A stretch of 64,000 nt of DNA from Actinomycetota bacterium (GCA_947452755.1 CANGDT010000001.1:43217-107216), one strand, 5' to 3'; positions 1 to 64,000 are shown, counted from the stretch's first letter. Program-made: numbers and translations. Notes: generated from the letters alone by a model not told the origin.

Positions 1-447
1 GTGTGGGTTGGCGGCGGATCAGTAGCCAACTTGCTGGCGGTCTGGCGTCTCCACGGAGTGCCTGAAGCGATGCGAGATGCCTGGGAATCGGGAACTGTCC
101 TCGGCGGTGTCAGTGCTGGTTCGTTGTGTTGGCATGTCGGCGGTCCAACAGATTCCTTCGGCCCACAGCTGGAAACGGTCACTGATTCACTTGGATTCTT
201 GCCATACGGTAACGGCGTTCACTATGACTCAGAGGCGCAACGTCGACCGCTTCTGCAAAGTCTCGTGGCCGATGGAACACTGCCCTTGTCATTTGCCACT
301 GACGATCACGCCGGCATTGTGTATTCAGGAACAGACGCCGTCGAGGTCGTGATTGATTCGCCAACTGCGCCCGCACGTGCTTATCGCGTAGAAAAAGTGG
401 CCGGGGAAGTTGTAGAGACAACTCTTGAAATTGGCGCGCTCAAATAG
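1..447 (+). CDS. Peptidase S51 family protein (dipeptidase E / cyanophycinase-like), 3' part only; the N-terminus lies upstream of the window
   Basis: The ORF is open from the window edge. GGGSVANLL and GVSAGSLCW (a nucleophile-elbow Ser) fit the S51 pattern as I remember it. Confidence 0.55.
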   Translation: MWVGGGSVANLLAVWRLHGVPEAMRDAWESGTVLGGVSAGSLCWHVGGPTDSFGPQLETVTDSLGFLPYGNGVHYDSEAQRRPLLQSLVADGTLPLSFATDDHAGIVYSGTDAVEVVIDSPTAPARAYRVEKVAGEVVETTLEIGALK

Positions 448-464
448 TCGATGCGCCTAATGCA

Positions 465-1736
465 TTAACGACCGTCTGCTAATAGCGCTTCTGCTGCGCG
501 ACGACCACTATGGAACGCACCGTTAATTGATGACACATCGCGATAATCACCCGCAACGTAGAGTCCTGTATCAACTCGCGGATCCGTTGCAATCACATGT
601 GGTGGCAACATCGCAGGCAACGCCTCTGGAATGACATATGTGGCTGCGTGGGTCCAGCCGCTCGTTGGCATCGAATAAAGCGAAGCAAGATGGCCGCGAA
701 CTTGTGCTTCGGCTTGTGGTGAGGGATGGGTGCCAATCGCAGATGAGGAAATCAGTACCCGTCCATCGGTGGAATATGTTGGCGCGGCATTGGTCAAGGC
801 AACCGTATTGACAACTGGTCGAGTCATGTCAGTGTGGCCGTGAGTGAATCGCTTACCGTCGACCAACAAAATTCCATGACCATGGGTGATGTCTTCGGGA
901 CGGCAATCCGCAACGTGATACCAGGTCGTCACAGCATTTCCTGGTGTCGCTTTCAATCCAGGGACCAGTTGTGAGGCATGGTAACTGTTTGTCGCCACAA
1001 TCACGGCGCGCGCGTTAATTGATCCTTGAGCCGTGTCTACGCGGTGAGGGGTCACGGCGGTGACTCGTGTATTCACGTGCACCGAACCTGGATTCAGTTG
1101 GGCAACAAGCTGTCTTGGGATCTCTTGCATGCCGCGCGCCGGAACTCCCGGCACGCCGCGAACGAATGAGCGCAACACCATGTCGAAAAAGCGCTTTGAA
1201 GTAGCCAGATTATCCTCCAGGAAAACGCCGGCCAAGAACGGACGGAGCATCTTGTCGGTAAATTCGTCGCCGAATTTGCGCCGCACAAAAGATTCGGTGC
1301 TCTGGTCGATTTTGTCGAGCTCAAGGTGACCAAGGGCATTGCGCGCGGCATATGACGCAAACTTCAACTTCTTTGAAAATGGGCCAACTGGGGCTAGGAG
1401 AGTGTCGATGGCTTTTGTTGGTTCACGTCGCGGATCAGCAAGCTGGTAGTGCCGGCCATCAATCGACACGATGACACCAGGCGAAAAACTCTTCAAGTCC
1501 AAAGACACTAAGTCCAGAATTCGAGCGCCTTCGTTATATGAAGGGTTGTAAAGCTGGAAGCCTCGGTCAAGTGTCAGGCCATCAACTAAGTCGGTTCGTA
1601 CCCGACCACCAAAATCGTCACTTGCATCCACAACGACAACGTCGCGTCCTGCCAAGGTCAGTCGACGAGCAGCGGACAGGCCAGAAAGTCCCGCCCCGAC
1701 AATGACGACGTCTGCATTTTGTGGAAGTGTGCTCAC
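465..1736 (-). CDS. NAD(P)/FAD-dependent oxidoreductase (amine-oxidase / CrtI-like fold)
   Basis: N-terminal dinucleotide-binding motif VVIVGAGLSGLSAARRL...VVVVDASDDFGGR. The GTG start lies 1 bp after the stop of the upstream gene 1738-2628. Confidence 0.7.
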   Translation of the reverse strand: MSTLPQNADVVIVGAGLSGLSAARRLTLAGRDVVVVDASDDFGGRVRTDLVDGLTLDRGFQLYNPSYNEGARILDLVSLDLKSFSPGVIVSIDGRHYQLADPRREPTKAIDTLLAPVGPFSKKLKFASYAARNALGHLELDKIDQSTESFVRRKFGDEFTDKMLRPFLAGVFLEDNLATSKRFFDMVLRSFVRGVPGVPARGMQEIPRQLVAQLNPGSVHVNTRVTAVTPHRVDTAQGSINARAVIVATNSYHASQLVPGLKATPGNAVTTWYHVADCRPEDITHGHGILLVDGKRFTHGHTDMTRPVVNTVALTNAAPTYSTDGRVLISSSAIGTHPSPQAEAQVRGHLASLYSMPTSGWTHAATYVIPEALPAMLPPHVIATDPRVDTGLYVAGDYRDVSSINGAFHSGRRAAEALLADGR

Positions 1737-1737
1737 G

Positions 1738-2628
1738 TTAGTCCTTGATTGTCAGCGTGCTCATTGCAGACAAAACATCAGGGTCACTGAAGGTAAACCC
1801 TGCGTCGATCAGTTTTTGAGGAATGACTCGAGTGGAGCTAAGTATTTCAGTGGAAAATTCACCGAGCGCAATTTTGAGTGCGAAGGCTGGTGCAGGTACG
1901 AGTGTAGGTCGCTTGAATACTTTGCCCATTGCCTTGGTGACTTCGGCATTTGTGGCTGGCTGCGGAGCGGTCAAATTTACTGGACCAGAAAGTTCTATGT
2001 GAGAAATGAGAAACTTGAATGCTTCAATTTCGTCGCGCATCGAAATGAATGACCAGTACTGCTTGCCATTGCCAAGCTTGCCGCCAATGCCCAATTTGAA
2101 CAGAGGAATCAATTTTGCCCAGGCGCCACCCCGTGCAGATACCACCAAACCTGTGCGGGGATGAACGACGCGAACACCTGCATTACGCGCTGGATCAGCG
2201 GCTTGCTCCCATTGGGCCACCACGTCAGCCAGAAAACCTCCACCGCGAGGTGAGGATTCGTCAACTTTGTTTGAGCCTGTGTCTCCGTAGTAACCCATGG
2301 CACTGGCGTTTATCAGGACTTGCGGTTTGATCTCTGCCGCAGCGACGGCCATGACTCGAGTGGAATCTACCCGCGAGCTCAGGATTGTTTCCTTGTAGGA
2401 CGAAGTCCACCGGTGGTCACCGACACCGGCACCAGCCAAGTTAATCATGACGTCTGTACCAATGAGTGCGTCCCGATCAATTACACCGGCTGAAGGATCC
2501 CAGGAAATTTCTGTTGGGGCAGTGGCGTTACGTCTCACAAGGCGAAATACTTCATGACCTTCGGCGCGCAAAGATTTGACGAGTTCTGTGCCGATGAGTC
2601 CTGATGATCCGGCGATGACAATCTTCAT
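1738..2628 (-). CDS. TIGR01777/YfcH-like NAD-dependent epimerase family protein
   Basis: Rossmann motif MKIVIAGSSGLIGTELV, about 296 aa. I moved the start to ATG 2628, which is preceded by a GGGAG RBS, rather than the track start at 2664. Confidence 0.7.
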   Translation of the reverse strand: MKIVIAGSSGLIGTELVKSLRAEGHEVFRLVRRNATAPTEISWDPSAGVIDRDALIGTDVMINLAGAGVGDHRWTSSYKETILSSRVDSTRVMAVAAAEIKPQVLINASAMGYYGDTGSNKVDESSPRGGGFLADVVAQWEQAADPARNAGVRVVHPRTGLVVSARGGAWAKLIPLFKLGIGGKLGNGKQYWSFISMRDEIEAFKFLISHIELSGPVNLTAPQPATNAEVTKAMGKVFKRPTLVPAPAFALKIALGEFSTEILSSTRVIPQKLIDAGFTFSDPDVLSAMSTLTIKD

Positions 2629-2718
2629 GCTGCTCCCTTTGCTTAGAGCACCTTTAAAACGCATGCTCTTATCGTGGTGACATCCTCATGCTGTTGCATG
2701 TGGTCTGCCCCAAAAAAG

Positions 2719-4419
2719 TTACAGACCTAAATCTGCTTCGAACGCACCTTCTTCTAGGCGAGCCTTGATGGCCGACAAGAAGCGAGCTGCATCGGCGCCA
2801 TCAACAATTCGGTGATCGTAGGTAAGGGCCAGGTAAACCATTTGGCGTACTGCAATAACGTCAGCGCCCGAATCGTCCTTGATAACTACTGGACGCTTGA
2901 CGACCGCGCCTGTGCCCAGGATGGCTACCTGTGGCTGGTTGATGATTGGAGTGTCGAAAAGTGCTCCGCGACTGCCGGTATTGGTGATGGTGAATGTTCC
3001 ACCGCTGAGTTCATCGGGCGACAGTTTATTTGTGCGGGTGCGTTCAGCAAGTTCATTGATCTTGCGAGACAGCCCAGCGATGTTGAGATCACCAGCATCA
3101 CGCACCACTGGAACAAGTAATCCACGTTCGGTGTCTACCGCGATACCGATGTGCTCTGAATCGTAGTAGGTAACCATGCCTTCGGCTTGATTGATTGATG
3201 CATTGATCATTGGGAACTGCTTGAGTGCTTCGATGGATGCCTTCGCAAAGAATGGAAGGAACGACAACTTAACGCCTTCACGCGCCTCGAAGGCATTCTT
3301 GGAGCGTGCGCGCAGTGCTGCGATGCGGCTGACGTCCACTTCGACGACTGAAGTGAGTTGTGCAGAGACTTGGAGTGACTCGACCATGCGTTCAGCAATG
3401 ACTTTACGAAGTCGTGTCATTGGTACGGTCTTGCCACGCACATCGTTCACAGCTGAACCTGGAACCACTGCTGGTGTAGCGGCTGGTTGCACTGCTGGTG
3501 CTGGCGGTGTGTGTGGAACACTCGCAACGGGGCGATCGACAGGAATCGGCTGCGGCGCAACTGTTGCAGGAGTGCCTTCAATATCTTCCTTGCGAATTCG
3601 TCCACCAATTCCAGTGCCAATGACTGTGCTGAGGTCTACGCCGCGCTCTGCTGCCAGTTTGCGTACTAATGGTGTTGCGTAAGCAGATGAGTTATTAACG
3701 GGAGCACTCACAGTTTGCGCAGACACAACTGGTGTAACAGGTTGTGTCTGTGTTGCTGGCTGCGCTGGCGTTGCCGGCAACACTGGCGTTGGAGTAGGTG
3801 CGCTTGCGTTGCTGGCCACGCCAATAACGCCAAGTTGTCCGCCGACTTGGGCTACACCGTCTTCGCCAACGGTGATTTCCAAGAGCGTGCCTGCAACAGG
3901 TGAAGGAATTTCGGTATCGACTTTGTCCGTTGATACCTCAAGGAGTGCTTCATCAGCAGCAACAGTGTCGCCAACGGCCTTGAGCCAACGAGTGACGGTT
4001 CCTTCAGTCACGCTTTCGCCGAGTGCAGGCAGTAGGACTGGGGTGGCAGAGGCGCTGCTTGATGATTCACTTGCTGGAACTGGTGCACTTGCTGGAACTG
4101 GTGCGGGTGCAGCCGGCTCAGGTGCAGCAACAGGCTCAGGAGCAACGACCGCAACAGCGGCTGGTGCTGCAGTGGCCGAGCCACTTTCTGAAATCACAGC
4201 GAGTGCGCCGCCAACAAGAACTACTGCATCTTCGCCAGCAACGATTTCAGTAAGGATTCCGCTAACTGGTGAGGGGATTTCGGTATCTACTTTGTCAGTC
4301 GACACCTCAAGTAACGGTTCGTCCGCAGCTACAGTGTCGCCAACGGCCTTGAGCCATCGCGTGACGGTTCCTTCGGTGACGCTTTCGCCAAGTTGTGGCA
4401 TTGATACTGTCGTCGACAC
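2719..4419 (-). CDS. sucB: 2-oxoacid dehydrogenase E2 component (dihydrolipoamide succinyl/acyltransferase) with two lipoyl domains
   Basis: Two lipoyl-Lys motifs (EVSTDKVDTEIPSP x2) and Ala/Pro linkers. Subunit-binding domain ATPLVRKLAAERGVDLSTVIGTGIGGRIRKEDI. Catalytic motif YDHRIVDGADAARF. Confidence 0.9.
   Translation of the reverse strand: MSTTVSMPQLGESVTEGTVTRWLKAVGDTVAADEPLLEVSTDKVDTEIPSPVSGILTEIVAGEDAVVLVGGALAVISESGSATAAPAAVAVVAPEPVAAPEPAAPAPVPASAPVPASESSSSASATPVLLPALGESVTEGTVTRWLKAVGDTVAADEALLEVSTDKVDTEIPSPVAGTLLEITVGEDGVAQVGGQLGVIGVASNASAPTPTPVLPATPAQPATQTQPVTPVVSAQTVSAPVNNSSAYATPLVRKLAAERGVDLSTVIGTGIGGRIRKEDIEGTPATVAPQPIPVDRPVASVPHTPPAPAVQPAATPAVVPGSAVNDVRGKTVPMTRLRKVIAERMVESLQVSAQLTSVVEVDVSRIAALRARSKNAFEAREGVKLSFLPFFAKASIEALKQFPMINASINQAEGMVTYYDSEHIGIAVDTERGLLVPVVRDAGDLNIAGLSRKINELAERTRTNKLSPDELSGGTFTITNTGSRGALFDTPIINQPQVAILGTGAVVKRPVVIKDDSGADVIAVRQMVYLALTYDHRIVDGADAARFLSAIKARLEEGAFEADLGL
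3805..4407 (-). repeat. Internal duplication inside sucB: two near-identical lipoyl-domain coding segments offset by 369 bp
   Basis: LGESVTEGTVTRWLKAVGDTVAADE.LLEVSTDKVDTEIPSPV occurs at aa 10 and aa 133. The DNA copies around 4381 and 4012 (gctttcgccaag / gctttcgccgag) are clearly homologous. Confidence 0.8.
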
Positions 4420-4463
4420 TGCGGTTATCTCCTTAAGAGCTGTTACGTGTAAAGGTTATTGCT

Positions 4464-5822
4464 TTAGGCGTGGGCGTGCAGGGGCTTACCGGCAAGTGCA
4501 AGGAACGCCTCGCCAAGTGCCTCGTTTTGGGTTGGATGGGCATGAACAAGTGGCGCCACGTCTTCGGCGGTCGCTTCCCAGTTGTAAATAAGTTGCGCTT
4601 CACCAATGAGTTCGCCAACACGCGCTCCAATCATGTGCACGCCGACAACTGGACCATCTTTCTTGCGGACAAGTTTGATGAATCCGGCTGTACCCAGGAT
4701 TTGGCTCTTTCCGTTGCCACCCAAGTTGTATTCGTAGGTGTCGACTTCGCCAAATTTTTCGGTTGCTTGAGCTTCGGTATAGCCGATGCTTGCAATTTCA
4801 GGTTCGCTGTATGTGACGCGGGGGATACCTGATTCGTCGATAGTTTGTGGCGCCAAGCCAGCAATTTCTTCAGCCACAAAAATACCTTGTTGAAATCCGC
4901 GGTGTGCAAGTTGTAGACCAGGAACGATGTCACCAACTGCGTAAATGCCGGGCACGTTTGTTGCTAGTCGCTCGTTTGCCAAAACAAATCCGCGATCCAT
5001 TGAGACACCCTGCTCTTCGTAGCCGAGACCTTCGGTACGTGGACCGCGACCAACGGCTACCAACAGCAGGTCAGCCGAAATGGTTTCGCCGGATTCAAGT
5101 GTGATGGTGACTGAGGTGTCGTCTTGAGTAGCACCTGAAAAACGAACACCTGTTTTGAAATTGATTCCACGCTTGCGGTAAGCGCGTTCCATTGTCTTAG
5201 ACACTGAGGCGTCTTCCGCAGGAACAAGTGTTGGCAAGCCTTCAACGATGGTGACATCAACGCCGAATGACTTCCAGACTGAGGCAAATTCAACCCCGAT
5301 AACGCCGCCACCAAGAATAATCACGCTTGCTGGGACGTAATCCATTGTCAGAGCCTGGTCGCTTGTCATGATGCGCCCGCTAATTTCTAAACCTGGCAAC
5401 GAACGTGCATATGAGCCAGTTGCCAAAACAATATTCTTGCCTTCGTAGCGTTGGCCATTCACTTCAACGATATGAGGCGCAACTAGTCGACCTGAGCCTT
5501 CAACATATGTGATGTCGCGACTTCCGACGAGCCCCTGAAGTCCCTTATAGAGGCGACCGATGACGCCATCTTTGTAGGCGTTTACCTTTGTCATGTCGAT
5601 GCCATTGAGTGTGCTGTGCACACCAATCTTTTCGCCTTCACGTGCGGTGTCGGCGACTTCGGCTGCGTGAAGTAATGCCTTGGTTGGGATGCATCCGCGG
5701 TGAAGGCAGGTGCCACCTAATTTGTCCTGCTCAATAAGGACAACTGAAAGACCCAATTGTGATGCGCGTAAAGCACATGCATAGCCGCCACTTCCGCCAC
5801 CAAGAATTACGATGTCGTGCAT
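4464..5822 (-). CDS. lpdA: Dihydrolipoyl dehydrogenase (E3)
   Basis: FAD motif ILGGGSGGY, redox-active disulfide GGTCLHRGCIPTK, C-terminal HAHPTQNEAL. It lies directly upstream of sucB. Confidence 0.92.
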   Translation of the reverse strand: MHDIVILGGGSGGYACALRASQLGLSVVLIEQDKLGGTCLHRGCIPTKALLHAAEVADTAREGEKIGVHSTLNGIDMTKVNAYKDGVIGRLYKGLQGLVGSRDITYVEGSGRLVAPHIVEVNGQRYEGKNIVLATGSYARSLPGLEISGRIMTSDQALTMDYVPASVIILGGGVIGVEFASVWKSFGVDVTIVEGLPTLVPAEDASVSKTMERAYRKRGINFKTGVRFSGATQDDTSVTITLESGETISADLLLVAVGRGPRTEGLGYEEQGVSMDRGFVLANERLATNVPGIYAVGDIVPGLQLAHRGFQQGIFVAEEIAGLAPQTIDESGIPRVTYSEPEIASIGYTEAQATEKFGEVDTYEYNLGGNGKSQILGTAGFIKLVRKKDGPVVGVHMIGARVGELIGEAQLIYNWEATAEDVAPLVHAHPTQNEALGEAFLALAGKPLHAHA

Positions 5823-5901
5823 TTTGCCTCCGCTACAACTTCAACGTGCGCACCTGCGCAGTTCTATTGTTTCACTTCAGGAATGGTGCTGTGCGACAGG
5901 G

Positions 5902-7437
5902 TTAGAGTGCGGTCTGGCCTGATTCGATGTCCTCAACAAAGGCGAGCATGGTGCGAATGCCAAATCCAACGCCACCCCTATGGGTGTAGCCCCAGGGTGC
6001 CATTGAGTTGAAGGCCGGTCCAGCGATATCCAGGTGCGCCCAGGGCAAACCTTCAGGGACAAACTCCTTCAAGAACCATCCTGCTGAGAGCATTCCACCT
6101 TCGCGCTTACCGATGTTTGCAATGTCGGCCACCTGGGAATTCAGCGGTTCGCGCAGCTCTTCAGGAAGCGGCATAGGCCAGAATGCTTCACCAGCACGAT
6201 CGGCGGCATTCTTCACAGCAGTGCGAACGGCTTCGTCGCCAATGATTCCAGCTGTGCGAGTACCGAGTGCCACAACTGCTGCGCCTGTGAGGGTGGCAAT
6301 GTCGATCATGACGTCAGGATTGTCTTCGGAGGCACGCACAATTGCGTCCATCAGCACCAAGCGACCTTCAGCGTCTGTGTTCAAGACTTCAACTGTACGA
6401 CCACCGTATGCAGTGATGACATCTCCAGGACGTTGCGCCCCTCCGCCAGGCATATTTTCTGCGCAAGCCGCATACGCTGTAACGGCAATAGGAAGTTCAA
6501 GTGTCGCGATTGCATGCATGGTCGCAATGACCGCCGCAGCGCCAGACATGTCACCCTTCATCTCATGCATGTTTAGCGGTGGCTTGAGTGAGATGCCGCC
6601 GGTATCAAACGTGATGCCCTTACCGAGGAGTGCGACGTGGCGTGTTGCACCTTTGGGCTTGTACTCCATGCGAATCAACCGCGGTGGGCGAGTGGAACCC
6701 ATGCCCACGGCAAGGATGCCACCGTAGCCACCTGCTGAGAGTGCTTTCTCGTCGAGGATCTGGACTTTTACTGAGGTGCCGGTTAACAAGTCTTTAGCAG
6801 CCAGCGCGAGTTCTGCTGGAGGCAAGTGTCGTGGCGAAGTATTGATGACGTCGCGTGCAAAAGTCACAGACTGCACGATGGCTCGACTGCGGACAAGAGC
6901 TGCTTTGAATTCAGCGTTGCGAGTCTGGTCGGTGAAGAGTGTTACTGAAGCCACGGGTGCTTTCAGTGCGCCCAGCGTCGCGGCTTTGTGTTCAGTAAAT
7001 GAGTAAGCGCCTAAGCCTGCACCTTCAAGAAGTGCGCCTGCGGCGCCGGCGTAGGCCGCAGGAATTGCTAGCGAAACCTTTTTGAAACCGGCAAGGGAAC
7101 GCGTCGCCGAGCCTGCTGCCCGACGCAATGTTTCTTCGGTAATGCCATGACGAGCAGACCCCACACCAACGGCAACGATTACTTTTGCGGACGCGAGTGT
7201 GCCAGCGGGAATGCGAACTACTTCACCGACTTTGCCCGTCGCGCCGACGGCAAGAAGCTGGTCACGCAGTTTTGTAACGACTGCTTTCGGCCATGAATCG
7301 GTAACGGTTGAATCTGTAAAGATTGAGAACTTGTCGTCAGTCGAGGTGGCAACGATCAGTGCATCCGTCACCGTTGTCAGAGCGTTTCCATTCTTAAGGG
7401 CTAGTGTCGCCATGCGTTCTGTGGATGTTGTAGCCAT
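5902..7437 (-). CDS. pepA: Leucyl aminopeptidase (M17)
   Basis: M17 signature VLNTDAEGRLVL and GKGITFDTGG. The start is set to ATG 7437, which has an AGGAGA RBS 7 nt upstream; the track start at 7467 is less likely. Confidence 0.88.
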   Translation of the reverse strand: MATTSTERMATLALKNGNALTTVTDALIVATSTDDKFSIFTDSTVTDSWPKAVVTKLRDQLLAVGATGKVGEVVRIPAGTLASAKVIVAVGVGSARHGITEETLRRAAGSATRSLAGFKKVSLAIPAAYAGAAGALLEGAGLGAYSFTEHKAATLGALKAPVASVTLFTDQTRNAEFKAALVRSRAIVQSVTFARDVINTSPRHLPPAELALAAKDLLTGTSVKVQILDEKALSAGGYGGILAVGMGSTRPPRLIRMEYKPKGATRHVALLGKGITFDTGGISLKPPLNMHEMKGDMSGAAAVIATMHAIATLELPIAVTAYAACAENMPGGGAQRPGDVITAYGGRTVEVLNTDAEGRLVLMDAIVRASEDNPDVMIDIATLTGAAVVALGTRTAGIIGDEAVRTAVKNAADRAGEAFWPMPLPEELREPLNSQVADIANIGKREGGMLSAGWFLKEFVPEGLPWAHLDIAGPAFNSMAPWGYTHRGGVGFGIRTMLAFVEDIESGQTAL

Positions 7438-7517
7438 TGTGTCTCTCCTGAAGTGGACTGTTCCCAAGGCGGGTGGAACCCGTTCCTTGATGACACGTTA
7501 CTAGTACGGTTAGAGAC

Positions 7518-8603
7518 ATGACTGATGTCCCCTTGCACTCAACACACATTGCACTTGGCGCCAAGATGGGCCCGTTCGGCGGCTGGGAAATGCCGATCGA
7601 ATATTCAGCTGGAACGGTTGCTGAACACACTGCTGTCCGCAACGCGGTCGGTATTTTTGATGTGTCGCACATGGGAAAGGTGCGAATTGTTGGTGAAGGT
7701 GCATACGCGTTCGCTAACAGTTTGTTCGCCAATGACATGGACCGGATTCAGCCGGGAAGTGCTCAGTATTCAATGTTGTGCAATGAAAATGGCGGCATCA
7801 TTGATGACCTCATTGTGTACCTTGTGAGCGATACGGAAGTTCGTTTTATTCCGAACGCCGGCAATGCAAGTACAGTTGTCGCCGCACTTGAGGCAGTAAA
7901 GCCCTCGGAAATTGAAATTCATAATCTTCACACGGAACAGGGAATTCTCGCGATCCAGGGACCGAAATCGGCGGAGTTGTTAAATGCCCTCGGCCTACCG
8001 ACTGATCACGAATACATGGCCTTTGTTGATGCTGACTGGAACGGGTTCGATTTGAGTGTGTGCCGTACCGGATATACCGGAGAACACGGATATGAAATTG
8101 TGATCGCGAACGAAGGATTACAGCCACTCTGGGATGCACTTTTTGCGGCTGGGCAAAGCTTTGGTGTTCTGCCGTGCGGTCTTGGTGCTCGCGATACTTT
8201 GCGCACTGAGATGGGCTATGTATTGCATGGTCAAGATATTTCACCTGACATTTCACCCGTCCAGGCTCGAACCGGCTGGGCGGTTGGGTGGACCAAGGAC
8301 GCGTTTGCTGGTCGTTCCGCGCTCGTTGCTGAAAAGGCTGCTGGACCGAAACGTTTGGCATTTGGTTTGGTGGCAACTGATCGAGGCATTCCCCGTAGTC
8401 ACATGGTGGTCAAGAATTCGGCTGGTGACGTTGTTGGCGAAACAACATCAGGTACCTTCTCGCCAACATTGCAAAAGGGTATTGCGCTTGCCTTGCTCGA
8501 TCCGAGTGTGAGTTACGGTGACGCGTTAGTCGTCGATGTGCGTGGTCGTGATTTGAATGTCGAAGTTGTTAAGCCACCATTCTTGGCGGCAAGTACTAAA
8601 TAA
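7518..8603 (+). CDS. gcvT: Glycine cleavage system T protein (aminomethyltransferase)
   Basis: N-terminus PLHSTHIALGAKMGPFGGWEMPIEY and the RTGYTGEHGYEI motif; 361 aa. Confidence 0.9.
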   Translation: MTDVPLHSTHIALGAKMGPFGGWEMPIEYSAGTVAEHTAVRNAVGIFDVSHMGKVRIVGEGAYAFANSLFANDMDRIQPGSAQYSMLCNENGGIIDDLIVYLVSDTEVRFIPNAGNASTVVAALEAVKPSEIEIHNLHTEQGILAIQGPKSAELLNALGLPTDHEYMAFVDADWNGFDLSVCRTGYTGEHGYEIVIANEGLQPLWDALFAAGQSFGVLPCGLGARDTLRTEMGYVLHGQDISPDISPVQARTGWAVGWTKDAFAGRSALVAEKAAGPKRLAFGLVATDRGIPRSHMVVKNSAGDVVGETTSGTFSPTLQKGIALALLDPSVSYGDALVVDVRGRDLNVEVVKPPFLAASTK

Positions 8604-8628
8604 ATCGACCAAAGAGATCTGTTAAAAA

Positions 8629-8660
8629 AATTCCCCGCACAAATAATTGTGCGGGGAATT
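8629..8660. terminator. Bidirectional intrinsic terminator between convergent gcvT and the aquaporin gene
   Basis: Perfect 12-bp stem aattccccgcac / gtgcggggaatt with an 8-nt loop. It is flanked by an A-run (8624-8630) and a T-run (8659-8663). Confidence 0.75.
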
Positions 8661-8671
8661 TTTCTTGAGAT

Positions 8672-9322
8672 TTAGTCGCGAGCGGGCTTCATCACTAATT
8701 CGTAAACAGCAACTGCAATGAGTGCGCCAGCAATAGGACCAACGATCCAAACGATTGGGTTTGTTGACAGCGAACCGTCAACAAGTGCCGGTCCAAACCA
8801 GCGAGCTGGGTTCATGGCAGCGCCAGTAGCCGGACCTGCCCAAAAGATGTCACCAACGATGGCAAGACCAATTGGAAGGCCTGCGACGATTGGGAACGTA
8901 CCACGAGGGTCAACAGCAACACCCATGATGACAATCATCAAAATGAAGGTCGCCACAAGTTCAACCAGGATGCCTGTGCCAGTGCTGACGCCTGAGCCAA
9001 GTGCTGGAACACCCTTAAATCCACCGAATGCGCTCTTCGCAAGTGCTGCAGCCGCAACACCACCGAGAAGTTGAGCAACGATGTACGCAATAGCGTCAAC
9101 TGGTGCAATGCGACGAGTTGCTGCAAGTGCGACTGTGACAGCTGGGTTGAAATGTGCGCCGGAAACATGTGCGAAAGCACAGATTGCAATAAAGATTGCA
9201 AAGCCGTGTGCAAGTGCAATACCAGTCAGATCAGAGCCGTTGGTAATTGCGCCAATGCCAAAGAGGCAGAGGAAGAAAACGCCGAGGAACTCAGCAATCA
9301 GCCGAGCTGGTGCATCCTTCAT
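8672..9322 (-). CDS. MIP-family channel (aquaporin / glycerol facilitator type)
   Basis: Two NPA boxes (HFNPAVT and AMNPARW) and a six-TM hydrophobic profile; 216 aa. Confidence 0.88.
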   Translation of the reverse strand: MKDAPARLIAEFLGVFFLCLFGIGAITNGSDLTGIALAHGFAIFIAICAFAHVSGAHFNPAVTVALAATRRIAPVDAIAYIVAQLLGGVAAAALAKSAFGGFKGVPALGSGVSTGTGILVELVATFILMIVIMGVAVDPRGTFPIVAGLPIGLAIVGDIFWAGPATGAAMNPARWFGPALVDGSLSTNPIVWIVGPIAGALIAVAVYELVMKPARD

Positions 9323-9408
9323 GTGGGGGAACTCCTTTGTTCGTCATCGTCCCGGTGGACGACGGCAGTTCTTCCACGATATCGGGCGAACTCAGACGGG
9401 TAAATGAA

Positions 9409-9425
9409 GCGACTCGGCGAGTCGC
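9409..9425 (-). terminator. Weak hairpin downstream of the ABC ATPase gene
   Basis: gcgactc-ggc-gagtcgc (7-bp stem) is followed on the minus strand by ttcattt. There is no strong U-tract. Confidence 0.3.
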
Positions 9426-9450
9426 ACATCCAGGTTCCTCACAGTTAGCG

Positions 9451-10278
9451 TTATTGCGCGTTTCTACGGGGCAGCACCATGGGAAAACCGGCGTTGTCGA
9501 TGATGTCGACGTCGACTTTGTAATGGGCTTTGATATTTTCAGAGGTCAGTACTTCCTGTGGTGATCCACTTACTGTCGATCGGCCTTGCGACATAAGTAC
9601 TAGGTGATCTGTGTACATGCCTGAAACCGTGAGGTCGTGCATCGTGGAAATGACAGCAATTTTCCTCTCGGCGCGAAGGCGATCAATGAGTTCCAGCACT
9701 TCTTGTTGATGGCCGACATCAAGTGCCGTGGTGGGTTCGTCCAGCAGAATGAATGGACTTGCTTGAGCCAGCGCTCGAGCGATTGCAACGCGCTGTCGCT
9801 CGCCGCCGGACAGGCTGGCGACATCACGGTGGCTGAAATCGATGAGATCTAAATCGCGGAGAACTAATTCAGTCATCGCGGTGTCCATAGAGGTCTCGCT
9901 GGCTAGCAAGTTCAGGTGCGCAGTTCGCCCAAGCATCACATAGTCAAAGACGCGCATACCTCGAGGGAATACTGGGTCTTGTGCAACGTAGCCAATCCAG
10001 CAAGCACGATCTTTCTCACTGAACCCACGCAGGTCGTTGCCGTCAACTTTCAGTGAACCTTCGGACTTTAAAATGCCGGCAAGTGCTTTGAGAAAAGTTG
10101 ATTTGCCGGCACCATTTGGCCCAATGATGCATGTCCACTGCCCAACGGTCACATTGAGTGACATGTCGGCGACGATTTGCTTCTTGTCGATGGATACTGA
10201 CAGGTGATCAATCGCAAGTGTCGGTGTGACGGTGTTGCGCGAGTCAGACACAGTCTTCTTGTCAGGGTTATTTGTCAT
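9451..10278 (-). CDS. btuD: ABC transporter ATP-binding protein (FecE/BtuD type)
   Basis: Walker A GPNGAGKST, signature LSGGERQRV, Walker B ILLDEPT. The real start is MTNNPDKK at 10278, in an ATGA overlap with the permease stop. The gene symbol is inferred from the upstream cobalamin riboswitch. Confidence 0.85.
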   Translation of the reverse strand: MTNNPDKKTVSDSRNTVTPTLAIDHLSVSIDKKQIVADMSLNVTVGQWTCIIGPNGAGKSTFLKALAGILKSEGSLKVDGNDLRGFSEKDRACWIGYVAQDPVFPRGMRVFDYVMLGRTAHLNLLASETSMDTAMTELVLRDLDLIDFSHRDVASLSGGERQRVAIARALAQASPFILLDEPTTALDVGHQQEVLELIDRLRAERKIAVISTMHDLTVSGMYTDHLVLMSQGRSTVSGSPQEVLTSENIKAHYKVDVDIIDNAGFPMVLPRRNAQ

Positions 10279-11312
10279 GTTAGATCTGCGCTTCGTCTCG
10301 AACCAAGAATGTAAAGGAAGAATGGCGCACCAATGAGGGCTGTGACAACGCCAATGGGAATTTCTTGCGGCGCAAGTGCGGTGCGGGCGATGACATCGGC
10401 GAGCACCAAGAATACGCCGCCGAAAATCAACGACAGTGGCATCAATACGCGGTAGCTGTTTCCGACTATCAGTCGCAGGATGTGGGGGACAATGATTCCC
10501 ACAAAACCAATAAGACCAGTAACAGACACGGCAGCAGCGGTGCCCAGCGATGCTGCAATGATGACGGCTGCGCGTGCCTGGTTCACCGGAAGGCCGAGTG
10601 TGAGAGCTTCTTCGTCGCCAACTGCGAAGATGTCGAGCACGCGACGATAACGCAACAGAACAATGAGGCATATCGCAATGTAAGGCGTTACTAGTCGCAC
10701 ATCGCCCCAACCTGCGGTGTTGAGACGACCGAGCACCCACGCATACACTTCCCGAATTTTCTCTGCATTGCGTTGCTGAACCAAAGTTTGAATAGCGGTC
10801 AGCAGATTTGCTACCGCAACACCGGCTAGGACTAGCGCTGTAGACGAGCGACCAACGAGGGCAGATCGACCGAGTGAATAGGTTAGAGCAACGGCAATAA
10901 GTGCGCCGGCAAATGATGCGATGGGAAGTACCCAGTGCGCCACTGAATGCTGGGACACAATTGCGACAGTTGCACCAAGTCCTGCTCCTGCCGATACACC
11001 TAACAGGTATGGATCTGCGAGGGGATTGCGAAATGTGCCTTGGTATGAACATCCGGCGGTTGCCAACATTGAACCCACCACCAGCGCGAGAATGACGCGT
11101 GGAAGTCGAAGCTGCCAGATGATTGTGGAGTTCAAGGATGGCTGAGTGCTGTGATGTGTAAATGGAATATGGTTTCCAATTTCAGCGATAACGTCACCGG
11201 GCGGAATTGCGACGGCGCCGATGCACACACCAACGATTAAGGTCACGCATACTGCGACAGCACTAAGAACCCACGTCTTGCGTGAGATTCGCGTAGCTGT
11301 CGCAGTATGCAT
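10275..11312 (-). CDS. btuC: FecCD-family ABC permease (corrinoid / iron-chelate type)
   Basis: Polytopic membrane protein with the FecCD pattern TGLIGFVGIIVPHILRL; 345 aa. It lies in an operon with the binding protein and the ATPase. Confidence 0.85.
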   Translation of the reverse strand: MHTATATRISRKTWVLSAVAVCVTLIVGVCIGAVAIPPGDVIAEIGNHIPFTHHSTQPSLNSTIIWQLRLPRVILALVVGSMLATAGCSYQGTFRNPLADPYLLGVSAGAGLGATVAIVSQHSVAHWVLPIASFAGALIAVALTYSLGRSALVGRSSTALVLAGVAVANLLTAIQTLVQQRNAEKIREVYAWVLGRLNTAGWGDVRLVTPYIAICLIVLLRYRRVLDIFAVGDEEALTLGLPVNQARAAVIIAASLGTAAAVSVTGLIGFVGIIVPHILRLIVGNSYRVLMPLSLIFGGVFLVLADVIARTALAPQEIPIGVVTALIGAPFFLYILGSRRSADLT

Positions 11313-11319
11313 TGCTGAA

Positions 11320-12246
11320 CTACTTACCTTCGATGGCGTTAACGGCCATCACAATTTTGTGCAGAAGTTCCGGAGTACGTGGGCCCCAACGCGAAGCGAT
11401 GTCGTCATCTAATAACACGATTGCTCCGGGTGTCTTGACGGCATCTAGGGACGCAAAGCCAGGCCGCATTGCAACAGTTGCCGCGGTTTGTCCACAGCAG
11501 TTTCCATCGGCAAGAAAAATCAGAGAAGGATTGCTTTTGACGATGTATTCAGCCGATAGCTGTGGGTAACCGCTGCTCGCGCCTGGCGCAGCATCAGCAA
11601 TGTTTGTGAGCCCAGCCATTTTGTACAACTGGCCAACAAAAGTGTCCGATGTAATGGAGTAGAAGGTGTTATCTAGCTCGTGATAGATACTGACTGACTT
11701 TGCTGACTTTGAAAGCAAGTTCAATGCGGCAGAAATTTCATGTTCCATGGTGGCCTTGGTAATGACTGCGCGATCAGAGTTTCCTGTGGCACGTCCGAGT
11801 TCAATTATTTGTGCTTCGGCGCCAGCTAGGTCGCTCGGGGCTGCCTCAATTAAGACCGGAATGTTGGCTGCCTTGAGTGATGCTGCCAAGTTGTCGATGT
11901 CGTTGCTTATGACAACAAGATCAGGGTGCATAGCGGTGATGGCTTCTACATTCGGGGTGTAGCCAGACAGCTTGGAATGTGGTGCTTCGAGTGGGTAGGT
12001 GGATTGGTCATCCACGGCAATAACTTGGGAACCTGCACCTATGGCGAATAGGTCTTCAGTTGCACTTGGCGAAAGCGAAATGATCGCTTGTGGTTTCGCA
12101 TTGATGGTGACCGCAGTCTCGCCGGTTCCTACAGTGACCGGAAATTCTGCTACCGGTATTGAACTTGGGGCAGTTGACGTAGTTGTTCCGCATGCGCTGA
12201 GCGCGAATGCGAATAAAGCAGCTACGACCACATTTTTCTTGATCAT
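11320..12246 (-). CDS. btuF: Periplasmic-binding-protein type 2 lipoprotein (BtuF-like substrate-binding protein)
   Basis: Lipobox FALSACG and IISLSPSATEDLFAIGAGSQVIAVD, typical of Peripla_BP_2 proteins. AAGGAG RBS at 12252-12257. Confidence 0.8.
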   Translation of the reverse strand: MIKKNVVVAALFAFALSACGTTTSTAPSSIPVAEFPVTVGTGETAVTINAKPQAIISLSPSATEDLFAIGAGSQVIAVDDQSTYPLEAPHSKLSGYTPNVEAITAMHPDLVVISNDIDNLAASLKAANIPVLIEAAPSDLAGAEAQIIELGRATGNSDRAVITKATMEHEISAALNLLSKSAKSVSIYHELDNTFYSITSDTFVGQLYKMAGLTNIADAAPGASSGYPQLSAEYIVKSNPSLIFLADGNCCGQTAATVAMRPGFASLDAVKTPGAIVLLDDDIASRWGPRTPELLHKIVMAVNAIEGK

Positions 12247-12338
12247 TTGATCTCCTTGTGTGGTCGAGAAATTTTCCGACGGTCACAAGCGAGCTGTGAA
12301 ACGACGAACTCTTCCTCGAGAGTTGTTATTCAATCCAC

Positions 12339-12423
12339 GAATACAGGCGACCTGGCTTACAGCCTTACGGCTGAATTTCAGTTGCGGGACAGCGCCGGAA
12401 TCTCACCGGACTTCGCTGTATTC
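12339..12423 (-). promoter_or_regulatory. Cobalamin riboswitch aptamer (compact form) in the 5' leader of btuFCD
   Basis: Minus-strand read: P1 gaatacag...ctgtattc. Core ggtgagattccggcgctgtcccgcaactg. Minimal hairpin agcc-gtaa-ggct. B12-box-like aagccaggtcgcctg. It lies about 90 nt upstream of the btuF start. Confidence 0.8.
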
Positions 12424-12458
12424 ACAGTAAAGCGACAGTAGCATGTCGCGGTTTCGAA

Positions 12459-12677
12459 CTAGTCAGCGACAGGCGACAAGTCCATCGGACCATAAATTTT
12501 GTGGTCACCGTCGTAAAGTTCCACGGCAGAAACTCCACCGTCGAGAAGGTCTTTCCACATATCGCCGATGAAGCCTTCAGCGTCAGCCTGGGTCGGAAAC
12601 GGCGAAGTGGTAGCAGCCTCGGGGATTGACGCGGCAGGCTGGCCGTCATTATCGAGATACAACCAATGGAATGTCAT
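12459..12677 (-). CDS. Small acidic hypothetical protein (72 aa)
   Basis: Clean ORF filling the gap between the AKR gene and the riboswitch. The composition is protein-like and it resembles small conserved actinobacterial proteins I recall only vaguely. No motif was recognised. Confidence 0.5.
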   Translation of the reverse strand: MTFHWLYLDNDGQPAASIPEAATTSPFPTQADAEGFIGDMWKDLLDGGVSAVELYDGDHKIYGPMDLSPVAD

Positions 12678-12709
12678 GATTACTCCTTGTCGAGAATTGC
12701 TGGTGTTGA

Positions 12710-13714
12710 CTAACTCAAGCGATCTGGTGGGCTTACGGTCATTCGGTGGTCGCGGACTATGACGCCTTCGAGTGCTAAGTCGATTGCAGCGAGAACGTCT
12801 GAACTCAAAATAAAGCCGCTTGCTTTTGCTGCCTCAGTAATTTGTTCAGGACGTGAGGCGCCAACCAGCGCGGAAGAAACGTTTTTGTTTTGTAGTACCC
12901 AAGCAACTGCTAGTTGAGCCATGGTCAGGCCGCATTCTTGAGCAATGGGGCGCAGGCTTTGGACTGCCTGGAGGATGTCGTCATTAAGGAATCGCTTAAC
13001 GAACTCGCCACCTTCACTAGACGTTGCGCGAGATCCGTCGGGCAGAGGCTGACCTGGTAGATACTTGCCGGTCAGCACACCTTGCGCCAATGGCGACCAC
13101 ACAATGTGGCCGATACCGCGCTCGCGGCAAGTCGGATCAACCTTTTCTTCGATGACGCGCCACAACATGTTGTATTGCGGTTGGCTGGAAACAATTCTGT
13201 CTAGACCCATCTCGCGAGCGATCTTTGTTGCCGCCTTAATTTCGGACGACTTCCACTCAGAGACACCGATGTACAAAACTTTTCCGCTGCGTACCAAATC
13301 ATCAAACGCTCGCAGAGTTTCTTCCAGCGGCGTGTTGTAGTCGAAGCGATGCGCTTGGTACAGATCCACGTAGTCAGTGCCCAGTCGCTTCAGCGATGCG
13401 TTACATGACTCCATGATGTGCTTACGTGAAAGCCCGGTGTCATTGTGCCCACGAGGACCCGTTGGGAAATAAACCTTGGTGAAAATTTCCAAAGATTCAC
13501 GTCGCTGGCCAGCTAGGGCGCGACCAAGAACTGATTCAGCCTCGGTGTTGGCATACACATCGGCGGTGTCAAAAGTGGTGATGCCGGCGTCAAGTGCTGC
13601 GTTGACACACGCGCGAGCGGTATCTTCTGCTACTTGTGAAGCGTGAGTGATCCAATTGCCGTAAGCAATTTCTGAAACCTTGAGTCCGCTGGTGCCTAAG
13701 TATCTGAATTCCAT
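12710..13714 (-). CDS. Aldo/keto reductase
   Basis: N-terminus MEFRYLGTSGLKVSEIAYGNW, plus DTADVY and the typical AKR length of 334 aa. Confidence 0.88.
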   Translation of the reverse strand: MEFRYLGTSGLKVSEIAYGNWITHASQVAEDTARACVNAALDAGITTFDTADVYANTEAESVLGRALAGQRRESLEIFTKVYFPTGPRGHNDTGLSRKHIMESCNASLKRLGTDYVDLYQAHRFDYNTPLEETLRAFDDLVRSGKVLYIGVSEWKSSEIKAATKIAREMGLDRIVSSQPQYNMLWRVIEEKVDPTCRERGIGHIVWSPLAQGVLTGKYLPGQPLPDGSRATSSEGGEFVKRFLNDDILQAVQSLRPIAQECGLTMAQLAVAWVLQNKNVSSALVGASRPEQITEAAKASGFILSSDVLAAIDLALEGVIVRDHRMTVSPPDRLS

Positions 13715-13772
13715 AGTGTGACACTAGCCCTTCGAGATGAACGGTGTAGCACAAGTGGTTCTAGGCAAACCG

Positions 13773-14348
13773 CTACTTTTTTGGCGGTTTCACCTTTGCA
13801 GGCTTGCCACCTGGACCAACCAGCGCAGGCGGAATACGGAATCGACGCATTTGAAGAGCGCGCAACGACCCGTACCAAATGATGTGCGGACGTTCGCTTG
13901 CATCCGGAAATGCCTTCTTCATGTGACGGCGAAGTTGGTAAGCGACCAAAGTTGTGTCCAAGATGACCATGACAAGTGCAGTGGACCAACCGTAGACAAC
14001 AGCTTTTTGGACGGCCGCATTCTTGATGAGTCCCAGCATTAGCACCATGATTGCGATGGGAACAAAGTATTCGCCAAATGTGCGACGAGAATCAATAAAG
14101 TTTCGTGCCTCAAGGCGCGCTGGTCCACGGTCACGTGTTGGCAGATAATTCGGATCTCCGGCCATCATTTTGGCGCGAGCTTCCAGACGTGCAGCGCGAT
14201 CGCGTTCACGAGAGGCAATTCGGGCGGCCTTTGCATCTTTAGGAATCGTTAGTCCTTGTTTGCGGGCAGCTTCGGATTCCGAACGTTTCGGCGTCGGGCG
14301 CCCTTTGCCGGATTCATCGTGTGTGGGCTCGTTAGTCATGGTGCCCAT
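13773..14348 (-). CDS. DUF3043-like membrane protein
   Basis: Basic N-terminus GKGRPTPKRSESEAARK followed by two TM segments. The start is set to an internal ATG (14348 or 14339), because the track start at 14438 would overlap the divergent glxK. Confidence 0.65.
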   Translation of the reverse strand: MGTMTNEPTHDESGKGRPTPKRSESEAARKQGLTIPKDAKAARIASRERDRAARLEARAKMMAGDPNYLPTRDRGPARLEARNFIDSRRTFGEYFVPIAIMVLMLGLIKNAAVQKAVVYGWSTALVMVILDTTLVAYQLRRHMKKAFPDASERPHIIWYGSLRALQMRRFRIPPALVGPGGKPAKVKPPKK

Positions 14349-14400
14349 GTTATTGGCTGAGGTTCTGTTGAGCGCCAATGCACTGGTGTAACGTGCCAAT

Positions 14401-15513
14401 GTGCGCGTGCTTGTGACCCCCGACTGTTTCAGTGGCACGCTGACCGCACGTGAGGCAGCTCATGCGATTGCTGATGGTTGGCTCCGCCAGCATCCAGACG
14501 ACGATGTGACGGTTTTGCCGCTCTCTGATGGTGGTCCAGGTTTCATCGACACCGCAGCCGAGGCATTCGACGCCACACTCGTTTCTGCGGTGGTCTCTGA
14601 TGCACGGGGACGACCGATTGTTACCCATTTTGCGCGCTGGGCAGATGTTGCCTGGATTGAATCTGCACAAGCCTGCGGCCTCGACAAATTGGGAACCTAT
14701 GAACGAGATCCACTCGATACAACCTCACTTGGTGTGGGGGAACTTATAAATGCAGCGATTGACGATGGCGCTACGAAAATTGTCATCGGCTTAGGTGGCA
14801 CAGCGACTAACGATGCTGGCGCAGGCGCATTGCGTGCACTTGGTGCCACCTCACAAAGTGCTGCCCTTGACGTTGGCGGATACGAGCTACGACACATCAA
14901 AGACATTGATTTTTCCGAAGCGCAATCTCGTGTAGAGGGAATCGACATTGTTATTGCCAGCGATGTTGATAATCCGTTGCTAGGACTTCGTGGTGCGACA
15001 GCAATGTTTTCGCGACAAAAAGGCGCAGACGATTTTGCTGTCATGCAATTAGAAGGTGCATTAGAAAAATTCGCTGCTGCATGTGGTCGTCGTTCTGATG
15101 GAAAAGATCCTGCAGTTGCACTTGGTGCAGGTGCGGGCGGGGGATTGGGCTACGGATTAATGATGCTTGGTGCCAAGCGCGTTGCTGGAATTGACACCGT
15201 GATTGATGCAGTCAATTTGGATGCCGCAATTGCCGAACATGATCTCGTCATCACAGGCGAGGGATGTCTGGATGATCAAAGCCTGCATGGCAAAGTCGTG
15301 GTAGGCGTAGCAACTCATTCAGCGTCGGCAGGAAAACCGTGTATCGCTATTGCAGGTGAGGTTCGGCTTGGAAAACGCGAGTGCGCTTCGGTTGGCCTAG
15401 ATTCGGCGTATTCAATGTCTGAACTGGTGAGTCGCGAGCGTTCCCTTTCGGATGCAGCAGAGGTGCTCAGTGAAGTCACCCAGCGTGTAGCACGCACCTG
15501 GGGACGACGGTAA
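14401..15513 (+). CDS. glxK: Glycerate kinase
   Basis: MRVLVTPDCFSGTLTAREAA N-terminus and the ITGEGCLDDQSLHGK motif, characteristic of the glycerate kinase family. Confidence 0.85.
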   Translation: MRVLVTPDCFSGTLTAREAAHAIADGWLRQHPDDDVTVLPLSDGGPGFIDTAAEAFDATLVSAVVSDARGRPIVTHFARWADVAWIESAQACGLDKLGTYERDPLDTTSLGVGELINAAIDDGATKIVIGLGGTATNDAGAGALRALGATSQSAALDVGGYELRHIKDIDFSEAQSRVEGIDIVIASDVDNPLLGLRGATAMFSRQKGADDFAVMQLEGALEKFAAACGRRSDGKDPAVALGAGAGGGLGYGLMMLGAKRVAGIDTVIDAVNLDAAIAEHDLVITGEGCLDDQSLHGKVVVGVATHSASAGKPCIAIAGEVRLGKRECASVGLDSAYSMSELVSRERSLSDAAEVLSEVTQRVARTWGRR

Positions 15514-15637
15514 ATGCGTCAAAATGGCATAAATCCCACTTGCACCGTAAAGTTGGGAATGTAAGTGACCCTCAACGGGTTATGTACAACATCTCGGGTT
15601 AGCGCTCGTTTATTAGTACGTACAACTAGGAGTTTTC

Positions 15638-16006
15638 ATGACTGCCGAAGCAACACAGACACAAGACGCACCACAGACTGCAGATTTCGTAGTTCTTACT
15701 GACGCTGCTGCCCTCAAAGTGAAGGATCTCTTGTCGACAGTCGAAGAGAACAACGTTGCATTGCGCATTGCTGTTCAGCCAGGCGGATGCTCCGGACTCC
15801 GTTACGACCTGCGTTTCGATGACCGCGACCTTGATGGCGACGTTCGCCGCGAAGTTGCAGGCGTAGGCGTAGTCGTTGATCGAATGAGTGTCCCTTACTT
15901 GGGTGGCGCAGTTATTGATTTTGTGGACACCATCGAAAAGCAAGGTTTCACAATCGACAATCCAAATGCCTCAGGCTCATGCGCCTGTGGTGATTCATTC
16001 AACTAG
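15638..16006 (+). CDS. erpA: Iron-sulfur cluster insertion protein (HesB/IscA/ErpA family)
   Basis: CSGLRY plus the C-terminal GSCACGDSF cysteine triad; 122 aa. Confidence 0.85.
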   Translation: MTAEATQTQDAPQTADFVVLTDAAALKVKDLLSTVEENNVALRIAVQPGGCSGLRYDLRFDDRDLDGDVRREVAGVGVVVDRMSVPYLGGAVIDFVDTIEKQGFTIDNPNASGSCACGDSFN

Positions 16007-16127
16007 GCGCAATTAGCCTCACCTTCTTAACCGCGACGCAAAAGCTATTGACTTCGCAATTCTTAATGCCAGCGAGATTGCCGTGCCACGCCACGTCGGC
16101 TCATTCTGCTGAGTATGCTCATGCGTT

Positions 16128-17102
16128 ATGCGCATAGCGATTACTGGTTCGGTTGCCACTGACCACTTGATGACTTTTCCGGGTCTCTTTAACGATTCAC
16201 TTGTTGCCGACCAATTGCACAATGTGTCATTGTCGTTCCTTGTTGATGATTTACAGATTCGCCGTGGTGGTGTTGCCGCGAACATCTGCTTCGGCATGGG
16301 TGTTCTTGGTGAACGTCCGCTATTAGTCGCCGCAGTGGGCCACGACTTTGCTGAGTATCGCGCGTGGCTTGAAGACCATGGTGTGGATTGCTCTCACGTG
16401 CACGTTTCAACGACTCAGCACACTGCGCGTTTTATGTGCACCACGGATCAGGAGCAAAACCAAATCGCATCCTTCTATCCAGGTGCGATGGGTGAATCAA
16501 GCGAACTCCATTTAGTGCAGATTTCTGAGCGTGCTGGTGCTATCGATCTTGTGTTGATCGGTGCAGATGATCCATCAGCAATGCTCCAGCATTCACTTGC
16601 GTGTAAAGAACTTGGCATAGCTTTCATCGCCGACCCATCACAACAGCTTCCTCGCCTTGACGGAGAGCAAGTCAAAGCGGTAGTTGAAGGCGCCACTTAC
16701 TTGTTCAACAACGAGTACGAAGCGACATTGATTGAGCAACGTACTGGCTGGACTGCTGATGAGGTACTCAACCATGTTGGTATACGTGTCACGACACTTG
16801 GTAAGAATGGTGTTCGTATCACGTCGCGTGATGGCATTGACATTCATGTTCCCGTTGCACAGGAGAAAGCCATCAAAGATCCAACCGGTGTGGGGGATGC
16901 CTTCCGCGCGGGTTTCTTAGCGGGATTGAGCTGGAAACTAGACCTCGAGCGCTGTGCACAGATTGGTTCACTGTTGGCAACGTATGTCATTGAAACCATC
17001 GGTACTCAAGAGTTCAGCGTTGACAAGGACACCTTCGTCAGGCGTTTCGCAGACGCTTACGGCGAATCAGCTGCACAAGAAATTCATCAGCACATTAAAT
17101 AG
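16128..17102 (+). CDS. adoK: PfkB-family carbohydrate kinase, adenosine-kinase type
   Basis: Close by-eye resemblance to my recollection of mycobacterial AdoK (ITGSVATDHLMTFPG, SLSFLVDDL, DPTGVGDAFRAGFL). It occupies the same position next to ctaC as in mycobacteria. Confidence 0.8.
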   Translation: MRIAITGSVATDHLMTFPGLFNDSLVADQLHNVSLSFLVDDLQIRRGGVAANICFGMGVLGERPLLVAAVGHDFAEYRAWLEDHGVDCSHVHVSTTQHTARFMCTTDQEQNQIASFYPGAMGESSELHLVQISERAGAIDLVLIGADDPSAMLQHSLACKELGIAFIADPSQQLPRLDGEQVKAVVEGATYLFNNEYEATLIEQRTGWTADEVLNHVGIRVTTLGKNGVRITSRDGIDIHVPVAQEKAIKDPTGVGDAFRAGFLAGLSWKLDLERCAQIGSLLATYVIETIGTQEFSVDKDTFVRRFADAYGESAAQEIHQHIK

Positions 17103-17132
17103 TTCGCTGCCATGAAAACGGCGTGAGGAGGG

Positions 17133-17876
17133 GTGATGGACGACATCGATTTTCCTGACCCACGCACCGGGCCGGATGACATGGACCTGCTGGCTGTCAG
17201 CCAGTTCGATATCCATGGCCGTCAGGTGGGTCCACAGGTGCCCGTCGACTGGCCAAAGCTCACTGAATTTGGTTCGGCATGGACAGCCGAAGTGCTGATG
17301 GCGGCATATAGGCGTGGTTTGTTTCCCATGCCATTTGAGATTGATGACCAGCCGGTAGCTATTGGATGGTGGTCGCCTCAGCCACGTGCAATTTTTCATC
17401 CGGACAAAATTCGTGTGACTCGCTCGCTTGAAAAATCAAGCCGCCGGTATCGCACGACAGTAGATCGAGAGTTTCGACGAGTGGTTGAAGCGTGTGGCAA
17501 CCCCGAGCGTCCATCTGGGTGGATCACCAGCGATGTCGTAGATGCGTACTGTGAACTTCACGAGCAGGGCGTTGCACACTCGGTTGAGGTGTGGACTTTC
17601 GCCGGTGAACTTGTCGGTGGGCTTTACGGTGTTGAGGTTGGCGGGATATTCGCAGGCGAATCGATGTTCCATACCCAGCCGGATGCTTCGAAAGTGGCAC
17701 TTTTGCGGGTGGCAAAGATTCTCAACACTCAAACCACTATTGACGGGCAGCTGCGAATTATAGATACCCAGTGGTTGACCGACCATTTGGAAAGCCTTGG
17801 GGCTACTACGATTTTGCGCTCAGATTACTGTGACTTGGTCGCGTCGCTGGCGGAAGTTCCGACCGCCTTTTTGTGA
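17133..17876 (+). CDS. aat: Leucyl/phenylalanyl-tRNA--protein transferase
   Basis: AYRRGLFPM, IGWWSPQPRAIFHP, and the GESMFH motif of the Aat family. Confidence 0.8.
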   Translation: MMDDIDFPDPRTGPDDMDLLAVSQFDIHGRQVGPQVPVDWPKLTEFGSAWTAEVLMAAYRRGLFPMPFEIDDQPVAIGWWSPQPRAIFHPDKIRVTRSLEKSSRRYRTTVDREFRRVVEACGNPERPSGWITSDVVDAYCELHEQGVAHSVEVWTFAGELVGGLYGVEVGGIFAGESMFHTQPDASKVALLRVAKILNTQTTIDGQLRIIDTQWLTDHLESLGATTILRSDYCDLVASLAEVPTAFL

Positions 17877-18036
17877 CCAAGGTTAAGTGTGTGAGATACG
17901 TCCCTTGACCATGCCCAGCACGTGTTTAAAGCCTGTCTGCGGTAGTGTTTGTACGAGAAAACCTGCACTTCCGAGCCAATTTCCTTCGTGAAATCAACTC
18001 CGGTCATGCAGGTGCGACGAAAAGGACATGTAACTC

Positions 18037-18837
18037 GTGAGAACCTCAGCTCTCGGCAAGAAAATTGCCATCGGCACCGGTGCAGTGACTGTTTCATTAG
18101 TGCTTTCTGCATGTGGAACGAGCAACGTGTACGAACGCGGCGGCATGCCGGCACCAGCTACCGAAGAAGGTTCACGAATCCTGTCCTTGTGGCAAGGCTC
18201 ATGGATTGCTGCGCTCATCGTTGGAGTTTTTGTTTGGGGTCTATTGATTTGGGCCATCGTTGCCTATCGACGTCGCGAAGGTGACCCTCTGCCGGCTCAA
18301 ACCAAGTACAACGTGCCAATCGAAATTCTTTACACTGTCGCACCACTTCTGATGATTTTGGCTATGTTCTACTTCGTCCAGCGCGACCAAACCGAACTCA
18401 CACGTATTGACAACAAGCAGACGCACTCAGTCAACGTCATCGGATGGCGTTGGTCATGGGGATTTAATTACCTCGATGAAGGTGCATACGATGTTGGCAC
18501 CCCAGGGGAGCGTCCAACGTTATGGTTGCCAGTCAACGAAAAGGTCAAGTTTGACCTGATGTCTCCAGATGTGGACCACTCATTCTGGATTCCAGCGTTC
18601 TTGATGAAGATGGACGTAATTCCAGGTCGCAACAACACTTTTGAAGTCACACCAAACAAGATCGGTGAATTTTCCGGTAAGTGTGCAGAACTTTGTGGCG
18701 TCGATCATTCCCGCATGTTGTTCAACGTAAAAGTTGTCACGCGGGCTGAATACGATGCCCACATTGCAGACCTTCAAGCTCACGGCCAAGCAGGCAAGCT
18801 CGACACCGGACGATCACAAGTTGCAGGAGCACAGTAA
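18037..18837 (+). CDS. ctaC: Cytochrome c oxidase subunit II
   Basis: CuA site HSFWIP...[13 protein letters not shown]-terminal lipoprotein-like signal (LSACG) and two TM helices. Confidence 0.9.
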
Positions 18838-20537
18838 TGGCAATTATTGATAAGCCAATCGTGGATTCGCACGCGCCAGCAGCGCCTGTTAAAAAGGGCA
18901 ACAAAGTCGTGAAGTGGATAACTTCCACTGATCACAAGGTCATCGGCAACCTTTACATGGTGACCTCTTTTGTATTCTTCTTGCTTGCCGGCGCAATGGC
19001 ATTAATCATGCGTGCGGAATTGACTGTCCCAGGTTTGCAGTTTGTGAGCAACGAGCAGTACAACCAGCTCTTCACAATGCACGGAACATTAATGTTGTTC
19101 CTTTTTGCGACATCGCTATTCGCTGGGTTTGCAAACGCAATCATGCCTTTGCAAATCGGCTCACCTGACGTTTCATTCCCTCGTTTGAACATGGTGAGTT
19201 ACTGGCTCTACTTCTTCGGTGGCGTCATTGTGATGTTGGGTTTCATTACCCCTGGCGGCGCAGCATCCTTTGGTTGGTTTGCGTACTCACCGCTGTCCAA
19301 TGTGATCAATTCACCGAACGTCGGCGCTGATCTGTGGATCATGGGTCTGACCATGTCGGGTATGGCATCCATCCTTGGTGCCGTTAACTTCATCACCACA
19401 ATTTTCACAATGCGCGCACCAGGTATGACTATGTTCCGCATGCCAATTTTCACCTGGAATGTTTTGCTGACCAGCATCTTGGTATTGATGGCATTCCCAG
19501 TTCTTGCCGCTGCGATGCTGATGCTAGAGGCCGATCGCAAGTTCGGTGCACAGGTGTATGACGCTGCCAATGGTGGCGCGATTCTGTGGCAGCACTTGTT
19601 CTGGTTCTTTGGTCACCCTGAGGTCTACATCTTGGCGCTACCGTTCTTTGGTATTGCCTCGGAAATTCTTCCGGTGTTCAGTCGCAAGCCAATCTTTGGT
19701 TACAAGGGTTTGGTTTTTGCAACAATTGCGATTGCCGGACTTTCAGTTTCCGTATGGGCTCACCACATGTATGTCACCGGCGCTGTAAATCTTCCGTTCT
19801 TCTCGTTCATGACCATGCTGATTGCGGTACCAACGGGCGTGAAGTTCTTCAACTGGATTGGCACGATGTGGGGTGGATCGATTTCATTCGAAACACCAAT
19901 GTTGTGGACCATTGGCTTCTTGGCCACATTCCTTTTTGGTGGATTGACCGGAATCATCTTGGCTGCACCGCCGCTTGATTTCCATGTGAGCGACTCGTAC
20001 TTCGTGGTAGCTCACTTCCACTATGTAATCTTCGGAACTGTTGTGTTCGCTATGTTCGCTGGTTTTTATTTCTGGTGGCCAAAGTTCACTGGCAAAATGC
20101 TAGATGAACGTCTCGGCAAGCTTCATTTCTGGTTGGTGTTTATCGGCTTCCATACGACATTCCTAGTTCAGCACTGGTTAGGTGTTGAAGGTATGCCACG
20201 CCGCTACGCGGACTACTTGGCCAGCGACGGCTTCACGTTCCTTAATGAAGTGTCAACGGTTGGGTCGGTAATTCTTGGTGCATCAACGTTTGTGTTCTTG
20301 TGGAACATCTACAAGACCACCACGACTGCGCCGATGGTTAACACCGATGATCCTTGGGGTTGGGGAGCATCACTTGAATGGGCAACTTCGTGCCCACCAC
20401 CTCGCCACAACTTCATTGAGATTCCACGAATTCGCAGCGAACGACCAGCATTTGATTTACATCATCCGCAAGTAGAACATCTCGATAGTGCAGCACGCGC
20501 TGCAGTTCTTGATCATGCAGCCGGCTCAGAAAGCTAA
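18837..20537 (+). CDS. ctaD: Cytochrome c oxidase subunit I
   Basis: [15 protein letters not shown] and HFHYV heme/CuB ligand motifs; 566 aa. TAATG overlap with ctaC. Confidence 0.95.
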
Positions 20538-20551
20538 GGAGATTTGAACTT

Positions 20552-20947
20552 ATGAAAATTGGTGGTCTTCTTTTTGCTTGGGGAACTGCGTTCTACGCAA
20601 TTGTGACAGTCGTTTACTGGTTCATGTCTGGTGATCCAATTGGTACGACAGTCCTGGCACTCACTGGCGCTCTTGCGTTTCTGATTGGCTTCTACACAAT
20701 ATTCACATCGAATCGAGTCGGTCCTCTTCCTGAAGACAACGAAATTGCTGAAATTTCTGATGCCGACTCAAACTACGGTTTCTTTTCGCCACATTCATGG
20801 TGGCCGTTTGCTATCGGTCTTTCGACATTCACGGTTGTACTCGGTGTTATCTTCGCCAGGTGGATGGCAGTACTCGGTGTGGTTGCAATTCTTTACGCAG
20901 TATTCGGTTTGCTTTTCGAGTACTACCGCGGCGAATTCGCTGACTAG
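20552..20947 (+). CDS. ctaF: Cytochrome c oxidase subunit 4 (actinobacterial CtaF)
   Basis: The GFFSPHSWWP and LLFEYY motifs match my recollection of CtaF; four TM segments. Confidence 0.8.
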   Translation: MKIGGLLFAWGTAFYAIVTVVYWFMSGDPIGTTVLALTGALAFLIGFYTIFTSNRVGPLPEDNEIAEISDADSNYGFFSPHSWWPFAIGLSTFTVVLGVIFARWMAVLGVVAILYAVFGLLFEYYRGEFAD

Positions 20948-20958
20948 TTAGAACGGCT

Positions 20959-22149
20959 GTGCCCAGTTCATTTCGTCTGGCGCTTGCGCACCACGCTGGG
21001 AATTTAGCGGGAAAAGTTTCTCGCGCTACTGGTCGCGGTCGTGGCGAAACACTTCAAGGTCGTGTAGTTCTCGCTGTTGATTCAGGCGCCCTGACCAAGT
21101 TGTCCGCTGGTCGCGACATCGTGCTGGTCAGCGGCACAAATGGAAAAACTACGACTGCCGCAAACCTTGCTCGGATTCTCCAAGACGGCACCGAAGAGTT
21201 CGTCTCTACAAGTAAATATGGCGCAAACATGCGGGCGGGTATTGCTGCGGTGTTGTCCACAAAGCCGAGGCAACGTCTCGTAGTTCTTGAATGCGACGAG
21301 TTGTACTTACCCGAGATGTACCGCCAGCTTCAGCCCAAAGTGGTTGTCCTGCTGAACTTGAGCCGCGATCAACTTCATCGCACCGGCGAAGTGCGCAAAG
21401 TTGCTCAACTTTGGAAAGACACATTTACTCGTGATGATGTCACGCTAGTCATTGATCGTGATGATCCATTTTTGGAGTATGCCGCCAGTGCTGCCGGACA
21501 TGTGTTACGCGTGAGTTTTGGTGGTCGACGCCACCCAGACGCAGCGACCTGTCCTGCCTGCGCCAGACTCATTGACTGGTCGGCGGGAGATTACCGCTGT
21601 GAGTGTGGATTGGGCTCAGAGTTAGCTCAGGTTCGTGGTGACCAGCGCTTACAAGGTCCCGGTCGTAATGCAGTGCTCGCTATCGAGGCAGCCAGACTGA
21701 TGGGCGCAGTGGTGCCTATTGAGGTCCAGCAGGAGCTGACGGCTAATGCTCCAGATCGAACAGCGGAGTACACCTTCGGATCTCATTTCGTATTAGTGCG
21801 TCTTGCAAAGAACCCGGAAAGTTGGCGTGGTGCGCTGGGATCTGTGACCTGTGACGAAGTGATACTGAGTGTGAATGCTCGAGGTATTGATGGGCGTGAC
21901 ACATCGTGGCTCTGGGACATCGATTACTCACCGCTCATTGGGCGCCGCGTAATCTGTACAGGCGAACGCCGACTGGATGTGGCTTATCGTTTACATGTTC
22001 AAGGCGCTGAAGTAGCGGTGGCTGATACTTTCGATAATGCGATTGCGCTGTGTTCATCTCCGCGCGTGGAGGCAATTGCTAGCTATACGGCTTACCAAGA
22101 TCTCGCAGCGCGCGACATGGGGATTTCGACAACGATTGGGCGTGACTGA
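20959..22149 (+). CDS. murT: Lipid II isoglutaminyl synthase subunit MurT (Mur-ligase family)
   Basis: P-loop VSGTNGKTTT and a Cys4 ribbon CPACARL...CECG. It is translationally coupled to a GatD-type amidotransferase. Confidence 0.8.
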   Translation: MPSSFRLALAHHAGNLAGKVSRATGRGRGETLQGRVVLAVDSGALTKLSAGRDIVLVSGTNGKTTTAANLARILQDGTEEFVSTSKYGANMRAGIAAVLSTKPRQRLVVLECDELYLPEMYRQLQPKVVVLLNLSRDQLHRTGEVRKVAQLWKDTFTRDDVTLVIDRDDPFLEYAASAAGHVLRVSFGGRRHPDAATCPACARLIDWSAGDYRCECGLGSELAQVRGDQRLQGPGRNAVLAIEAARLMGAVVPIEVQQELTANAPDRTAEYTFGSHFVLVRLAKNPESWRGALGSVTCDEVILSVNARGIDGRDTSWLWDIDYSPLIGRRVICTGERRLDVAYRLHVQGAEVAVADTFDNAIALCSSPRVEAIASYTAYQDLAARDMGISTTIGRD

Positions 22150-22877
22150 TGAGTGCACTCACAATCGTTCGGTTGTACCACGACTTGTTGGGAACATACG
22201 GCGACCAAGGAAATGCCGAGGTACTTATGCATCGTGCGCGGGGCAGAGGCATTGAAGTCGAACTACTTGAAGTCACACCGGGTGATGCCGTGCCAACTCA
22301 AGGGGACATTTATTTGCTCGGTGGCGGTGAAGATGGTCCGCAAACGGTTGCACTTGAGATGTTGGCAAAGGACGGTGGCCTCAACCGTGCGGTCGATTCG
22401 GGCGCAACTGTATTTGCTGTGTGTGCCGGTTTCCAATTAATCGGTGCAACTTTGCCGAACTCTCAGGGCCTGGCAATTGATGGGCTGGGTCTGGTAGATG
22501 TCGAGACTATTTACCGCGACGTTCCGCGTAGTGTCGGCGAGCTAGTGATCACATTCAATGGTGACATGCAGGAACCGATTCTGACAGGGTTCGAAAACCA
22601 CCAAGGGCATACTCGGCTGGGATTTGGTGTACAGCCGCTCGGTTCGGTGATTTCTGGCGTTGGCAATGGCGTGCCAGGACGTGATGCCGAATGTGTGCGC
22701 CCTGAGGGGGTGTTGCAGGGCAAAGTAATTGGCACGTACCTTCACGGTCCCGCCTGTGCCCGCAACCCACAACTGGCTGACTTGATTCTGGAAAGCGCCT
22801 ATGGGGAACTTTCTCAATACTCTGATGAGTTTGCCGAAGCCTTCGCTGCCGAACGTCGCACAACACTATTGCGCTAA
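22149..22877 (+). CDS. gatD: Lipid II isoglutaminyl synthase glutaminase subunit GatD (CobQ-type GATase)
   Basis: Nucleophile motif AVCAGFQLIG and a late YLHGP histidine. 1-nt TGATG overlap with murT. Confidence 0.8.
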   Translation: MSALTIVRLYHDLLGTYGDQGNAEVLMHRARGRGIEVELLEVTPGDAVPTQGDIYLLGGGEDGPQTVALEMLAKDGGLNRAVDSGATVFAVCAGFQLIGATLPNSQGLAIDGLGLVDVETIYRDVPRSVGELVITFNGDMQEPILTGFENHQGHTRLGFGVQPLGSVISGVGNGVPGRDAECVRPEGVLQGKVIGTYLHGPACARNPQLADLILESAYGELSQYSDEFAEAFAAERRTTLLR

Positions 22878-22943
22878 CAGCATGTGCCCAGATTTCCTGT
22901 GCAATACGATAGGAAAACTTCAAAGGTAAGGAAAGGTCTCCTC

Positions 22944-23717
22944 ATGCAAAAGTTTCTTGACGATGCCAAGATTGGCCGCGATGCAATCCACCAAGCCAGA
23001 ATTGATTTGGCCGCCGCCCATCGACTTGCAGTCAATTACGGATTCCATGAAGGCATTGATAACCATTTCACGTTGATGGTCCCAGGATTCGATGATCGAT
23101 TCTTTCTTGCGCCGTTCGGACTGCATTGGTCAGAAATCAAAGCCAGTGACTTCTTGGTTGTCGATTTTTACGGCAACATCATCGAAGGTGAAGGGTTGAT
23201 TGAAGAGACAGCCTTTTACATTCATGCACCAATCCATCAAGCTGATCGGAAAATCCAGGCTGTGCTTCACACCCACATGCCGTATGCAACTGCCCTGAGC
23301 ATGCTGGAAGATCCAGAACTTGATATGGCGAGCCAGAATGCAATTGGTTTTCGAGATGAAGTGTTCTACGACTGTGAATACAACGGGCTGGCTTACGACC
23401 GCTCGGAAGGCGAACGGATGACTAAGGCGCTTGGCGATAAGAACATCTTGATGCTGCGTAATCATGGCATTGTGGTGACAGGTAAGACTGTGGCTGAAGC
23501 ATTTCACAACCTCTATTTCTTTGAGCGCACCGCTGAAGTTCATGTACTAGCACTGTCTATGGGTCGAGATATTAGGTTGGTGCCAAAGGACATTGTTGAT
23601 AACACTGTCGAACAGTTCAAAGAATCACCAGATGTCGGTGGAGTAAATCGTATTGAACTGCATTTCGCAGCGCTCAAGCGAATCCTTGATCGCACCCAAC
23701 CTGACTACATCCAATAA
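22944..23717 (+). CDS. Class II aldolase/adducin-domain protein
   Basis: The AVLHTHMPYATALS metal-ligand region and LLRNHGIVV are typical of the family. The start is set to MQKFLDD (22944). Confidence 0.75.
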   Translation: MQKFLDDAKIGRDAIHQARIDLAAAHRLAVNYGFHEGIDNHFTLMVPGFDDRFFLAPFGLHWSEIKASDFLVVDFYGNIIEGEGLIEETAFYIHAPIHQADRKIQAVLHTHMPYATALSMLEDPELDMASQNAIGFRDEVFYDCEYNGLAYDRSEGERMTKALGDKNILMLRNHGIVVTGKTVAEAFHNLYFFERTAEVHVLALSMGRDIRLVPKDIVDNTVEQFKESPDVGGVNRIELHFAALKRILDRTQPDYIQ

Positions 23718-24877
23718 TGACAACATCGACGAAGGCCGGCATCTTGACTGAAGCCGGCCAGCTGCTAGCGAACCTCATCCACATTGATTCTGGAAATCCC
23801 GATCTAGTGCCAGGCGCCGCTGGTGAGTCAGAAATTGCGGCTTTCTTAGAGGATTGGTTTAAGGCGGAAGGCTTTGAATGCCACTGGCTTGAAGCAACTC
23901 AAGGCCGTCCATCTGTAGTAGGTATTTCTCGGGGCACTGGCGGCGGAAAGTCTCTGATGTTCAATGGTCACATTGATACCGTGTCGCTGGCGAGTTACCA
24001 CGGTAACCCCACTGATCCGGTTGTGCGAGACGGAAACATGTATGGACGTGGCTCATTCGACATGAAGGGTGGGATAGCCGCGATGATGGTCGCGGCCAAG
24101 CGAGCAAGAGCGGCCGGGCATGCAGGGGACATCATCGTGGCATGTGTTGCCGATGAAGAAGCAGCGAGCATGGGTACTGAGGAAGTATTGGAGCACTTCA
24201 CTGCAGATGCAGGTCTGATTATTGAACCTTCGTATCTGCAGGTCACCATGGCGCATAAAGGGTTTGTGTGGTTCGATGTGACGATTCATGGAAGGGCTGC
24301 ACACGGCAGCCGTCCAGAACTGGGTATTGACGCCATTGCCAAGGCGGGCCATTTCCTTGTGGCCCTGGAAGAGTATGGCAACGACTTAGCACTCAAGGCG
24401 CATCCAGTACTTGGACCGGGCACCGTCCATGCCTCGCTTATTTCAGGTGGGGAAGAGGCATCGAGCTATCCAGCTGAATGCCGCATAACAATCGAACGTA
24501 GAACTGTTCCTGGCGAGGCTCTGGATACCGTTCAGCAAGAATTGGTCGACATCCTTGAGCGTCTAGAACGCGATGTTGAGGACTTCTCGTGGTCCCTGGC
24601 AGCCGGTCTGTCACGACAGCCATTCCAAGCAGATCCGGCCGCCGCAATCAGCCAAATCGCCTTACGGCACATCACTTCGGCATTAGGTAAGCCGCCTGTG
24701 ATCAGGGCCGAGCCATTTTGGACCGATTGTGCGCTATTGGCCGATGCAGGGATTCCTTGCTTACTGTTTGGGCTCGATGGTGACGGCGCACATGCGGCAA
24801 CAGAATGGATCACACTGGAGTCACTGGAGATAGTGACAAGCGTATTAACTGACATCGCACTAGATTTTTGTAATTAA
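23717..24877 (+). CDS. M20-family metallohydrolase (ArgE/DapE/acylase type)
   Basis: GHIDTV, GRGSFDMKGG and ADEE metal-ligand motifs. TAATG overlap with the aldolase gene. Confidence 0.8.
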   Translation: MTTSTKAGILTEAGQLLANLIHIDSGNPDLVPGAAGESEIAAFLEDWFKAEGFECHWLEATQGRPSVVGISRGTGGGKSLMFNGHIDTVSLASYHGNPTDPVVRDGNMYGRGSFDMKGGIAAMMVAAKRARAAGHAGDIIVACVADEEAASMGTEEVLEHFTADAGLIIEPSYLQVTMAHKGFVWFDVTIHGRAAHGSRPELGIDAIAKAGHFLVALEEYGNDLALKAHPVLGPGTVHASLISGGEEASSYPAECRITIERRTVPGEALDTVQQELVDILERLERDVEDFSWSLAAGLSRQPFQADPAAAISQIALRHITSALGKPPVIRAEPFWTDCALLADAGIPCLLFGLDGDGAHAATEWITLESLEIVTSVLTDIALDFCN

Positions 24878-24904
24878 AATTCTCCGTTCCTAACAAATTT
24901 TGCA

Positions 24905-24948
24905 AACAACAAATCCCGCCAGAAACTTTCCTGGCGGGATTTGTTGTT
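24905..24948. terminator. Bidirectional hairpin terminator between convergent M20 gene and qcrB
   Basis: Perfect 18-bp stem aacaacaaatcccgccag / ctggcgggatttgttgtt with an 8-nt loop. Confidence 0.8.
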
Positions 24949-24960
24949 AAGCGATTAAGG

Positions 24961-26634
24961 CTAGTGTCCTTCGATGGCGCCTGAATGCTCTTGTGCTTCG
25001 TGCAAGGCATGTGCCTGATGCTCGAGTGCAGCTTTCAGTTCCTCGTCAGTCGGTGTGGCCACATTGTCCGAATAGAACCAACTGGATAGTCGAGCGCGTG
25101 TTGCGTTCTTCTTCGCCTTTGGATTGCGGACGCCATTTTCGTCAATAGCGGCTTCAAGTGCCAGCGGAGCAATGTCTTCCTTGCCTAGGATCACTGCTGC
25201 GGCATGGGTTGAAATTGGCTCGTGGACCTCAATGAATTCACCATGTGGCAAACGCAGAACTCGACCCGTTTCGTAACCATGGAGGAGTTTGTCATTGTCG
25301 CGACGTTGCAGACCAAGGCAGATGCGCTTGGTCACTACGAAGGCCAACGGCGGCGCTACAAAGAGCAGTACGCGGAAACTCCACGTGATCTGGTTGATGG
25401 ACAGGTGGAACGCGGTAGCCAAAATGTCGTTACCGCCTGAGATCCACAGAATCAAGTAGAAGGTCAAGGCAAGTACACCAAGGCCCGTGCGGGTTGGTGC
25501 GTTGCGTGGACGATCAAGCAGGTGATGCTCGCGCTTGTCGCCAGTAACCCAAGCTTCAATCCATGGATACAGACCCAGAGCCGTGAACATAATCCCGGGA
25601 ATGATCAATGCAGGAATCAACAAATTCCAACTAATGGTGTGACCGAATGCGTTTGTTTCCCAGTTAGGCGTCAAACGTACGGCGCCATCCAGCCATCCGA
25701 TGTACCAGTCAGGCTGCGAACCTGCGGTGACCTGCGATGGCGTGTAAGGGCCGTACATCCACACTGGGTTGATTGTTACTAATGCAGCAATCAATGTGGT
25801 GATACCAAACACGATGAAGAAGAAGCCGCCAGCCTTTGCCATGTAGACAGGGAATAGGCGGTAACCAACGACGTTGCTCTCGGTGCGTCCTGGTCCAGCA
25901 AATTGTGTGTGCTTTTGGTAGAACACCATAATCAAGTGAACTGTCACAAGCGCAAGCAAGATTCCTGGAACAAGCAGGATGTGGATTGAGTAAAGACGTG
26001 GGATGAAGTCAGTGCCAGGGAATTCGCCGCCAAAAAGGAACATTGCCAAGTAAGTTCCGACGAGCGGAATCGCCTGCATAATTCCTTCAGCGATGCGCAG
26101 TCCAGTACCTGAAAGCAAGTCATCGGGAAGTGAATAACCGGCGAATCCTTCAAGGATGGCGAGTACCAACAGCAAAGTACCGATAACCCAGTTGATCTCA
26201 CGTGGTTTACGGAATGCGCCAGTGAAGAACACGCGAAGTAGATGCACAGAGACTGCGGCAACGAAGAACAACGCAGCCCAGTGGTGAATCTGACGAAGCA
26301 ACAAACCGCCGCGAACATCAAATGAGATGTCCAGAGTCGAGCTGTATGCCTCGGACATCTTGACACCCTTGAGTGGCATGTATGAGCCGTTATAGATGAT
26401 TTCTGTCATCGATGGCTTGAACCACAATGTCAGGTAAGTTCCCGACAGCAACAAAATAATAAAGCTGTACAGAGCGATTTCACCGAGCATAAATGACCAG
26501 TGGTCAGGGAACACCTTGTCGAGCAGGCGCTTAGTGAAGTTTGACGAGGCTAGACGCTCGTCAATGTAGACAGCAGCTGCGCCACCCTTTGTTGCAGGTG
26601 GGTTACTTACTGACTGTGATGATGTGGTGCTCAT
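24961..26634 (-). CDS. qcrB: Cytochrome bc1 complex cytochrome b subunit
   Basis: Long polytopic cytochrome b with conserved His pairs (RQIHHW, SIHILLVP); 557 aa. It is the last gene of qcrCAB. Confidence 0.92.
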   Translation of the reverse strand: MSTTSSQSVSNPPATKGGAAAVYIDERLASSNFTKRLLDKVFPDHWSFMLGEIALYSFIILLLSGTYLTLWFKPSMTEIIYNGSYMPLKGVKMSEAYSSTLDISFDVRGGLLLRQIHHWAALFFVAAVSVHLLRVFFTGAFRKPREINWVIGTLLLVLAILEGFAGYSLPDDLLSGTGLRIAEGIMQAIPLVGTYLAMFLFGGEFPGTDFIPRLYSIHILLVPGILLALVTVHLIMVFYQKHTQFAGPGRTESNVVGYRLFPVYMAKAGGFFFIVFGITTLIAALVTINPVWMYGPYTPSQVTAGSQPDWYIGWLDGAVRLTPNWETNAFGHTISWNLLIPALIIPGIMFTALGLYPWIEAWVTGDKREHHLLDRPRNAPTRTGLGVLALTFYLILWISGGNDILATAFHLSINQITWSFRVLLFVAPPLAFVVTKRICLGLQRRDNDKLLHGYETGRVLRLPHGEFIEVHEPISTHAAAVILGKEDIAPLALEAAIDENGVRNPKAKKNATRARLSSWFYSDNVATPTDEELKAALEHQAHALHEAQEHSGAIEGH

Positions 26635-27683
26635 CCGCGCTCCCAGAAACTAGGTCCGATTGGTTCTTGGAAACCCTGCTTTGCAACAAGGTAACCATCG
26701 GCATCAACTGTGATCGCAAGTTGTGGCATGCGTCGTGCAGCTGGACCGAAGACCACATTGCCCGAGTCAGCGAGGTCGAAGGTTGATTGGTGGCAAGGGC
26801 ACAAAAGGTGATGTGTCCGCTGTTGGTACAACGATATCGGACAACCAACATGTGTGCAGATTTTAGAGAACGCAAGGATTCCTTGGTAATCCCAACCTTC
26901 ACCCTGCTGGGACACAATCTCCGCTGGAGCCATACGAACCAAAATGATGGAGGCCTTACCGCGTTCGTTGATGTTGCCATCTTCTTCTTCAATTTTGAGA
27001 AGATTTTCTGGCACCGCGTTGACCAATCCACCTACAGGAATGTCGGTGGCCTTGATGCGACGGTAAGTCGGGTCGGTGACGATGTGCACACCTTGATCCC
27101 AGATTGTTGTACGAAGGCGCTTACCTGGCATTGGGCCCAGGTCGCGAAGTAGTACCACTAGTGGAATAGGGAAAGCAGCGAGGGCGCCTAGGAGTGTGCG
27201 ACGGATAAGTTTGCGTTCACCAAAACCTGAGTCTGCCGCACCGCGCTTGAAGCTCTCGTTGACAGCTTCACGTTCTTCGTTGGTGGAGCGAAGTGCGTGA
27301 CGTTCTTGTGTCACTTCTTCGTCGTTCATCAGTTTCTTAGCCCAGTGAATTGCGCCTGTACCGATAAGGAAAATCGCTAGGCCAAATAGAAAGCCAGTAG
27401 TGATGTGGTTGGCATTAACAACGCCAATAACCGGTACATCAATGAAATTATCATTTGGAATCTTGACGTATGCGACAACAAAAAGAATGATGCAGATTGT
27501 CGATAAGGCAAACATCGCTGCCACCTGGCGTTCTGCACGCGCTGCGATTCGTGGATCCGTGTCAGCCCGACGAAGAGTGTGATCCTCGAGTGGGAAGACT
27601 GTGATTCCGCTAACTACGTCTTTGCCATTTGCTGAACCATAAGGTTCCTGCGTGTTTTCGGCACCGTGTTCTAACTCGTTCAT
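26631..27683 (-). CDS. qcrA: Cytochrome bc1 complex Rieske iron-sulfur subunit
   Basis: Rieske boxes CTHVGCP and CPCHQSTF. The start is set to ATG 27683, which forms an ATGA overlap with the qcrC stop. Confidence 0.9.
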   Translation of the reverse strand: MNELEHGAENTQEPYGSANGKDVVSGITVFPLEDHTLRRADTDPRIAARAERQVAAMFALSTICIILFVVAYVKIPNDNFIDVPVIGVVNANHITTGFLFGLAIFLIGTGAIHWAKKLMNDEEVTQERHALRSTNEEREAVNESFKRGAADSGFGERKLIRRTLLGALAAFPIPLVVLLRDLGPMPGKRLRTTIWDQGVHIVTDPTYRRIKATDIPVGGLVNAVPENLLKIEEEDGNINERGKASIILVRMAPAEIVSQQGEGWDYQGILAFSKICTHVGCPISLYQQRTHHLLCPCHQSTFDLADSGNVVFGPAARRMPQLAITVDADGYLVAKQGFQEPIGPSFWERG

Positions 27684-28456
27684 CGTGCACGCGCTCCAAT
27701 CCACACAGCAACAATCATGAGAGCAGCCATGCCGCCAACAAAGATGAAGAGACCTTCAGTTACTGCGCCTAGTCGGCCAAGTGAGAATCCACCAGGGCTT
27801 TCGTTCTTTTGCAATTCGCTGAGGTACAACATGATGTCCTTCTTTTCAGAAGGAGTGATCGTCTTGTCACTGAAAACTGGCATTGACTGTGGACCAGACA
27901 CCATTGCTTCGTAAACATCTTTGTTGTTGGAATTCATCAACGAAGGTGCCCAACGACCTTGGGAAAGAGCGCCACCCTTCGCAGAAGCACTATGGCACTG
28001 TGCGCAGTTGGTGCGGAAGAGTTCTCCACCCATTGCAAGATCCGCGCCTGAGGTGTTAACCATTTCAGCAGTAGGGATCGATGGGCCAGGACCAAGGCTT
28101 GCTACATAAGCAGCCAGAGCGGCAATTTCGCTCGTGTTGTACTGAGTCTTGCGGGCAACGGCCTGGATACCAGGACCAGCCATCGGCATACGACCTGATC
28201 CAACTTGGAAGTCAACAGCCGCTGAACCCACACCAATAAGTGATGGGCCATCTGATGAGCCTTGCGCCGCCATACCGTGGCATGAAGAGCAACCCTCGAG
28301 GAACAGTTGCTTTCCTTGGTCCACCTGTGTTGCTGACGCGACAGTTGCCTTAGGAGCAGCTTGGGCGGATACGGCAGCGTATGCCGCACCTGTAGTGCCA
28401 AGAGCGACCGCAAGCACTGCGAACAATGCAGCTGGGTGTCTACGACTGATAGCCAC
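27680..28456 (-). CDS. qcrC: Cytochrome bc1 complex diheme cytochrome c subunit
   Basis: Two heme c sites, CSSCHG and CAQCHS, and a C-terminal TM anchor. Confidence 0.9.
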   Translation of the reverse strand: MAISRRHPAALFAVLAVALGTTGAAYAAVSAQAAPKATVASATQVDQGKQLFLEGCSSCHGMAAQGSSDGPSLIGVGSAAVDFQVGSGRMPMAGPGIQAVARKTQYNTSEIAALAAYVASLGPGPSIPTAEMVNTSGADLAMGGELFRTNCAQCHSASAKGGALSQGRWAPSLMNSNNKDVYEAMVSGPQSMPVFSDKTITPSEKKDIMLYLSELQKNESPGGFSLGRLGAVTEGLFIFVGGMAALMIVAVWIGARAR

Positions 28457-28516
28457 TTATTTATCCCTTGTGTGATGTGAGTTTTGTGAAGTGCTTGTTA
28501 TTCAGTTAATGATTCG

Positions 28517-29113
28517 TTATTTGATGAGGTAGATAGTTGCGAAAAGTGCAATCCAGACAACATCAACAAAGTGCCAGTAATACGACACGACAATCGCTGA
28601 CGTTGCTTGATTATGGGTAAAGCGCTTGGTCGCGTAAGTGCGAGCAAGTACGTAGAGGAATGCAATAAGTCCGCCGGTTACGTGAAGACCGTGGAATCCG
28701 GTCGTCAAATAGAAAGCGGATCCGTAAGGTGACGACGAGAGAGTCAAATCTTCTTTGACAAGCTTGGAGTATTCAGCGACCTGGCCGCCGATGAAGAATG
28801 CGCCCATGAGGAACGTGATCATGAACCACTTTCGCAACCCCTTCACATCTCCACGCTCAGCAGCAAACACACCTAACTGGCAGGTCACACTGGAAAGAAC
28901 CAGAACAGTGGTGTTGATTGAAGCAAATGGGATGTTTAACTTCTCAGTTTCAGTGGCCCAAATATCCAGGTTTACTGAGCGGAGAGTGAAGTACATCGCG
29001 AACAAAGCTGCGAAGAACATGAGCTCGCTAGAAAGCCAAACGATAGTTCCGACAGAAACCATATTTGGGCGCTCGGCCTGGGTTGGGATACGAACTGAAG
29101 ATGCTGTAGTCAC
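28517..29113 (-). CDS. ctaE: Cytochrome c oxidase subunit III
   Basis: Five-TM short CtaE form (WHFVDVVW motif). It sits immediately upstream of qcrCAB, as in other actinobacteria. Confidence 0.9.
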
Positions 29114-29244
29114 ATAGGAAGTTTAGCCAACTGGCCCCCCAATATCGCGCGCTGGTCCTGATTTTCGGGGTGTTTGTGACCTATGCCATGTATCTATCAA
29201 TCTGGCTCCTCAAAGCCTCAGGGGAACGAGCGTGAGATAGGATT

Positions 29245-29664
29245 TTGCACGTGCCACAATCAGAGCGAATCCTCAAAGTCCTGGTCTACAGCGACGACTC
29301 ATCCGTACGCGCCACCGTGCGCACTTCACTGGGCCGCAAGCCATCACCAGACATTGCAGATGTCGAGCTTTTCGAATGCGCCACCGAACCAGCAGTTATT
29401 GCCGCAATGGATAAGAAGAAGTTCGATTTGGTCATCCTTGATGGCGAAGCCGTTCCTGCCGGCGGAATGGGCGTATGTCGCCAGCTGAAGGACGAGATTT
29501 TCAACTGCCCACCAATCTTGGTTCTCGTTGCACGTAAAGACGATCGCTGGTTGGCCACCTGGTCCCGGGCCGATGCCGTCGTTTCACACCCAATCGATCC
29601 GCGTGCACTCGTACAGGCAGCACTGGATCTGTTGACACAGAACACCACAATTTCGGCTATCTAG
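29245..29664 (+). CDS. Stand-alone receiver-domain protein (atypical response-regulator receiver)
   Basis: CheY-like pattern with VLVYSDDSS (acidic pair) and DLVILDGE (putative phospho-Asp). ILVLVARKD and VVSHPIDP sit where T/S and K-P are expected. TTG start; GTG 29251 is an alternative. Confidence 0.65.
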   Translation: MHVPQSERILKVLVYSDDSSVRATVRTSLGRKPSPDIADVELFECATEPAVIAAMDKKKFDLVILDGEAVPAGGMGVCRQLKDEIFNCPPILVLVARKDDRWLATWSRADAVVSHPIDPRALVQAALDLLTQNTTISAI

Positions 29665-29674
29665 GAATCTGTTC

Positions 29675-30760
29675 GTGTCAGATTTCTCCTGGAAAGAAAT
29701 ACTCAAACTCGTTTCCAACGGTCAAGACCTCAACTCGCTCCAAGCACATTGGGCGATGTCCGAGATGATGTCGGGCACCGCCACTGATGCACAAATCGGC
29801 GGCCTTGCCATTGGCTTGCGGACAAAAGGCGAAACCGCCCCCGAAATTAGCGGCATGGTTTCAGCGATGCTAGAAAACGCAATCCTAGTAACACTCGATC
29901 GCGACGCCGTGGACGTAGTTGGTACAGGCGGCGACGGTGCACACACAGTCAACATTTCAACTATGGCTGCGCTGACGGTAGCCGGAGCAGGTATTCCAGT
30001 ACTCAAGCATGGCAACCGCGCGGTGTCATCAAAATGTGGAACCGCGGATGTTCTCGAAGCGTGCGGCGTAGCAATCGACATGCCACCAACACTGGTGTCA
30101 TCGTGCGTAGCTAGCGCAGGAATAGGTTTCTGCTTTGCACCAGCACATCACCCAGCAATGCGTTACGCAGGACCAGCGCGATCCCAACTCGGTGTGCCCA
30201 CGGTATTCAACGTCTTAGGCCCACTGGCAAACCCAGGACAACCACAAGCGGCATTACTTGGCTGCGCTGATGAACGACTAGCGCCCGTACTCGCACAAGT
30301 ACAACTAGAACGTGGCAAACAATCCATAATTGTGCGCAGCAACAGCGGCCTCGATGAACTATCAACAGACACAACATCACAAATATGGGACGTCACAAGC
30401 GGAGAACTACGACACGAAATTCTCGACCCGCGAGCATTACGACTCCGACCGTCATCCCTAGAAGATTTACGAGGCGGTGACGCGCAATACAACGCAAGCG
30501 TGCTCGTTGACATCATTCAAGGACGCAAAGACGGAAAATTTGAAGTCATCCGGGACGTCGTAGCACTCAACGCCGCCGCCACGATGGTCGCCTACGACGC
30601 ATCAACCGGAGACGAACGATTCGGACCCGTAACAGACAGCGCAACACTACGCATCGCCCGAGCGCTACCCGCCGCCTACCAATCACTCGACAGCGGATCG
30701 GCAGGAATGGTGCTCGAGCTTTGGGTACTAGTCAGCCAACGCTTCGCACTCGGCCAATAA
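29675..30760 (+). CDS. trpD: Anthranilate phosphoribosyltransferase
   Basis: VDVVGTGGDGAHTVNIST and KHGNRAVSSKCGTADVLEA motifs; 361 aa. Confidence 0.92.
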   Translation: MSDFSWKEILKLVSNGQDLNSLQAHWAMSEMMSGTATDAQIGGLAIGLRTKGETAPEISGMVSAMLENAILVTLDRDAVDVVGTGGDGAHTVNISTMAALTVAGAGIPVLKHGNRAVSSKCGTADVLEACGVAIDMPPTLVSSCVASAGIGFCFAPAHHPAMRYAGPARSQLGVPTVFNVLGPLANPGQPQAALLGCADERLAPVLAQVQLERGKQSIIVRSNSGLDELSTDTTSQIWDVTSGELRHEILDPRALRLRPSSLEDLRGGDAQYNASVLVDIIQGRKDGKFEVIRDVVALNAAATMVAYDASTGDERFGPVTDSATLRIARALPAAYQSLDSGSAGMVLELWVLVSQRFALGQ

Positions 30761-30764
30761 CACA

Positions 30765-30819
30765 CTCACAACAAGTGTTCGCGCCTGTACTTATGCAACG
30801 CTCACAACAAGTGTTCGCG
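30765..30819. repeat. Two perfect 19-bp direct repeats (ctcacaacaagtgttcgcg) with a 17-bp spacer
   Basis: Copies at 30765-30783 and 30801-30819. The second copy encodes the last five codons plus the stop (REHLL*) of the minus-strand exonuclease gene. Confidence 0.9.
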
Positions 30820-32475
30820 TTGGCCAATCACAGGCTGGGACCACGACATTCCTTCGCTGATGTAAACCATGCGCGTGATCCCATCAGAAAGCCAACGCAG
30901 AATCAGTTCAGTTTCATGAACCAAGGTATTACTCCCCATATGAGTAGCGCTCAATTCGCGGATTGATTGAGTGACTGCATGAGCATCGTCATCAGCGTTC
31001 ACAACGCCCGCCCCAGCCAACCACCCGTACTTGATGACATTGACATCCCAACCACCATCAAAGCGTGGGCTTGCTGCAACAAATTCCGGAATCTCACTGA
31101 GCTTACGAATTGCACTTGCGCGGTGCACGCCAGAGGAAAAAGCAAGTAATCGATCACGTACAACCGAAGCTTCTTCGTATCGTTGCTCACGGGCCAAACC
31201 CTCCATGTGTTCAGAGACTTTCGTTTGGATGGGCAAGCAATCCGAAGTGAGTAGCAATGACAAATGTGCCGACAAAGCCGAATACTCTTCGTCTTGTGCG
31301 CCATCAATACATGGTCCAATGCATCGTTTCATTTCAAAAAGTGCACAAGGAGCCATTGCTGTTGACCGTGAAATCTTTTCTTTGCATTGACGAATAGGGA
31401 CTGCCTCATAGATCGCAGCCATTGCACTCTCGGCTTGATCAACGCTTCGAAACGGACCGATTGCTGTGCGTGAGTCATGCGCTGGGTGCGCTTGGCGAAT
31501 AACCGACAACCGAGGAAAACGCTCTTCTGTCATTGCAACCCAGACTGTGCGTTCCGGATTTCGCGACCGATGGTTGTATCGCGGACGCAGTTCTTCGATT
31601 AATCGGAGTTCCCGAACATTTGCCTCGAGGGTTGTGCGGCACACTACTGTGCGGACATGCTCAGCCAGATCAATCATATGTGTCATTCGAGATCGCTTTT
31701 CGGCGGCAGTGAAGTAGCTCATGACACGTTTGCGCATGTTGCTCGACGTGCCAACGTAAAGCGGCCGGTGCGTCATGTCTTCGAAAATGTAGACCCCTGG
31801 AGATTCAGGTACATCGTCGGCGAGATGTCGCTTCCGGCGCCGCTTCTCTGTGGCCTTGCCATTGAAGTGGGCTAAACCTTCAAGGTCGTAGATACCTAGA
31901 TTTCCAACTCGTTCAATCAAGCCATGAAGCACGGTGACTGTGGCTTTCGCATCGTCCAACGCGCGGTGAGTCGGCGAAGTCTCGGCTCGAAAAAATTCAG
32001 CAAGTGTGCCCAGTTTGCAATTGCGCACCTCGTCTTTGCTGAGCACCCTACGGGCTAGTTGAACAGTGTCGAGTACTCGCGGTTTAGGCCACTCAAGATC
32101 AAATTTTGCGCATGCGCTCTTCAGGAAGCCCACATCAAAGGGTGCATTATGCGCAACGAGAACAGGCGAGTCGCCGTCATCAAAGCTGGCGAAGGCAAGG
32201 AACTGGGCAACTGCTGACTGGACGGAAGGCGCGTGTGCAACATGAAAGTCTGTGATTCCAGTCAACACTGAAATGAATGCTGGGATTGGAACGCCTGGGT
32301 TGCAAAAGGTTTGAAACTCACCAACAACTTCACCAGCCCGAACTTTCACTGCACCAATTTCAGTTATCTCAGCATCTTGGGGCTTACCGCCGGCAGTCTC
32401 TAAGTCAACGATGACAAACGTCGTATCACGAAGTGACGTAGGCACGTCATCAAAAGTCATCGCGATACTGGTCAT
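30802..32475 (-). CDS. DEDDh 3'-5' exonuclease domain fused to a GIY-YIG (UvrC-N-like) nuclease domain
   Basis: Exo motifs FVIVDLETAG, LVAHNAPFDVGFL and HRALDDA. These are followed by a GIY-YIG-like PGVYIFED...LYVGTSSNMRKRV. The architecture and position match the mycobacterial Rv2191 type. Confidence 0.8.
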   Translation of the reverse strand: MTSIAMTFDDVPTSLRDTTFVIVDLETAGGKPQDAEITEIGAVKVRAGEVVGEFQTFCNPGVPIPAFISVLTGITDFHVAHAPSVQSAVAQFLAFASFDDGDSPVLVAHNAPFDVGFLKSACAKFDLEWPKPRVLDTVQLARRVLSKDEVRNCKLGTLAEFFRAETSPTHRALDDAKATVTVLHGLIERVGNLGIYDLEGLAHFNGKATEKRRRKRHLADDVPESPGVYIFEDMTHRPLYVGTSSNMRKRVMSYFTAAEKRSRMTHMIDLAEHVRTVVCRTTLEANVRELRLIEELRPRYNHRSRNPERTVWVAMTEERFPRLSVIRQAHPAHDSRTAIGPFRSVDQAESAMAAIYEAVPIRQCKEKISRSTAMAPCALFEMKRCIGPCIDGAQDEEYSALSAHLSLLLTSDCLPIQTKVSEHMEGLAREQRYEEASVVRDRLLAFSSGVHRASAIRKLSEIPEFVAASPRFDGGWDVNVIKYGWLAGAGVVNADDDAHAVTQSIRELSATHMGSNTLVHETELILRWLSDGITRMVYISEGMSWSQPVIGQREHLL

Positions 32476-32629
32476 TGTTGGAATCTACTTGTGGGTTCAG
32501 ACACGCAACCAGTGCAGGGTCGTGGTTGTGATCCGCACGCTCGTTGCTGTGGATTGAGCGACAGTCGTGTCTGACCCCGGATATAGCGTGACATTTATCA
32601 ATTCGTTTCCCCAAGTGAAGAGGTTCGTT

Positions 32630-32839
32630 ATGTTGCTGGATTGCCAAAGCTGTGTCATGCGTGACAAGGCCTGTTCGGATTGTGTCGTCACGCTCTTGCT
32701 GGGGCCCATGCCTGCGCACCTTGATGAGCACCGTGAATCTCTTGATGTGTTGGCTAAGGCCGGCCTCGTTCCGCCACTTCGACTGATTCAAGGTTCAGGG
32801 CAATCTCACGAGCCCACTGAACGTGTGGTTGGCCAGTAG
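32630..32839 (+). CDS. Small hypothetical Cys4 protein (about 69 aa)
   Basis: MLLDCQSCVMRDKACSDCVV gives CxxC-x6-CxxC at the extreme N-terminus. It fills the gap before the GT4 gene. The start is uncertain (the track start at 32567 is also possible). Confidence 0.4.
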   Translation: MLLDCQSCVMRDKACSDCVVTLLLGPMPAHLDEHRESLDVLAKAGLVPPLRLIQGSGQSHEPTERVVGQ

Positions 32840-32866
32840 AAACCTGCCATAGGGCAAGATGGACGC

Positions 32867-34033
32867 ATGGATCAGGTGGGCACCCGTCAACACACATTGG
32901 TGATCACAAATGATTTTCCGCCGCGCCCTGGCGGTATTCAAACTTTCGTTTACGAATTAGTGCGTCGATTCGAACCTTCAACTGTCACTGTGTTGACCTC
33001 ATCGTGGGAAGGCGCAGCAGAGTTTGATGCCGAGCAACCATTCGAAGTAATTCGAATGAAAACCTCCGTGCTTCTTCCAACGCGTTCGCTGCGCAAACGC
33101 GCTAGGGAGATCGTCGTCAGTAAGAAAGTTGATTCTGTTGTTTATGGTGCAGCCGCACCGTTGGCATTGATGGCCAGCGAGATGCGCGCGTTAGGGGTTC
33201 AACATCAAGTTGGAATCACTCATGGTCACGAAGCAGGGTGGGCTATCACGCCAGTGACGCGGCAGTTGCTTGCGAAAATCGGTCGTAGTGTCGACACGTT
33301 GACGTACTTGGGAAGTTACACAAAAAACAAAATCGGGGCAGTACTAGATCTCTCGGCTGCGAAAGCTATGCGCCAACTCACCCCGGGTGTGGACTGCGCA
33401 CAATTTCACCCGAATAACCGAGTGCATGGTGATGTGCTGAGGGAATCGATTGGTTTTACTGGCCGACCGACCATTGTGTGCGTGTCGCGCTTGATGGAAC
33501 GAAAAGGTCAAGACACATTATTGAAGGCAATGCCGCGGGTACTTGATGCGTTACCGGACGCCGCGTTAATCATTGTGGGCAGCGGAGGCTTCGAGCCGTC
33601 ACTTCAAAAAATTGTTGCAGCACACGGCCTTGAATTGGCCGTGCACTTCACAGGCAAAGTTCCGTTTGCTGAATTGGCTCACTGGTATGCGGCTGGCGAT
33701 GTGTTCGCCATGCCATGTCGCACTCGCAACGGCGGGTGGGATGTTGAGGGACTTGGGATTGTGTTCCTTGAAGCCTCAGCAACAGGTCTTGCTGTTATCG
33801 CTGGAGATTCGGGTGGCGCACCTGATGCGGTTCTGGATGGGCAAACTGGTGTCGTTGTTGATGGCACTGACGTCAGTCTTGTCGCGAACGAGTTGGTGCG
33901 TCTGTTGAGCGATCGTGAACTTGCGCAACAGATGGGTGCGGCCGGACGCGCTTGGGTTGAAGATCGGTGGACCTGGGAACGCTCGTTTAAGCGACTGGAA
34001 CTTCTACTTGTTGGGTTAGACCCTGACGTTTAG
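32867..34033 (+). CDS. GT4 glycosyltransferase (PimB'-like phosphatidylinositol mannosyltransferase type)
   Basis: GT-B/GT4 C-terminal motif FLEASATGLAVIAGDSGGAPDAV. N-terminus VITNDFPPRPGGIQ. It occupies the Rv2188c-equivalent position. Confidence 0.75.
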   Translation: MDQVGTRQHTLVITNDFPPRPGGIQTFVYELVRRFEPSTVTVLTSSWEGAAEFDAEQPFEVIRMKTSVLLPTRSLRKRAREIVVSKKVDSVVYGAAAPLALMASEMRALGVQHQVGITHGHEAGWAITPVTRQLLAKIGRSVDTLTYLGSYTKNKIGAVLDLSAAKAMRQLTPGVDCAQFHPNNRVHGDVLRESIGFTGRPTIVCVSRLMERKGQDTLLKAMPRVLDALPDAALIIVGSGGFEPSLQKIVAAHGLELAVHFTGKVPFAELAHWYAAGDVFAMPCRTRNGGWDVEGLGIVFLEASATGLAVIAGDSGGAPDAVLDGQTGVVVDGTDVSLVANELVRLLSDRELAQQMGAAGRAWVEDRWTWERSFKRLELLLVGLDPDV

Positions 34034-35189
34034 GCTCCAAATTTTTGGAAACGTGTCGCCATGCCACAACAGTTGCTGCAAGTAAACAGCCAATGCGTAT
34101 GAGTTGTGCGGCAATGCCGATGAATGTCCCTGACATAAACGATTGATATTGCCACGGGTAAACAATTTGTGTGGCAAGTGAGCTGACGCACAACAAGAGT
34201 GCAATAGGTGTGGTGCTGCTATTTGGAGTAATCAAGCAGACGCACAGAATTCCAATCACCCACACCATGTATTGGGGGGACAGCACGCGGCTAGTAATCA
34301 TTGAGACGAGTACCGCGGTCAGTGTGATGTGTGCAGTTGAGATGCCGGCGAGACGACCTTTCATTCGCCAGATCACCAGAGTGCCAAGTAGTGCAATACC
34401 CGAAAGCGTGATTACAAGATTCATGAGCGATGTGTGTGCGGCAATGATTTCCATGGCTCCGTATTGCAGCTGCATGTTGACGTTATGAGTGCGTGCATTC
34501 AAAAGAATCCAAGGCAAGGCACCTACTGATTCAATTTGTAATCCGCGGGCCTTTTGGCCCGAAAGAAATGCGAAACTATCGGGCCACCACAAGCGCGAGA
34601 GGTAACTTCCTGAGATGAACATGATGGCGAATGCTGCCACTGTTCGACCACCTTGTTTTGCTGGGCTGCCGATGAGGGCTAATCCTGGCCACACTTTGAG
34701 CATTGTTCCAATCGCGGAATAAGCGCCAAATGCCAACGGCCCAGCGGCAAGCAGCGCAAGGACGGTGAGCAGTGTCGGAAACACATCAAATCGACCAAGC
34801 ATGATTGGTCCCATCAGGATGGGTGCAGCGGACCATAACAACACGCCTGCATCATTTGTTTTCGAACTTTTCAATTGTGCGCGCATGATGACAATCAGCA
34901 GTACAAAGTCAGCTAGTACGGCAAGGGCAACAAACCCGACCATGTTGCGTGCAATGGAATATCCCAAACCGAAAATGAATGCCGCGAATGGCGGGTACTG
35001 CCACATCGGATCATTAAGGGGGAAATGACCATGGATGAGATTTCCACCCCACCAGTCATAGAGCGACACATCACTGAACAGGAATTGTCCACTGGGATAT
35101 GTGATGTGTTGAAAGCCAGCAAGAATTGCCCAGGTTCGCGTCACAGCCCACGCAGTTGTGTACAGCGAAATTCGCGCGAACTTATGCAT
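33987..35189 (-). CDS. GT87/DUF2029-type polyprenol-phosphate-mannose-dependent mannosyltransferase
   Basis: Polytopic GT-C protein with SDVSLYDWWGG...WQYPPFAAFIF (the D-x-x-Y...YPP pattern of GT87). Its start lies 2 bp after the fadD stop. Confidence 0.7.
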   Translation of the reverse strand: MHKFARISLYTTAWAVTRTWAILAGFQHITYPSGQFLFSDVSLYDWWGGNLIHGHFPLNDPMWQYPPFAAFIFGLGYSIARNMVGFVALAVLADFVLLIVIMRAQLKSSKTNDAGVLLWSAAPILMGPIMLGRFDVFPTLLTVLALLAAGPLAFGAYSAIGTMLKVWPGLALIGSPAKQGGRTVAAFAIMFISGSYLSRLWWPDSFAFLSGQKARGLQIESVGALPWILLNARTHNVNMQLQYGAMEIIAAHTSLMNLVITLSGIALLGTLVIWRMKGRLAGISTAHITLTAVLVSMITSRVLSPQYMVWVIGILCVCLITPNSSTTPIALLLCVSSLATQIVYPWQYQSFMSGTFIGIAAQLIRIGCLLAATVVAWRHVSKNLEPKRQGLTQQVEVPVA

Positions 35190-35191
35190 GC

Positions 35192-37000
35192 TTATTTGTA
35201 CAGGCTGGCGATGATTTCTGCGAAATCCTCATTGATGACATGGCGCTTGATGCTGAGTTTGGGGGTCAGGTAACCGTTGTCAATCGTGAGATCAAGCGGA
35301 AGGATGACGAACTTCTTAATCGCTTCCGAGTTAGAAACGGCCTCGTTAGCAGTATTGACCGCTTCTTGAACGATGGCTCGCACCTCGGGATTATTAACGA
35401 GATCGGCAAGAGGCGCTGACTCGATACCGCGTGAAGCCAAAATTGTTGGAAGCACCTCTTCGTCGAGTGTGACGAGTGCGCCAACATATGGTTGGTTGTC
35501 ACCCACGGCAACACATTGACTGACAATGGGGTGGGCGCGAAGGCGATCTTCAAGCACATTCGGGGCGACGTTCTTTCCGCCCGCTGTGACAATAAGTTCC
35601 TTCTTACGTCCCGTAATGGTAAGGAACCCGGAATCGTCAAGAACACCAATGTCACCCGAATGGAACCATCCGTCAGGGGTTATTGCCTCAGCCGTTGCGG
35701 CGTCGTTGTTCCAGTAACCCTTGAAAATGTGCGGACCCTTGAGCAAAATTTCGCCATCTTCAGCAATACGAACCTGGGTACCAAACACGGGCTGACCAAC
35801 TGAACCAATGTGTAGGGCTTGAGGAATGTTCAAGGTGCTGCCGGCGGTGGTCTCAGTCAGACCGTAACCTTCCAACACCATGAGACCAAGTCCGCGATAG
35901 AAGTGCCCAAGTCGCGAACCTAGGCTCGCGCCACCGGAAATCGCATGGGTTACACGGCCACCCATTGCTGCCCGCAATTTGGAATACACAAGTTTGTCAA
36001 AGAGCCCATGTTTGAGTTCGAGCGCTTTGGAGACTTTGCCGGTTTGCAATGCTTCTGAGTATGCAATGGCTGTTGCTGTGGCCGCGTCAAAGATTTTCCC
36101 CTTGGCTCCGCCAGCTTCATGTGCCTTGGTGCGAGATCCGTTGTATACCTTCTCGAACACACGTGGGACTGCCAAAAGGAACGTGGGCTTAAACGAGGAC
36201 AAGTCTCGGAGCAAGAAAGCAGGATTTGCGCAGTGGCCTGTTGTTACGCCGGCGCGGAACATGGCAACTTGAATCAATCGACCAAACACGTGTGCAAGGG
36301 GGAGGAACAGCAGTGTTGATGCTTCTGGTGCCCCAAAAATTTCCGGAATCCCTTGAATGAGGTTATCGACCTCACTCATCATGTTGCTATGCGTCAACAT
36401 GCAACCTTTGGGACGTCCCGTGGTTCCCGATGTGTAAATAATTGTTGCAACATCGGCAGGCTGAGCAATCGATCGACGAGCATCGAGCTCATCGTCGCTT
36501 ATGGCTGAACCTCGTGCAGTGAGATCTTTGAAAACACCTTCGGTGAAAATGTACGAATGCGCCATGTGTGGCACAGACTCAGCAATCAAATCGTATGAAT
36601 GAGTTGTGCGAGGTGCCTCAAAGAAGGTTGCCACGCAATGTGCATCAGACAAGATCCACTGAACCTGTTCGGCAGAGGATGTTTCGTAGATTGGCACGGT
36701 AATGCCGCCTGCGTACCAAATTGCATAGTCAGCGACAGTCCATTCATAACGTGTGCGCGAGAAAATTGCTACGCGGTCGCCTGCCTTGATTCCATCGGCC
36801 ATAAGGCCTCTTGCCACACTGCGAACTTGCTCACGAAAATCTCGCGCAGAAATTGGGGACCAAGTCGCTTCGGACTGAACGGCGAATACAGTTCGGTCAG
36901 GCATTGTGGAGAAATTCAGTTCAACATGGTCAGTCAAATTGCCACTTGTCGGAGGGGACACCTTGGCTGGTGTACTTACTTCGCGCACGAGTTCCTCCAT
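35192..37000 (-). CDS. fadD: Long-chain fatty-acid--CoA ligase
   Basis: AMP-binding signature IIYTSGTTGRPKG, plus GYGLTET and the C-terminal GYLTPKLSIKR; 602 aa. Confidence 0.88.
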   Translation of the reverse strand: MEELVREVSTPAKVSPPTSGNLTDHVELNFSTMPDRTVFAVQSEATWSPISARDFREQVRSVARGLMADGIKAGDRVAIFSRTRYEWTVADYAIWYAGGITVPIYETSSAEQVQWILSDAHCVATFFEAPRTTHSYDLIAESVPHMAHSYIFTEGVFKDLTARGSAISDDELDARRSIAQPADVATIIYTSGTTGRPKGCMLTHSNMMSEVDNLIQGIPEIFGAPEASTLLFLPLAHVFGRLIQVAMFRAGVTTGHCANPAFLLRDLSSFKPTFLLAVPRVFEKVYNGSRTKAHEAGGAKGKIFDAATATAIAYSEALQTGKVSKALELKHGLFDKLVYSKLRAAMGGRVTHAISGGASLGSRLGHFYRGLGLMVLEGYGLTETTAGSTLNIPQALHIGSVGQPVFGTQVRIAEDGEILLKGPHIFKGYWNNDAATAEAITPDGWFHSGDIGVLDDSGFLTITGRKKELIVTAGGKNVAPNVLEDRLRAHPIVSQCVAVGDNQPYVGALVTLDEEVLPTILASRGIESAPLADLVNNPEVRAIVQEAVNTANEAVSNSEAIKKFVILPLDLTIDNGYLTPKLSIKRHVINEDFAEIIASLYK

Positions 37001-37117
37001 GATTCGCTTTTCCTATTGCGTGAGGTTAGCGCACAAGAGACCAATTTGTGCCGTGTTGTTGGGTTTTTTCATGGGCGGATGTACAAATACTGAGCGCGGG
37101 GCAGTACCGTTGTAGTC

Positions 37118-37813
37118 GTGTCAGACAGCGATACCTTTTATCGGTTCCTCAAAAATGTGGCCATCGGTCCAGCTATTGAGGTGTCCTTCCACCCGTGGAT
37201 TGAAGGTCTGGAAAATGTGCCGGCTGAAGGTGCAGCAATTTTGGCAAGTAACCATTTATCTTTTTCCGATTCCATCTTTTTGCCAGTAGCCGTCTCGCGG
37301 CCAATTACATTTCTTGCCAAGAGTGAATACTTCACAGGCACTTCACTTAAAGGTCGGGCGGTCTCTGCTTTTATGCGTGGTGCGGGTCAAGTTCCAGTTG
37401 ATCGCACGGGTGGCAACGCGAGTACCGCAGCCATCGCAACAGCGGTTCGAATTTTGAACGAAGGTGCGTTACTTGGCATCTACCCAGAAGGCACCCGATC
37501 ACCTGACGGCAGGCTTTACCGGGGCAAAACTGGTGTGGCACGAATGGCGCTCGAGGCGCGCGTTCCAGTTGTGCCTGTCGCCATGATTAACACCGACAAG
37601 GTTCAGCCAATTGGGCGTTCACGACCAAACTTTAATGTTGACGTCGGCATTCGAATTGGTAAGCCTTTGGATTTCTCGCGCTTCTTTGGAATGGAAGACG
37701 ATCGATTTGTCCTTCGTTCCATGACCGACGAAATCATGTACAAAATCATGGACCTGTCAGGGCAGGAATACGTCGACAAGTACGCGTCGCGTTCCAAAAC
37801 TCCAAAAAATTAG
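37118..37813 (+). CDS. plsC: 1-acyl-sn-glycerol-3-phosphate acyltransferase family protein
   Basis: Acyltransferase blocks NHLSFSDS (HX4D) and IYPEGTRS. Confidence 0.85.
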   Translation: MSDSDTFYRFLKNVAIGPAIEVSFHPWIEGLENVPAEGAAILASNHLSFSDSIFLPVAVSRPITFLAKSEYFTGTSLKGRAVSAFMRGAGQVPVDRTGGNASTAAIATAVRILNEGALLGIYPEGTRSPDGRLYRGKTGVARMALEARVPVVPVAMINTDKVQPIGRSRPNFNVDVGIRIGKPLDFSRFFGMEDDRFVLRSMTDEIMYKIMDLSGQEYVDKYASRSKTPKN

Positions 37814-39033
37814 TGCGCTGCCGCAGGTGAACCTTTGGGTTGTCCAATGCCAGCCAATAGTTCGTCGAACCAGACCTGGTTTGTATCGAATGGCTTAGCG
37901 CCCGCAACACGTTCAAACTCGCAAGCGCGAATGACGTTGCCTGCATTTTCATCCTGACCCACAAGACCACTGATGCCATTGAGTGCTGCATCTACAGCGA
38001 CATGTGCACATTCAGAAATCAGAGCGCGATCGCGCGCATTGGCCGGTGCCGAGCGAGCGTAGTACCCACTCTTTTGAACCAATACCTTTTCGGCACCAAT
38101 CATCGGTGCGAACTGATTGGCAAACCATGCACCCGGATTAATTTTGTCAATCTTGACGTGACCGAAGGCATCTCGAGGAACTTCTTCACCGCGTGAAATC
38201 AACTCTTCAACAATGCTGTCCACTCCGGCGCCTTCGGAAAGAAAAATGTTCACGTTACCATGTGTATCCATTACTGTGCTGAGTCGAGCAGCTTCGGCCT
38301 CAAGGTCAATCTGCAACTCAGGAACGTACACCGCATGAATCTCTCGACGTTCGCGTGCAACGCCGAGGCCTTCAAGCCAGCTGTGTGAATCCAAAAGTGA
38401 ACGGTAACTCTGGGCAGTTGCTGCGGTAAGCCATCCGCAATGACGACCCATAACTTCGTGAACAATCAGCATGCGTGGGTTTGATGTGTGCTCCGAAACA
38501 ACATTGCTGAAATAGTGCGCACCTTCGTCGGCGGCAGTCCAGGCGCCTAAGGATTGTGCGATGGGGTAGACGTCATTGTCGATCGTTTTCGGCAGGCCGA
38601 CGACACCAAGCCCATAGTCATTGTTGGCAAGGAATGCTGCCAAATCAGCGGCAGCAGTATTTGTATCGTCACCACCGATGGTGTGCAGAACATCAACGCC
38701 ATCTTTAATCAATTGGTCAGCGGCAACTTTTTGCGGATCCTGGCCCTCTTGCACCAAGCCGCGAGCAACGCAGTCAGCAATATTTGTGAGCTTGACTCGG
38801 CTATTGCCAATTGGGCTGCCACCGAAGTCCTGCAGTCGATGAGCATTCGCACGCACTTCTGGGGTCACCGTGATTGAATCACCAAGCAACAGTCCGTGAT
38901 AGCCACCGCGGTAAGCAATGATCTCAACATCAGGGGCAACTTCTGTGTAACGCTCAATGAGAGCACCCACGGCAGAAGAAAGGCACGGAGCCAGTCCGCC
39001 TGCGGTTAATAGGGCAACTTTGCGAATTGTCAT
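37810..39033 (-). CDS. pfp: Phosphofructokinase, PPi-dependent type (pyrophosphate--fructose-6-phosphate 1-phosphotransferase)
   Basis: PFK fold with GGDDT (Asp where ATP-PFKs have GGDG) and PKTIDND (Lys where ATP-PFKs have PGTIDND). These are the two residues reported to discriminate PPi from ATP use. Confidence 0.8.
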   Translation of the reverse strand: MTIRKVALLTAGGLAPCLSSAVGALIERYTEVAPDVEIIAYRGGYHGLLLGDSITVTPEVRANAHRLQDFGGSPIGNSRVKLTNIADCVARGLVQEGQDPQKVAADQLIKDGVDVLHTIGGDDTNTAAADLAAFLANNDYGLGVVGLPKTIDNDVYPIAQSLGAWTAADEGAHYFSNVVSEHTSNPRMLIVHEVMGRHCGWLTAATAQSYRSLLDSHSWLEGLGVARERREIHAVYVPELQIDLEAEAARLSTVMDTHGNVNIFLSEGAGVDSIVEELISRGEEVPRDAFGHVKIDKINPGAWFANQFAPMIGAEKVLVQKSGYYARSAPANARDRALISECAHVAVDAALNGISGLVGQDENAGNVIRACEFERVAGAKPFDTNQVWFDELLAGIGQPKGSPAAAH

Positions 39034-39102
39034 ACGCCAATTCTAGCGGTCGCCGATTTTCTCGGATTTAGCAATCTCTTAAGCACGCACTAAACTTGGC
39101 AC

Positions 39103-40431
39103 GTGTCCGCAATCAATTGGCCCGACCTGCCCGCTGCTCAACAACCGGAGTGGCCTGACCAAACCCGGTTGGCCCAGGCACGCGCCACGCTCGCAGTCCT
39201 ACCACCGCTAGTTTTCGCCGGTGAATGCGACGAACTCACCAACAAGCTTGCTGCTGCCGCTTCGGGCAACGCGTTTGTCCTGATGGGTGGGGATTGTGCC
39301 GAAACTTTTGCGGCAAATACCGCCGATTCCATTCGGGCTCGCCTCAAAACTGTCTTGCAGATGGCCATAGTGCTTACTTACGGTGCCTCGCTTCCCGTCG
39401 TCAAGATTGGTCGCATTGCTGGTCAATACGGTAAGCCACGCAGTTCAGGCATGGAAACAATTGATGGTGTCAGCCTTCCGTCCTACCGTGGCGATGCCGT
39501 TAATGGTTTAGATTTCACCGAAGAGTCGCGCATCCCAGACCCGATGCGCTTAGTTCAGATGTATCACGCAAGCGCATCGGCATTGAATCTTGTGCGTGCT
39601 TTCACCCAGGGTGGATACGCAGACCTTCGTCAGGTGCATTCGTGGAATCAAGATTTTGTGCACTCGTCAGCGCCAGGTCAGCGTTACGAATTAATGGCAG
39701 GCGAAATCGATCGCGCATTGGCTTTCATGGAAGCGTGTGGAACCGATCCTGAAGAGTTCCGTCGAGTTGATTTCTACGCAAGTCACGAAGCGTTGCTGCT
39801 CGATTACGAAAAGCCATTGACACGCGTGGATTCGCGCACCGGGAATCTGTATGACGTGTCTGGTCACTTCGTGTGGATTGGTGAACGTACTCGTGACCTC
39901 GATGGCGCACACATTGACTTCGCGAGCCGAATCAGCAACCCCATTGGTGTAAAGATTGGTCCGTCATCAACACCAGAAATCATTCTTGGATTGCTTGAGA
40001 AATTGAATCCTGAGCGCATCCCAGGTCGTTTGATGTTGATCACTCGCATGGGTGCGGGAAAAATTCGTGAAGTTCTTCCCGCAATTGTTGACGTCGTGAA
40101 GGAATCAGGTCATCCGGTTGTGTGGATGTGCGACCCAATGCATGGAAACACTCGCGAAGCGGCCACTGGGCACAAGACCCGTATATTTGATGATGTAGTT
40201 GACGAAGTCCGTGGCTTCTTTGAAGTTCATGCCACTGCTGGTACGCATCCAGGTGGAATCCACATCGAATTGACCGGTGACGATGTCACTGAATGCCTTG
40301 GTGGAATCAGTGGTGTCAGTGAAGCTGACCTTCCGTTCCGTTACGAAACGGCTTGTGACCCACGGTTAAACCGTGTGCAGAGTCTTGAATTGGCATTCAC
40401 TGTTGCCGACATGCTGCGCGCCGTTAAGTAA
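39103..40431 (+). CDS. aroG: Class II 3-deoxy-7-phosphoheptulonate (DAHP) synthase
   Basis: Type II DAHPS N-terminus W.DLPAAQQPEWPD and the CDPMHGNT motif; 442 aa. GTG start. Confidence 0.9.
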   Translation: MSAINWPDLPAAQQPEWPDQTRLAQARATLAVLPPLVFAGECDELTNKLAAAASGNAFVLMGGDCAETFAANTADSIRARLKTVLQMAIVLTYGASLPVVKIGRIAGQYGKPRSSGMETIDGVSLPSYRGDAVNGLDFTEESRIPDPMRLVQMYHASASALNLVRAFTQGGYADLRQVHSWNQDFVHSSAPGQRYELMAGEIDRALAFMEACGTDPEEFRRVDFYASHEALLLDYEKPLTRVDSRTGNLYDVSGHFVWIGERTRDLDGAHIDFASRISNPIGVKIGPSSTPEIILGLLEKLNPERIPGRLMLITRMGAGKIREVLPAIVDVVKESGHPVVWMCDPMHGNTREAATGHKTRIFDDVVDEVRGFFEVHATAGTHPGGIHIELTGDDVTECLGGISGVSEADLPFRYETACDPRLNRVQSLELAFTVADMLRAVK

Positions 40432-40435
40432 CGAC

Positions 40436-41353
40436 TTACGGCTCTAGGTGGGCGATTTTGCCTTCGGCGCTATGTCGTGGGCCTAGTTCAGCGATCAGTG
40501 TCCCTATCAAAATCAATCCAGCGCCTGCTGCGAGTTTGATTGTGAGTTCATCTGTACCAATCGTGACCCCAGCAATTGCCGCGAACACTGGCTCCATTGT
40601 CATGATGACGGCGGTACGTGTTGGCGTGATTTTGCTTTGCGCCCAGGTTTGAGCAAAGTAACCGAAGCAGGTGGCAAATACAGCCAAGAGCAAAATCGAC
40701 AGCCATTCAGAACGTCCTGGTGGCAGGGTAGGACCACCTTGGCTGATTGCACCGAGCGTAGAAAGCGCACCGACAACAGCAACTTGGATTGTTGTTAAAC
40801 CAAATGCGTGTTCGGGAAGTGACCATTGACCAAGGCCAACAATGTGTAAGGCAAACATGACCGCACACACCAACGTAATCATTTCGCCTCGCCCCAAGTG
40901 GCCTCCGTGGAACGACAACAGGCCAAGACCGATGGTTGTGATGATCACAGCAAGCCAAGTAACGCGGTCAACTTTTTCCCGAAGCAAAACCCAACTTAAA
41001 AGCGGCGCAATGACGACGAACATTCCAGTGATGAAACCTGCTGCGGTGACGGTCGATGTACCTAGGCCAATCAGTTGGAATAGGTAACCTGCCGCAAGTA
41101 GTCCGCCAAGTACAACACCATGAAACACGGTTGCTCGCGGTAGCCGAAACACTGCTTGGGGCCGAACGACGAAGAGAATGATGGCAGCCGCAGAAAAGCG
41201 CCAGGTCATGACGTCGATAGCCGACATGGTCTTGAGCAAGGTTTGATTCGTGACGAATGTCGGCCCCCAAATGAGGGTTGCCGCCATTAGCAGCGAAGTC
41301 GCTTGAAGTCTTGAGCGACGTGTTGACTGGGTGCTTACAAGCTGAGTGGACAA
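40436..41353 (-). CDS. DMT-superfamily (EamA) transporter
   Basis: About ten TM segments in a duplicated 5+5 arrangement; 305 aa. Confidence 0.75.
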   Translation of the reverse strand: MSTQLVSTQSTRRSRLQATSLLMAATLIWGPTFVTNQTLLKTMSAIDVMTWRFSAAAIILFVVRPQAVFRLPRATVFHGVVLGGLLAAGYLFQLIGLGTSTVTAAGFITGMFVVIAPLLSWVLLREKVDRVTWLAVIITTIGLGLLSFHGGHLGRGEMITLVCAVMFALHIVGLGQWSLPEHAFGLTTIQVAVVGALSTLGAISQGGPTLPPGRSEWLSILLLAVFATCFGYFAQTWAQSKITPTRTAVIMTMEPVFAAIAGVTIGTDELTIKLAAGAGLILIGTLIAELGPRHSAEGKIAHLEP

Positions 41354-41355
41354 GG

Positions 41356-43248
41356 CTAGAGAACCAGAATGATGGTCACGGTCGCGCCGCGAACAAGCTT
41401 TGTGCCTGCAGCAGGGGACTGTGATGCGACGTACCGATTTCCACCGAAGGCTGATTGTGTTGCTACCTTAAAGCCAGCATCTGTCAGAGTCTGGGTGGCC
41501 GCTGACTTGGTCATACCTACGACATTTGGCACAGCGACTAACGGCGGACCGTTGCTGACTGTCACATTGATGACAGTGCCCTTTGGAACAGTCGTGCCTG
41601 GTGCAGGCGTGCTCTTGATGACGGTGCCCTTGGCGCTGTTGTCGTAAATACGTTCGGTCACGGCAAGGTCGAGGCCGACAGCCTTCAGTGCAACAGTGGC
41701 CTCGGCAGTTGATTGCCCCACGATTGCGGGTACAGGGACCGGCTTTGGACCCTTAGAAATAATCAAGGTAACTTCGGCGCCACGTTTTACTTTTGCCCCT
41801 GGCAACGGATTGGATGTGACAACTAGTCCAAGAGTAATTTTCTCGTTGAACACCGCTTGGGTTCCCGCCACAACAAGTGTCAAATCTTTAAGTTCCGCGG
41901 TTGCTGTGGTGACATCTTTACCAGCGAGGTCGCTGGGAATAATGAACCGTTCAGGTCCTGCAGAAATAACCACAGAAAGTCGCGAACCCTTGTGGATCTT
42001 TGCGCCAGCTTTTGGATCAGTGCTAATGACTGAACCCTTCGCAACGGATTCAGAGAACCCTGTCGTCACATCGGAAGGAATTCCAGCGTCAGTGAGAACT
42101 TTTTGGGCAGCATCTGCTGTCTGGTTAACAACATCGGGGACAGTCTGTGAGTTTCCTGCATTGACGAAATAAGCTCCCACACCAAGTAGTGCCACGAGTA
42201 GCACTACTGCGAGCCGACGGCGTCGACGCTTCGGATCTGCAGGCTTGCGACCTTTGGTTCGACGGGCTGTAGTAGTCGTAGCGCGATGGGCTCCGGTACC
42301 CACGGCGGTCTGACGCGCAGTGTTGTCCCGTACTGCGGGAATCACCATCGTGTCGGAGTTTGACGGAAGTGCCATAGAGAGTGCTTCGGCCGCTGGCACA
42401 GCCACCTGTGCACGAGCAACACCGTCGGCGAAAATCCGCGCAGATTGAATTCGGTCGTTGACATTGCGACGCGTTGCACCGAGAACCAAATGATCGATGG
42501 CCGGTGGAATGTCTGGTTGGAAAGTACTTGGCGCAGGCACATCTTCATTGACATGGCGGTAAGCAACCTCAAGCGGCGTCGAACCCACATAAGGGACACG
42601 ACCTGTGACGAGCTCAAAAAGCAAGATGCCAGCTGCGTAGACGTCGCAACGCTGATCGACGGGAAGTTGTTGGACCTGCTCTGGTGCAAGATAAGCCATT
42701 GTGCCTAGGAGTACGCCACCTGTGGTCTGGCTAATGGGTTGTTCGCTAATGACGCGAGCAAGGCCGAAATCCGTGACCTTAATGTGCCCATCGCTGGTAA
42801 TGAGAACGTTTTCCGGCTTGATGTCACGGTGTACAAACCCACCGTCGTGCGCAGCTGAAAGACCAGCAAGTACTGCGCGCATAATTTCAAGTGCATGAGC
42901 TGGAGTAAGTGGACCGTTTTGCTGGAGGACTTCGCGAATCGTTCGTCCAGCGACGAACTCCATAACGATGAATGGGAAACCGTTATGTACACCGGTGTCG
43001 TGAACAGCAACAACATTGGGGTGCTGAAGTGAGGCAGTGGCGCGTGCTTCGTGAACAAAACGGTCGACAAATGCCGAATCCTGAGCGAGTGTGCCGGCTA
43101 AGACTTTTAGTGCAACTGTGCGGCTGAGGCGAAGATCGGTGGCGCGGTAGACCGTGGCCATACCGCCGCGAGCTACAAGCTCTTCAACACGATATCGCTC
43201 GTCGATAATTGCGCCCACAAATGGGTCTGGGGTCAGTGTTCCGCTCAC
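41356..43248 (-). CDS. Ser/Thr protein kinase with four extracellular PASTA domains (PknL/PknB type)
   Basis: Kinase motifs HRDIKPENVLI, DFGLAR and YLAPEQ, then a TM segment, then four approximately 65-aa PASTA-like repeats (e.g. VPDVVNQTADAAQKVLTDAG). Confidence 0.9.
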   Translation of the reverse strand: MSGTLTPDPFVGAIIDERYRVEELVARGGMATVYRATDLRLSRTVALKVLAGTLAQDSAFVDRFVHEARATASLQHPNVVAVHDTGVHNGFPFIVMEFVAGRTIREVLQQNGPLTPAHALEIMRAVLAGLSAAHDGGFVHRDIKPENVLITSDGHIKVTDFGLARVISEQPISQTTGGVLLGTMAYLAPEQVQQLPVDQRCDVYAAGILLFELVTGRVPYVGSTPLEVAYRHVNEDVPAPSTFQPDIPPAIDHLVLGATRRNVNDRIQSARIFADGVARAQVAVPAAEALSMALPSNSDTMVIPAVRDNTARQTAVGTGAHRATTTTARRTKGRKPADPKRRRRRLAVVLLVALLGVGAYFVNAGNSQTVPDVVNQTADAAQKVLTDAGIPSDVTTGFSESVAKGSVISTDPKAGAKIHKGSRLSVVISAGPERFIIPSDLAGKDVTTATAELKDLTLVVAGTQAVFNEKITLGLVVTSNPLPGAKVKRGAEVTLIISKGPKPVPVPAIVGQSTAEATVALKAVGLDLAVTERIYDNSAKGTVIKSTPAPGTTVPKGTVINVTVSNGPPLVAVPNVVGMTKSAATQTLTDAGFKVATQSAFGGNRYVASQSPAAGTKLVRGATVTIILVL

Positions 43249-43343
43249 CGTTGCAGTCTATTTGACGCTTATGTCACGGCGCTCAGCACCTCTGCCGAGT
43301 AGATTCGTATCTAGGTATTGCACTCCACAAAAGGAATTCACTA

Positions 43344-43694
43344 ATGGCACACTTCGCGTATTTAGCGATTCTCGTTGCGTGTTTGTGCGGTACGGCACTT
43401 CTTGAACTAGTGCTTCGCGCACGCGTTTACTCCAAACCCCAACGGCTATTTCTCAGTGCCTTTCCCGTCGTTGTGATCTTCACTCTGTGGGACATTTATG
43501 CAATAGGGCAGGGACACTGGACCTTTGATCCGCGCTATGTCACCGGAATTTCTGTGATTGCCAACGTGCCGCTTGAAGAAGTGTGTTTCTTTATAGCGAT
43601 TCCACTGTGTTCCATTTTGACGCTCGAGGCAGTACGAAGCGTGCGCGGCTGGACAGTCGGCGACGAGGTCAGCGAACCTGGTGAACGTCCATGA
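43344..43694 (+). CDS. crtYc: Lycopene cyclase domain protein, heterodimeric cyclase subunit
   Basis: About 116-aa three-TM protein with VPLEEVCFFIAIPL (the PxEE motif of the lycopene-cyclase domain). ATGA overlap with the second subunit. Confidence 0.75.
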   Translation: MAHFAYLAILVACLCGTALLELVLRARVYSKPQRLFLSAFPVVVIFTLWDIYAIGQGHWTFDPRYVTGISVIANVPLEEVCFFIAIPLCSILTLEAVRSVRGWTVGDEVSEPGERP

Positions 43695-44062
43695 CATACA
43701 CGCAGTTAGCACTCACGGGAGTTACCGTTGCTGTGGTGCTGGATTTGTTTATTTTCCAGACGCGCCTAGTCACTCGCAAAGTCTTTTGGACCTCTTACGC
43801 CATCATCATCACGTTCCAGCTGATAACAAATGGCATCCTGACAGGGCTGCGTATCGTTCGATACAACGGTGACGCCATCCTCGGCTCCAGCACGCCAGCG
43901 AATCACGCGCCACCATTCATGGGCGAGGGCCGCATAGCCTTCGCGCCAGTTGAAGACCTTTTCTTTGGATATGCACTAGTACTGCTGACGCTAGTTCTCT
44001 GGGTATGGAACGGCCGACGTGGCATTCAACGCGAACCACTCAGTGGACCGCCGCGCATATAA
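43691..44062 (+). CDS. crtYd: Lycopene cyclase domain protein, heterodimeric cyclase subunit
   Basis: About 123-aa three-TM protein with APVEDLFFGYALVL (the PxED motif). It is paired with crtYc, as in Brevibacterium and Mycobacterium-type cyclases. Confidence 0.75.
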   Translation: MTYTQLALTGVTVAVVLDLFIFQTRLVTRKVFWTSYAIIITFQLITNGILTGLRIVRYNGDAILGSSTPANHAPPFMGEGRIAFAPVEDLFFGYALVLLTLVLWVWNGRRGIQREPLSGPPRI

Positions 44063-44070
44063 CCACCTAG

Positions 44071-44130
44071 CGCAATTCTTATCCTGCGCTGCTCGGTCAG
44101 CGCAATTCTTATCCTGCGCTGCTCGGTCAG
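44071..44130. repeat. Perfect 2 x 30-bp tandem duplication (cgcaattcttatcctgcgctgctcggtcag)
   Basis: Identical copies at 44071-44100 and 44101-44130, with partial unit matches on both flanks (ag / cgca). Each unit contains an agcgca-N10-tgcgct hairpin. The second copy carries the crtB stop codon. Confidence 0.95.
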
Positions 44131-45032
44131 CGCAGTGCCTGAGTGCGCACCCAAGCGGGAAGCGCAACTCGGAGTCGACGAGCTAACGACACCGTTGCGC
44201 GTTTAGTAAACACTTCGTAATCGATATCTTCGACAGCATCGACAATTCCGCAATAAAGAACTCGTGCAGTCTCGATGCACGGGCGCGCTTCGGGACTCAA
44301 CATCGAAATTCCAGCACGCGATTTTTCTTCCAAATCCCGCACCCGTGTAATTTGTTCTCGCAATGCAGCTTTAACGGCCGGTGTCGCAATGCGCTGTTCC
44401 AGAACTTCACGAGTGACACCATGTTTGGCCAACTCTGACATTGGTAGGTAGACGCGGCCTCGTTCAAGATCCTCGTCAACGTCTCTAATGAAGTTCGCAA
44501 GTTGGAATGCCACACCTAATTCCGTCGCATGGGTGTATGCCGCAGCATCGTTGGGTTCAAGGATTGGCACCATCTGCAATCCGATGACCGCAGCGGACCC
44601 ATAAACGTATTCATACAGGTCGTCGAAAGTGTTGTATTCGGTGACAGTGAGGTCCATCGTCATTGAATGCAAAAATGCCTCAAAATGCTCACGCGGAATA
44701 TTCCAGCGGTGCACTGTATCTAAAACAGCTGCACAGATCGGGTCGTCACTTGTGGGCTGATCATATTGCGCTAAGAACGCATTACCCCAATGTGCAAGTT
44801 GTTCAGCCTTCTGAGCATCGGTCAGCTTCGAGGCTAGGTCATCCACAATTTCGTCGGCATATCGAGCAAACCCATACAGCGCGTGCACGTAAGGCCGCTT
44901 TTCTGGCGGTAGCAGGAGTGTTGCTAAGTAGTAAGTCTTTCCGTGCTTTGCATTTAATTGACGGCACAACTCATACGATTTGCGTAGTGCAGGATCGGTG
45001 ATTCCAGCTGCATCTAGATCGCGAGACGACAT
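44127..45032 (-). CDS. crtB: Phytoene synthase
   Basis: Squalene/phytoene synthase signatures YGFARYADEIVDD and LANFIRDVDEDLERGRVYLP. Confidence 0.9.
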   Translation of the reverse strand: MSSRDLDAAGITDPALRKSYELCRQLNAKHGKTYYLATLLLPPEKRPYVHALYGFARYADEIVDDLASKLTDAQKAEQLAHWGNAFLAQYDQPTSDDPICAAVLDTVHRWNIPREHFEAFLHSMTMDLTVTEYNTFDDLYEYVYGSAAVIGLQMVPILEPNDAAAYTHATELGVAFQLANFIRDVDEDLERGRVYLPMSELAKHGVTREVLEQRIATPAVKAALREQITRVRDLEEKSRAGISMLSPEARPCIETARVLYCGIVDAVEDIDYEVFTKRATVSLARRLRVALPAWVRTQALR

Positions 45033-45144
45033 GACAGCAACCTTAACTTGTTCACCAGAACTCTGCGCATGCGCGGCGCGAAGGTAGAGTTAGGTGAAAT
45101 TCTTTTCGCGGTTCAACGTTAAACAAACAAAATTGAGGTTACGG

Positions 45145-45588
45145 GTGGTCAGTCCAAATCCGGGATTATTAGCGGCACTTGTGCGCACGGGTAACCTGTC
45201 GGGAATTTTGCGGTGGAAGGTGAACCTCAGCGCCGATGTCGTGCTTGGAGAGGCAACACAGTGTGCATGGACTGGAACATGGATCGACACATCGACTCTC
45301 ACTGATCTGGACACTGTTTTGCGCCAGTTTGCTCACGAACTCAATTTCCCTGATTACTTCGATCGCACGACCCCGGCACTGGGTGAATTTTTAGCGGATG
45401 TACTTTCTGGTGAAAACAAGAGATTTATTGTCTGGTCCGGCTGGCAAGATTTTGTGCGTTCAGACGCCGAACAGGCGCAAGCGGTAGCGCAGGCACTGGA
45501 CTACGTCGGTGTGCAGCACGGTAGGCCGATTTTTGTAGTTGATTCAGCTGGCGACTTCCCAGAAATCGCTGAATTGGCACAAATGTAA
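45145..45588 (+). CDS. Barstar-like (RNase-inhibitor family) domain protein
   Basis: LTDLDTVLRQFAHELNFPDYFDRTTPALGEFLADVL...FIVWSGWQDF parallels Bacillus barstar [32 protein letters not shown]...LEWRQFEQ. The start is set to GTG 45145 (GAGG RBS 6 nt upstream); the track start at 45094 is possible. Confidence 0.55.
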   Translation: MVSPNPGLLAALVRTGNLSGILRWKVNLSADVVLGEATQCAWTGTWIDTSTLTDLDTVLRQFAHELNFPDYFDRTTPALGEFLADVLSGENKRFIVWSGWQDFVRSDAEQAQAVAQALDYVGVQHGRPIFVVDSAGDFPEIAELAQM

Positions 45589-45596
45589 TTTTGCGC

Positions 45597-47198
45597 TTAG
45601 TGCAAGACTGCGGTTGCGGCTCTTAATTCTTGACTTGCATTCAACGGCGCAATCCCGCGAGTTTCATCTCCACCAATCAGAAGTTTGCGCTCACGTGTTG
45701 ATGCGAGCGCGGCGAGCACCAAAGTAGCCCCTGCGAGCAACATGGCAACACCGTCTGAGATTTCAATAAAAGTGTCCGAAGTTGCGCTGGCATATGCGAC
45801 ACCATGAATGGTGAATGCAGCAATGGTCAGCATCATCCAACGCATGTGGCGCGGACGTAGTCCGGTTGCAGCCAGAAGTGGAAATGACCACAACAGGTAC
45901 CACGGTTGAACAACTGGTCCGCATGCGACAAGAGCGAGAAAAGCTAGAGCAGCGCCTCGCGTTGCCGAGCGACCTTGCGGGCGCACAACCAGAAAAATTA
46001 ATAGTGCGGCGAGAACCAGCGAACCAATGGCGCGAATTGCAGCAATGATGACCACGTCGTGGTGACCAAGTCCGAAGAATTGCACAACTGACGACAGGAG
46101 CATGCCTGCAACAGTCGTAGGTGAAAGCCAACTGTGCACCGAGCCCGTGGTCGATAGCGCAGAAAGCCAACCAAATGGACCAACGCCTGCGAAGGTTGAC
46201 ATTCCGACGAGAGCAAAGAGAGCCAGAGTTGCAGTTGCTGCGCCGTAGCCAATTCGTTTGCGCCAATGTGCGTGCGTTCCAGCGATAATCAGTGCGACAA
46301 ACGGGAGTACGACGACACCGACTGGTTTGACACCCAAAGCCAACGTTCCTGCGATCGTTGCCAGAAACCAATGTCTATAGAGGGCCAGAACAAGTGCAAG
46401 ACAAACGAATGCAACCATCAACGCATCATTGTGGGCTCCGGCGATGAAGTGCATAAAGATAAGTGGATTCATGACACCCAACCAGAATGCTTGAATGTCG
46501 TTGATTCCGTGGTGGCGTGAAATCACTGGTATGCAGATTGCAATGGCGATGACACCAATTACTGCGAGCGCTCGGAAAATATAACTCGCAAGCAGGGCCG
46601 AGTCCCCAGCCAGCTGGGCAACATATTTTTCAATGAGCAAGAACACTGGGCCATAGGGAGTCTTTGCTTCACCCCACAGTGGGTCGACACCGCTGGAAAA
46701 CCAACCTGGAACCAGTGCAACACCTGAACTGTAGGGATTATGCCCCTCAAGTTGCATGCGCCCTTGCATGTAATACGAGTACACATCTCGGCTGAACAGT
46801 GGCGGCGCTATGAGTAATGGAAGAACCCATGCGGTCATTGCGATATGAAGTGTGCGTAATTGCTTGATGCTTCCAGCTAATGCGTCGCTGCCGGCAACAA
46901 GCCAGGCCTGCAGAAGAAGGGCGGCACCCACAACAACAAACGAGCGAGATAGCGCCAATCCAAGCGTTTGGGTTTGCAGAAAGTTAACTAGTGTCCATTC
47001 CTGTGCATGTGCAGAAAGTGGAAACCAACCCACGCCGAAACTTCCAAAGGCAATAAACGAGGTACCCAAAAAACCTGGAAGGGCATACAGCGACCACACC
47101 ACGTGATCCGTCGATGTTGTGCTTTCGTTTGCTTGGGTGCTCACCCAAATTAGGTTAGCGGGATTAACGCAACGCGCGTGACCGATACGAGCGGTCAA
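45597..47198 (-). CDS. GT-C polyprenol-phosphomannose-dependent alpha-1,6-mannosyltransferase (MptA/MptB-like)
   Basis: Large polytopic protein with PPLFSRDVYSYYMQGRM and DPLWGEAKTPYGPVF, as I recall for MptA/MptB. It occupies the Rv2174-equivalent position next to idsA. The start is uncertain: TTG 47198 overlaps crtI by 35 bp, and GTG 47144 is an alternative. Confidence 0.65.
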   Translation of the reverse strand: MTARIGHARCVNPANLIWVSTQANESTTSTDHVVWSLYALPGFLGTSFIAFGSFGVGWFPLSAHAQEWTLVNFLQTQTLGLALSRSFVVVGAALLLQAWLVAGSDALAGSIKQLRTLHIAMTAWVLPLLIAPPLFSRDVYSYYMQGRMQLEGHNPYSSGVALVPGWFSSGVDPLWGEAKTPYGPVFLLIEKYVAQLAGDSALLASYIFRALAVIGVIAIAICIPVISRHHGINDIQAFWLGVMNPLIFMHFIAGAHNDALMVAFVCLALVLALYRHWFLATIAGTLALGVKPVGVVVLPFVALIIAGTHAHWRKRIGYGAATATLALFALVGMSTFAGVGPFGWLSALSTTGSVHSWLSPTTVAGMLLSSVVQFFGLGHHDVVIIAAIRAIGSLVLAALLIFLVVRPQGRSATRGAALAFLALVACGPVVQPWYLLWSFPLLAATGLRPRHMRWMMLTIAAFTIHGVAYASATSDTFIEISDGVAMLLAGATLVLAALASTRERKLLIGGDETRGIAPLNASQELRAATAVLH

Positions 47199-48696
47199 TG
47201 CCAGTGATACGTTCTGCGGCTAAGCGGCCAGAGACTAAAACCATAGGCACGCCAACGCCTGGCTGGGTACCTGAGCCGGTAAAGACAACATTGTCGCCAA
47301 ACATATTTCCTGGCCGGAAGGGCCCTGTTTGGAGGAACGAATGTGCGGCCGCGAACGGTGCGCCACGTTCCATGCCACGATCTGCCCAATCTTGAGGTGT
47401 GGTGATGTGTTCAACTTCAATGCTGTCACCGAACCCGTTGTAGCCGCGCTCTTCCAGTGTGGCAATCACGTGCTCGCGGTACCGAGGAGATTCCTTCGCC
47501 CAGTCAATGTTGGCATCTAAGTTTGGTGTGGGGAACAGAACGTAATAAATCTGTTTGCCATCAGGTGCTAATGACGGGTCGCCGTGCGTCGGGTTGGTCA
47601 CGAGAACACTTGGGTCCGACATAAGCGTCTTTTTGTTGATGAGCTCGTCAAATACACCAGCCCAACTCTTTCCAAAGTGAATGTTGTGGTGCGCAACGTG
47701 GTCGTACGATGCTGAAGAACCCGCCAAGAGCAAGTAACACGATGGTGAATATTTTAATCGCTTGACGCTCCATGGCTCCTGGCCGAGTAAGTCGCGGTAG
47801 GCAATCGGTAGATCAGGATTCAATACAACGACATCAGCAGGAATAAATTCGCCAGTTGCGGTTTCAACTCCTGTTGCTCGCGTTCCATTCATGACAACTT
47901 TTGTTACTTCGGTGTCGAACTTGAAGGTCACACCATGTTTCTGGGCTGCTGCAGCCATTGCGCTAGGGACAGCGTGCATTCCACCCTTAGGAAAGAAGAC
48001 TCCAGCGACCGAATCCATGTAAGCGATAACGGCATAAATTGCCAGTGCGTCGTACGGTGACAAGCCTGCATACATCGCTTGGAATGAATAGATACGTTGT
48101 GTGCGGTCATCCTTGAGGTACTGGCTGACTTTTGGCATCAACTTGCGGAAACCACCAATTCTGAGCAAATTCGCAAAGTCGCCTGAAAGTAAATCAAGGG
48201 GTGAATCAATGTTGCGGTCGATGAAACTACGCATCTCGTATTTATAGAGATCCGATACAAACTCCACATACTTGCGGTATCCGTTTGCTTCGCTGGTGCC
48301 GATGACGCGTTCAATTTCCGCAGCCATGTCGTCAACATTCGCATGGACATCTAGAACACTGCCGTCTGCGTAAAAAGATCGGTACAACGGTGCAACTGGT
48401 TCGAGTTCCAGCCAGTCGCTCATCTCTTCGCCCAGGCTGTCGAAGGCGTCGGCAATCAGGTCAGGCATTGTTAATACGGTCGGGCCATTGTCGAATTCGA
48501 ATCCGTTGTCGCTGATACGACCGGCCCGCCCGCCTGGAATGCTTTCGCGTTCGACGACCGTCACTGTTCGCCCAGCTCCAGCAAGACGCATTGCAGCCGA
48601 GAGACCAGCCAAGCCGGCACCGACAATGACCACATTGTCGGTTGGTCCGCTTACGGTGCGTGGAGTTCCGTTTGGAATCCAGCGTGAGATCGACAT
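47164..48696 (-). CDS. crtI: Phytoene desaturase
   Basis: VVIVGAGLAGLSAAMRLAGAGRTVTVVE FAD motif and the C-terminal bacterial phytoene-desaturase signature FTGSGTQPGVGVPMVLVSGRLAAERI. The start is set to MSISRW (48696), 1 bp after the crtE stop. Confidence 0.88.
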   Translation of the reverse strand: MSISRWIPNGTPRTVSGPTDNVVIVGAGLAGLSAAMRLAGAGRTVTVVERESIPGGRAGRISDNGFEFDNGPTVLTMPDLIADAFDSLGEEMSDWLELEPVAPLYRSFYADGSVLDVHANVDDMAAEIERVIGTSEANGYRKYVEFVSDLYKYEMRSFIDRNIDSPLDLLSGDFANLLRIGGFRKLMPKVSQYLKDDRTQRIYSFQAMYAGLSPYDALAIYAVIAYMDSVAGVFFPKGGMHAVPSAMAAAAQKHGVTFKFDTEVTKVVMNGTRATGVETATGEFIPADVVVLNPDLPIAYRDLLGQEPWSVKRLKYSPSCYLLLAGSSASYDHVAHHNIHFGKSWAGVFDELINKKTLMSDPSVLVTNPTHGDPSLAPDGKQIYYVLFPTPNLDANIDWAKESPRYREHVIATLEERGYNGFGDSIEVEHITTPQDWADRGMERGAPFAAAHSFLQTGPFRPGNMFGDNVVFTGSGTQPGVGVPMVLVSGRLAAERITGIDRSYRSRALR

Positions 48697-48697
48697 G

Positions 48698-49765
48698 TTA
48701 GAACGCCCTTTGGGTTGCAATACGAACAAGTTCAGTGAGAGCTTCGCGAGCATCATTGGCAATCAGTGGGGTAGCCAAGGCAGCGACTGCGCGCGCGGTC
48801 ATTTCTTCAATGCGCGTTTCGACCGCAGCCAACGCTCCGCAGTCAACGAGGCGTGCACTGATATCGCTGATGTGGTCAGAGGTGATTGAAGGGTTTCCAA
48901 GGTGGTCTGTCAAAAGTGAGCGAAGCTGGTCGTCGCCTAATTCGCGTCCGTATGCAACCAAGACGGTTTCTTTTCCTTCGCGCAAGTCGTCACCCGTTGG
49001 TTTGCCAGTTGTCTTTTGATCGCCAAAAACTCCGAGCACGTCATCACGAAGTTGGAATGCTTCGCCTAATGCCAACCCGTAACTGCTGAGCGCTTCATTG
49101 AGTTCCGTTGGGGCATCTCCGATAGCAGCGCCGAGTAACAAAGGTCGTTCGATTGTGTATTTTGCGCTCTTGAAGCGAATCACGTTCGTTGCGCGCTCAA
49201 CGGTCGTGTTTCCTCGCACTTGTTCAAGCAGATCGAGATACTGACCAGCCATAAGTTCCGTACGCATCACGTCATAAACAGTTTTGGCACGTGTGACCTC
49301 GTCGATAGCCAGACCAGATGTCAGCAACAGTTCATCAGCCCAGGAGAGCGCAAGGTCACCAATCAAAATTGCTGCACCTTCACCAAATTTGAGTGCATCA
49401 CCGCGCCACTGACCATGCTCGTGAAGTGCCTGAAATTGTTTGTGTGTCGAAGGGTTTCCGCGCCGTGTGTCGCTGCTGTCCATGACGTCGTCGTGGATCA
49501 GCGCACACGCTTGGAGGAATTCAAGTCCCGCGCAGGCTCGAACGAGTGCATCGGAATCTTCGCCGCCAGTTGCGCGGTAACCCCAGTAGGCGAATGCGGG
49601 ACGTAGGCGCTTACCGCCGGAAATTAGTTGCGTGAGCGATACGGCAAGAACAGATACATCTGGTGAAATCGCATCGAGCATCGGTCGCCGAGCGTCGACA
49701 AATTCTGACAACGTCGATTCAATCCTGGCACGCAGGTCATTGTGGTCTAGCGGATTGATGGACAC
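48698..49765 (-). CDS. crtE: Polyprenyl (geranylgeranyl) diphosphate synthase
   Basis: First and second Asp-rich motifs LIHDDVMDSS and FQLRDDVLG. It is directly upstream of crtI and corresponds positionally to mycobacterial idsA2. Confidence 0.88.
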   Translation of the reverse strand: MSINPLDHNDLRARIESTLSEFVDARRPMLDAISPDVSVLAVSLTQLISGGKRLRPAFAYWGYRATGGEDSDALVRACAGLEFLQACALIHDDVMDSSDTRRGNPSTHKQFQALHEHGQWRGDALKFGEGAAILIGDLALSWADELLLTSGLAIDEVTRAKTVYDVMRTELMAGQYLDLLEQVRGNTTVERATNVIRFKSAKYTIERPLLLGAAIGDAPTELNEALSSYGLALGEAFQLRDDVLGVFGDQKTTGKPTGDDLREGKETVLVAYGRELGDDQLRSLLTDHLGNPSITSDHISDISARLVDCGALAAVETRIEEMTARAVAALATPLIANDAREALTELVRIATQRAF

Positions 49766-49833
49766 CCTTTTAGGTTATTGGTTAAGGCGGTTCATTGCAC
49801 GGTGGGCGTTCGTTAATGCGACAGGATGACCGT

Positions 49834-50514
49834 ATGAGTGTTGTTTTGTCCCGTGCCGAATACTTTGCGATGTGGTCGCAACTCCACGGCGGAATTCAGC
49901 CTCGCGGTGTCGTACGAGGCTGGTTGAGCCTGGCTCATTTTCTTGCTCGACCATTCTTCAGGCTCTCACCAAATGCAATCTCGTCATTTTCAGTAGTTGT
50001 TGCTGTAGCAGTGGCAGTTCATGTTCGGGATGGCAACCACCTGCTCGCGCTAGATGCGTTGTTAGTGGTCGCCATTGGGATGTTAGACAGCCTCGATGGT
50101 GTCGTTGCCGTGTGCACGGATCGGGTGACGCGATGGGGCGCAGTGCTGGATTCCATTGCGGATCGCACTGTCGATTTCCTTCTTGTCGTGATGTTGGTTC
50201 GCGTAGGAGCGTCGATACCGCTAGCAGCAATAGCGCTCACTGCCTCGTTTGTCCTTGAATACATGCGTGCTCGAGCTCAAGGTTTAGGCGTAACCGAAGT
50301 CACTGTGATTACTGCCGGTGAAAAGCCAACCCGCATCATTATTGTTGCCATGTTTTTACTTGCGTGCGGTGTGATTCCTGATCACTGGCAGTTACTCAGC
50401 GAAATCGCAATCTGCGTGTGGTTGACCGTTTCAGCAATTGGTGTCGTTCAACTAATGCGGGATTACAAGAAAGTTTTAAGCTCGCCCGATGTGCGTGGCC
50501 ACAATCTCGGCTGA
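49834..50514 (+). CDS. CDP-alcohol phosphatidyltransferase (PgsA1 / phosphatidylinositol-phosphate-synthase-like)
   Basis: Signature DSLDGVVAV-x8-GAVLDSIADR (D-x2-DG-x2-A[R->V]...G-x3-D-x3-D). YMRARAQGLG and EKPTRIIIV resemble my recollection of mycobacterial PgsA1. The start is uncertain (49795, 49816 or 49834). Confidence 0.75.
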   Translation: MSVVLSRAEYFAMWSQLHGGIQPRGVVRGWLSLAHFLARPFFRLSPNAISSFSVVVAVAVAVHVRDGNHLLALDALLVVAIGMLDSLDGVVAVCTDRVTRWGAVLDSIADRTVDFLLVVMLVRVGASIPLAAIALTASFVLEYMRARAQGLGVTEVTVITAGEKPTRIIIVAMFLLACGVIPDHWQLLSEIAICVWLTVSAIGVVQLMRDYKKVLSSPDVRGHNLG

Positions 50515-51966
50515 CATGCCAACCAGCGGAAGTCCGCCGCCTGGGTGAGACGAGCCGCCGACCAGGTACAGATTTTTAATTGCGGTGACATTTCGCGGAC
50601 GAAGGAATGCAGACATCGCACCGTTGCTCGACGAACCATAGATTGCTCCGCCAGGTGCCATTGTGCGGCCTTCAAGGTCTGCTGGACTGATGGATTCATG
50701 CCATGTCATTCGTGCGCGTGAACCAGGCAAACGACGTTCTATTGAGTCAAGTACGAGTTCGGAATAATGGGCATGCTCCTTTGTCCAGTTGACACCGTGA
50801 TCAACATCGTGTCGTGGGGCATTAACGAGCACAAACCACGACTCAGTGTTTTCTGGCGCCATCGCTGTGTCTTTTGGAGAGCAAATGTAAATCGTAGGGT
50901 CGGGAACAGGGCGTGGAGACGAGCTAGTTCCAAAGATGCTGTCGAATTCATTGTCGTAATCCGCGGGGAAAAACACATTGTGATGCTCAAGTTCGTCATT
51001 GACGCCATCTAATGCTGCCAACACGACGAACCCGCTCAGGGAGGGTGTTGCCCTCTGAAGTCGGTGCACGTCTCGGGACGAGGCATCGAGCGCAGTGTCA
51101 TTAAGCAAGGATGAATACACCTGAGCAGCATCACAATTTGCAACGACAATGTCGGCCGGAACGTGGGTGCCGTTTGCTAATTCGATACCAGTAACGCGCT
51201 CATTCGTCGTGATTTTTTCAACGGTCTGGTTGAAATGGAAGTTCACGCCAATCTCGGTACAACGTTCAAATAGCGCGCGACCTAATTCACGAAGCCCTCC
51301 GGCAACGTGGTACGCGCCAAACGTTTGCTCTATGTACGGGACGGTCGCTAGTGCCGCTGGTGCTTGCCGCGGATCTGATCCTGTGTACGTTGCGTAGCGA
51401 TCCACAAGTGTGACCAATCGTGGATCCGAAAAGTAGTGCTCTGAAAGAGAGCGCAACGTTCGACCTGGTGAAATTGTCACCAAGTCATTTACCCGCCAGG
51501 ACAACTTCAGCAAACTCTTCATCCCGTTGAGTGGTGATTCCAAGAACGGTCGACGAGTCGCGGCCCACATCTTGGCGGCACGCGCCATGAATGCTCGCCA
51601 CTCATCAGCAGAATTTCCGCCGAGCGCATCCCCGATAGCTTCAGCGCAACTACCTATTCCTGTACCTGGCATCTTGAGCACTGTGCCATCGGCAAACTGG
51701 TACCTGAAAGCGGTATCAAGGTCCACTATCTCAATTGAGTCCTCAATGGCTCGGCCGGTCTTCAGGAACAGGTCGCGATATACGGCTGGCAAAGTGAGCA
51801 GACTAGGGCCGGTATCAAATTTGTGCTCACCATGGCTGACGTGGCCAAGCTTGCCACCCCAGGTGTCCGAATGTTCGTAAACATTGACTGTATGACCCTT
51901 GGCTGCAAGCCTTGCGGCAGTAGCCATCCCACCCATGCCTGCACCAATGATTACTACGGTCGCCAC
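50476..51966 (-). CDS. CrtI-family carotenoid desaturase paralogue (CrtD-like, putative 3,4-desaturase)
   Basis: VVIIGAGMGGMATAARLAAKGHTVNVYE and the C-terminal LYLVGGSSHPGGGLPLVGMSAEIVA are typical of the phytoene-desaturase family. The CrtD role is inferred only from the CruF-like neighbour. Confidence 0.7.
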   Translation of the reverse strand: MATVVIIGAGMGGMATAARLAAKGHTVNVYEHSDTWGGKLGHVSHGEHKFDTGPSLLTLPAVYRDLFLKTGRAIEDSIEIVDLDTAFRYQFADGTVLKMPGTGIGSCAEAIGDALGGNSADEWRAFMARAAKMWAATRRPFLESPLNGMKSLLKLSWRVNDLVTISPGRTLRSLSEHYFSDPRLVTLVDRYATYTGSDPRQAPAALATVPYIEQTFGAYHVAGGLRELGRALFERCTEIGVNFHFNQTVEKITTNERVTGIELANGTHVPADIVVANCDAAQVYSSLLNDTALDASSRDVHRLQRATPSLSGFVVLAALDGVNDELEHHNVFFPADYDNEFDSIFGTSSSPRPVPDPTIYICSPKDTAMAPENTESWFVLVNAPRHDVDHGVNWTKEHAHYSELVLDSIERRLPGSRARMTWHESISPADLEGRTMAPGGAIYGSSSNGAMSAFLRPRNVTAIKNLYLVGGSSHPGGGLPLVGMSAEIVATHIGRA

Positions 51967-51975
51967 AGCACAACC

Positions 51976-53082
51976 TTAAGGCGCATCAACGGTACGACCC
52001 TTCCAGGTATTTGTCTTTCGTAGGTGGCGCGCCCACGACACGCAATTGAGCCAAGCGAAAGCAACTATCGACACTGAATGGAAAAACGCGTCAGGGAGAA
52101 CCCGTTGCTGAGTCTTGCGGGCAACAAACCACCGACCATATTCACCACAGAGCAATGCAAGTACGGCGATGTCTCGATCGGGTCCGAATAGGCTGACGAG
52201 AGGGAAACTGTAGACGAATAGCAAAAATGCGTTAACAGCAATTGAGCCAACTGGACCGCCGAATGCCTTCCAGAGGCTCTTGCTATATCCGTCAACGAGT
52301 GCGCGATTGCTGTCATACATTTCGCAAGTTGCTAATGTCGTGCCATTAGCAACAGTGCCATGGAAACCGTGACGAAGAAATGAACGTAGCAGTTCGATGT
52401 CATCGAGAATGCAGTCTTTGATGCCTTCATGTCCGCCAGCTTCGAGGTAGGCGTCACGGCGACACACGATGAACTGGCCGTTTGCAACCGCAAAGCTTGG
52501 TCGCATACTCGTGCGCGCTTTTTTGAGTGGCACGGTTGTGAGAAATGACCACTGGAGGAGTGGTTGAACGAGTCGAGTGAGCCAAGTATTTGCAATCTGT
52601 CGGGGATAGGGGCTGATGAACTCCAGGTCCGAGTTATTCATTGTGGTGATTGCTGATGCAACTGCGTGCGGTTCGAGAGTGACATCCGAATCAATGAACA
52701 CCAGGTATTCGGCCGATGATTGCTGAGCTAAACGATGACATGCCCAATTTTTTCCGAGCCATCCCGACGGTAATTCATCTTGCGTGTTGACAATCGTTAT
52801 TGCGTCACCGAACTCCACTAATTTCTCAAGTGTGCGATCGGTTGATTGATCATTGAGGACTCGTACCGCACAACTTGCCAATGACGTTTGGCCGAGTGCG
52901 GATGTCACTGCTTGTGAAATGGTGACTTCTTCGTTTCGGGCAGGAATCAAAATATCAACCGATGAATGCAGCAAAGTGCCTTCTGTAATTTGAGTGGGCT
53001 CAATAAACCCTGACAAGTTGAACAGTGTGAAGACAGTGAGCGCCCACGAAACAACTAGCGCAGCGATGAGCGCGTCATGCAT
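51976..53082 (-). CDS. Family 2 glycosyltransferase (CruC-like, putative carotenoid glycosyltransferase)
   Basis: GT2 N-terminal block ILIPARNEE...LNDQSTDRT and a DxD motif FIDSDV, with N- and C-terminal TM segments. It lies inside the carotenoid tailoring operon. Confidence 0.7.
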   Translation of the reverse strand: MHDALIAALVVSWALTVFTLFNLSGFIEPTQITEGTLLHSSVDILIPARNEEVTISQAVTSALGQTSLASCAVRVLNDQSTDRTLEKLVEFGDAITIVNTQDELPSGWLGKNWACHRLAQQSSAEYLVFIDSDVTLEPHAVASAITTMNNSDLEFISPYPRQIANTWLTRLVQPLLQWSFLTTVPLKKARTSMRPSFAVANGQFIVCRRDAYLEAGGHEGIKDCILDDIELLRSFLRHGFHGTVANGTTLATCEMYDSNRALVDGYSKSLWKAFGGPVGSIAVNAFLLFVYSFPLVSLFGPDRDIAVLALLCGEYGRWFVARKTQQRVLPDAFFHSVSIVAFAWLNCVSWARHLRKTNTWKGRTVDAP

Positions 53083-53842
53083 GGCTGCGCGCCTTCTGAA
53101 TTTTGAGGTTCAGTGGCACCATGACAGTTCCCATCGCGGCAAATCCAGCCAGTGCGACATGTGGTCGATTGAGGAATGGCGAGAACCACACTGCGTGAGC
53201 GAGCGCTCCGCCTAACCATGTCCACATCAGCATGATGAAAGGAATCGTGTTGTTCCACTGTGGCTTCCCGGCAGCCAAAATACGCAGCGCAATCCAACCT
53301 ATGAGTGCAGACGTAATAAACCATCCTGCGTAATTGTGGAGTGGAATTGCGTTCACTTCGAATCCGCTGTGATTCCACGCCCAATAGTTTTCGTTTGTCA
53401 TCTGTGGGTCCAGATAGAAATCCCAGCCCGTCATCAATGCAGCAACGATTGAAACTTTCATGACTGTGGTCTCGGCCAGGTAACTTGCCGCAAGCGCGCA
53501 TGGGTAAATCATCATGAACCAGGCAAGTGGAATAAGGATCGGTACTCCACCAATGACGGGACCGAGGGCATTTCCGTACGCGTAGTGACCAAAAAGCGCG
53601 CCTGAATGCACACCAATAAATTCAACGACAAATGTCAACGCGAGGACCGAGGCAATCAATCGCAGTGTGATGCTGCGTCCAAAATTCACCCAGCAATGTA
53701 TTGCGCTGACTGCAGTAAATGCCAGCACGCCTATAACTGTGATGACAGCACGTGCATCTCCATGGCTGAGTGGCCAGGCGATGTTGAAGAGTATTGACAA
53801 GATTGCAAAGCTGAGACAATTTCGTTTCAATGTCGATTTCAT
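53075..53842 (-). CDS. Carotenoid biosynthesis membrane protein (CruF / Caroten_synth-like, putative 1,2-hydratase)
   Basis: Seven to eight TM segments with GALFGHYAYGNALGP..GGVPILIPLAWFMMIYP and DPQM...WAW...PLHNYAGWF. This fits the pattern I recall for the PF04240 family. 8-bp overlap with GT2 and 4-bp overlap with the CrtA-like gene. Confidence 0.6.
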   Translation of the reverse strand: MKSTLKRNCLSFAILSILFNIAWPLSHGDARAVITVIGVLAFTAVSAIHCWVNFGRSITLRLIASVLALTFVVEFIGVHSGALFGHYAYGNALGPVIGGVPILIPLAWFMMIYPCALAASYLAETTVMKVSIVAALMTGWDFYLDPQMTNENYWAWNHSGFEVNAIPLHNYAGWFITSALIGWIALRILAAGKPQWNNTIPFIMLMWTWLGGALAHAVWFSPFLNRPHVALAGFAAMGTVMVPLNLKIQKARSHA

Positions 53843-54537
53843 AGCGCATCAAAATCCACATCTTTGTACGTACCTGTTGCACCGATTACTTTGAAGCGGG
53901 CAAACAGCTCTTCTTTGTACCAACCTGTCTCATGGGTGCGACGAATGACATCGCGGTGAGGCTGTTGTTTGATTGCAAAATTGGAAATACTTTCATTGGA
54001 ACTCCACACGCTAAAAGTTCCTTGCAAACCAACGGGAGCTTCACCAATTCCGAGGCTCGTAATTAAGCCGGGAGTGTTGTTGAGATCAATGGCAACAGGG
54101 GGGACACTCTTCCAAAATTGCCGCCACCAACGTACTTTGATGTTCGCTCGAGTAAGTGCGGCAGTCAAGCCATTCCAAGTGGGATCTGGGTGTGCATTGA
54201 AAGGTTCGTAGCCACCCCATTGACCTTTGCTCGAAAGTGGCTCGAGAACTAGTTGAGCATGTGCGGTGGCAATGGAGTTCCATTGGGCGGCAGCATTCGA
54301 CTGTGCAAACTGGGCAGGTCCCGTGATGGAATTCCAGGCTGTGAGGACAACCCAGTGTGTCGTGTCGGCGTCACGAATTGTGAAGGTGCGTCCCGAGCCA
54401 GTGCCAAGGAGTTTGAAAAATGTCACGTTTGGCATTTTGCGCAATGTGCGCCGCTGTCGAGCCATATTGAGAAGGGCACGTAAAACTGAAGTTCTCTTGA
54501 TGCGCCACACATCAATACAAATAACAGATGACCCCAT
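53839..54537 (-). CDS. Spheroidene-monooxygenase (CrtA)-like protein
   Basis: FFKLLGTGSGRTFT, LTRANIKVRWWRQFW, IGEAPVGLQGTFSVW and GWYKEELFARFKVIGATGTY parallel my recollection of Rhodobacter CrtA. The start is MGSSVICIDVW (54537); 54555 is an alternative. Confidence 0.6.
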   Translation of the reverse strand: MGSSVICIDVWRIKRTSVLRALLNMARQRRTLRKMPNVTFFKLLGTGSGRTFTIRDADTTHWVVLTAWNSITGPAQFAQSNAAAQWNSIATAHAQLVLEPLSSKGQWGGYEPFNAHPDPTWNGLTAALTRANIKVRWWRQFWKSVPPVAIDLNNTPGLITSLGIGEAPVGLQGTFSVWSSNESISNFAIKQQPHRDVIRRTHETGWYKEELFARFKVIGATGTYKDVDFDAL

Positions 54538-54541
54538 GGTC

Positions 54542-55060
54542 CTAGTCTGTCGCAACGGCTGACGGAGTGCCTAACGTGAGTTGCACCAGTTGTGTGAACG
54601 AAGTAGGGAAGACTGCGTGTGTGTGGCCTGCGGCGGCCCATACTTCGGTGTAATTCTCCAGTGCCGAGTCAACGAGTGTGCGTGGCTGATAGGGAAGCCC
54701 CTCATGAAGCCAACCAACTGGACTCACACCACCGATTGCAAATCCACTCCAAGTACGCACGAAATCCGCATCTGCGCGACCTAACTTTCCAAGGTGATGT
54801 TCGGCTGACACTTTTTCCGTATCAACTCGGTGACGTCCAGACGTCACCACCAACAGCGGAACTTCATGGCCTTCATGCGTAATTCGAAAAACAATTGAGG
54901 AGGCAATTTGACCTACTTCGATGCCAAGAGCATTGGCGGCATCAACTGCTGTGCGCGCAGAGTCACTCAAATGCGTAATGGGTGTCTCTGTCGATCCCAG
55001 AAAAGACTCGAGCACACCGCGCACGCGCTTTATTGACGCATGTTCGGTGTGCTCGGTCAT
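54542..55060 (-). CDS. YbaK/EbsC-family (aminoacyl-tRNA trans-editing-like) domain protein
   Basis: About 172 aa with SARTAVDAANALG...IASSIVF...PLLVVTSGRHRVD...FAIGGVSPVG, the typical YbaK-domain pattern. Confidence 0.7.
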   Translation of the reverse strand: MTEHTEHASIKRVRGVLESFLGSTETPITHLSDSARTAVDAANALGIEVGQIASSIVFRITHEGHEVPLLVVTSGRHRVDTEKVSAEHHLGKLGRADADFVRTWSGFAIGGVSPVGWLHEGLPYQPRTLVDSALENYTEVWAAAGHTHAVFPTSFTQLVQLTLGTPSAVATD

Positions 55061-55088
55061 AGTTCTATGAACTTAGTGCACGCTGTGG

Positions 55089-56441
55089 TTATGCAAGTGC
55101 TTCTTTGAATTGTTGTTCGATGATTGTCAAAGCATCTTCAAGCAAATGTTCAGGCATCACCAAAGGTGGAAGGAATCGCAGGATATTTCCGTAGGTTCCG
55201 GTTGTCAGAACAACAACACCTTCACCATGGCAACCCTTGGCAATCTTGCTGGTTAGTTCAGCATCTGGTTCATGGGTTCCTGGCTTGGTGATTTCAACTG
55301 CAATCATTGCGCCACGTCCACGGACCTCAGCGATAACGCCAGTTTCTTCAGCAATTTTTTCTAGACGAGGTCGCATGATTTCTTCGATGCGAACAGCCTT
55401 TGCGTTCATGTCTTGACTTTCCATCGCCGCGATTGAGCCGAGGGCAGCTGCGCAGGCAATTGGGTTACCACCGTAGGTGCCACCGAGCCCACCTGCATGA
55501 ACACTGTCCATGATTTCAGCGCGACCAGTTACCGCAGCGAGTGGCAGCCCACCAGCGATGCCCTTAGCGGTCGTGATCAAGTCAGGAACAATCCCTTCGT
55601 GCTCTGAAGCAAACCACTTGCCAGTACGGCAGAAGCCAGCCTGAACTTCGTCAGCTACAAAAACAATCCCGTTGTCATTTGCAAACTTCACAATGTCCTT
55701 GAGGAAACCCTCGGCAGGAACAATGAAGCCACCTTCACCTTGTATGGGTTCGATAACAATCGCAGCAATTTGGTCAGCGCCAATTTCCTTGCTCATGCGA
55801 CTGATTGCCTTCGCTGCTGCCTCAGGACCAGAAAGTCCATCGTGCAGCGGGTAGGACATCGGCATGCGATAAATCTCTGGTGAGAACGGACCAAAGCCGG
55901 TCTTGTATGGCGCAGCCTTTGCAGTCATGGCCATTGTCATGTTGGTACGACCGTGGTAACCATGTTCAAAAACAACAACTGCCTGGCGCTTTGTGTAAAC
56001 GCGGGCAATCTTCACTGCGTTTTCAACGGCTTCTGCACCGGAATTGAATAGCGCTGATCGCTTTTCGTGATCACCGGGTGTCAAACGGTTCAGTGCTTCA
56101 CACACCTCTACGTAACCCTCGTACTGAGTCACCATGAAACATGTGTGTGTGAACTTGGCAACCTGCTCAGTGACACGATCGACAACACCTTGGTCCGAGT
56201 TGCCGACTGTTGTTACTGCGATACCCGAGCCCATATCGATAAGTGAGTTGCCATCAATGTCAACGACAACGCCACCTGCGGCACGATCGATGAAAATCGG
56301 CATGGTCGCGCCAACACCAGCGCTGACAGCACCTGTGCGACGCTTCTGCATCTCTACTGATTTTGGACCTGGAATTGCGGTTACAAGGCGGCGCTCTTGT
56401 GCGATGCCATTGACCAATGTGGATGAGTCTGAAGTTGTCAT
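55089..56441 (-). CDS. gabT: 4-aminobutyrate--2-oxoglutarate aminotransferase (class III PLP aminotransferase)
   Basis: [11 protein letters not shown] and the PLP-lysine block [12 protein letters not shown]; 450 aa. Confidence 0.85.
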
Positions 56442-56611
56442 GTCGCCAATGCTAGCCCCTGATCAAGGCAAGAAACCATTCGTATCCGCATAGATTGCAC
56501 CAGTCAAAATGTGACCTTGATTATGTGAATCGTGAATGAGTTACGTCACACCCTGCTGCGAAACCTCACATGGGTTTTTGCCCAGCGACACAGCGGGCGT
56601 AACGTAGGGGC

Positions 56612-58054
56612 ATGACTCAGGTATCTCCATTTTGGTTAGCAGGCACAGCCACAACTAGCGACGTCGTTCGTGATGTCCAGCACCCAGGCGACGGCAGCCT
56701 TGTCGGTCAGTATTACGTTCCCACTGCACAGCAAGTCGAGCAGGCAACTGCTGCAGCATGGGCATCCCGAGACGAAACCCGCCGCACCTCCGCCTCAGAG
56801 CGCGCCGACATCCTGATGCACATCTCCAAGCGCATCGAAGAACGCCAAGAAGAGATTGCCCAGCTCATCCTCGACGAGAACGGCAAACCATTAATGTGGG
56901 CCCGTTCCGAAGCTTCACGCGCAGTGATGACGTTCCGCTGGGCTGCCGAAGAAGTACGCCGCTTCAGTGGAGAACTTCAACGTCTCGACACCGAAGCCGC
57001 AACGAAGGGGCGCATGGCAATCATTCGTCGCTTCCCAACAGGACCAGTCTTGGGAATTACCCCATTCAACTTCCCGCTCAACTTGGTTGCACACAAAGTA
57101 GCACCAGCAATCGCTGTCGGAGCGCCGGTCATTGTGAAACCTGCACCGAGTACACCTCTCAATGCACTGTTGCTTGGCGAAATTATGGCTGAAACAAATC
57201 TGCCAAAGGGCTCATGGTCCGTGCTCCCGATTGATAACGCTGATGCACCAGCTCTCGTTGCCGATCCACGTTTGCCGATTGTGTCTTTTACTGGTTCAGA
57301 CAAGGTTGGCTTCGAAATTCAAAAAGCTGTTCCAAGCAAGCACATCACCCTAGAACTTGGCGGAAACGCTGCTGCTGTGGTCCTTGAAGACTGGAAGAGC
57401 GAAGAAGATCTCAACTGGGCAGCAACACGCCTAGCTCTTTTTGGCAACTACCAAGCTGGACAGTCCTGTATTTCGGTACAACGCATTCTTATCCACGACT
57501 CACTGTTTGATGATTTGTCTTCGCGCATTGTTGCTGCGGCTGAAGCGTTGCCTAATGGCGATCCGCGTGATGCCAAGGTTGTCGTTGGTCCAATGATTAA
57601 CGAGGCTGCCGCGATTCGTGTTGAAGAGTGGATTAACGAAGCAGTTGCCGGTGGTGCGACAGTGCTTACAGGTGGAACGCGCGACGGTGCATTTATTGCG
57701 CCGACGGTTCTGACTGGTGTGCCGGTTGATGCCAAGGTTTCCTGCAACGAAGTTTTCGGTCCTGTCATGGTCCTGAACAAAGTGTCTTCCACGCAGGAAG
57801 CTTTCGATATCGTGAACGATTCACCGTTCGGCCTACAGGCTGGCGTATTCACGCACGACATCCAAACTGCATTCCGTGCACATGCTGAACTCGAAGTTGG
57901 CGGGGTTGTGATTGGTGACGTTCCAACTTTCCGTTCAGATCAAATGCCGTACGGTGGTGTCAAAGCTTCTGGCGTTGGCAAGGAAGGTTTGCGTTGGGCC
58001 ATGGAAGACATGACTCACGAACGCATTCTTGTCCTTGGCGGCCTCGAACTTTAA
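56612..58054 (+). CDS. NAD(P)-dependent aldehyde dehydrogenase (probably succinate-semialdehyde dehydrogenase)
   Basis: ALDH catalytic motifs LELGGNA (Glu) and GQSCISVQR (Cys). It is divergent from gabT, which suggests the GABA-shunt role. Confidence 0.8.
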   Translation: MTQVSPFWLAGTATTSDVVRDVQHPGDGSLVGQYYVPTAQQVEQATAAAWASRDETRRTSASERADILMHISKRIEERQEEIAQLILDENGKPLMWARSEASRAVMTFRWAAEEVRRFSGELQRLDTEAATKGRMAIIRRFPTGPVLGITPFNFPLNLVAHKVAPAIAVGAPVIVKPAPSTPLNALLLGEIMAETNLPKGSWSVLPIDNADAPALVADPRLPIVSFTGSDKVGFEIQKAVPSKHITLELGGNAAAVVLEDWKSEEDLNWAATRLALFGNYQAGQSCISVQRILIHDSLFDDLSSRIVAAAEALPNGDPRDAKVVVGPMINEAAAIRVEEWINEAVAGGATVLTGGTRDGAFIAPTVLTGVPVDAKVSCNEVFGPVMVLNKVSSTQEAFDIVNDSPFGLQAGVFTHDIQTAFRAHAELEVGGVVIGDVPTFRSDQMPYGGVKASGVGKEGLRWAMEDMTHERILVLGGLEL

Positions 58055-58071
58055 TTAGGTAGGTCTCTGTC

Positions 58072-59295
58072 GTGCGCAATGTCATTGTTCTCGGATCAAC
58101 TGGGAGCATTGGCACGCAGACACTCGACATCATTGCTGCCAATTCAGATAAATTTCGAGTTATCGGATTGTCGGCCGGTGGCAGCAATCCCAACTTGTTG
58201 GCGCAACAGGCCATCGAGTTCGCTGTTGAATATGTAGCAATTGCAAATGGGACTGCTGCACAGGACTTCCAGCTAGCACTGTATGCACATGCGCAAAAAG
58301 CTGGGTATGCCGAGGGTTCATACGAATTACCTAAATTGCTCATTGGTCCCGATGCAGCAACTCAGCTCGCCGCGGTGCCATGTGATGTTGTGGTTAACGG
58401 AATCACTGGGGCCGTCGGACTTGGGCCAACTGTTGCCGCATTGAAAGCCGGCACAACTTTGGCACTGGCAAATAAAGAGTCACTTGTGATTGGTGGGCGT
58501 GCAGTCACCTCGCTCGCGGCACCTGGCCAGATTGTTCCCGTTGATTCGGAACATTCAGCACTGGCCCAATGCCTCCTTAGTGGCGATCATTCGGAAGTGT
58601 CGCGCTTAGTTCTCACTGCCAGCGGCGGCCCATTTCGCGGTTATTCACGTGAACAGCTCGCGTCTGTCACAACAGAGCAAGCATTGAAACATCCCACGTG
58701 GGTCATGGGGCCGGTTGTAACAATCAATTCCGCCACCATGATGAACAAGGGCCTTGAAGTGATTGAAGCCCATCTTCTCTTTGGCATCCCTATGGACCGC
58801 ATTGACGTGGTCGTACATCCACAGTCAGTTGTGCACTCCATGGTGGAGTTCGTTGACGGATCAACAATTGCCCAAGCCAGTCCGCCCGACATGCATTTGC
58901 CGATAGCCCTTGGTTTGAATTGGCCACATCGAATTGCAGGTGCCGCTCAAGGGTGTGACTGGTCACAGGCAACGTCTTGGACTTTTGAACCGGTGGACAC
59001 ACAAACCTTCGCTGCCCTTGATCTTGCTCGACTAGCCGGAACGCGTGCCGGCACGGCACCAGCTGTGCTTAATGCGGCAAACGAAGTTGCAGTTCAGGCA
59101 TTCATTGATGGCTCGCTTTCATTTATTGGAATTACCGAAGTTGTCCAAGCTTCAGTGAAAAATCATCTTGATGGTCACTTTGTGTCAGACGAACACCTCA
59201 CAATAGAAGAGGTCCTTCGTGCTGCGGAGTGGGCGGACCAACACAGTCGCGAACTCATTGGTTCGCGCGACGTTCATTCACAGAACGTTCAATAG
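58072..59295 (+). CDS. dxr: 1-deoxy-D-xylulose-5-phosphate reductoisomerase
   Basis: VLGSTGSIGTQTLD NADPH motif, LANKESLV and NKGLEVIEAH. GTG start. Confidence 0.92.
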   Translation: MRNVIVLGSTGSIGTQTLDIIAANSDKFRVIGLSAGGSNPNLLAQQAIEFAVEYVAIANGTAAQDFQLALYAHAQKAGYAEGSYELPKLLIGPDAATQLAAVPCDVVVNGITGAVGLGPTVAALKAGTTLALANKESLVIGGRAVTSLAAPGQIVPVDSEHSALAQCLLSGDHSEVSRLVLTASGGPFRGYSREQLASVTTEQALKHPTWVMGPVVTINSATMMNKGLEVIEAHLLFGIPMDRIDVVVHPQSVVHSMVEFVDGSTIAQASPPDMHLPIALGLNWPHRIAGAAQGCDWSQATSWTFEPVDTQTFAALDLARLAGTRAGTAPAVLNAANEVAVQAFIDGSLSFIGITEVVQASVKNHLDGHFVSDEHLTIEEVLRAAEWADQHSRELIGSRDVHSQNVQ

Positions 59296-59308
59296 AGAGA
59301 CGGCACCT

Positions 59309-60613
59309 GTGTCATTTTTAGGAATGCTTGCGTTTGCACTCGCGTTGCTTTCATCCATTGGACTGCACGAACTTGGTCATTTCTTGCCGGCCAAGAAGTT
59401 TGGTGTGCGCGTTCCACAGTTCATGATTGGTTTCGGCCCAACTTTGTGGAAACGACAGATTGGTGAGACCGAGTTTGGGGTGAAAGCAATCCCGTTCGGT
59501 GGTTACATTCGAATGATTGGAATGTTCCTTCCCAGCACCAAGACTGAAGATGACTGGCAAAAGTTGGGTCGTCTCGAACGTGTTGTCGATGAAGCCCGCT
59601 ACGCCGCGAACTCAGAAGTAACAGAAGCGGATACGGGACGCACTTTTTATAGTCTTTCTGTACCTAAGAAAGTCACGGTCATGTTTGGCGGACCATTCAT
59701 GAACCTTGTTCTGGCGAGTTTCTTTTTCAGCATCATCATCGTGGGCATTGGTCAGCCGCAAGCAGTCCCAACGGTCACGGCAATTTCCGCCTGTGTTCCG
59801 ACGGTGGCTAATCCAGATGGAATTGTTTCAAATGATGGGTCATGTGGTGAAGGTGCGCAAACTTCCGCAGCACACGCAGGCCTCCTGGCTGGTGACAAGA
59901 TCATTTCGGTCAACGGCCAGCAAATCTCTACGTGGGATGACTTCGGGAATGCGGTTCGCCCAATACCGGGTACGACCGTTGACGTTGCATTTATTCGTGA
60001 CGGCGTCACAGTCACCAAGAGCGTCACGATTGGTGCAATTGCAAAATCTTTCGTCGATGGAACGTCAAGTTCAGCAGGCGAGCAAGACAGCTATGGGTTC
60101 TTTGGCATTCAGCCTGAAATTGTTCACGAGCGTGGATCGTTCAGTGAAGTATTTCCGTTCATGCGTGACATGTCGATGAGTGCAGTCACCGGACTTGCAA
60201 GTTTTCCCCAAGCAGTGTGGCAGACAGCAACCGACATGGTTAGCGGTAAGCCACGCGATCCCAATGGGCCGGTGAGCGTTGTTGGCATTGGCAAAATCAG
60301 CGGCGACATCGCATCAGCTCCAAGCGTTTCACTTGCAGACAAAATTTCTGAGTTCTTGTTCCTCATTGGTTCGGTCAATCTCTTTTTGTTCCTTTTCAAC
60401 CTAGTTCCGATCCCACCACTTGATGGCGGGCACATTGCTGGTGCGCTCTATGAAGGTGCGCGAAAGTTAATCGCGCGTCTACGTGGCAAGCCAAACCCAG
60501 GGCCCGCAGACACAGCACGGCTTATGCCCATCACGGTTGTTGCGACAACATTTTTGATCGTCATGTCGCTGGTTACTGTGATTGCCGACCTCATCAACCC
60601 CATTTCTTTCTAA
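59309..60613 (+). CDS. rseP: Site-2 (M50) intramembrane metalloprotease with PDZ domain
   Basis: HELGHF and NLVPIPPLDGGH motifs with a central PDZ-like segment. The start is set to GTG 59309, because the track start at 59219 overlaps dxr by 77 bp. Confidence 0.88.
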   Translation: MSFLGMLAFALALLSSIGLHELGHFLPAKKFGVRVPQFMIGFGPTLWKRQIGETEFGVKAIPFGGYIRMIGMFLPSTKTEDDWQKLGRLERVVDEARYAANSEVTEADTGRTFYSLSVPKKVTVMFGGPFMNLVLASFFFSIIIVGIGQPQAVPTVTAISACVPTVANPDGIVSNDGSCGEGAQTSAAHAGLLAGDKIISVNGQQISTWDDFGNAVRPIPGTTVDVAFIRDGVTVTKSVTIGAIAKSFVDGTSSSAGEQDSYGFFGIQPEIVHERGSFSEVFPFMRDMSMSAVTGLASFPQAVWQTATDMVSGKPRDPNGPVSVVGIGKISGDIASAPSVSLADKISEFLFLIGSVNLFLFLFNLVPIPPLDGGHIAGALYEGARKLIARLRGKPNPGPADTARLMPITVVATTFLIVMSLVTVIADLINPISF

Positions 60614-60695
60614 GCCGCCGCGAAACTGAGCGCTTGTTGCCCGCAAATCATGTGGTGGTCAGGCGCTTTTGATGTACGTACCCGATAATGGTTAT

Positions 60696-61850
60696 ATGAC
60701 CGTCAACCTTGGGCTACCGTCACTTCCGCCACCTGTGCTTGCGCCACGTCGCAAATCACGCCAGTTGATCCTCAAGCACCCAACACATCCTGTTGCGGTT
60801 GGTGGCGATGCGCCGATTAGCGTGCAGTCGATGGCGACAACTCTGACAGCAAATGTAGATGCCACGTTGCAGCAGATTGCCGAACTTACCGCCTCAGGTT
60901 GTCAGGTTGTCCGCGTAGCGGTGCCGAGCCAAGATGATGCTGACGCATTGCCGATGATTGCGAAAAAATCTGGCATCCCAGTCATCGCTGACATTCATTT
61001 TCAGCCGAAATATGTTTTTGCCGCAATCGACGCTGGCGTGGCCGCTGTCCGAGTTAATCCTGGCAACATCAAACAATTTGATGACAAGGTCAAGGAGATT
61101 GCAAAGGCTGCAGGTGATGCAGGTATTCCGATTCGAATTGGTGTGAATGCAGGATCACTCGATAAGCGCTTACTGGAAAAATACGGCAAGGCAACGCCAG
61201 AGGCACTTGTTGAGTCAGCCCTCTGGGAATGTTCACTCTTTGAAGAACATGGTTTCCGCGATATCAAAATTTCAGTCAAACACCATGACCCGGTAGTTAT
61301 GGTGCAGGCGTACCGCTTACTGGCTGCACAGTGCGACTATCCGCTGCATTTAGGTGTCACCGAAGCGGGACCAACGTTCCAAGGCACAATCAAATCTGCC
61401 GTCGCATTCGGTGCACTTCTCAGCCAAGGCATTGGGGACACAATTCGAGTGTCGTTATCTGCGCCACCAGTTGAAGAAGTCAAGGTTGGCAACCAGATTC
61501 TTGAATCACTCAATTTGCGTGCACGTGGACTTGAAATCGTGTCCTGTCCTTCGTGTGGTCGGGCTCAAGTAGATGTGTACACACTTGCTGAGCAAGTAAC
61601 AGCTGGTCTTGAAGGTTTAGAAGTACCTTTGCGCGTGGCAGTCATGGGCTGTGTCGTGAATGGTCCTGGCGAAGCACGTGAAGCAGATCTTGGTGTTGCT
61701 AGCGGTAACGGTAAGGGTCAGATTTTCGTTAAGGGTGAAGTCATCAAAACGGTTCCCGAAGCACAGATTGTCGAAACGCTGATTGAAGAAGCAATGAAAC
61801 TCGCAGAGTCGATGGAAGCCGAAGGCGCTCCGATCGTCTCTGTGTCGTAG
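60696..61850 (+). CDS. ispG: 4-hydroxy-3-methylbut-2-en-1-yl diphosphate synthase
   Basis: The N-terminus MTVNLGLP...APRRKSRQL matches the actinobacterial IspG pattern. Fe-S cysteines CPSCGR and [10 protein letters not shown]. Confidence 0.92.
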
Positions 61851-61852
61851 TA

Positions 61853-62692
61853 ATGGCCCATGAAGTCAAAGCGATAGACAACGCATCACTTCCTGCGTTG
61901 CGCGCGCTCATTGAGCGTGAACCAATTCGTCACTGCTTTGTTGCATCTCGAATTGAAGCTGGCGGACGAAGTTTTTGGAAGCCTAGTTTTCCTGACATCC
62001 TCGGATACTTTGATGATGGCCATTTGAAATCAGCCTTGTTGCTTGGCGCCAACGTCGTCCCCATCAACACATCTCAAACAGCTCGCCGAGAATTCGCCGA
62101 TGTCCTTATTCGCGCGGGACGTCGGGCGTCATCAATTGTGGGTCCTGCCGAAGAGGCACTCGACTTGTGGGACCTGGTCAAAGGACCATGGGGAACTGCA
62201 CGTGAGATTCGAGCCCAACAACCTGTGTTAGCGATGACCGAACGCTCCGTTGTTCAGCCCGATGACCAAGTTCGATATTCAACGTTGGCTGACCTCGACA
62301 TCCTTGTACCTGCTTGCGTCGAGATGTTCACGCAAGAGGTAGGTATCTCGCCCCTGGTCGGTGGTTCTGCCAACTCGTATCGCACCCGCATTAGCGAGCT
62401 TGTGTCGAATCGACGATCCTTCATCAAGCGCATCGATGACACCGTCGTATTCAAAGCCGAAGTGGGATGTGTGGGCGGCGGTGTTGCTCAAATTCAAGGC
62501 GTGTGGGTTAATCCAGCTTTTCGTGCCCAGGGGATTGCTGCGCCAGCAATGTCCACTGTGGTTCAACGAGTAATCGAAGACATTGCCCCAACTGCATCCC
62601 TTTATGTCAACGACTTCAATACCCCTGCGCTGGCCCTCTATAAATCGGTGGGCTTCCATCAAGTAGATACCTTTGCGACGGTCTTGTTTTAG
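61853..62692 (+). CDS. GNAT-family N-acetyltransferase (Rv2867c-like)
   Basis: C-terminal GNAT acetyl-CoA block QGVWVNPAFRAQGIA. It holds the conserved position directly after ispG. Confidence 0.6.
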   Translation: MAHEVKAIDNASLPALRALIEREPIRHCFVASRIEAGGRSFWKPSFPDILGYFDDGHLKSALLLGANVVPINTSQTARREFADVLIRAGRRASSIVGPAEEALDLWDLVKGPWGTAREIRAQQPVLAMTERSVVQPDDQVRYSTLADLDILVPACVEMFTQEVGISPLVGGSANSYRTRISELVSNRRSFIKRIDDTVVFKAEVGCVGGGVAQIQGVWVNPAFRAQGIAAPAMSTVVQRVIEDIAPTASLYVNDFNTPALALYKSVGFHQVDTFATVLF

Positions 62693-62770
62693 GTTTTCGG
62701 TTTGCCTTTCAAGGCTTTTGCCTCGCTATCGGTACGATGAAGTCACTATTGATGATTTTGAGGAGTAATC

Positions 62771-64000
62771 GTGCTGCGCATGTCTACGCTGTTTTTGCGG
62801 ACCCTTCGTGAGGATCCTGCAGACGCCGAAGTGCCCAGTCATCGGTTGCTCGTCCGCGGCGGTTACGTACGCCGAATTGCACCAGGTGTTTTTTCGTGGC
62901 TGCCATTGGGTTTCCTTGTGTATCGAAATGTCGAGCGCATAGTTCGTGCCGAAATGGATGCTGCTGGATTCCAGGAAGTTCATTTCCCTGCGCTCCTTCC
63001 GCGTGAGGCATACGAAGCAACAGGGCGATGGACCGAATATGGTGACAACCTGTTCCGTCTTCAGGACCGTAAAAAGGCTGATTACCTTCTCGGCCCAACT
63101 CACGAAGAAATGTTCACGTTGATGGTGAAGGGCGAGTACTCGTCCTATAAAGATTTGCCGCTTTGTATTTATCAAATTCAAACGAAGTATCGCGATGAGG
63201 CCCGACCACGTGCGGGAATTCTTCGCGGTCGTGAATTTGTGATGAAGGATTCGTATTCTTTCGATGCAACAGATGAAGGTTTGGTGAAGTCTTACGACCG
63301 TCACCGCGAAGCATATATTTCGACGTTCAATCGCCTTGGTATGTCCTTTGTGATTGTTTCGGCTATGTCTGGTGCAATGGGTGGTTCTGCCAGCGAAGAG
63401 TTTTTGGCGCCGTGCGAAAACGGCGAAGACACTTATGTGCAATGCCCTTCGTGTGGTCTTGCAGCAAATGTTGAAGCAATTGTTACTAAGGTTCCCGAGT
63501 CGATTGATTTCGCAGGCTTGCCTGCCGCGCACGTTGAAAATACGCCGGATACTCCAACAATCGCCTCGCTTGTGGATGTTTCAAATCAACGTCCAGAGTT
63601 GCGACGCTCAGATCGCGATTGGGTCGCAGCAGACACTCTGAAGAACGTCGTCGTCATGGAAGTGGCACTTGATGGAACACGCAAGCCACTCATAATTGGC
63701 CTACCCGGTGACCGTGAAGTAGACCTGAAGCGTGTCGAAGCTACGTTGCACCCGTCGTCAATCGACGCGTTTGAAGAGACTGATTTTGCGAAGTACCCAG
63801 CACTAGTCAAGGGCTACATCGGTCCAGAAGTGCTCGGCGAAAAGTCAGCATCGGGCATTCGTTACCTGGTAGATCCTCGCGTTGTCGATGGAACTCGTTG
63901 GATCACTGGGGCCAACAAGCCAGGCCATCACGTGTATGACCTTGTTGCCGGACGCGACTTTGGTTGGGATGGGGTTATCGAAGCCGCGGAGGTTCGACAA
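62771..64000 (+). CDS. proS: Prolyl-tRNA synthetase, 5' part (continues past the window end); absent from the supplied ORF track
   Basis: My own translation from GTG 62771 (AGGAG RBS at 62761) gives [47 protein letters not shown]. Class II motif 2 is [25 protein letters not shown] (about 63190-63265). The frame is open to 64000. Confidence 0.9.

Follow-up and report, generated by a model that had tools for sequence, protein, structure and literature searches.

A conserved actinobacterial operon predicted to tailor the psi-end of a C40 carotenoid

The central feature of this locus is a set of four tightly packed minus-strand genes, encoding a CrtA-like oxygenase, a CruF-type protein, a family-2 glycosyltransferase and a CrtD-like flavoprotein, whose order is conserved across actinobacterial orders. 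The reading that we favour, and consider probable, is that they constitute an actinobacterial psi-end tailoring operon for a C40 carotenoid, beside crtE-crtI...crtB and crtYcYd (Table 1). The first-pass annotation knew of no biochemically characterised actinobacterial pathway with this four-gene set, and the novelty thereby implied is not supported; the same operon has been published for the acI lineage and a homologous block is found in Salinispora, so that the locus adds an unremarkable further case to a pigment pathway already known. In the window (the whole stretch of 64,000 nucleotides that was analysed), all nine carotenoid ORFs were recovered at exactly the coordinates first reported, with the same operon-like spacing of the tailoring genes (a 9-bp gap, an 8-bp overlap and a 4-bp overlap), and profile searches, with scores well above anything expected by chance, returned the same family assignments for CrtYc/Yd, CrtB, CrtI, the GGPP-synthase-like protein, CrtA-like, CruF, GT2 and CrtD-like proteins.

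Table 1. Carotenoid genes and their neighbours, with the principal profile matches
Feature	Coordinates	Strand	Profile evidence
crtYc, heterodimeric lycopene beta-cyclase subunit	43344..43694	+	TIGR03462 77.6 bits (cutoff 39.4), PF18916 41 bits
crtYd, second cyclase subunit, 4-bp overlap with crtYc	43691..44062	+	TIGR03462 32.6 bits, E 9e-8, below cutoff 39.4
crtB, phytoene synthase, convergent with crtYd	44127..45032	-	PF00494 SQS_PSY 235 bits
Barstar-like gene, between crtB and mptA-like gene	45094..45588	+	PF01337 39.8 bits
MptA/MptB-family GT-C mannosyltransferase-like membrane protein ('crt_membr' model)	45597..47099	-	TIGR03459 213 bits, NF038066 MptB 168 bits
crtI, phytoene desaturase	47164..48696	-	TIGR02734 crtI_fam 506 bits
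crtE/idsA-type polyprenyl (GGPP) synthase	48698..49765	-	PF00348 172 bits
CDP-alcohol phosphatidyltransferase paralogue	49816..50514 (start 49795 or 49816)	+	PF01066 45 bits
CrtD-like flavoprotein of the CrtI family, predicted to desaturate carotenoids at C-3',4'	50476..51966	-	NF045637 CrtD 352.6 bits, TIGR02734 333 bits
Membrane-anchored family-2 glycosyltransferase, predicted carotenoid glycosyltransferase	51976..53082	-	PF00535 51 bits
CruF-type carotenoid 1',2'-hydratase (polytopic), predicted	53075..53842	-	PF04240 Caroten_synth 123 bits
CrtA-like oxygenase, predicted to hydroxylate the psi-end at C-2' (CrtA-OH type)	53839..54537	-	NF045923 173.5 bits
YbaK-like gene with a tRNA_edit domain, immediately preceding crtA	54542..55060	-	PF04073 65 bits

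From at least 584 genomic matches across Actinomycetes, 59 species-representative actinobacterial loci could be assessed, and their gene order was compared by tblastn. The arrangement that characterises operons of the terp1/actinoxanthin type, crtA-cruF-GT2-crtD on one strand beside a prenyl synthase gene, is kept in 41 of the 59 loci and in Salinispora; in most cases a CDP-alcohol phosphatidyltransferase gene, in convergent orientation, and crtE-crtI come next. These loci include Nanopelagicales, Kineococcus, Nocardioides, Quadrisphaera and Catenuloplanes, and the nearest relatives of the window are MAGs labelled Nanopelagicales.

The core genes account for the steps from GGPP to a cyclised carotene. 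CrtYc has three to four hydrophobic segments by hydropathy, and crtYd, the weaker match of the pair, has homologues at the equivalent position in related loci. The top NCBIfam match of CrtB is the CrtB model (198 bits); CrtI, whose start codon is the ATG at residue 23 in the longest ORF, is 83% identical to orthologues in Nanopelagicales MAGs. The stop codon of the crtE-like gene falls 1 bp ahead of the crtI start, and among NCBIfam models its product best matches the one for mycobacterial prenyl synthase, with a score of 334 bits that is below the cutoff. In acI, the CrtE homologue together with CrtB and CrtI leads to lycopene (bioRxiv 10.1101/367102).

The four tailoring proteins all matched the family profiles that the first-pass annotation had proposed for them (PF04240, 123 bits; PF00535, 51 bits; TIGR02734, 333 bits; NF045923, 173.5 bits), and all four score below NCBIfam equivalog cutoffs, so that their exact activities are not assured. 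The CruF-like protein is polytopic by hydropathy and its PF04240 match (cutoff 25) covers residues 38-214; it reaches none of the equivalog cutoffs (TIGR03460, 101 bits against 154.7; NF045693, 65 against 400; NF041333, 57 against 300) and, judged by these scores, is a homologue outside every curated CruF equivalog. The glycosyltransferase combines a GT2 domain, a DXD motif (DSD, within 'FIDSDV') and a membrane anchor, hydropathy showing a hydrophobic stretch near each end (residues 5-23 and 281-299). CruG is a 2'-O-glycosyltransferase; against the CruG equivalog model the protein scores 88 bits (cutoff 600), tied with hopanoid-associated HpnB at 88 bits, and its role in carotenoid glycosylation is predicted purely from gene context. 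By hydropathy, neither the CrtD-like nor the CrtA-like protein has a transmembrane segment.

The CrtD-like flavoprotein matches TIGR02734 over its full length and above the cutoff of 238, which places it in the CrtI subfamily, and shares 43% identity with its Salinispora terp1 counterpart. Two CrtD models are its top matches, at 352.6 and 292.4 bits and below their cutoffs of 580 and 500, followed by an isomerase (88 bits), cyanobacterial CrtD (70 bits) and CrtO (55.8 bits). Were this paralogue a CrtO-type 4-ketolase and not a 3',4'-desaturase, the product would be a 4-keto carotenoid fit for xanthorhodopsin-type pumps. CrtO ketolases are indeed CrtI family members, Dwulit-Smith et al. raised the same caveat for acI (10.1101/367102) and 4-keto-phleixanthophyll occurs in M. 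phlei (PMC5884252); but with scores of 352 and 292 bits for the CrtD models against 56 for CrtO, and with a Salinispora orthologue from a cluster whose product is unsaturated at C-3',4' and lacks a keto group, we regard ketolation by this protein as very improbable, and treat it below as a predicted desaturase.

The CrtA-like protein is homologous over its full length to spheroidene monooxygenase (NF045923, E 4e-51; residues 10-232 align with positions 2-225 of a 226-position model), and its AlphaFold model (pLDDT 81) consists of two ferredoxin-like alpha+beta repeats, resembling both tandem-ABM monooxygenases and haem proteins such as aldoxime dehydratase (TM 0.54-0.60). Its sole NCBIfam match is the model of a Rhodobacter ketolase, CrtA-family enzymes can be ketolases by a described mechanism (PMC2889829), and Meiothermus is listed as having a 2-keto carotenoid glucoside (PMC5884252), all of which would suit an operon of the same composition in which the protein hydroxylates C-2' twice, water is then lost and a 2'-keto glycoside results. 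This outcome is unlikely, however; the score falls well short of the 300 bits set for the ketolase equivalog, a 2'-hydroxy product goes with the homologous cluster of Salinispora, and the known actinobacterial pigments of the class, phleixanthophyll and its palmitate, are 2'-ols (PMC5884252). The chemistry of the homologous actinobacterial cluster makes 2'-ketolation less likely than 2'-hydroxylation, and by analogy with the Salinispora product we predict a hydroxylase.

The analysis establishes which genes are present, the families they belong to, how closely they are packed and that their order is conserved across actinobacterial orders; the substrate, the regiochemistry, the sequence of reactions and the structure of the product are inferred. 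Lycopene would be made by the GGPP synthase, CrtB and CrtI, one end of which CrtYc/Yd would cyclise to give gamma-carotene; CruF would then hydrate C-1',2' to 1'-hydroxy-gamma-carotene, the CrtD-like flavoprotein would desaturate C-3',4' to 1'-hydroxytorulene, and the CrtA-like oxygenase would hydroxylate C-2' to deoxymyxol (plectaniaxanthin). Finally, the membrane-bound GT2 would add a hexose, most likely on the tertiary 1'-OH. The end product would be phleixanthophyll or a close relative (a deoxymyxol 1'-glycoside, with the formula C46H66O7 in the case of glucose). This beta-ring analogue of sioxanthin is the likeliest product because a beta-cyclase is present and no crtU was seen in the window. 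Profiles, synteny and published work agree in this with the first-pass annotation, which had predicted a monocyclic xanthophyll, glycosylated and oxygenated at the psi-end, that resembles myxol glycosides, with a 2'-keto analogue as its alternative. The product call is based on the window, and a crtU, crtO, crtZ or acyltransferase gene elsewhere in the genome could change it.

Cyclases of the CrtYc/Yd type are capable of closing both ends to give beta-carotene, and the monocyclic branch would therefore hinge on kinetic competition. It is also conceivable, though distinctly doubtful, that tailoring acts on one or both ends of acyclic lycopene to make an oscillol- or myxobactone-type acyclic glycoside or diglycoside, the cyclase serving mainly for beta-carotene and retinal. 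The crtYcYd pair is a separate transcription unit on the opposite strand, and CruF and CrtD of other bacteria take lycopene-type ends, 1-hydroxylycopene having been observed (PMC11855829). Nevertheless, the characterised relatives of the gene set (sioxanthin, myxol and the salinixanthin type) are all monocyclic, and in many loci the cluster and the cyclase genes lie together.

The crt locus appears split because its genes alternate with others that correspond to a gene order conserved in mycobacteria (idsA2, mptA, pknL, aroG). The MptA/MptB-like protein, with about ten hydrophobic segments by hydropathy and a PF26314 match on the identical gene in another locus (L001), is a housekeeping neighbour and not a carotenoid enzyme; the Barstar-like gene, which keeps its position in Nanopelagicales-like loci, is probably not a carotenoid gene either. 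The first-pass annotation passed over two neighbouring genes. The stretch of about 0.7 kb that separates the tailoring genes from crtE is not empty, since it holds the plus-strand CDP-alcohol phosphatidyltransferase gene, divergent from crtE and convergent with crtD, whose 3' end it overlaps by 39 bp. The top NCBIfam match of this protein is archaetidylinositol-phosphate synthase (90 bits, below the cutoff of 180), and 33 of the 59 loci, as well as Salinispora, have such a gene downstream of crtA in the opposite orientation. On the other side, the YbaK-like gene runs in the same direction as crtA and ends 4 bp short of its start codon, an ATG that has the sequence AGGA 2 nt ahead of it; the YbaK-like gene is probably co-transcribed with crtA, and the operon may accordingly begin upstream of crtA. 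It adjoins crtA in 16 loci and in Salinispora.

Both genes, one coupled to crtA and the other between crtD and crtE, accompany the operon across actinobacterial orders. There is an outside chance that the YbaK-like protein and the phosphatidylinositol-phosphate-synthase-like CDP-alcohol phosphatidyltransferase are undescribed pathway members that decorate the carotenoid glycoside, with an (amino)acyl ester or phospho-linked head group, for example, and/or that the pigment is the long-sought actinorhodopsin antenna of freshwater actinobacteria. A rhodopsin-antenna role is speculation, as the first-pass annotation itself stated. Antenna systems of the xanthorhodopsin type combine a 4-keto carotenoid with a rhodopsin that has the antenna-binding glycine. 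The 33 window ORFs that were scanned gave no Pfam match to rhodopsin or blh, nor was a ketolase or carotenoid acyltransferase identified among them. The earlier statement that the window lacks rhodopsin and blh holds for these 33, the scan having omitted some 22 other ORFs of at least 150 aa, mostly at 465-15513 and 18837-32475 and several of them 308-361 aa long. The one PF01553 acyltransferase (37118-37813) appears to be a glycerolipid enzyme of the housekeeping kind.

A close published counterpart is the operon of acI Actinobacteria, where crtA-cruF-cruG-crtD lies beside crtE-crtI-crtB and is backed as an operon by metatranscriptomes, and whose predicted product, never isolated, was named 'actinoxanthin' by Dwulit-Smith et al. 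in 2018 (bioRxiv 10.1101/367102). Its four genes and their order are those of the window, crtE-crtI-crtB likewise lie downstream of them, and crtB and crtYd are convergent; the gene just upstream of crtA, however, is usually an alpha/beta-hydrolase 'acyltransferase' (as in locus L074) and not YbaK-like, and the CrtA homologues of the MAGs labelled Nanopelagicales are only 43-58% identical to that of the window, at a GC-content of 47.5-53.5% against 52% for the window. The flavobacterial myxol pathway (Flavobacterium P99-3, Nonlabens spongiae) employs the same three psi-end enzymes, with activity demonstrated in E. coli, where CrtY, CruF, CrtD and CrtA-OH convert lycopene stepwise to deoxymyxol (PMC11855829), but it belongs to another phylum, lacks a glycosyltransferase in the cluster, has a cyclase of the CrtY and not the CrtYc/Yd type, and adds a 3-OH through CrtZ. 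Salinixanthin, the xanthorhodopsin antenna of Salinibacter ruber, has a psi-end of the same type (2'-OH, 3',4'-didehydro, 1'-acylglucoside; PMC6025630), but requires a 4-keto ring and an acyl ester. Phleixanthophyll itself, a deoxymyxol 1'-glycoside known since 1967 from Mycobacterium phlei and Nocardia, is with its acyl esters a classical actinobacterial pigment (PMC5884252); it is known as chemistry, and is compared with the window by product and not by genes.

In Salinispora the terp1 genes were reportedly verified by gene inactivation (Richter, Hughes & Moore, 2015). S. tropica and S. pacifica have the order YbaK-like, CrtA-like, GNAT, CruF, GT2, CrtD, CDP-transferase, MTHFR, prenyl synthase, with a PASTA kinase nearby as in the window and a convergent CDP-alcohol phosphatidyltransferase in both; the proteins are 34-51% identical to those of the window, and the ten-gene block corresponds to the annotated cluster Strop_3244-3253 (PMC3125804), listed as terp1/sioxanthin (PMC7888443). 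Salinispora differs in the GNAT-like gene between crtA and cruF, in the MTHFR gene ahead of the prenyl synthase, and in having crtB, crtI, the cyclase and crtU elsewhere and an aryl (phi) ring, whereas crtI, crtB and crtYcYd lie alongside in the window and a beta-ring is expected. The psi-end of sioxanthin, 1'-glucosyloxy, 2'-hydroxy and 3',4'-didehydro (PMC6025630), is exactly the one predicted from the gene set of the window.

The carotenoid locus is arranged as the first-pass annotation had drawn it. Every gene coordinate was reproduced in a six-frame ORF listing, as were the 9-bp gap, the 8-bp overlap and the 4-bp overlap between the four tailoring genes, and profile searches confirmed the proposed families with scores far above chance (see table). 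In a simple hydropathy scan CruF is polytopic, the family-2 glycosyltransferase (GT2) has hydrophobic segments close to both termini, and no such segment appears in the CrtA-like or the CrtD-like protein. Profile searches also showed that the core crt genes are interrupted by an MptA/MptB-family GT-C membrane protein and a barstar-like ORF. The tailoring genes had been placed 0.7 kb beyond crtE; that distance is correct, but the stretch is itself a gene, for a CDP-alcohol phosphatidyltransferase, which had been omitted. A consensus scan of positions 43000-57000 returned 3 promoter-like sites, fewer than the 9.8 in shuffles, and 19 terminator-like sites, a background-level count (15 in the comparison), and is uninformative on operon limits.

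Genes of the carotenoid locus and its immediate neighbours
Gene	Position	Strand	Match and context
crtYc	43344-43694	+	lycopene-cyclase domain, 77.6 bits
crtYd	43691-44062	+	lycopene-cyclase domain, 32.6 bits, below cutoff; 4-bp overlap with crtYc
crtB	44127-45032	-	SQS_PSY, 235 bits
barstar-like ORF	45094-45588	+	PF01337, 40 bits; between crtB and mptA-like gene
MptA/MptB-family GT-C mannosyltransferase-like gene	45597-47198	-	TIGR03459, 213 bits; between crtI and crtB
crtI	47164-48696	-	crtI_fam, 506 bits
polyprenyl synthase ('crtE')	48698-49765	-	Polyprenyl_synt, 172 bits; stop 1 bp from crtI start
CDP-alcohol phosphatidyltransferase paralogue	49816-50514	+	PF01066
CrtD-like paralogue	50476-51966	-	crtI_fam, 333 bits (cutoff 238)
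GT2	51976-53082	-	Glycos_transf_2, 51 bits
CruF	53075-53842	-	Caroten_synth, 123 bits (cutoff 25)
CrtA-like	53839-54537	-	spheroidene monooxygenase model, 173.5 bits, E 4e-51, end-to-end alignment
YbaK-like tRNA_edit-domain gene	54542-55060	-	directly upstream of crtA, same strand

The four tailoring enzymes had been interpreted as modifying the psi-end of a carotene, and we judge this sound on the enzyme families, the product of a homologous cluster and the reconstituted flavobacterial steps. In lycopene-producing E. coli, flavobacterial CrtY and CruF yield 1'-hydroxy-gamma-carotene; adding CrtD gives 1'-hydroxytorulene, and adding CrtA-OH gives deoxymyxol (PMC11855829). The CrtI paralogue scores best with CrtD models (352.6 and 292.4 bits) compared with 55.8 bits for CrtO; on these model scores we rejected a CrtO-type ketolase, which counts against the ketolase caveat raised for the acI lineage. 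The predicted structure of the CrtA-like protein (pLDDT 81) comprises two ferredoxin-like alpha+beta repeats, and the structures nearest to it belong to tandem-ABM monooxygenases and to haem proteins sharing this fold, for example aldoxime dehydratase (TM 0.54-0.60). The fold search yields a general tandem ferredoxin-like oxygenase/haem-protein fold, most matches having low TM scores, and no specific mechanism; the model is compatible with an O2-dependent oxygenase and nothing more specific. Reactions of CrtA-family enzymes can end with the alcohol or go on to the ketone (PMC2889829). By analogy, hydroxylation would be favoured here over ketone formation, because sioxanthin and phleixanthophyll both carry a 2'-hydroxyl group.

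The glycosyltransferase has a DXD motif and membrane anchors and matches CruG and HpnB at 88 bits each, so that its profile matches are uninformative on sugar or position; we infer a probable 1'-O-glucoside from sioxanthin and phleixanthophyll. Since a CrtYc/Yd beta-cyclase is present and the 33 scanned ORFs show no crtU, we expect phleixanthophyll (deoxymyxol 1'-glucoside), or something closely related, as the product. A C50 pathway was rejected, as the genes scanned included no CrtEb-type prenyltransferase. Classical pigments described from Mycobacterium phlei and Nocardia include phleixanthophyll as well as its 4-keto form and palmitate ester (PMC5884252), and an unpublished finding of phleixanthophyll in Actinoplanes missouriensis is also on record (PMC11425705).

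The split appearance of the locus has a counterpart in its surroundings. Domain searches identified a class-II DAHP synthase, a PASTA Ser/Thr kinase, a PlsC-type acyltransferase, a FadD-like ligase and a GT4 glycosyltransferase in the flanks; further flanking genes encode cytochrome c and cytochrome oxidase subunit II and, in Salinispora, MTHFR and an Rv2175c-like protein. We take these to match the M. tuberculosis gene order around Rv2172c-Rv2200c (MTHFR, idsA2, mptA, Rv2175c, pknL, aroG and others). The carotenoid genes thus appear to be interleaved with a housekeeping backbone of mycobacterial type, which would explain both the intercalated mptA-like gene and the likeness of 'crtE' to mycobacterial IdsA-type synthases. 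TIGR03459 was historically called 'crt_membr' and first named 'carotene biosynthesis associated membrane protein'; the link between the mptA-like gene and carotenoids seems to follow from the conserved idsA2-mptA order. The barstar-like ORF occupies the same spot in Nanopelagicales-like MAGs; it has no NCBIfam match and no evident barnase-like partner. Roughly 3.5 kb away from the tailoring operon, an M50 site-2 protease gene is flanked by dxr and ispG (gcpE) of the MEP pathway (58072-61850, plus strand), probably the usual conserved dxr-rseP-ispG neighbourhood and not a pathway supercluster. Neither of two sizeable minus-strand ORFs, 33987-35189 (400 aa) and 62726-63532 (268 aa), matches a Pfam or NCBIfam model.

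Two further genes adjoin the tailoring operon. The CDP-alcohol phosphatidyltransferase gene converges on crtD, overlapping its 3' end by 39 bp, and diverges from crtE, with a start 30-50 bp from the crtE start codon; its top match is to archaetidylinositol-phosphate/PIP synthase (90 bits, under cutoff). Among 59 assessable actinobacterial loci, 33 have such a gene on the opposite strand 3' of crtA, as does terp1, the sioxanthin subcluster of Salinispora. The stop codon of the YbaK-like gene is 4 bp before the crtA ATG, which has AGGA 2 nt upstream, and this proximity means that the transcription unit may begin further upstream. Of 75 loci, 39 have a homologue on the crtA strand and upstream of that gene, as its immediate neighbour in 16, and in Salinispora the homologue lies 6 bp upstream of crtA although the more distal upstream genes differ, which suggests that the linkage goes beyond common gene order. 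Both genes accompany the operon across genomes ranging from Micromonosporales to Nanopelagicales-like ones, and they are cheap, testable leads.

We considered whether the 'acyltransferase' of the acI operon might be this YbaK-like gene, and rejected the identification: the acI gene is an alpha/beta-hydrolase in a Nanopelagicaceae MAG, and it is missing from the window. The gene immediately upstream of crtA differs between Nanopelagicaceae MAGs. Among loci retrieved with the CrtA-like query, L074 has an alpha/beta-hydrolase there (9213-10001), probably the 'acyltransferase' of Dwulit-Smith et al., and L083 has a 131-aa ORF, possibly glyoxalase-like (9606-10001), preceded by a YbaK-like gene.

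ENA metagenome contigs and MAG GCA_947448485.1 encode a protein with 100% identity to the CrtA-like one, in the same gene order. When one genome per species was scanned, no representative exceeded 58% CrtA identity; the nearest relatives are MAGs mostly labelled Candidatus Nanopelagicales or generic Actinomycetota/Actinomycetes (CrtA 54-58%, CrtI 80-83%, GabT 72-80% identity), and one of them bears a clearly mistaken Bifidobacterium breve label. They share the order gabT-ybaK-crtA-cruF-GT2-crtD-(CDP)-crtE-crtI-mpt-(barstar)-crtB-(crtYd), and the GC content of their loci is 47.5-50.5%, compared with ~52% in the window. From these identities, gene order and GC difference, the host is an uncultured freshwater-type actinobacterium related to, but outside, the sampled Nanopelagicales species. 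The same scan placed CrtA-like relatives at at least 584 genomic loci, in Nanopelagicales, Geodermatophilus, Blastococcus, Kineococcus, Quadrisphaera, Nocardioides, Frankia, Catenuloplanes, Motilibacteraceae and others. When window proteins were compared by tblastn with the best 80 of these, 59 had enough sequence downstream of crtA, and cruF, GT2 and crtD followed in the same order and orientation in 41. Judged by this synteny, the tailoring operon is a conserved, vertically maintained actinobacterial module and not peculiar to the window. Several cluster-carrying MAGs (loci L010, L029, L027 and L082) bear implausible labels, among them Bifidobacterium breve, Bifidobacterium sp., Spirochaetaceae and Clavibacter sp., likely mis-assigned taxonomy in public records.

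Pfam scans of 33 window ORFs gave no match to rhodopsin, blh, ketolase or CrtU. The earlier statement that the window lacks rhodopsin and blh therefore holds for these ORFs; window-wide absence is not fully established, as about 22 ORFs of at least 150 aa, mostly in 465-15513 and 18837-32475 and several of 308-361 aa, were outside the scan.

The first-pass annotation knew of no biochemically characterised actinobacterial pathway with this four-gene set, but the novelty this implied is not supported, since the operon has been described in both acI and Salinispora terp1. Dwulit-Smith et al. reported exactly this operon in all acI clades, backed its operon status with intergenic transcripts, demonstrated lycopene synthesis by acI CrtE/B/I, and proposed as product 'actinoxanthin', a predicted, unverified glycosylated and hydroxylated gamma-carotene derivative and possible actinorhodopsin antenna (bioRxiv 10.1101/367102). 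The Aquiluna dual-chromophore paper contains no gene-level information on these enzymes (PMC8113403). Salinispora pacifica and S. tropica carry a block of YbaK-like, CrtA-like, GNAT, CruF, GT2 and CrtD genes, then the CDP-transferase and MTHFR (both reversed), prenyl synthase, an Rv2175c-like gene and a PASTA kinase, at 34-51% identity to the window proteins. The block, of ten genes, agrees with the annotated cluster Strop_3244-Strop_3253, described as one that 'lacks core genes' (PMC3125804, the antiSMASH paper), and with terp1, a region of ten genes that has been assigned to sioxanthin (PMC7888443). The psi-end modifications of sioxanthin are those predicted by the four enzymes of the window. 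Richter, Hughes and Moore (2015) reportedly confirmed the sioxanthin regions by genetic inactivation.

As one more uncultured freshwater actinobacterium with a widespread, already described pigment cluster, the locus carries little weight alone. Its value is as a compact template, with core and tailoring genes all within 11 kb, suited to expressing the freshwater-actinobacterial pathway, settling the identity of 'actinoxanthin' and testing binding of the pigment to actinorhodopsin. The window differs from its relatives in lacking the alpha/beta-hydrolase gene upstream of crtA in the acI operon and the GNAT insert of Salinispora, and in having its core crt genes alongside and not dispersed. These differences are minor: the operon is real, and is one more member of the widespread module represented by sioxanthin-type terp1 in Micromonosporaceae and 'actinoxanthin' in acI, with a predicted product of the phleixanthophyll/deoxymyxol-glycoside class.
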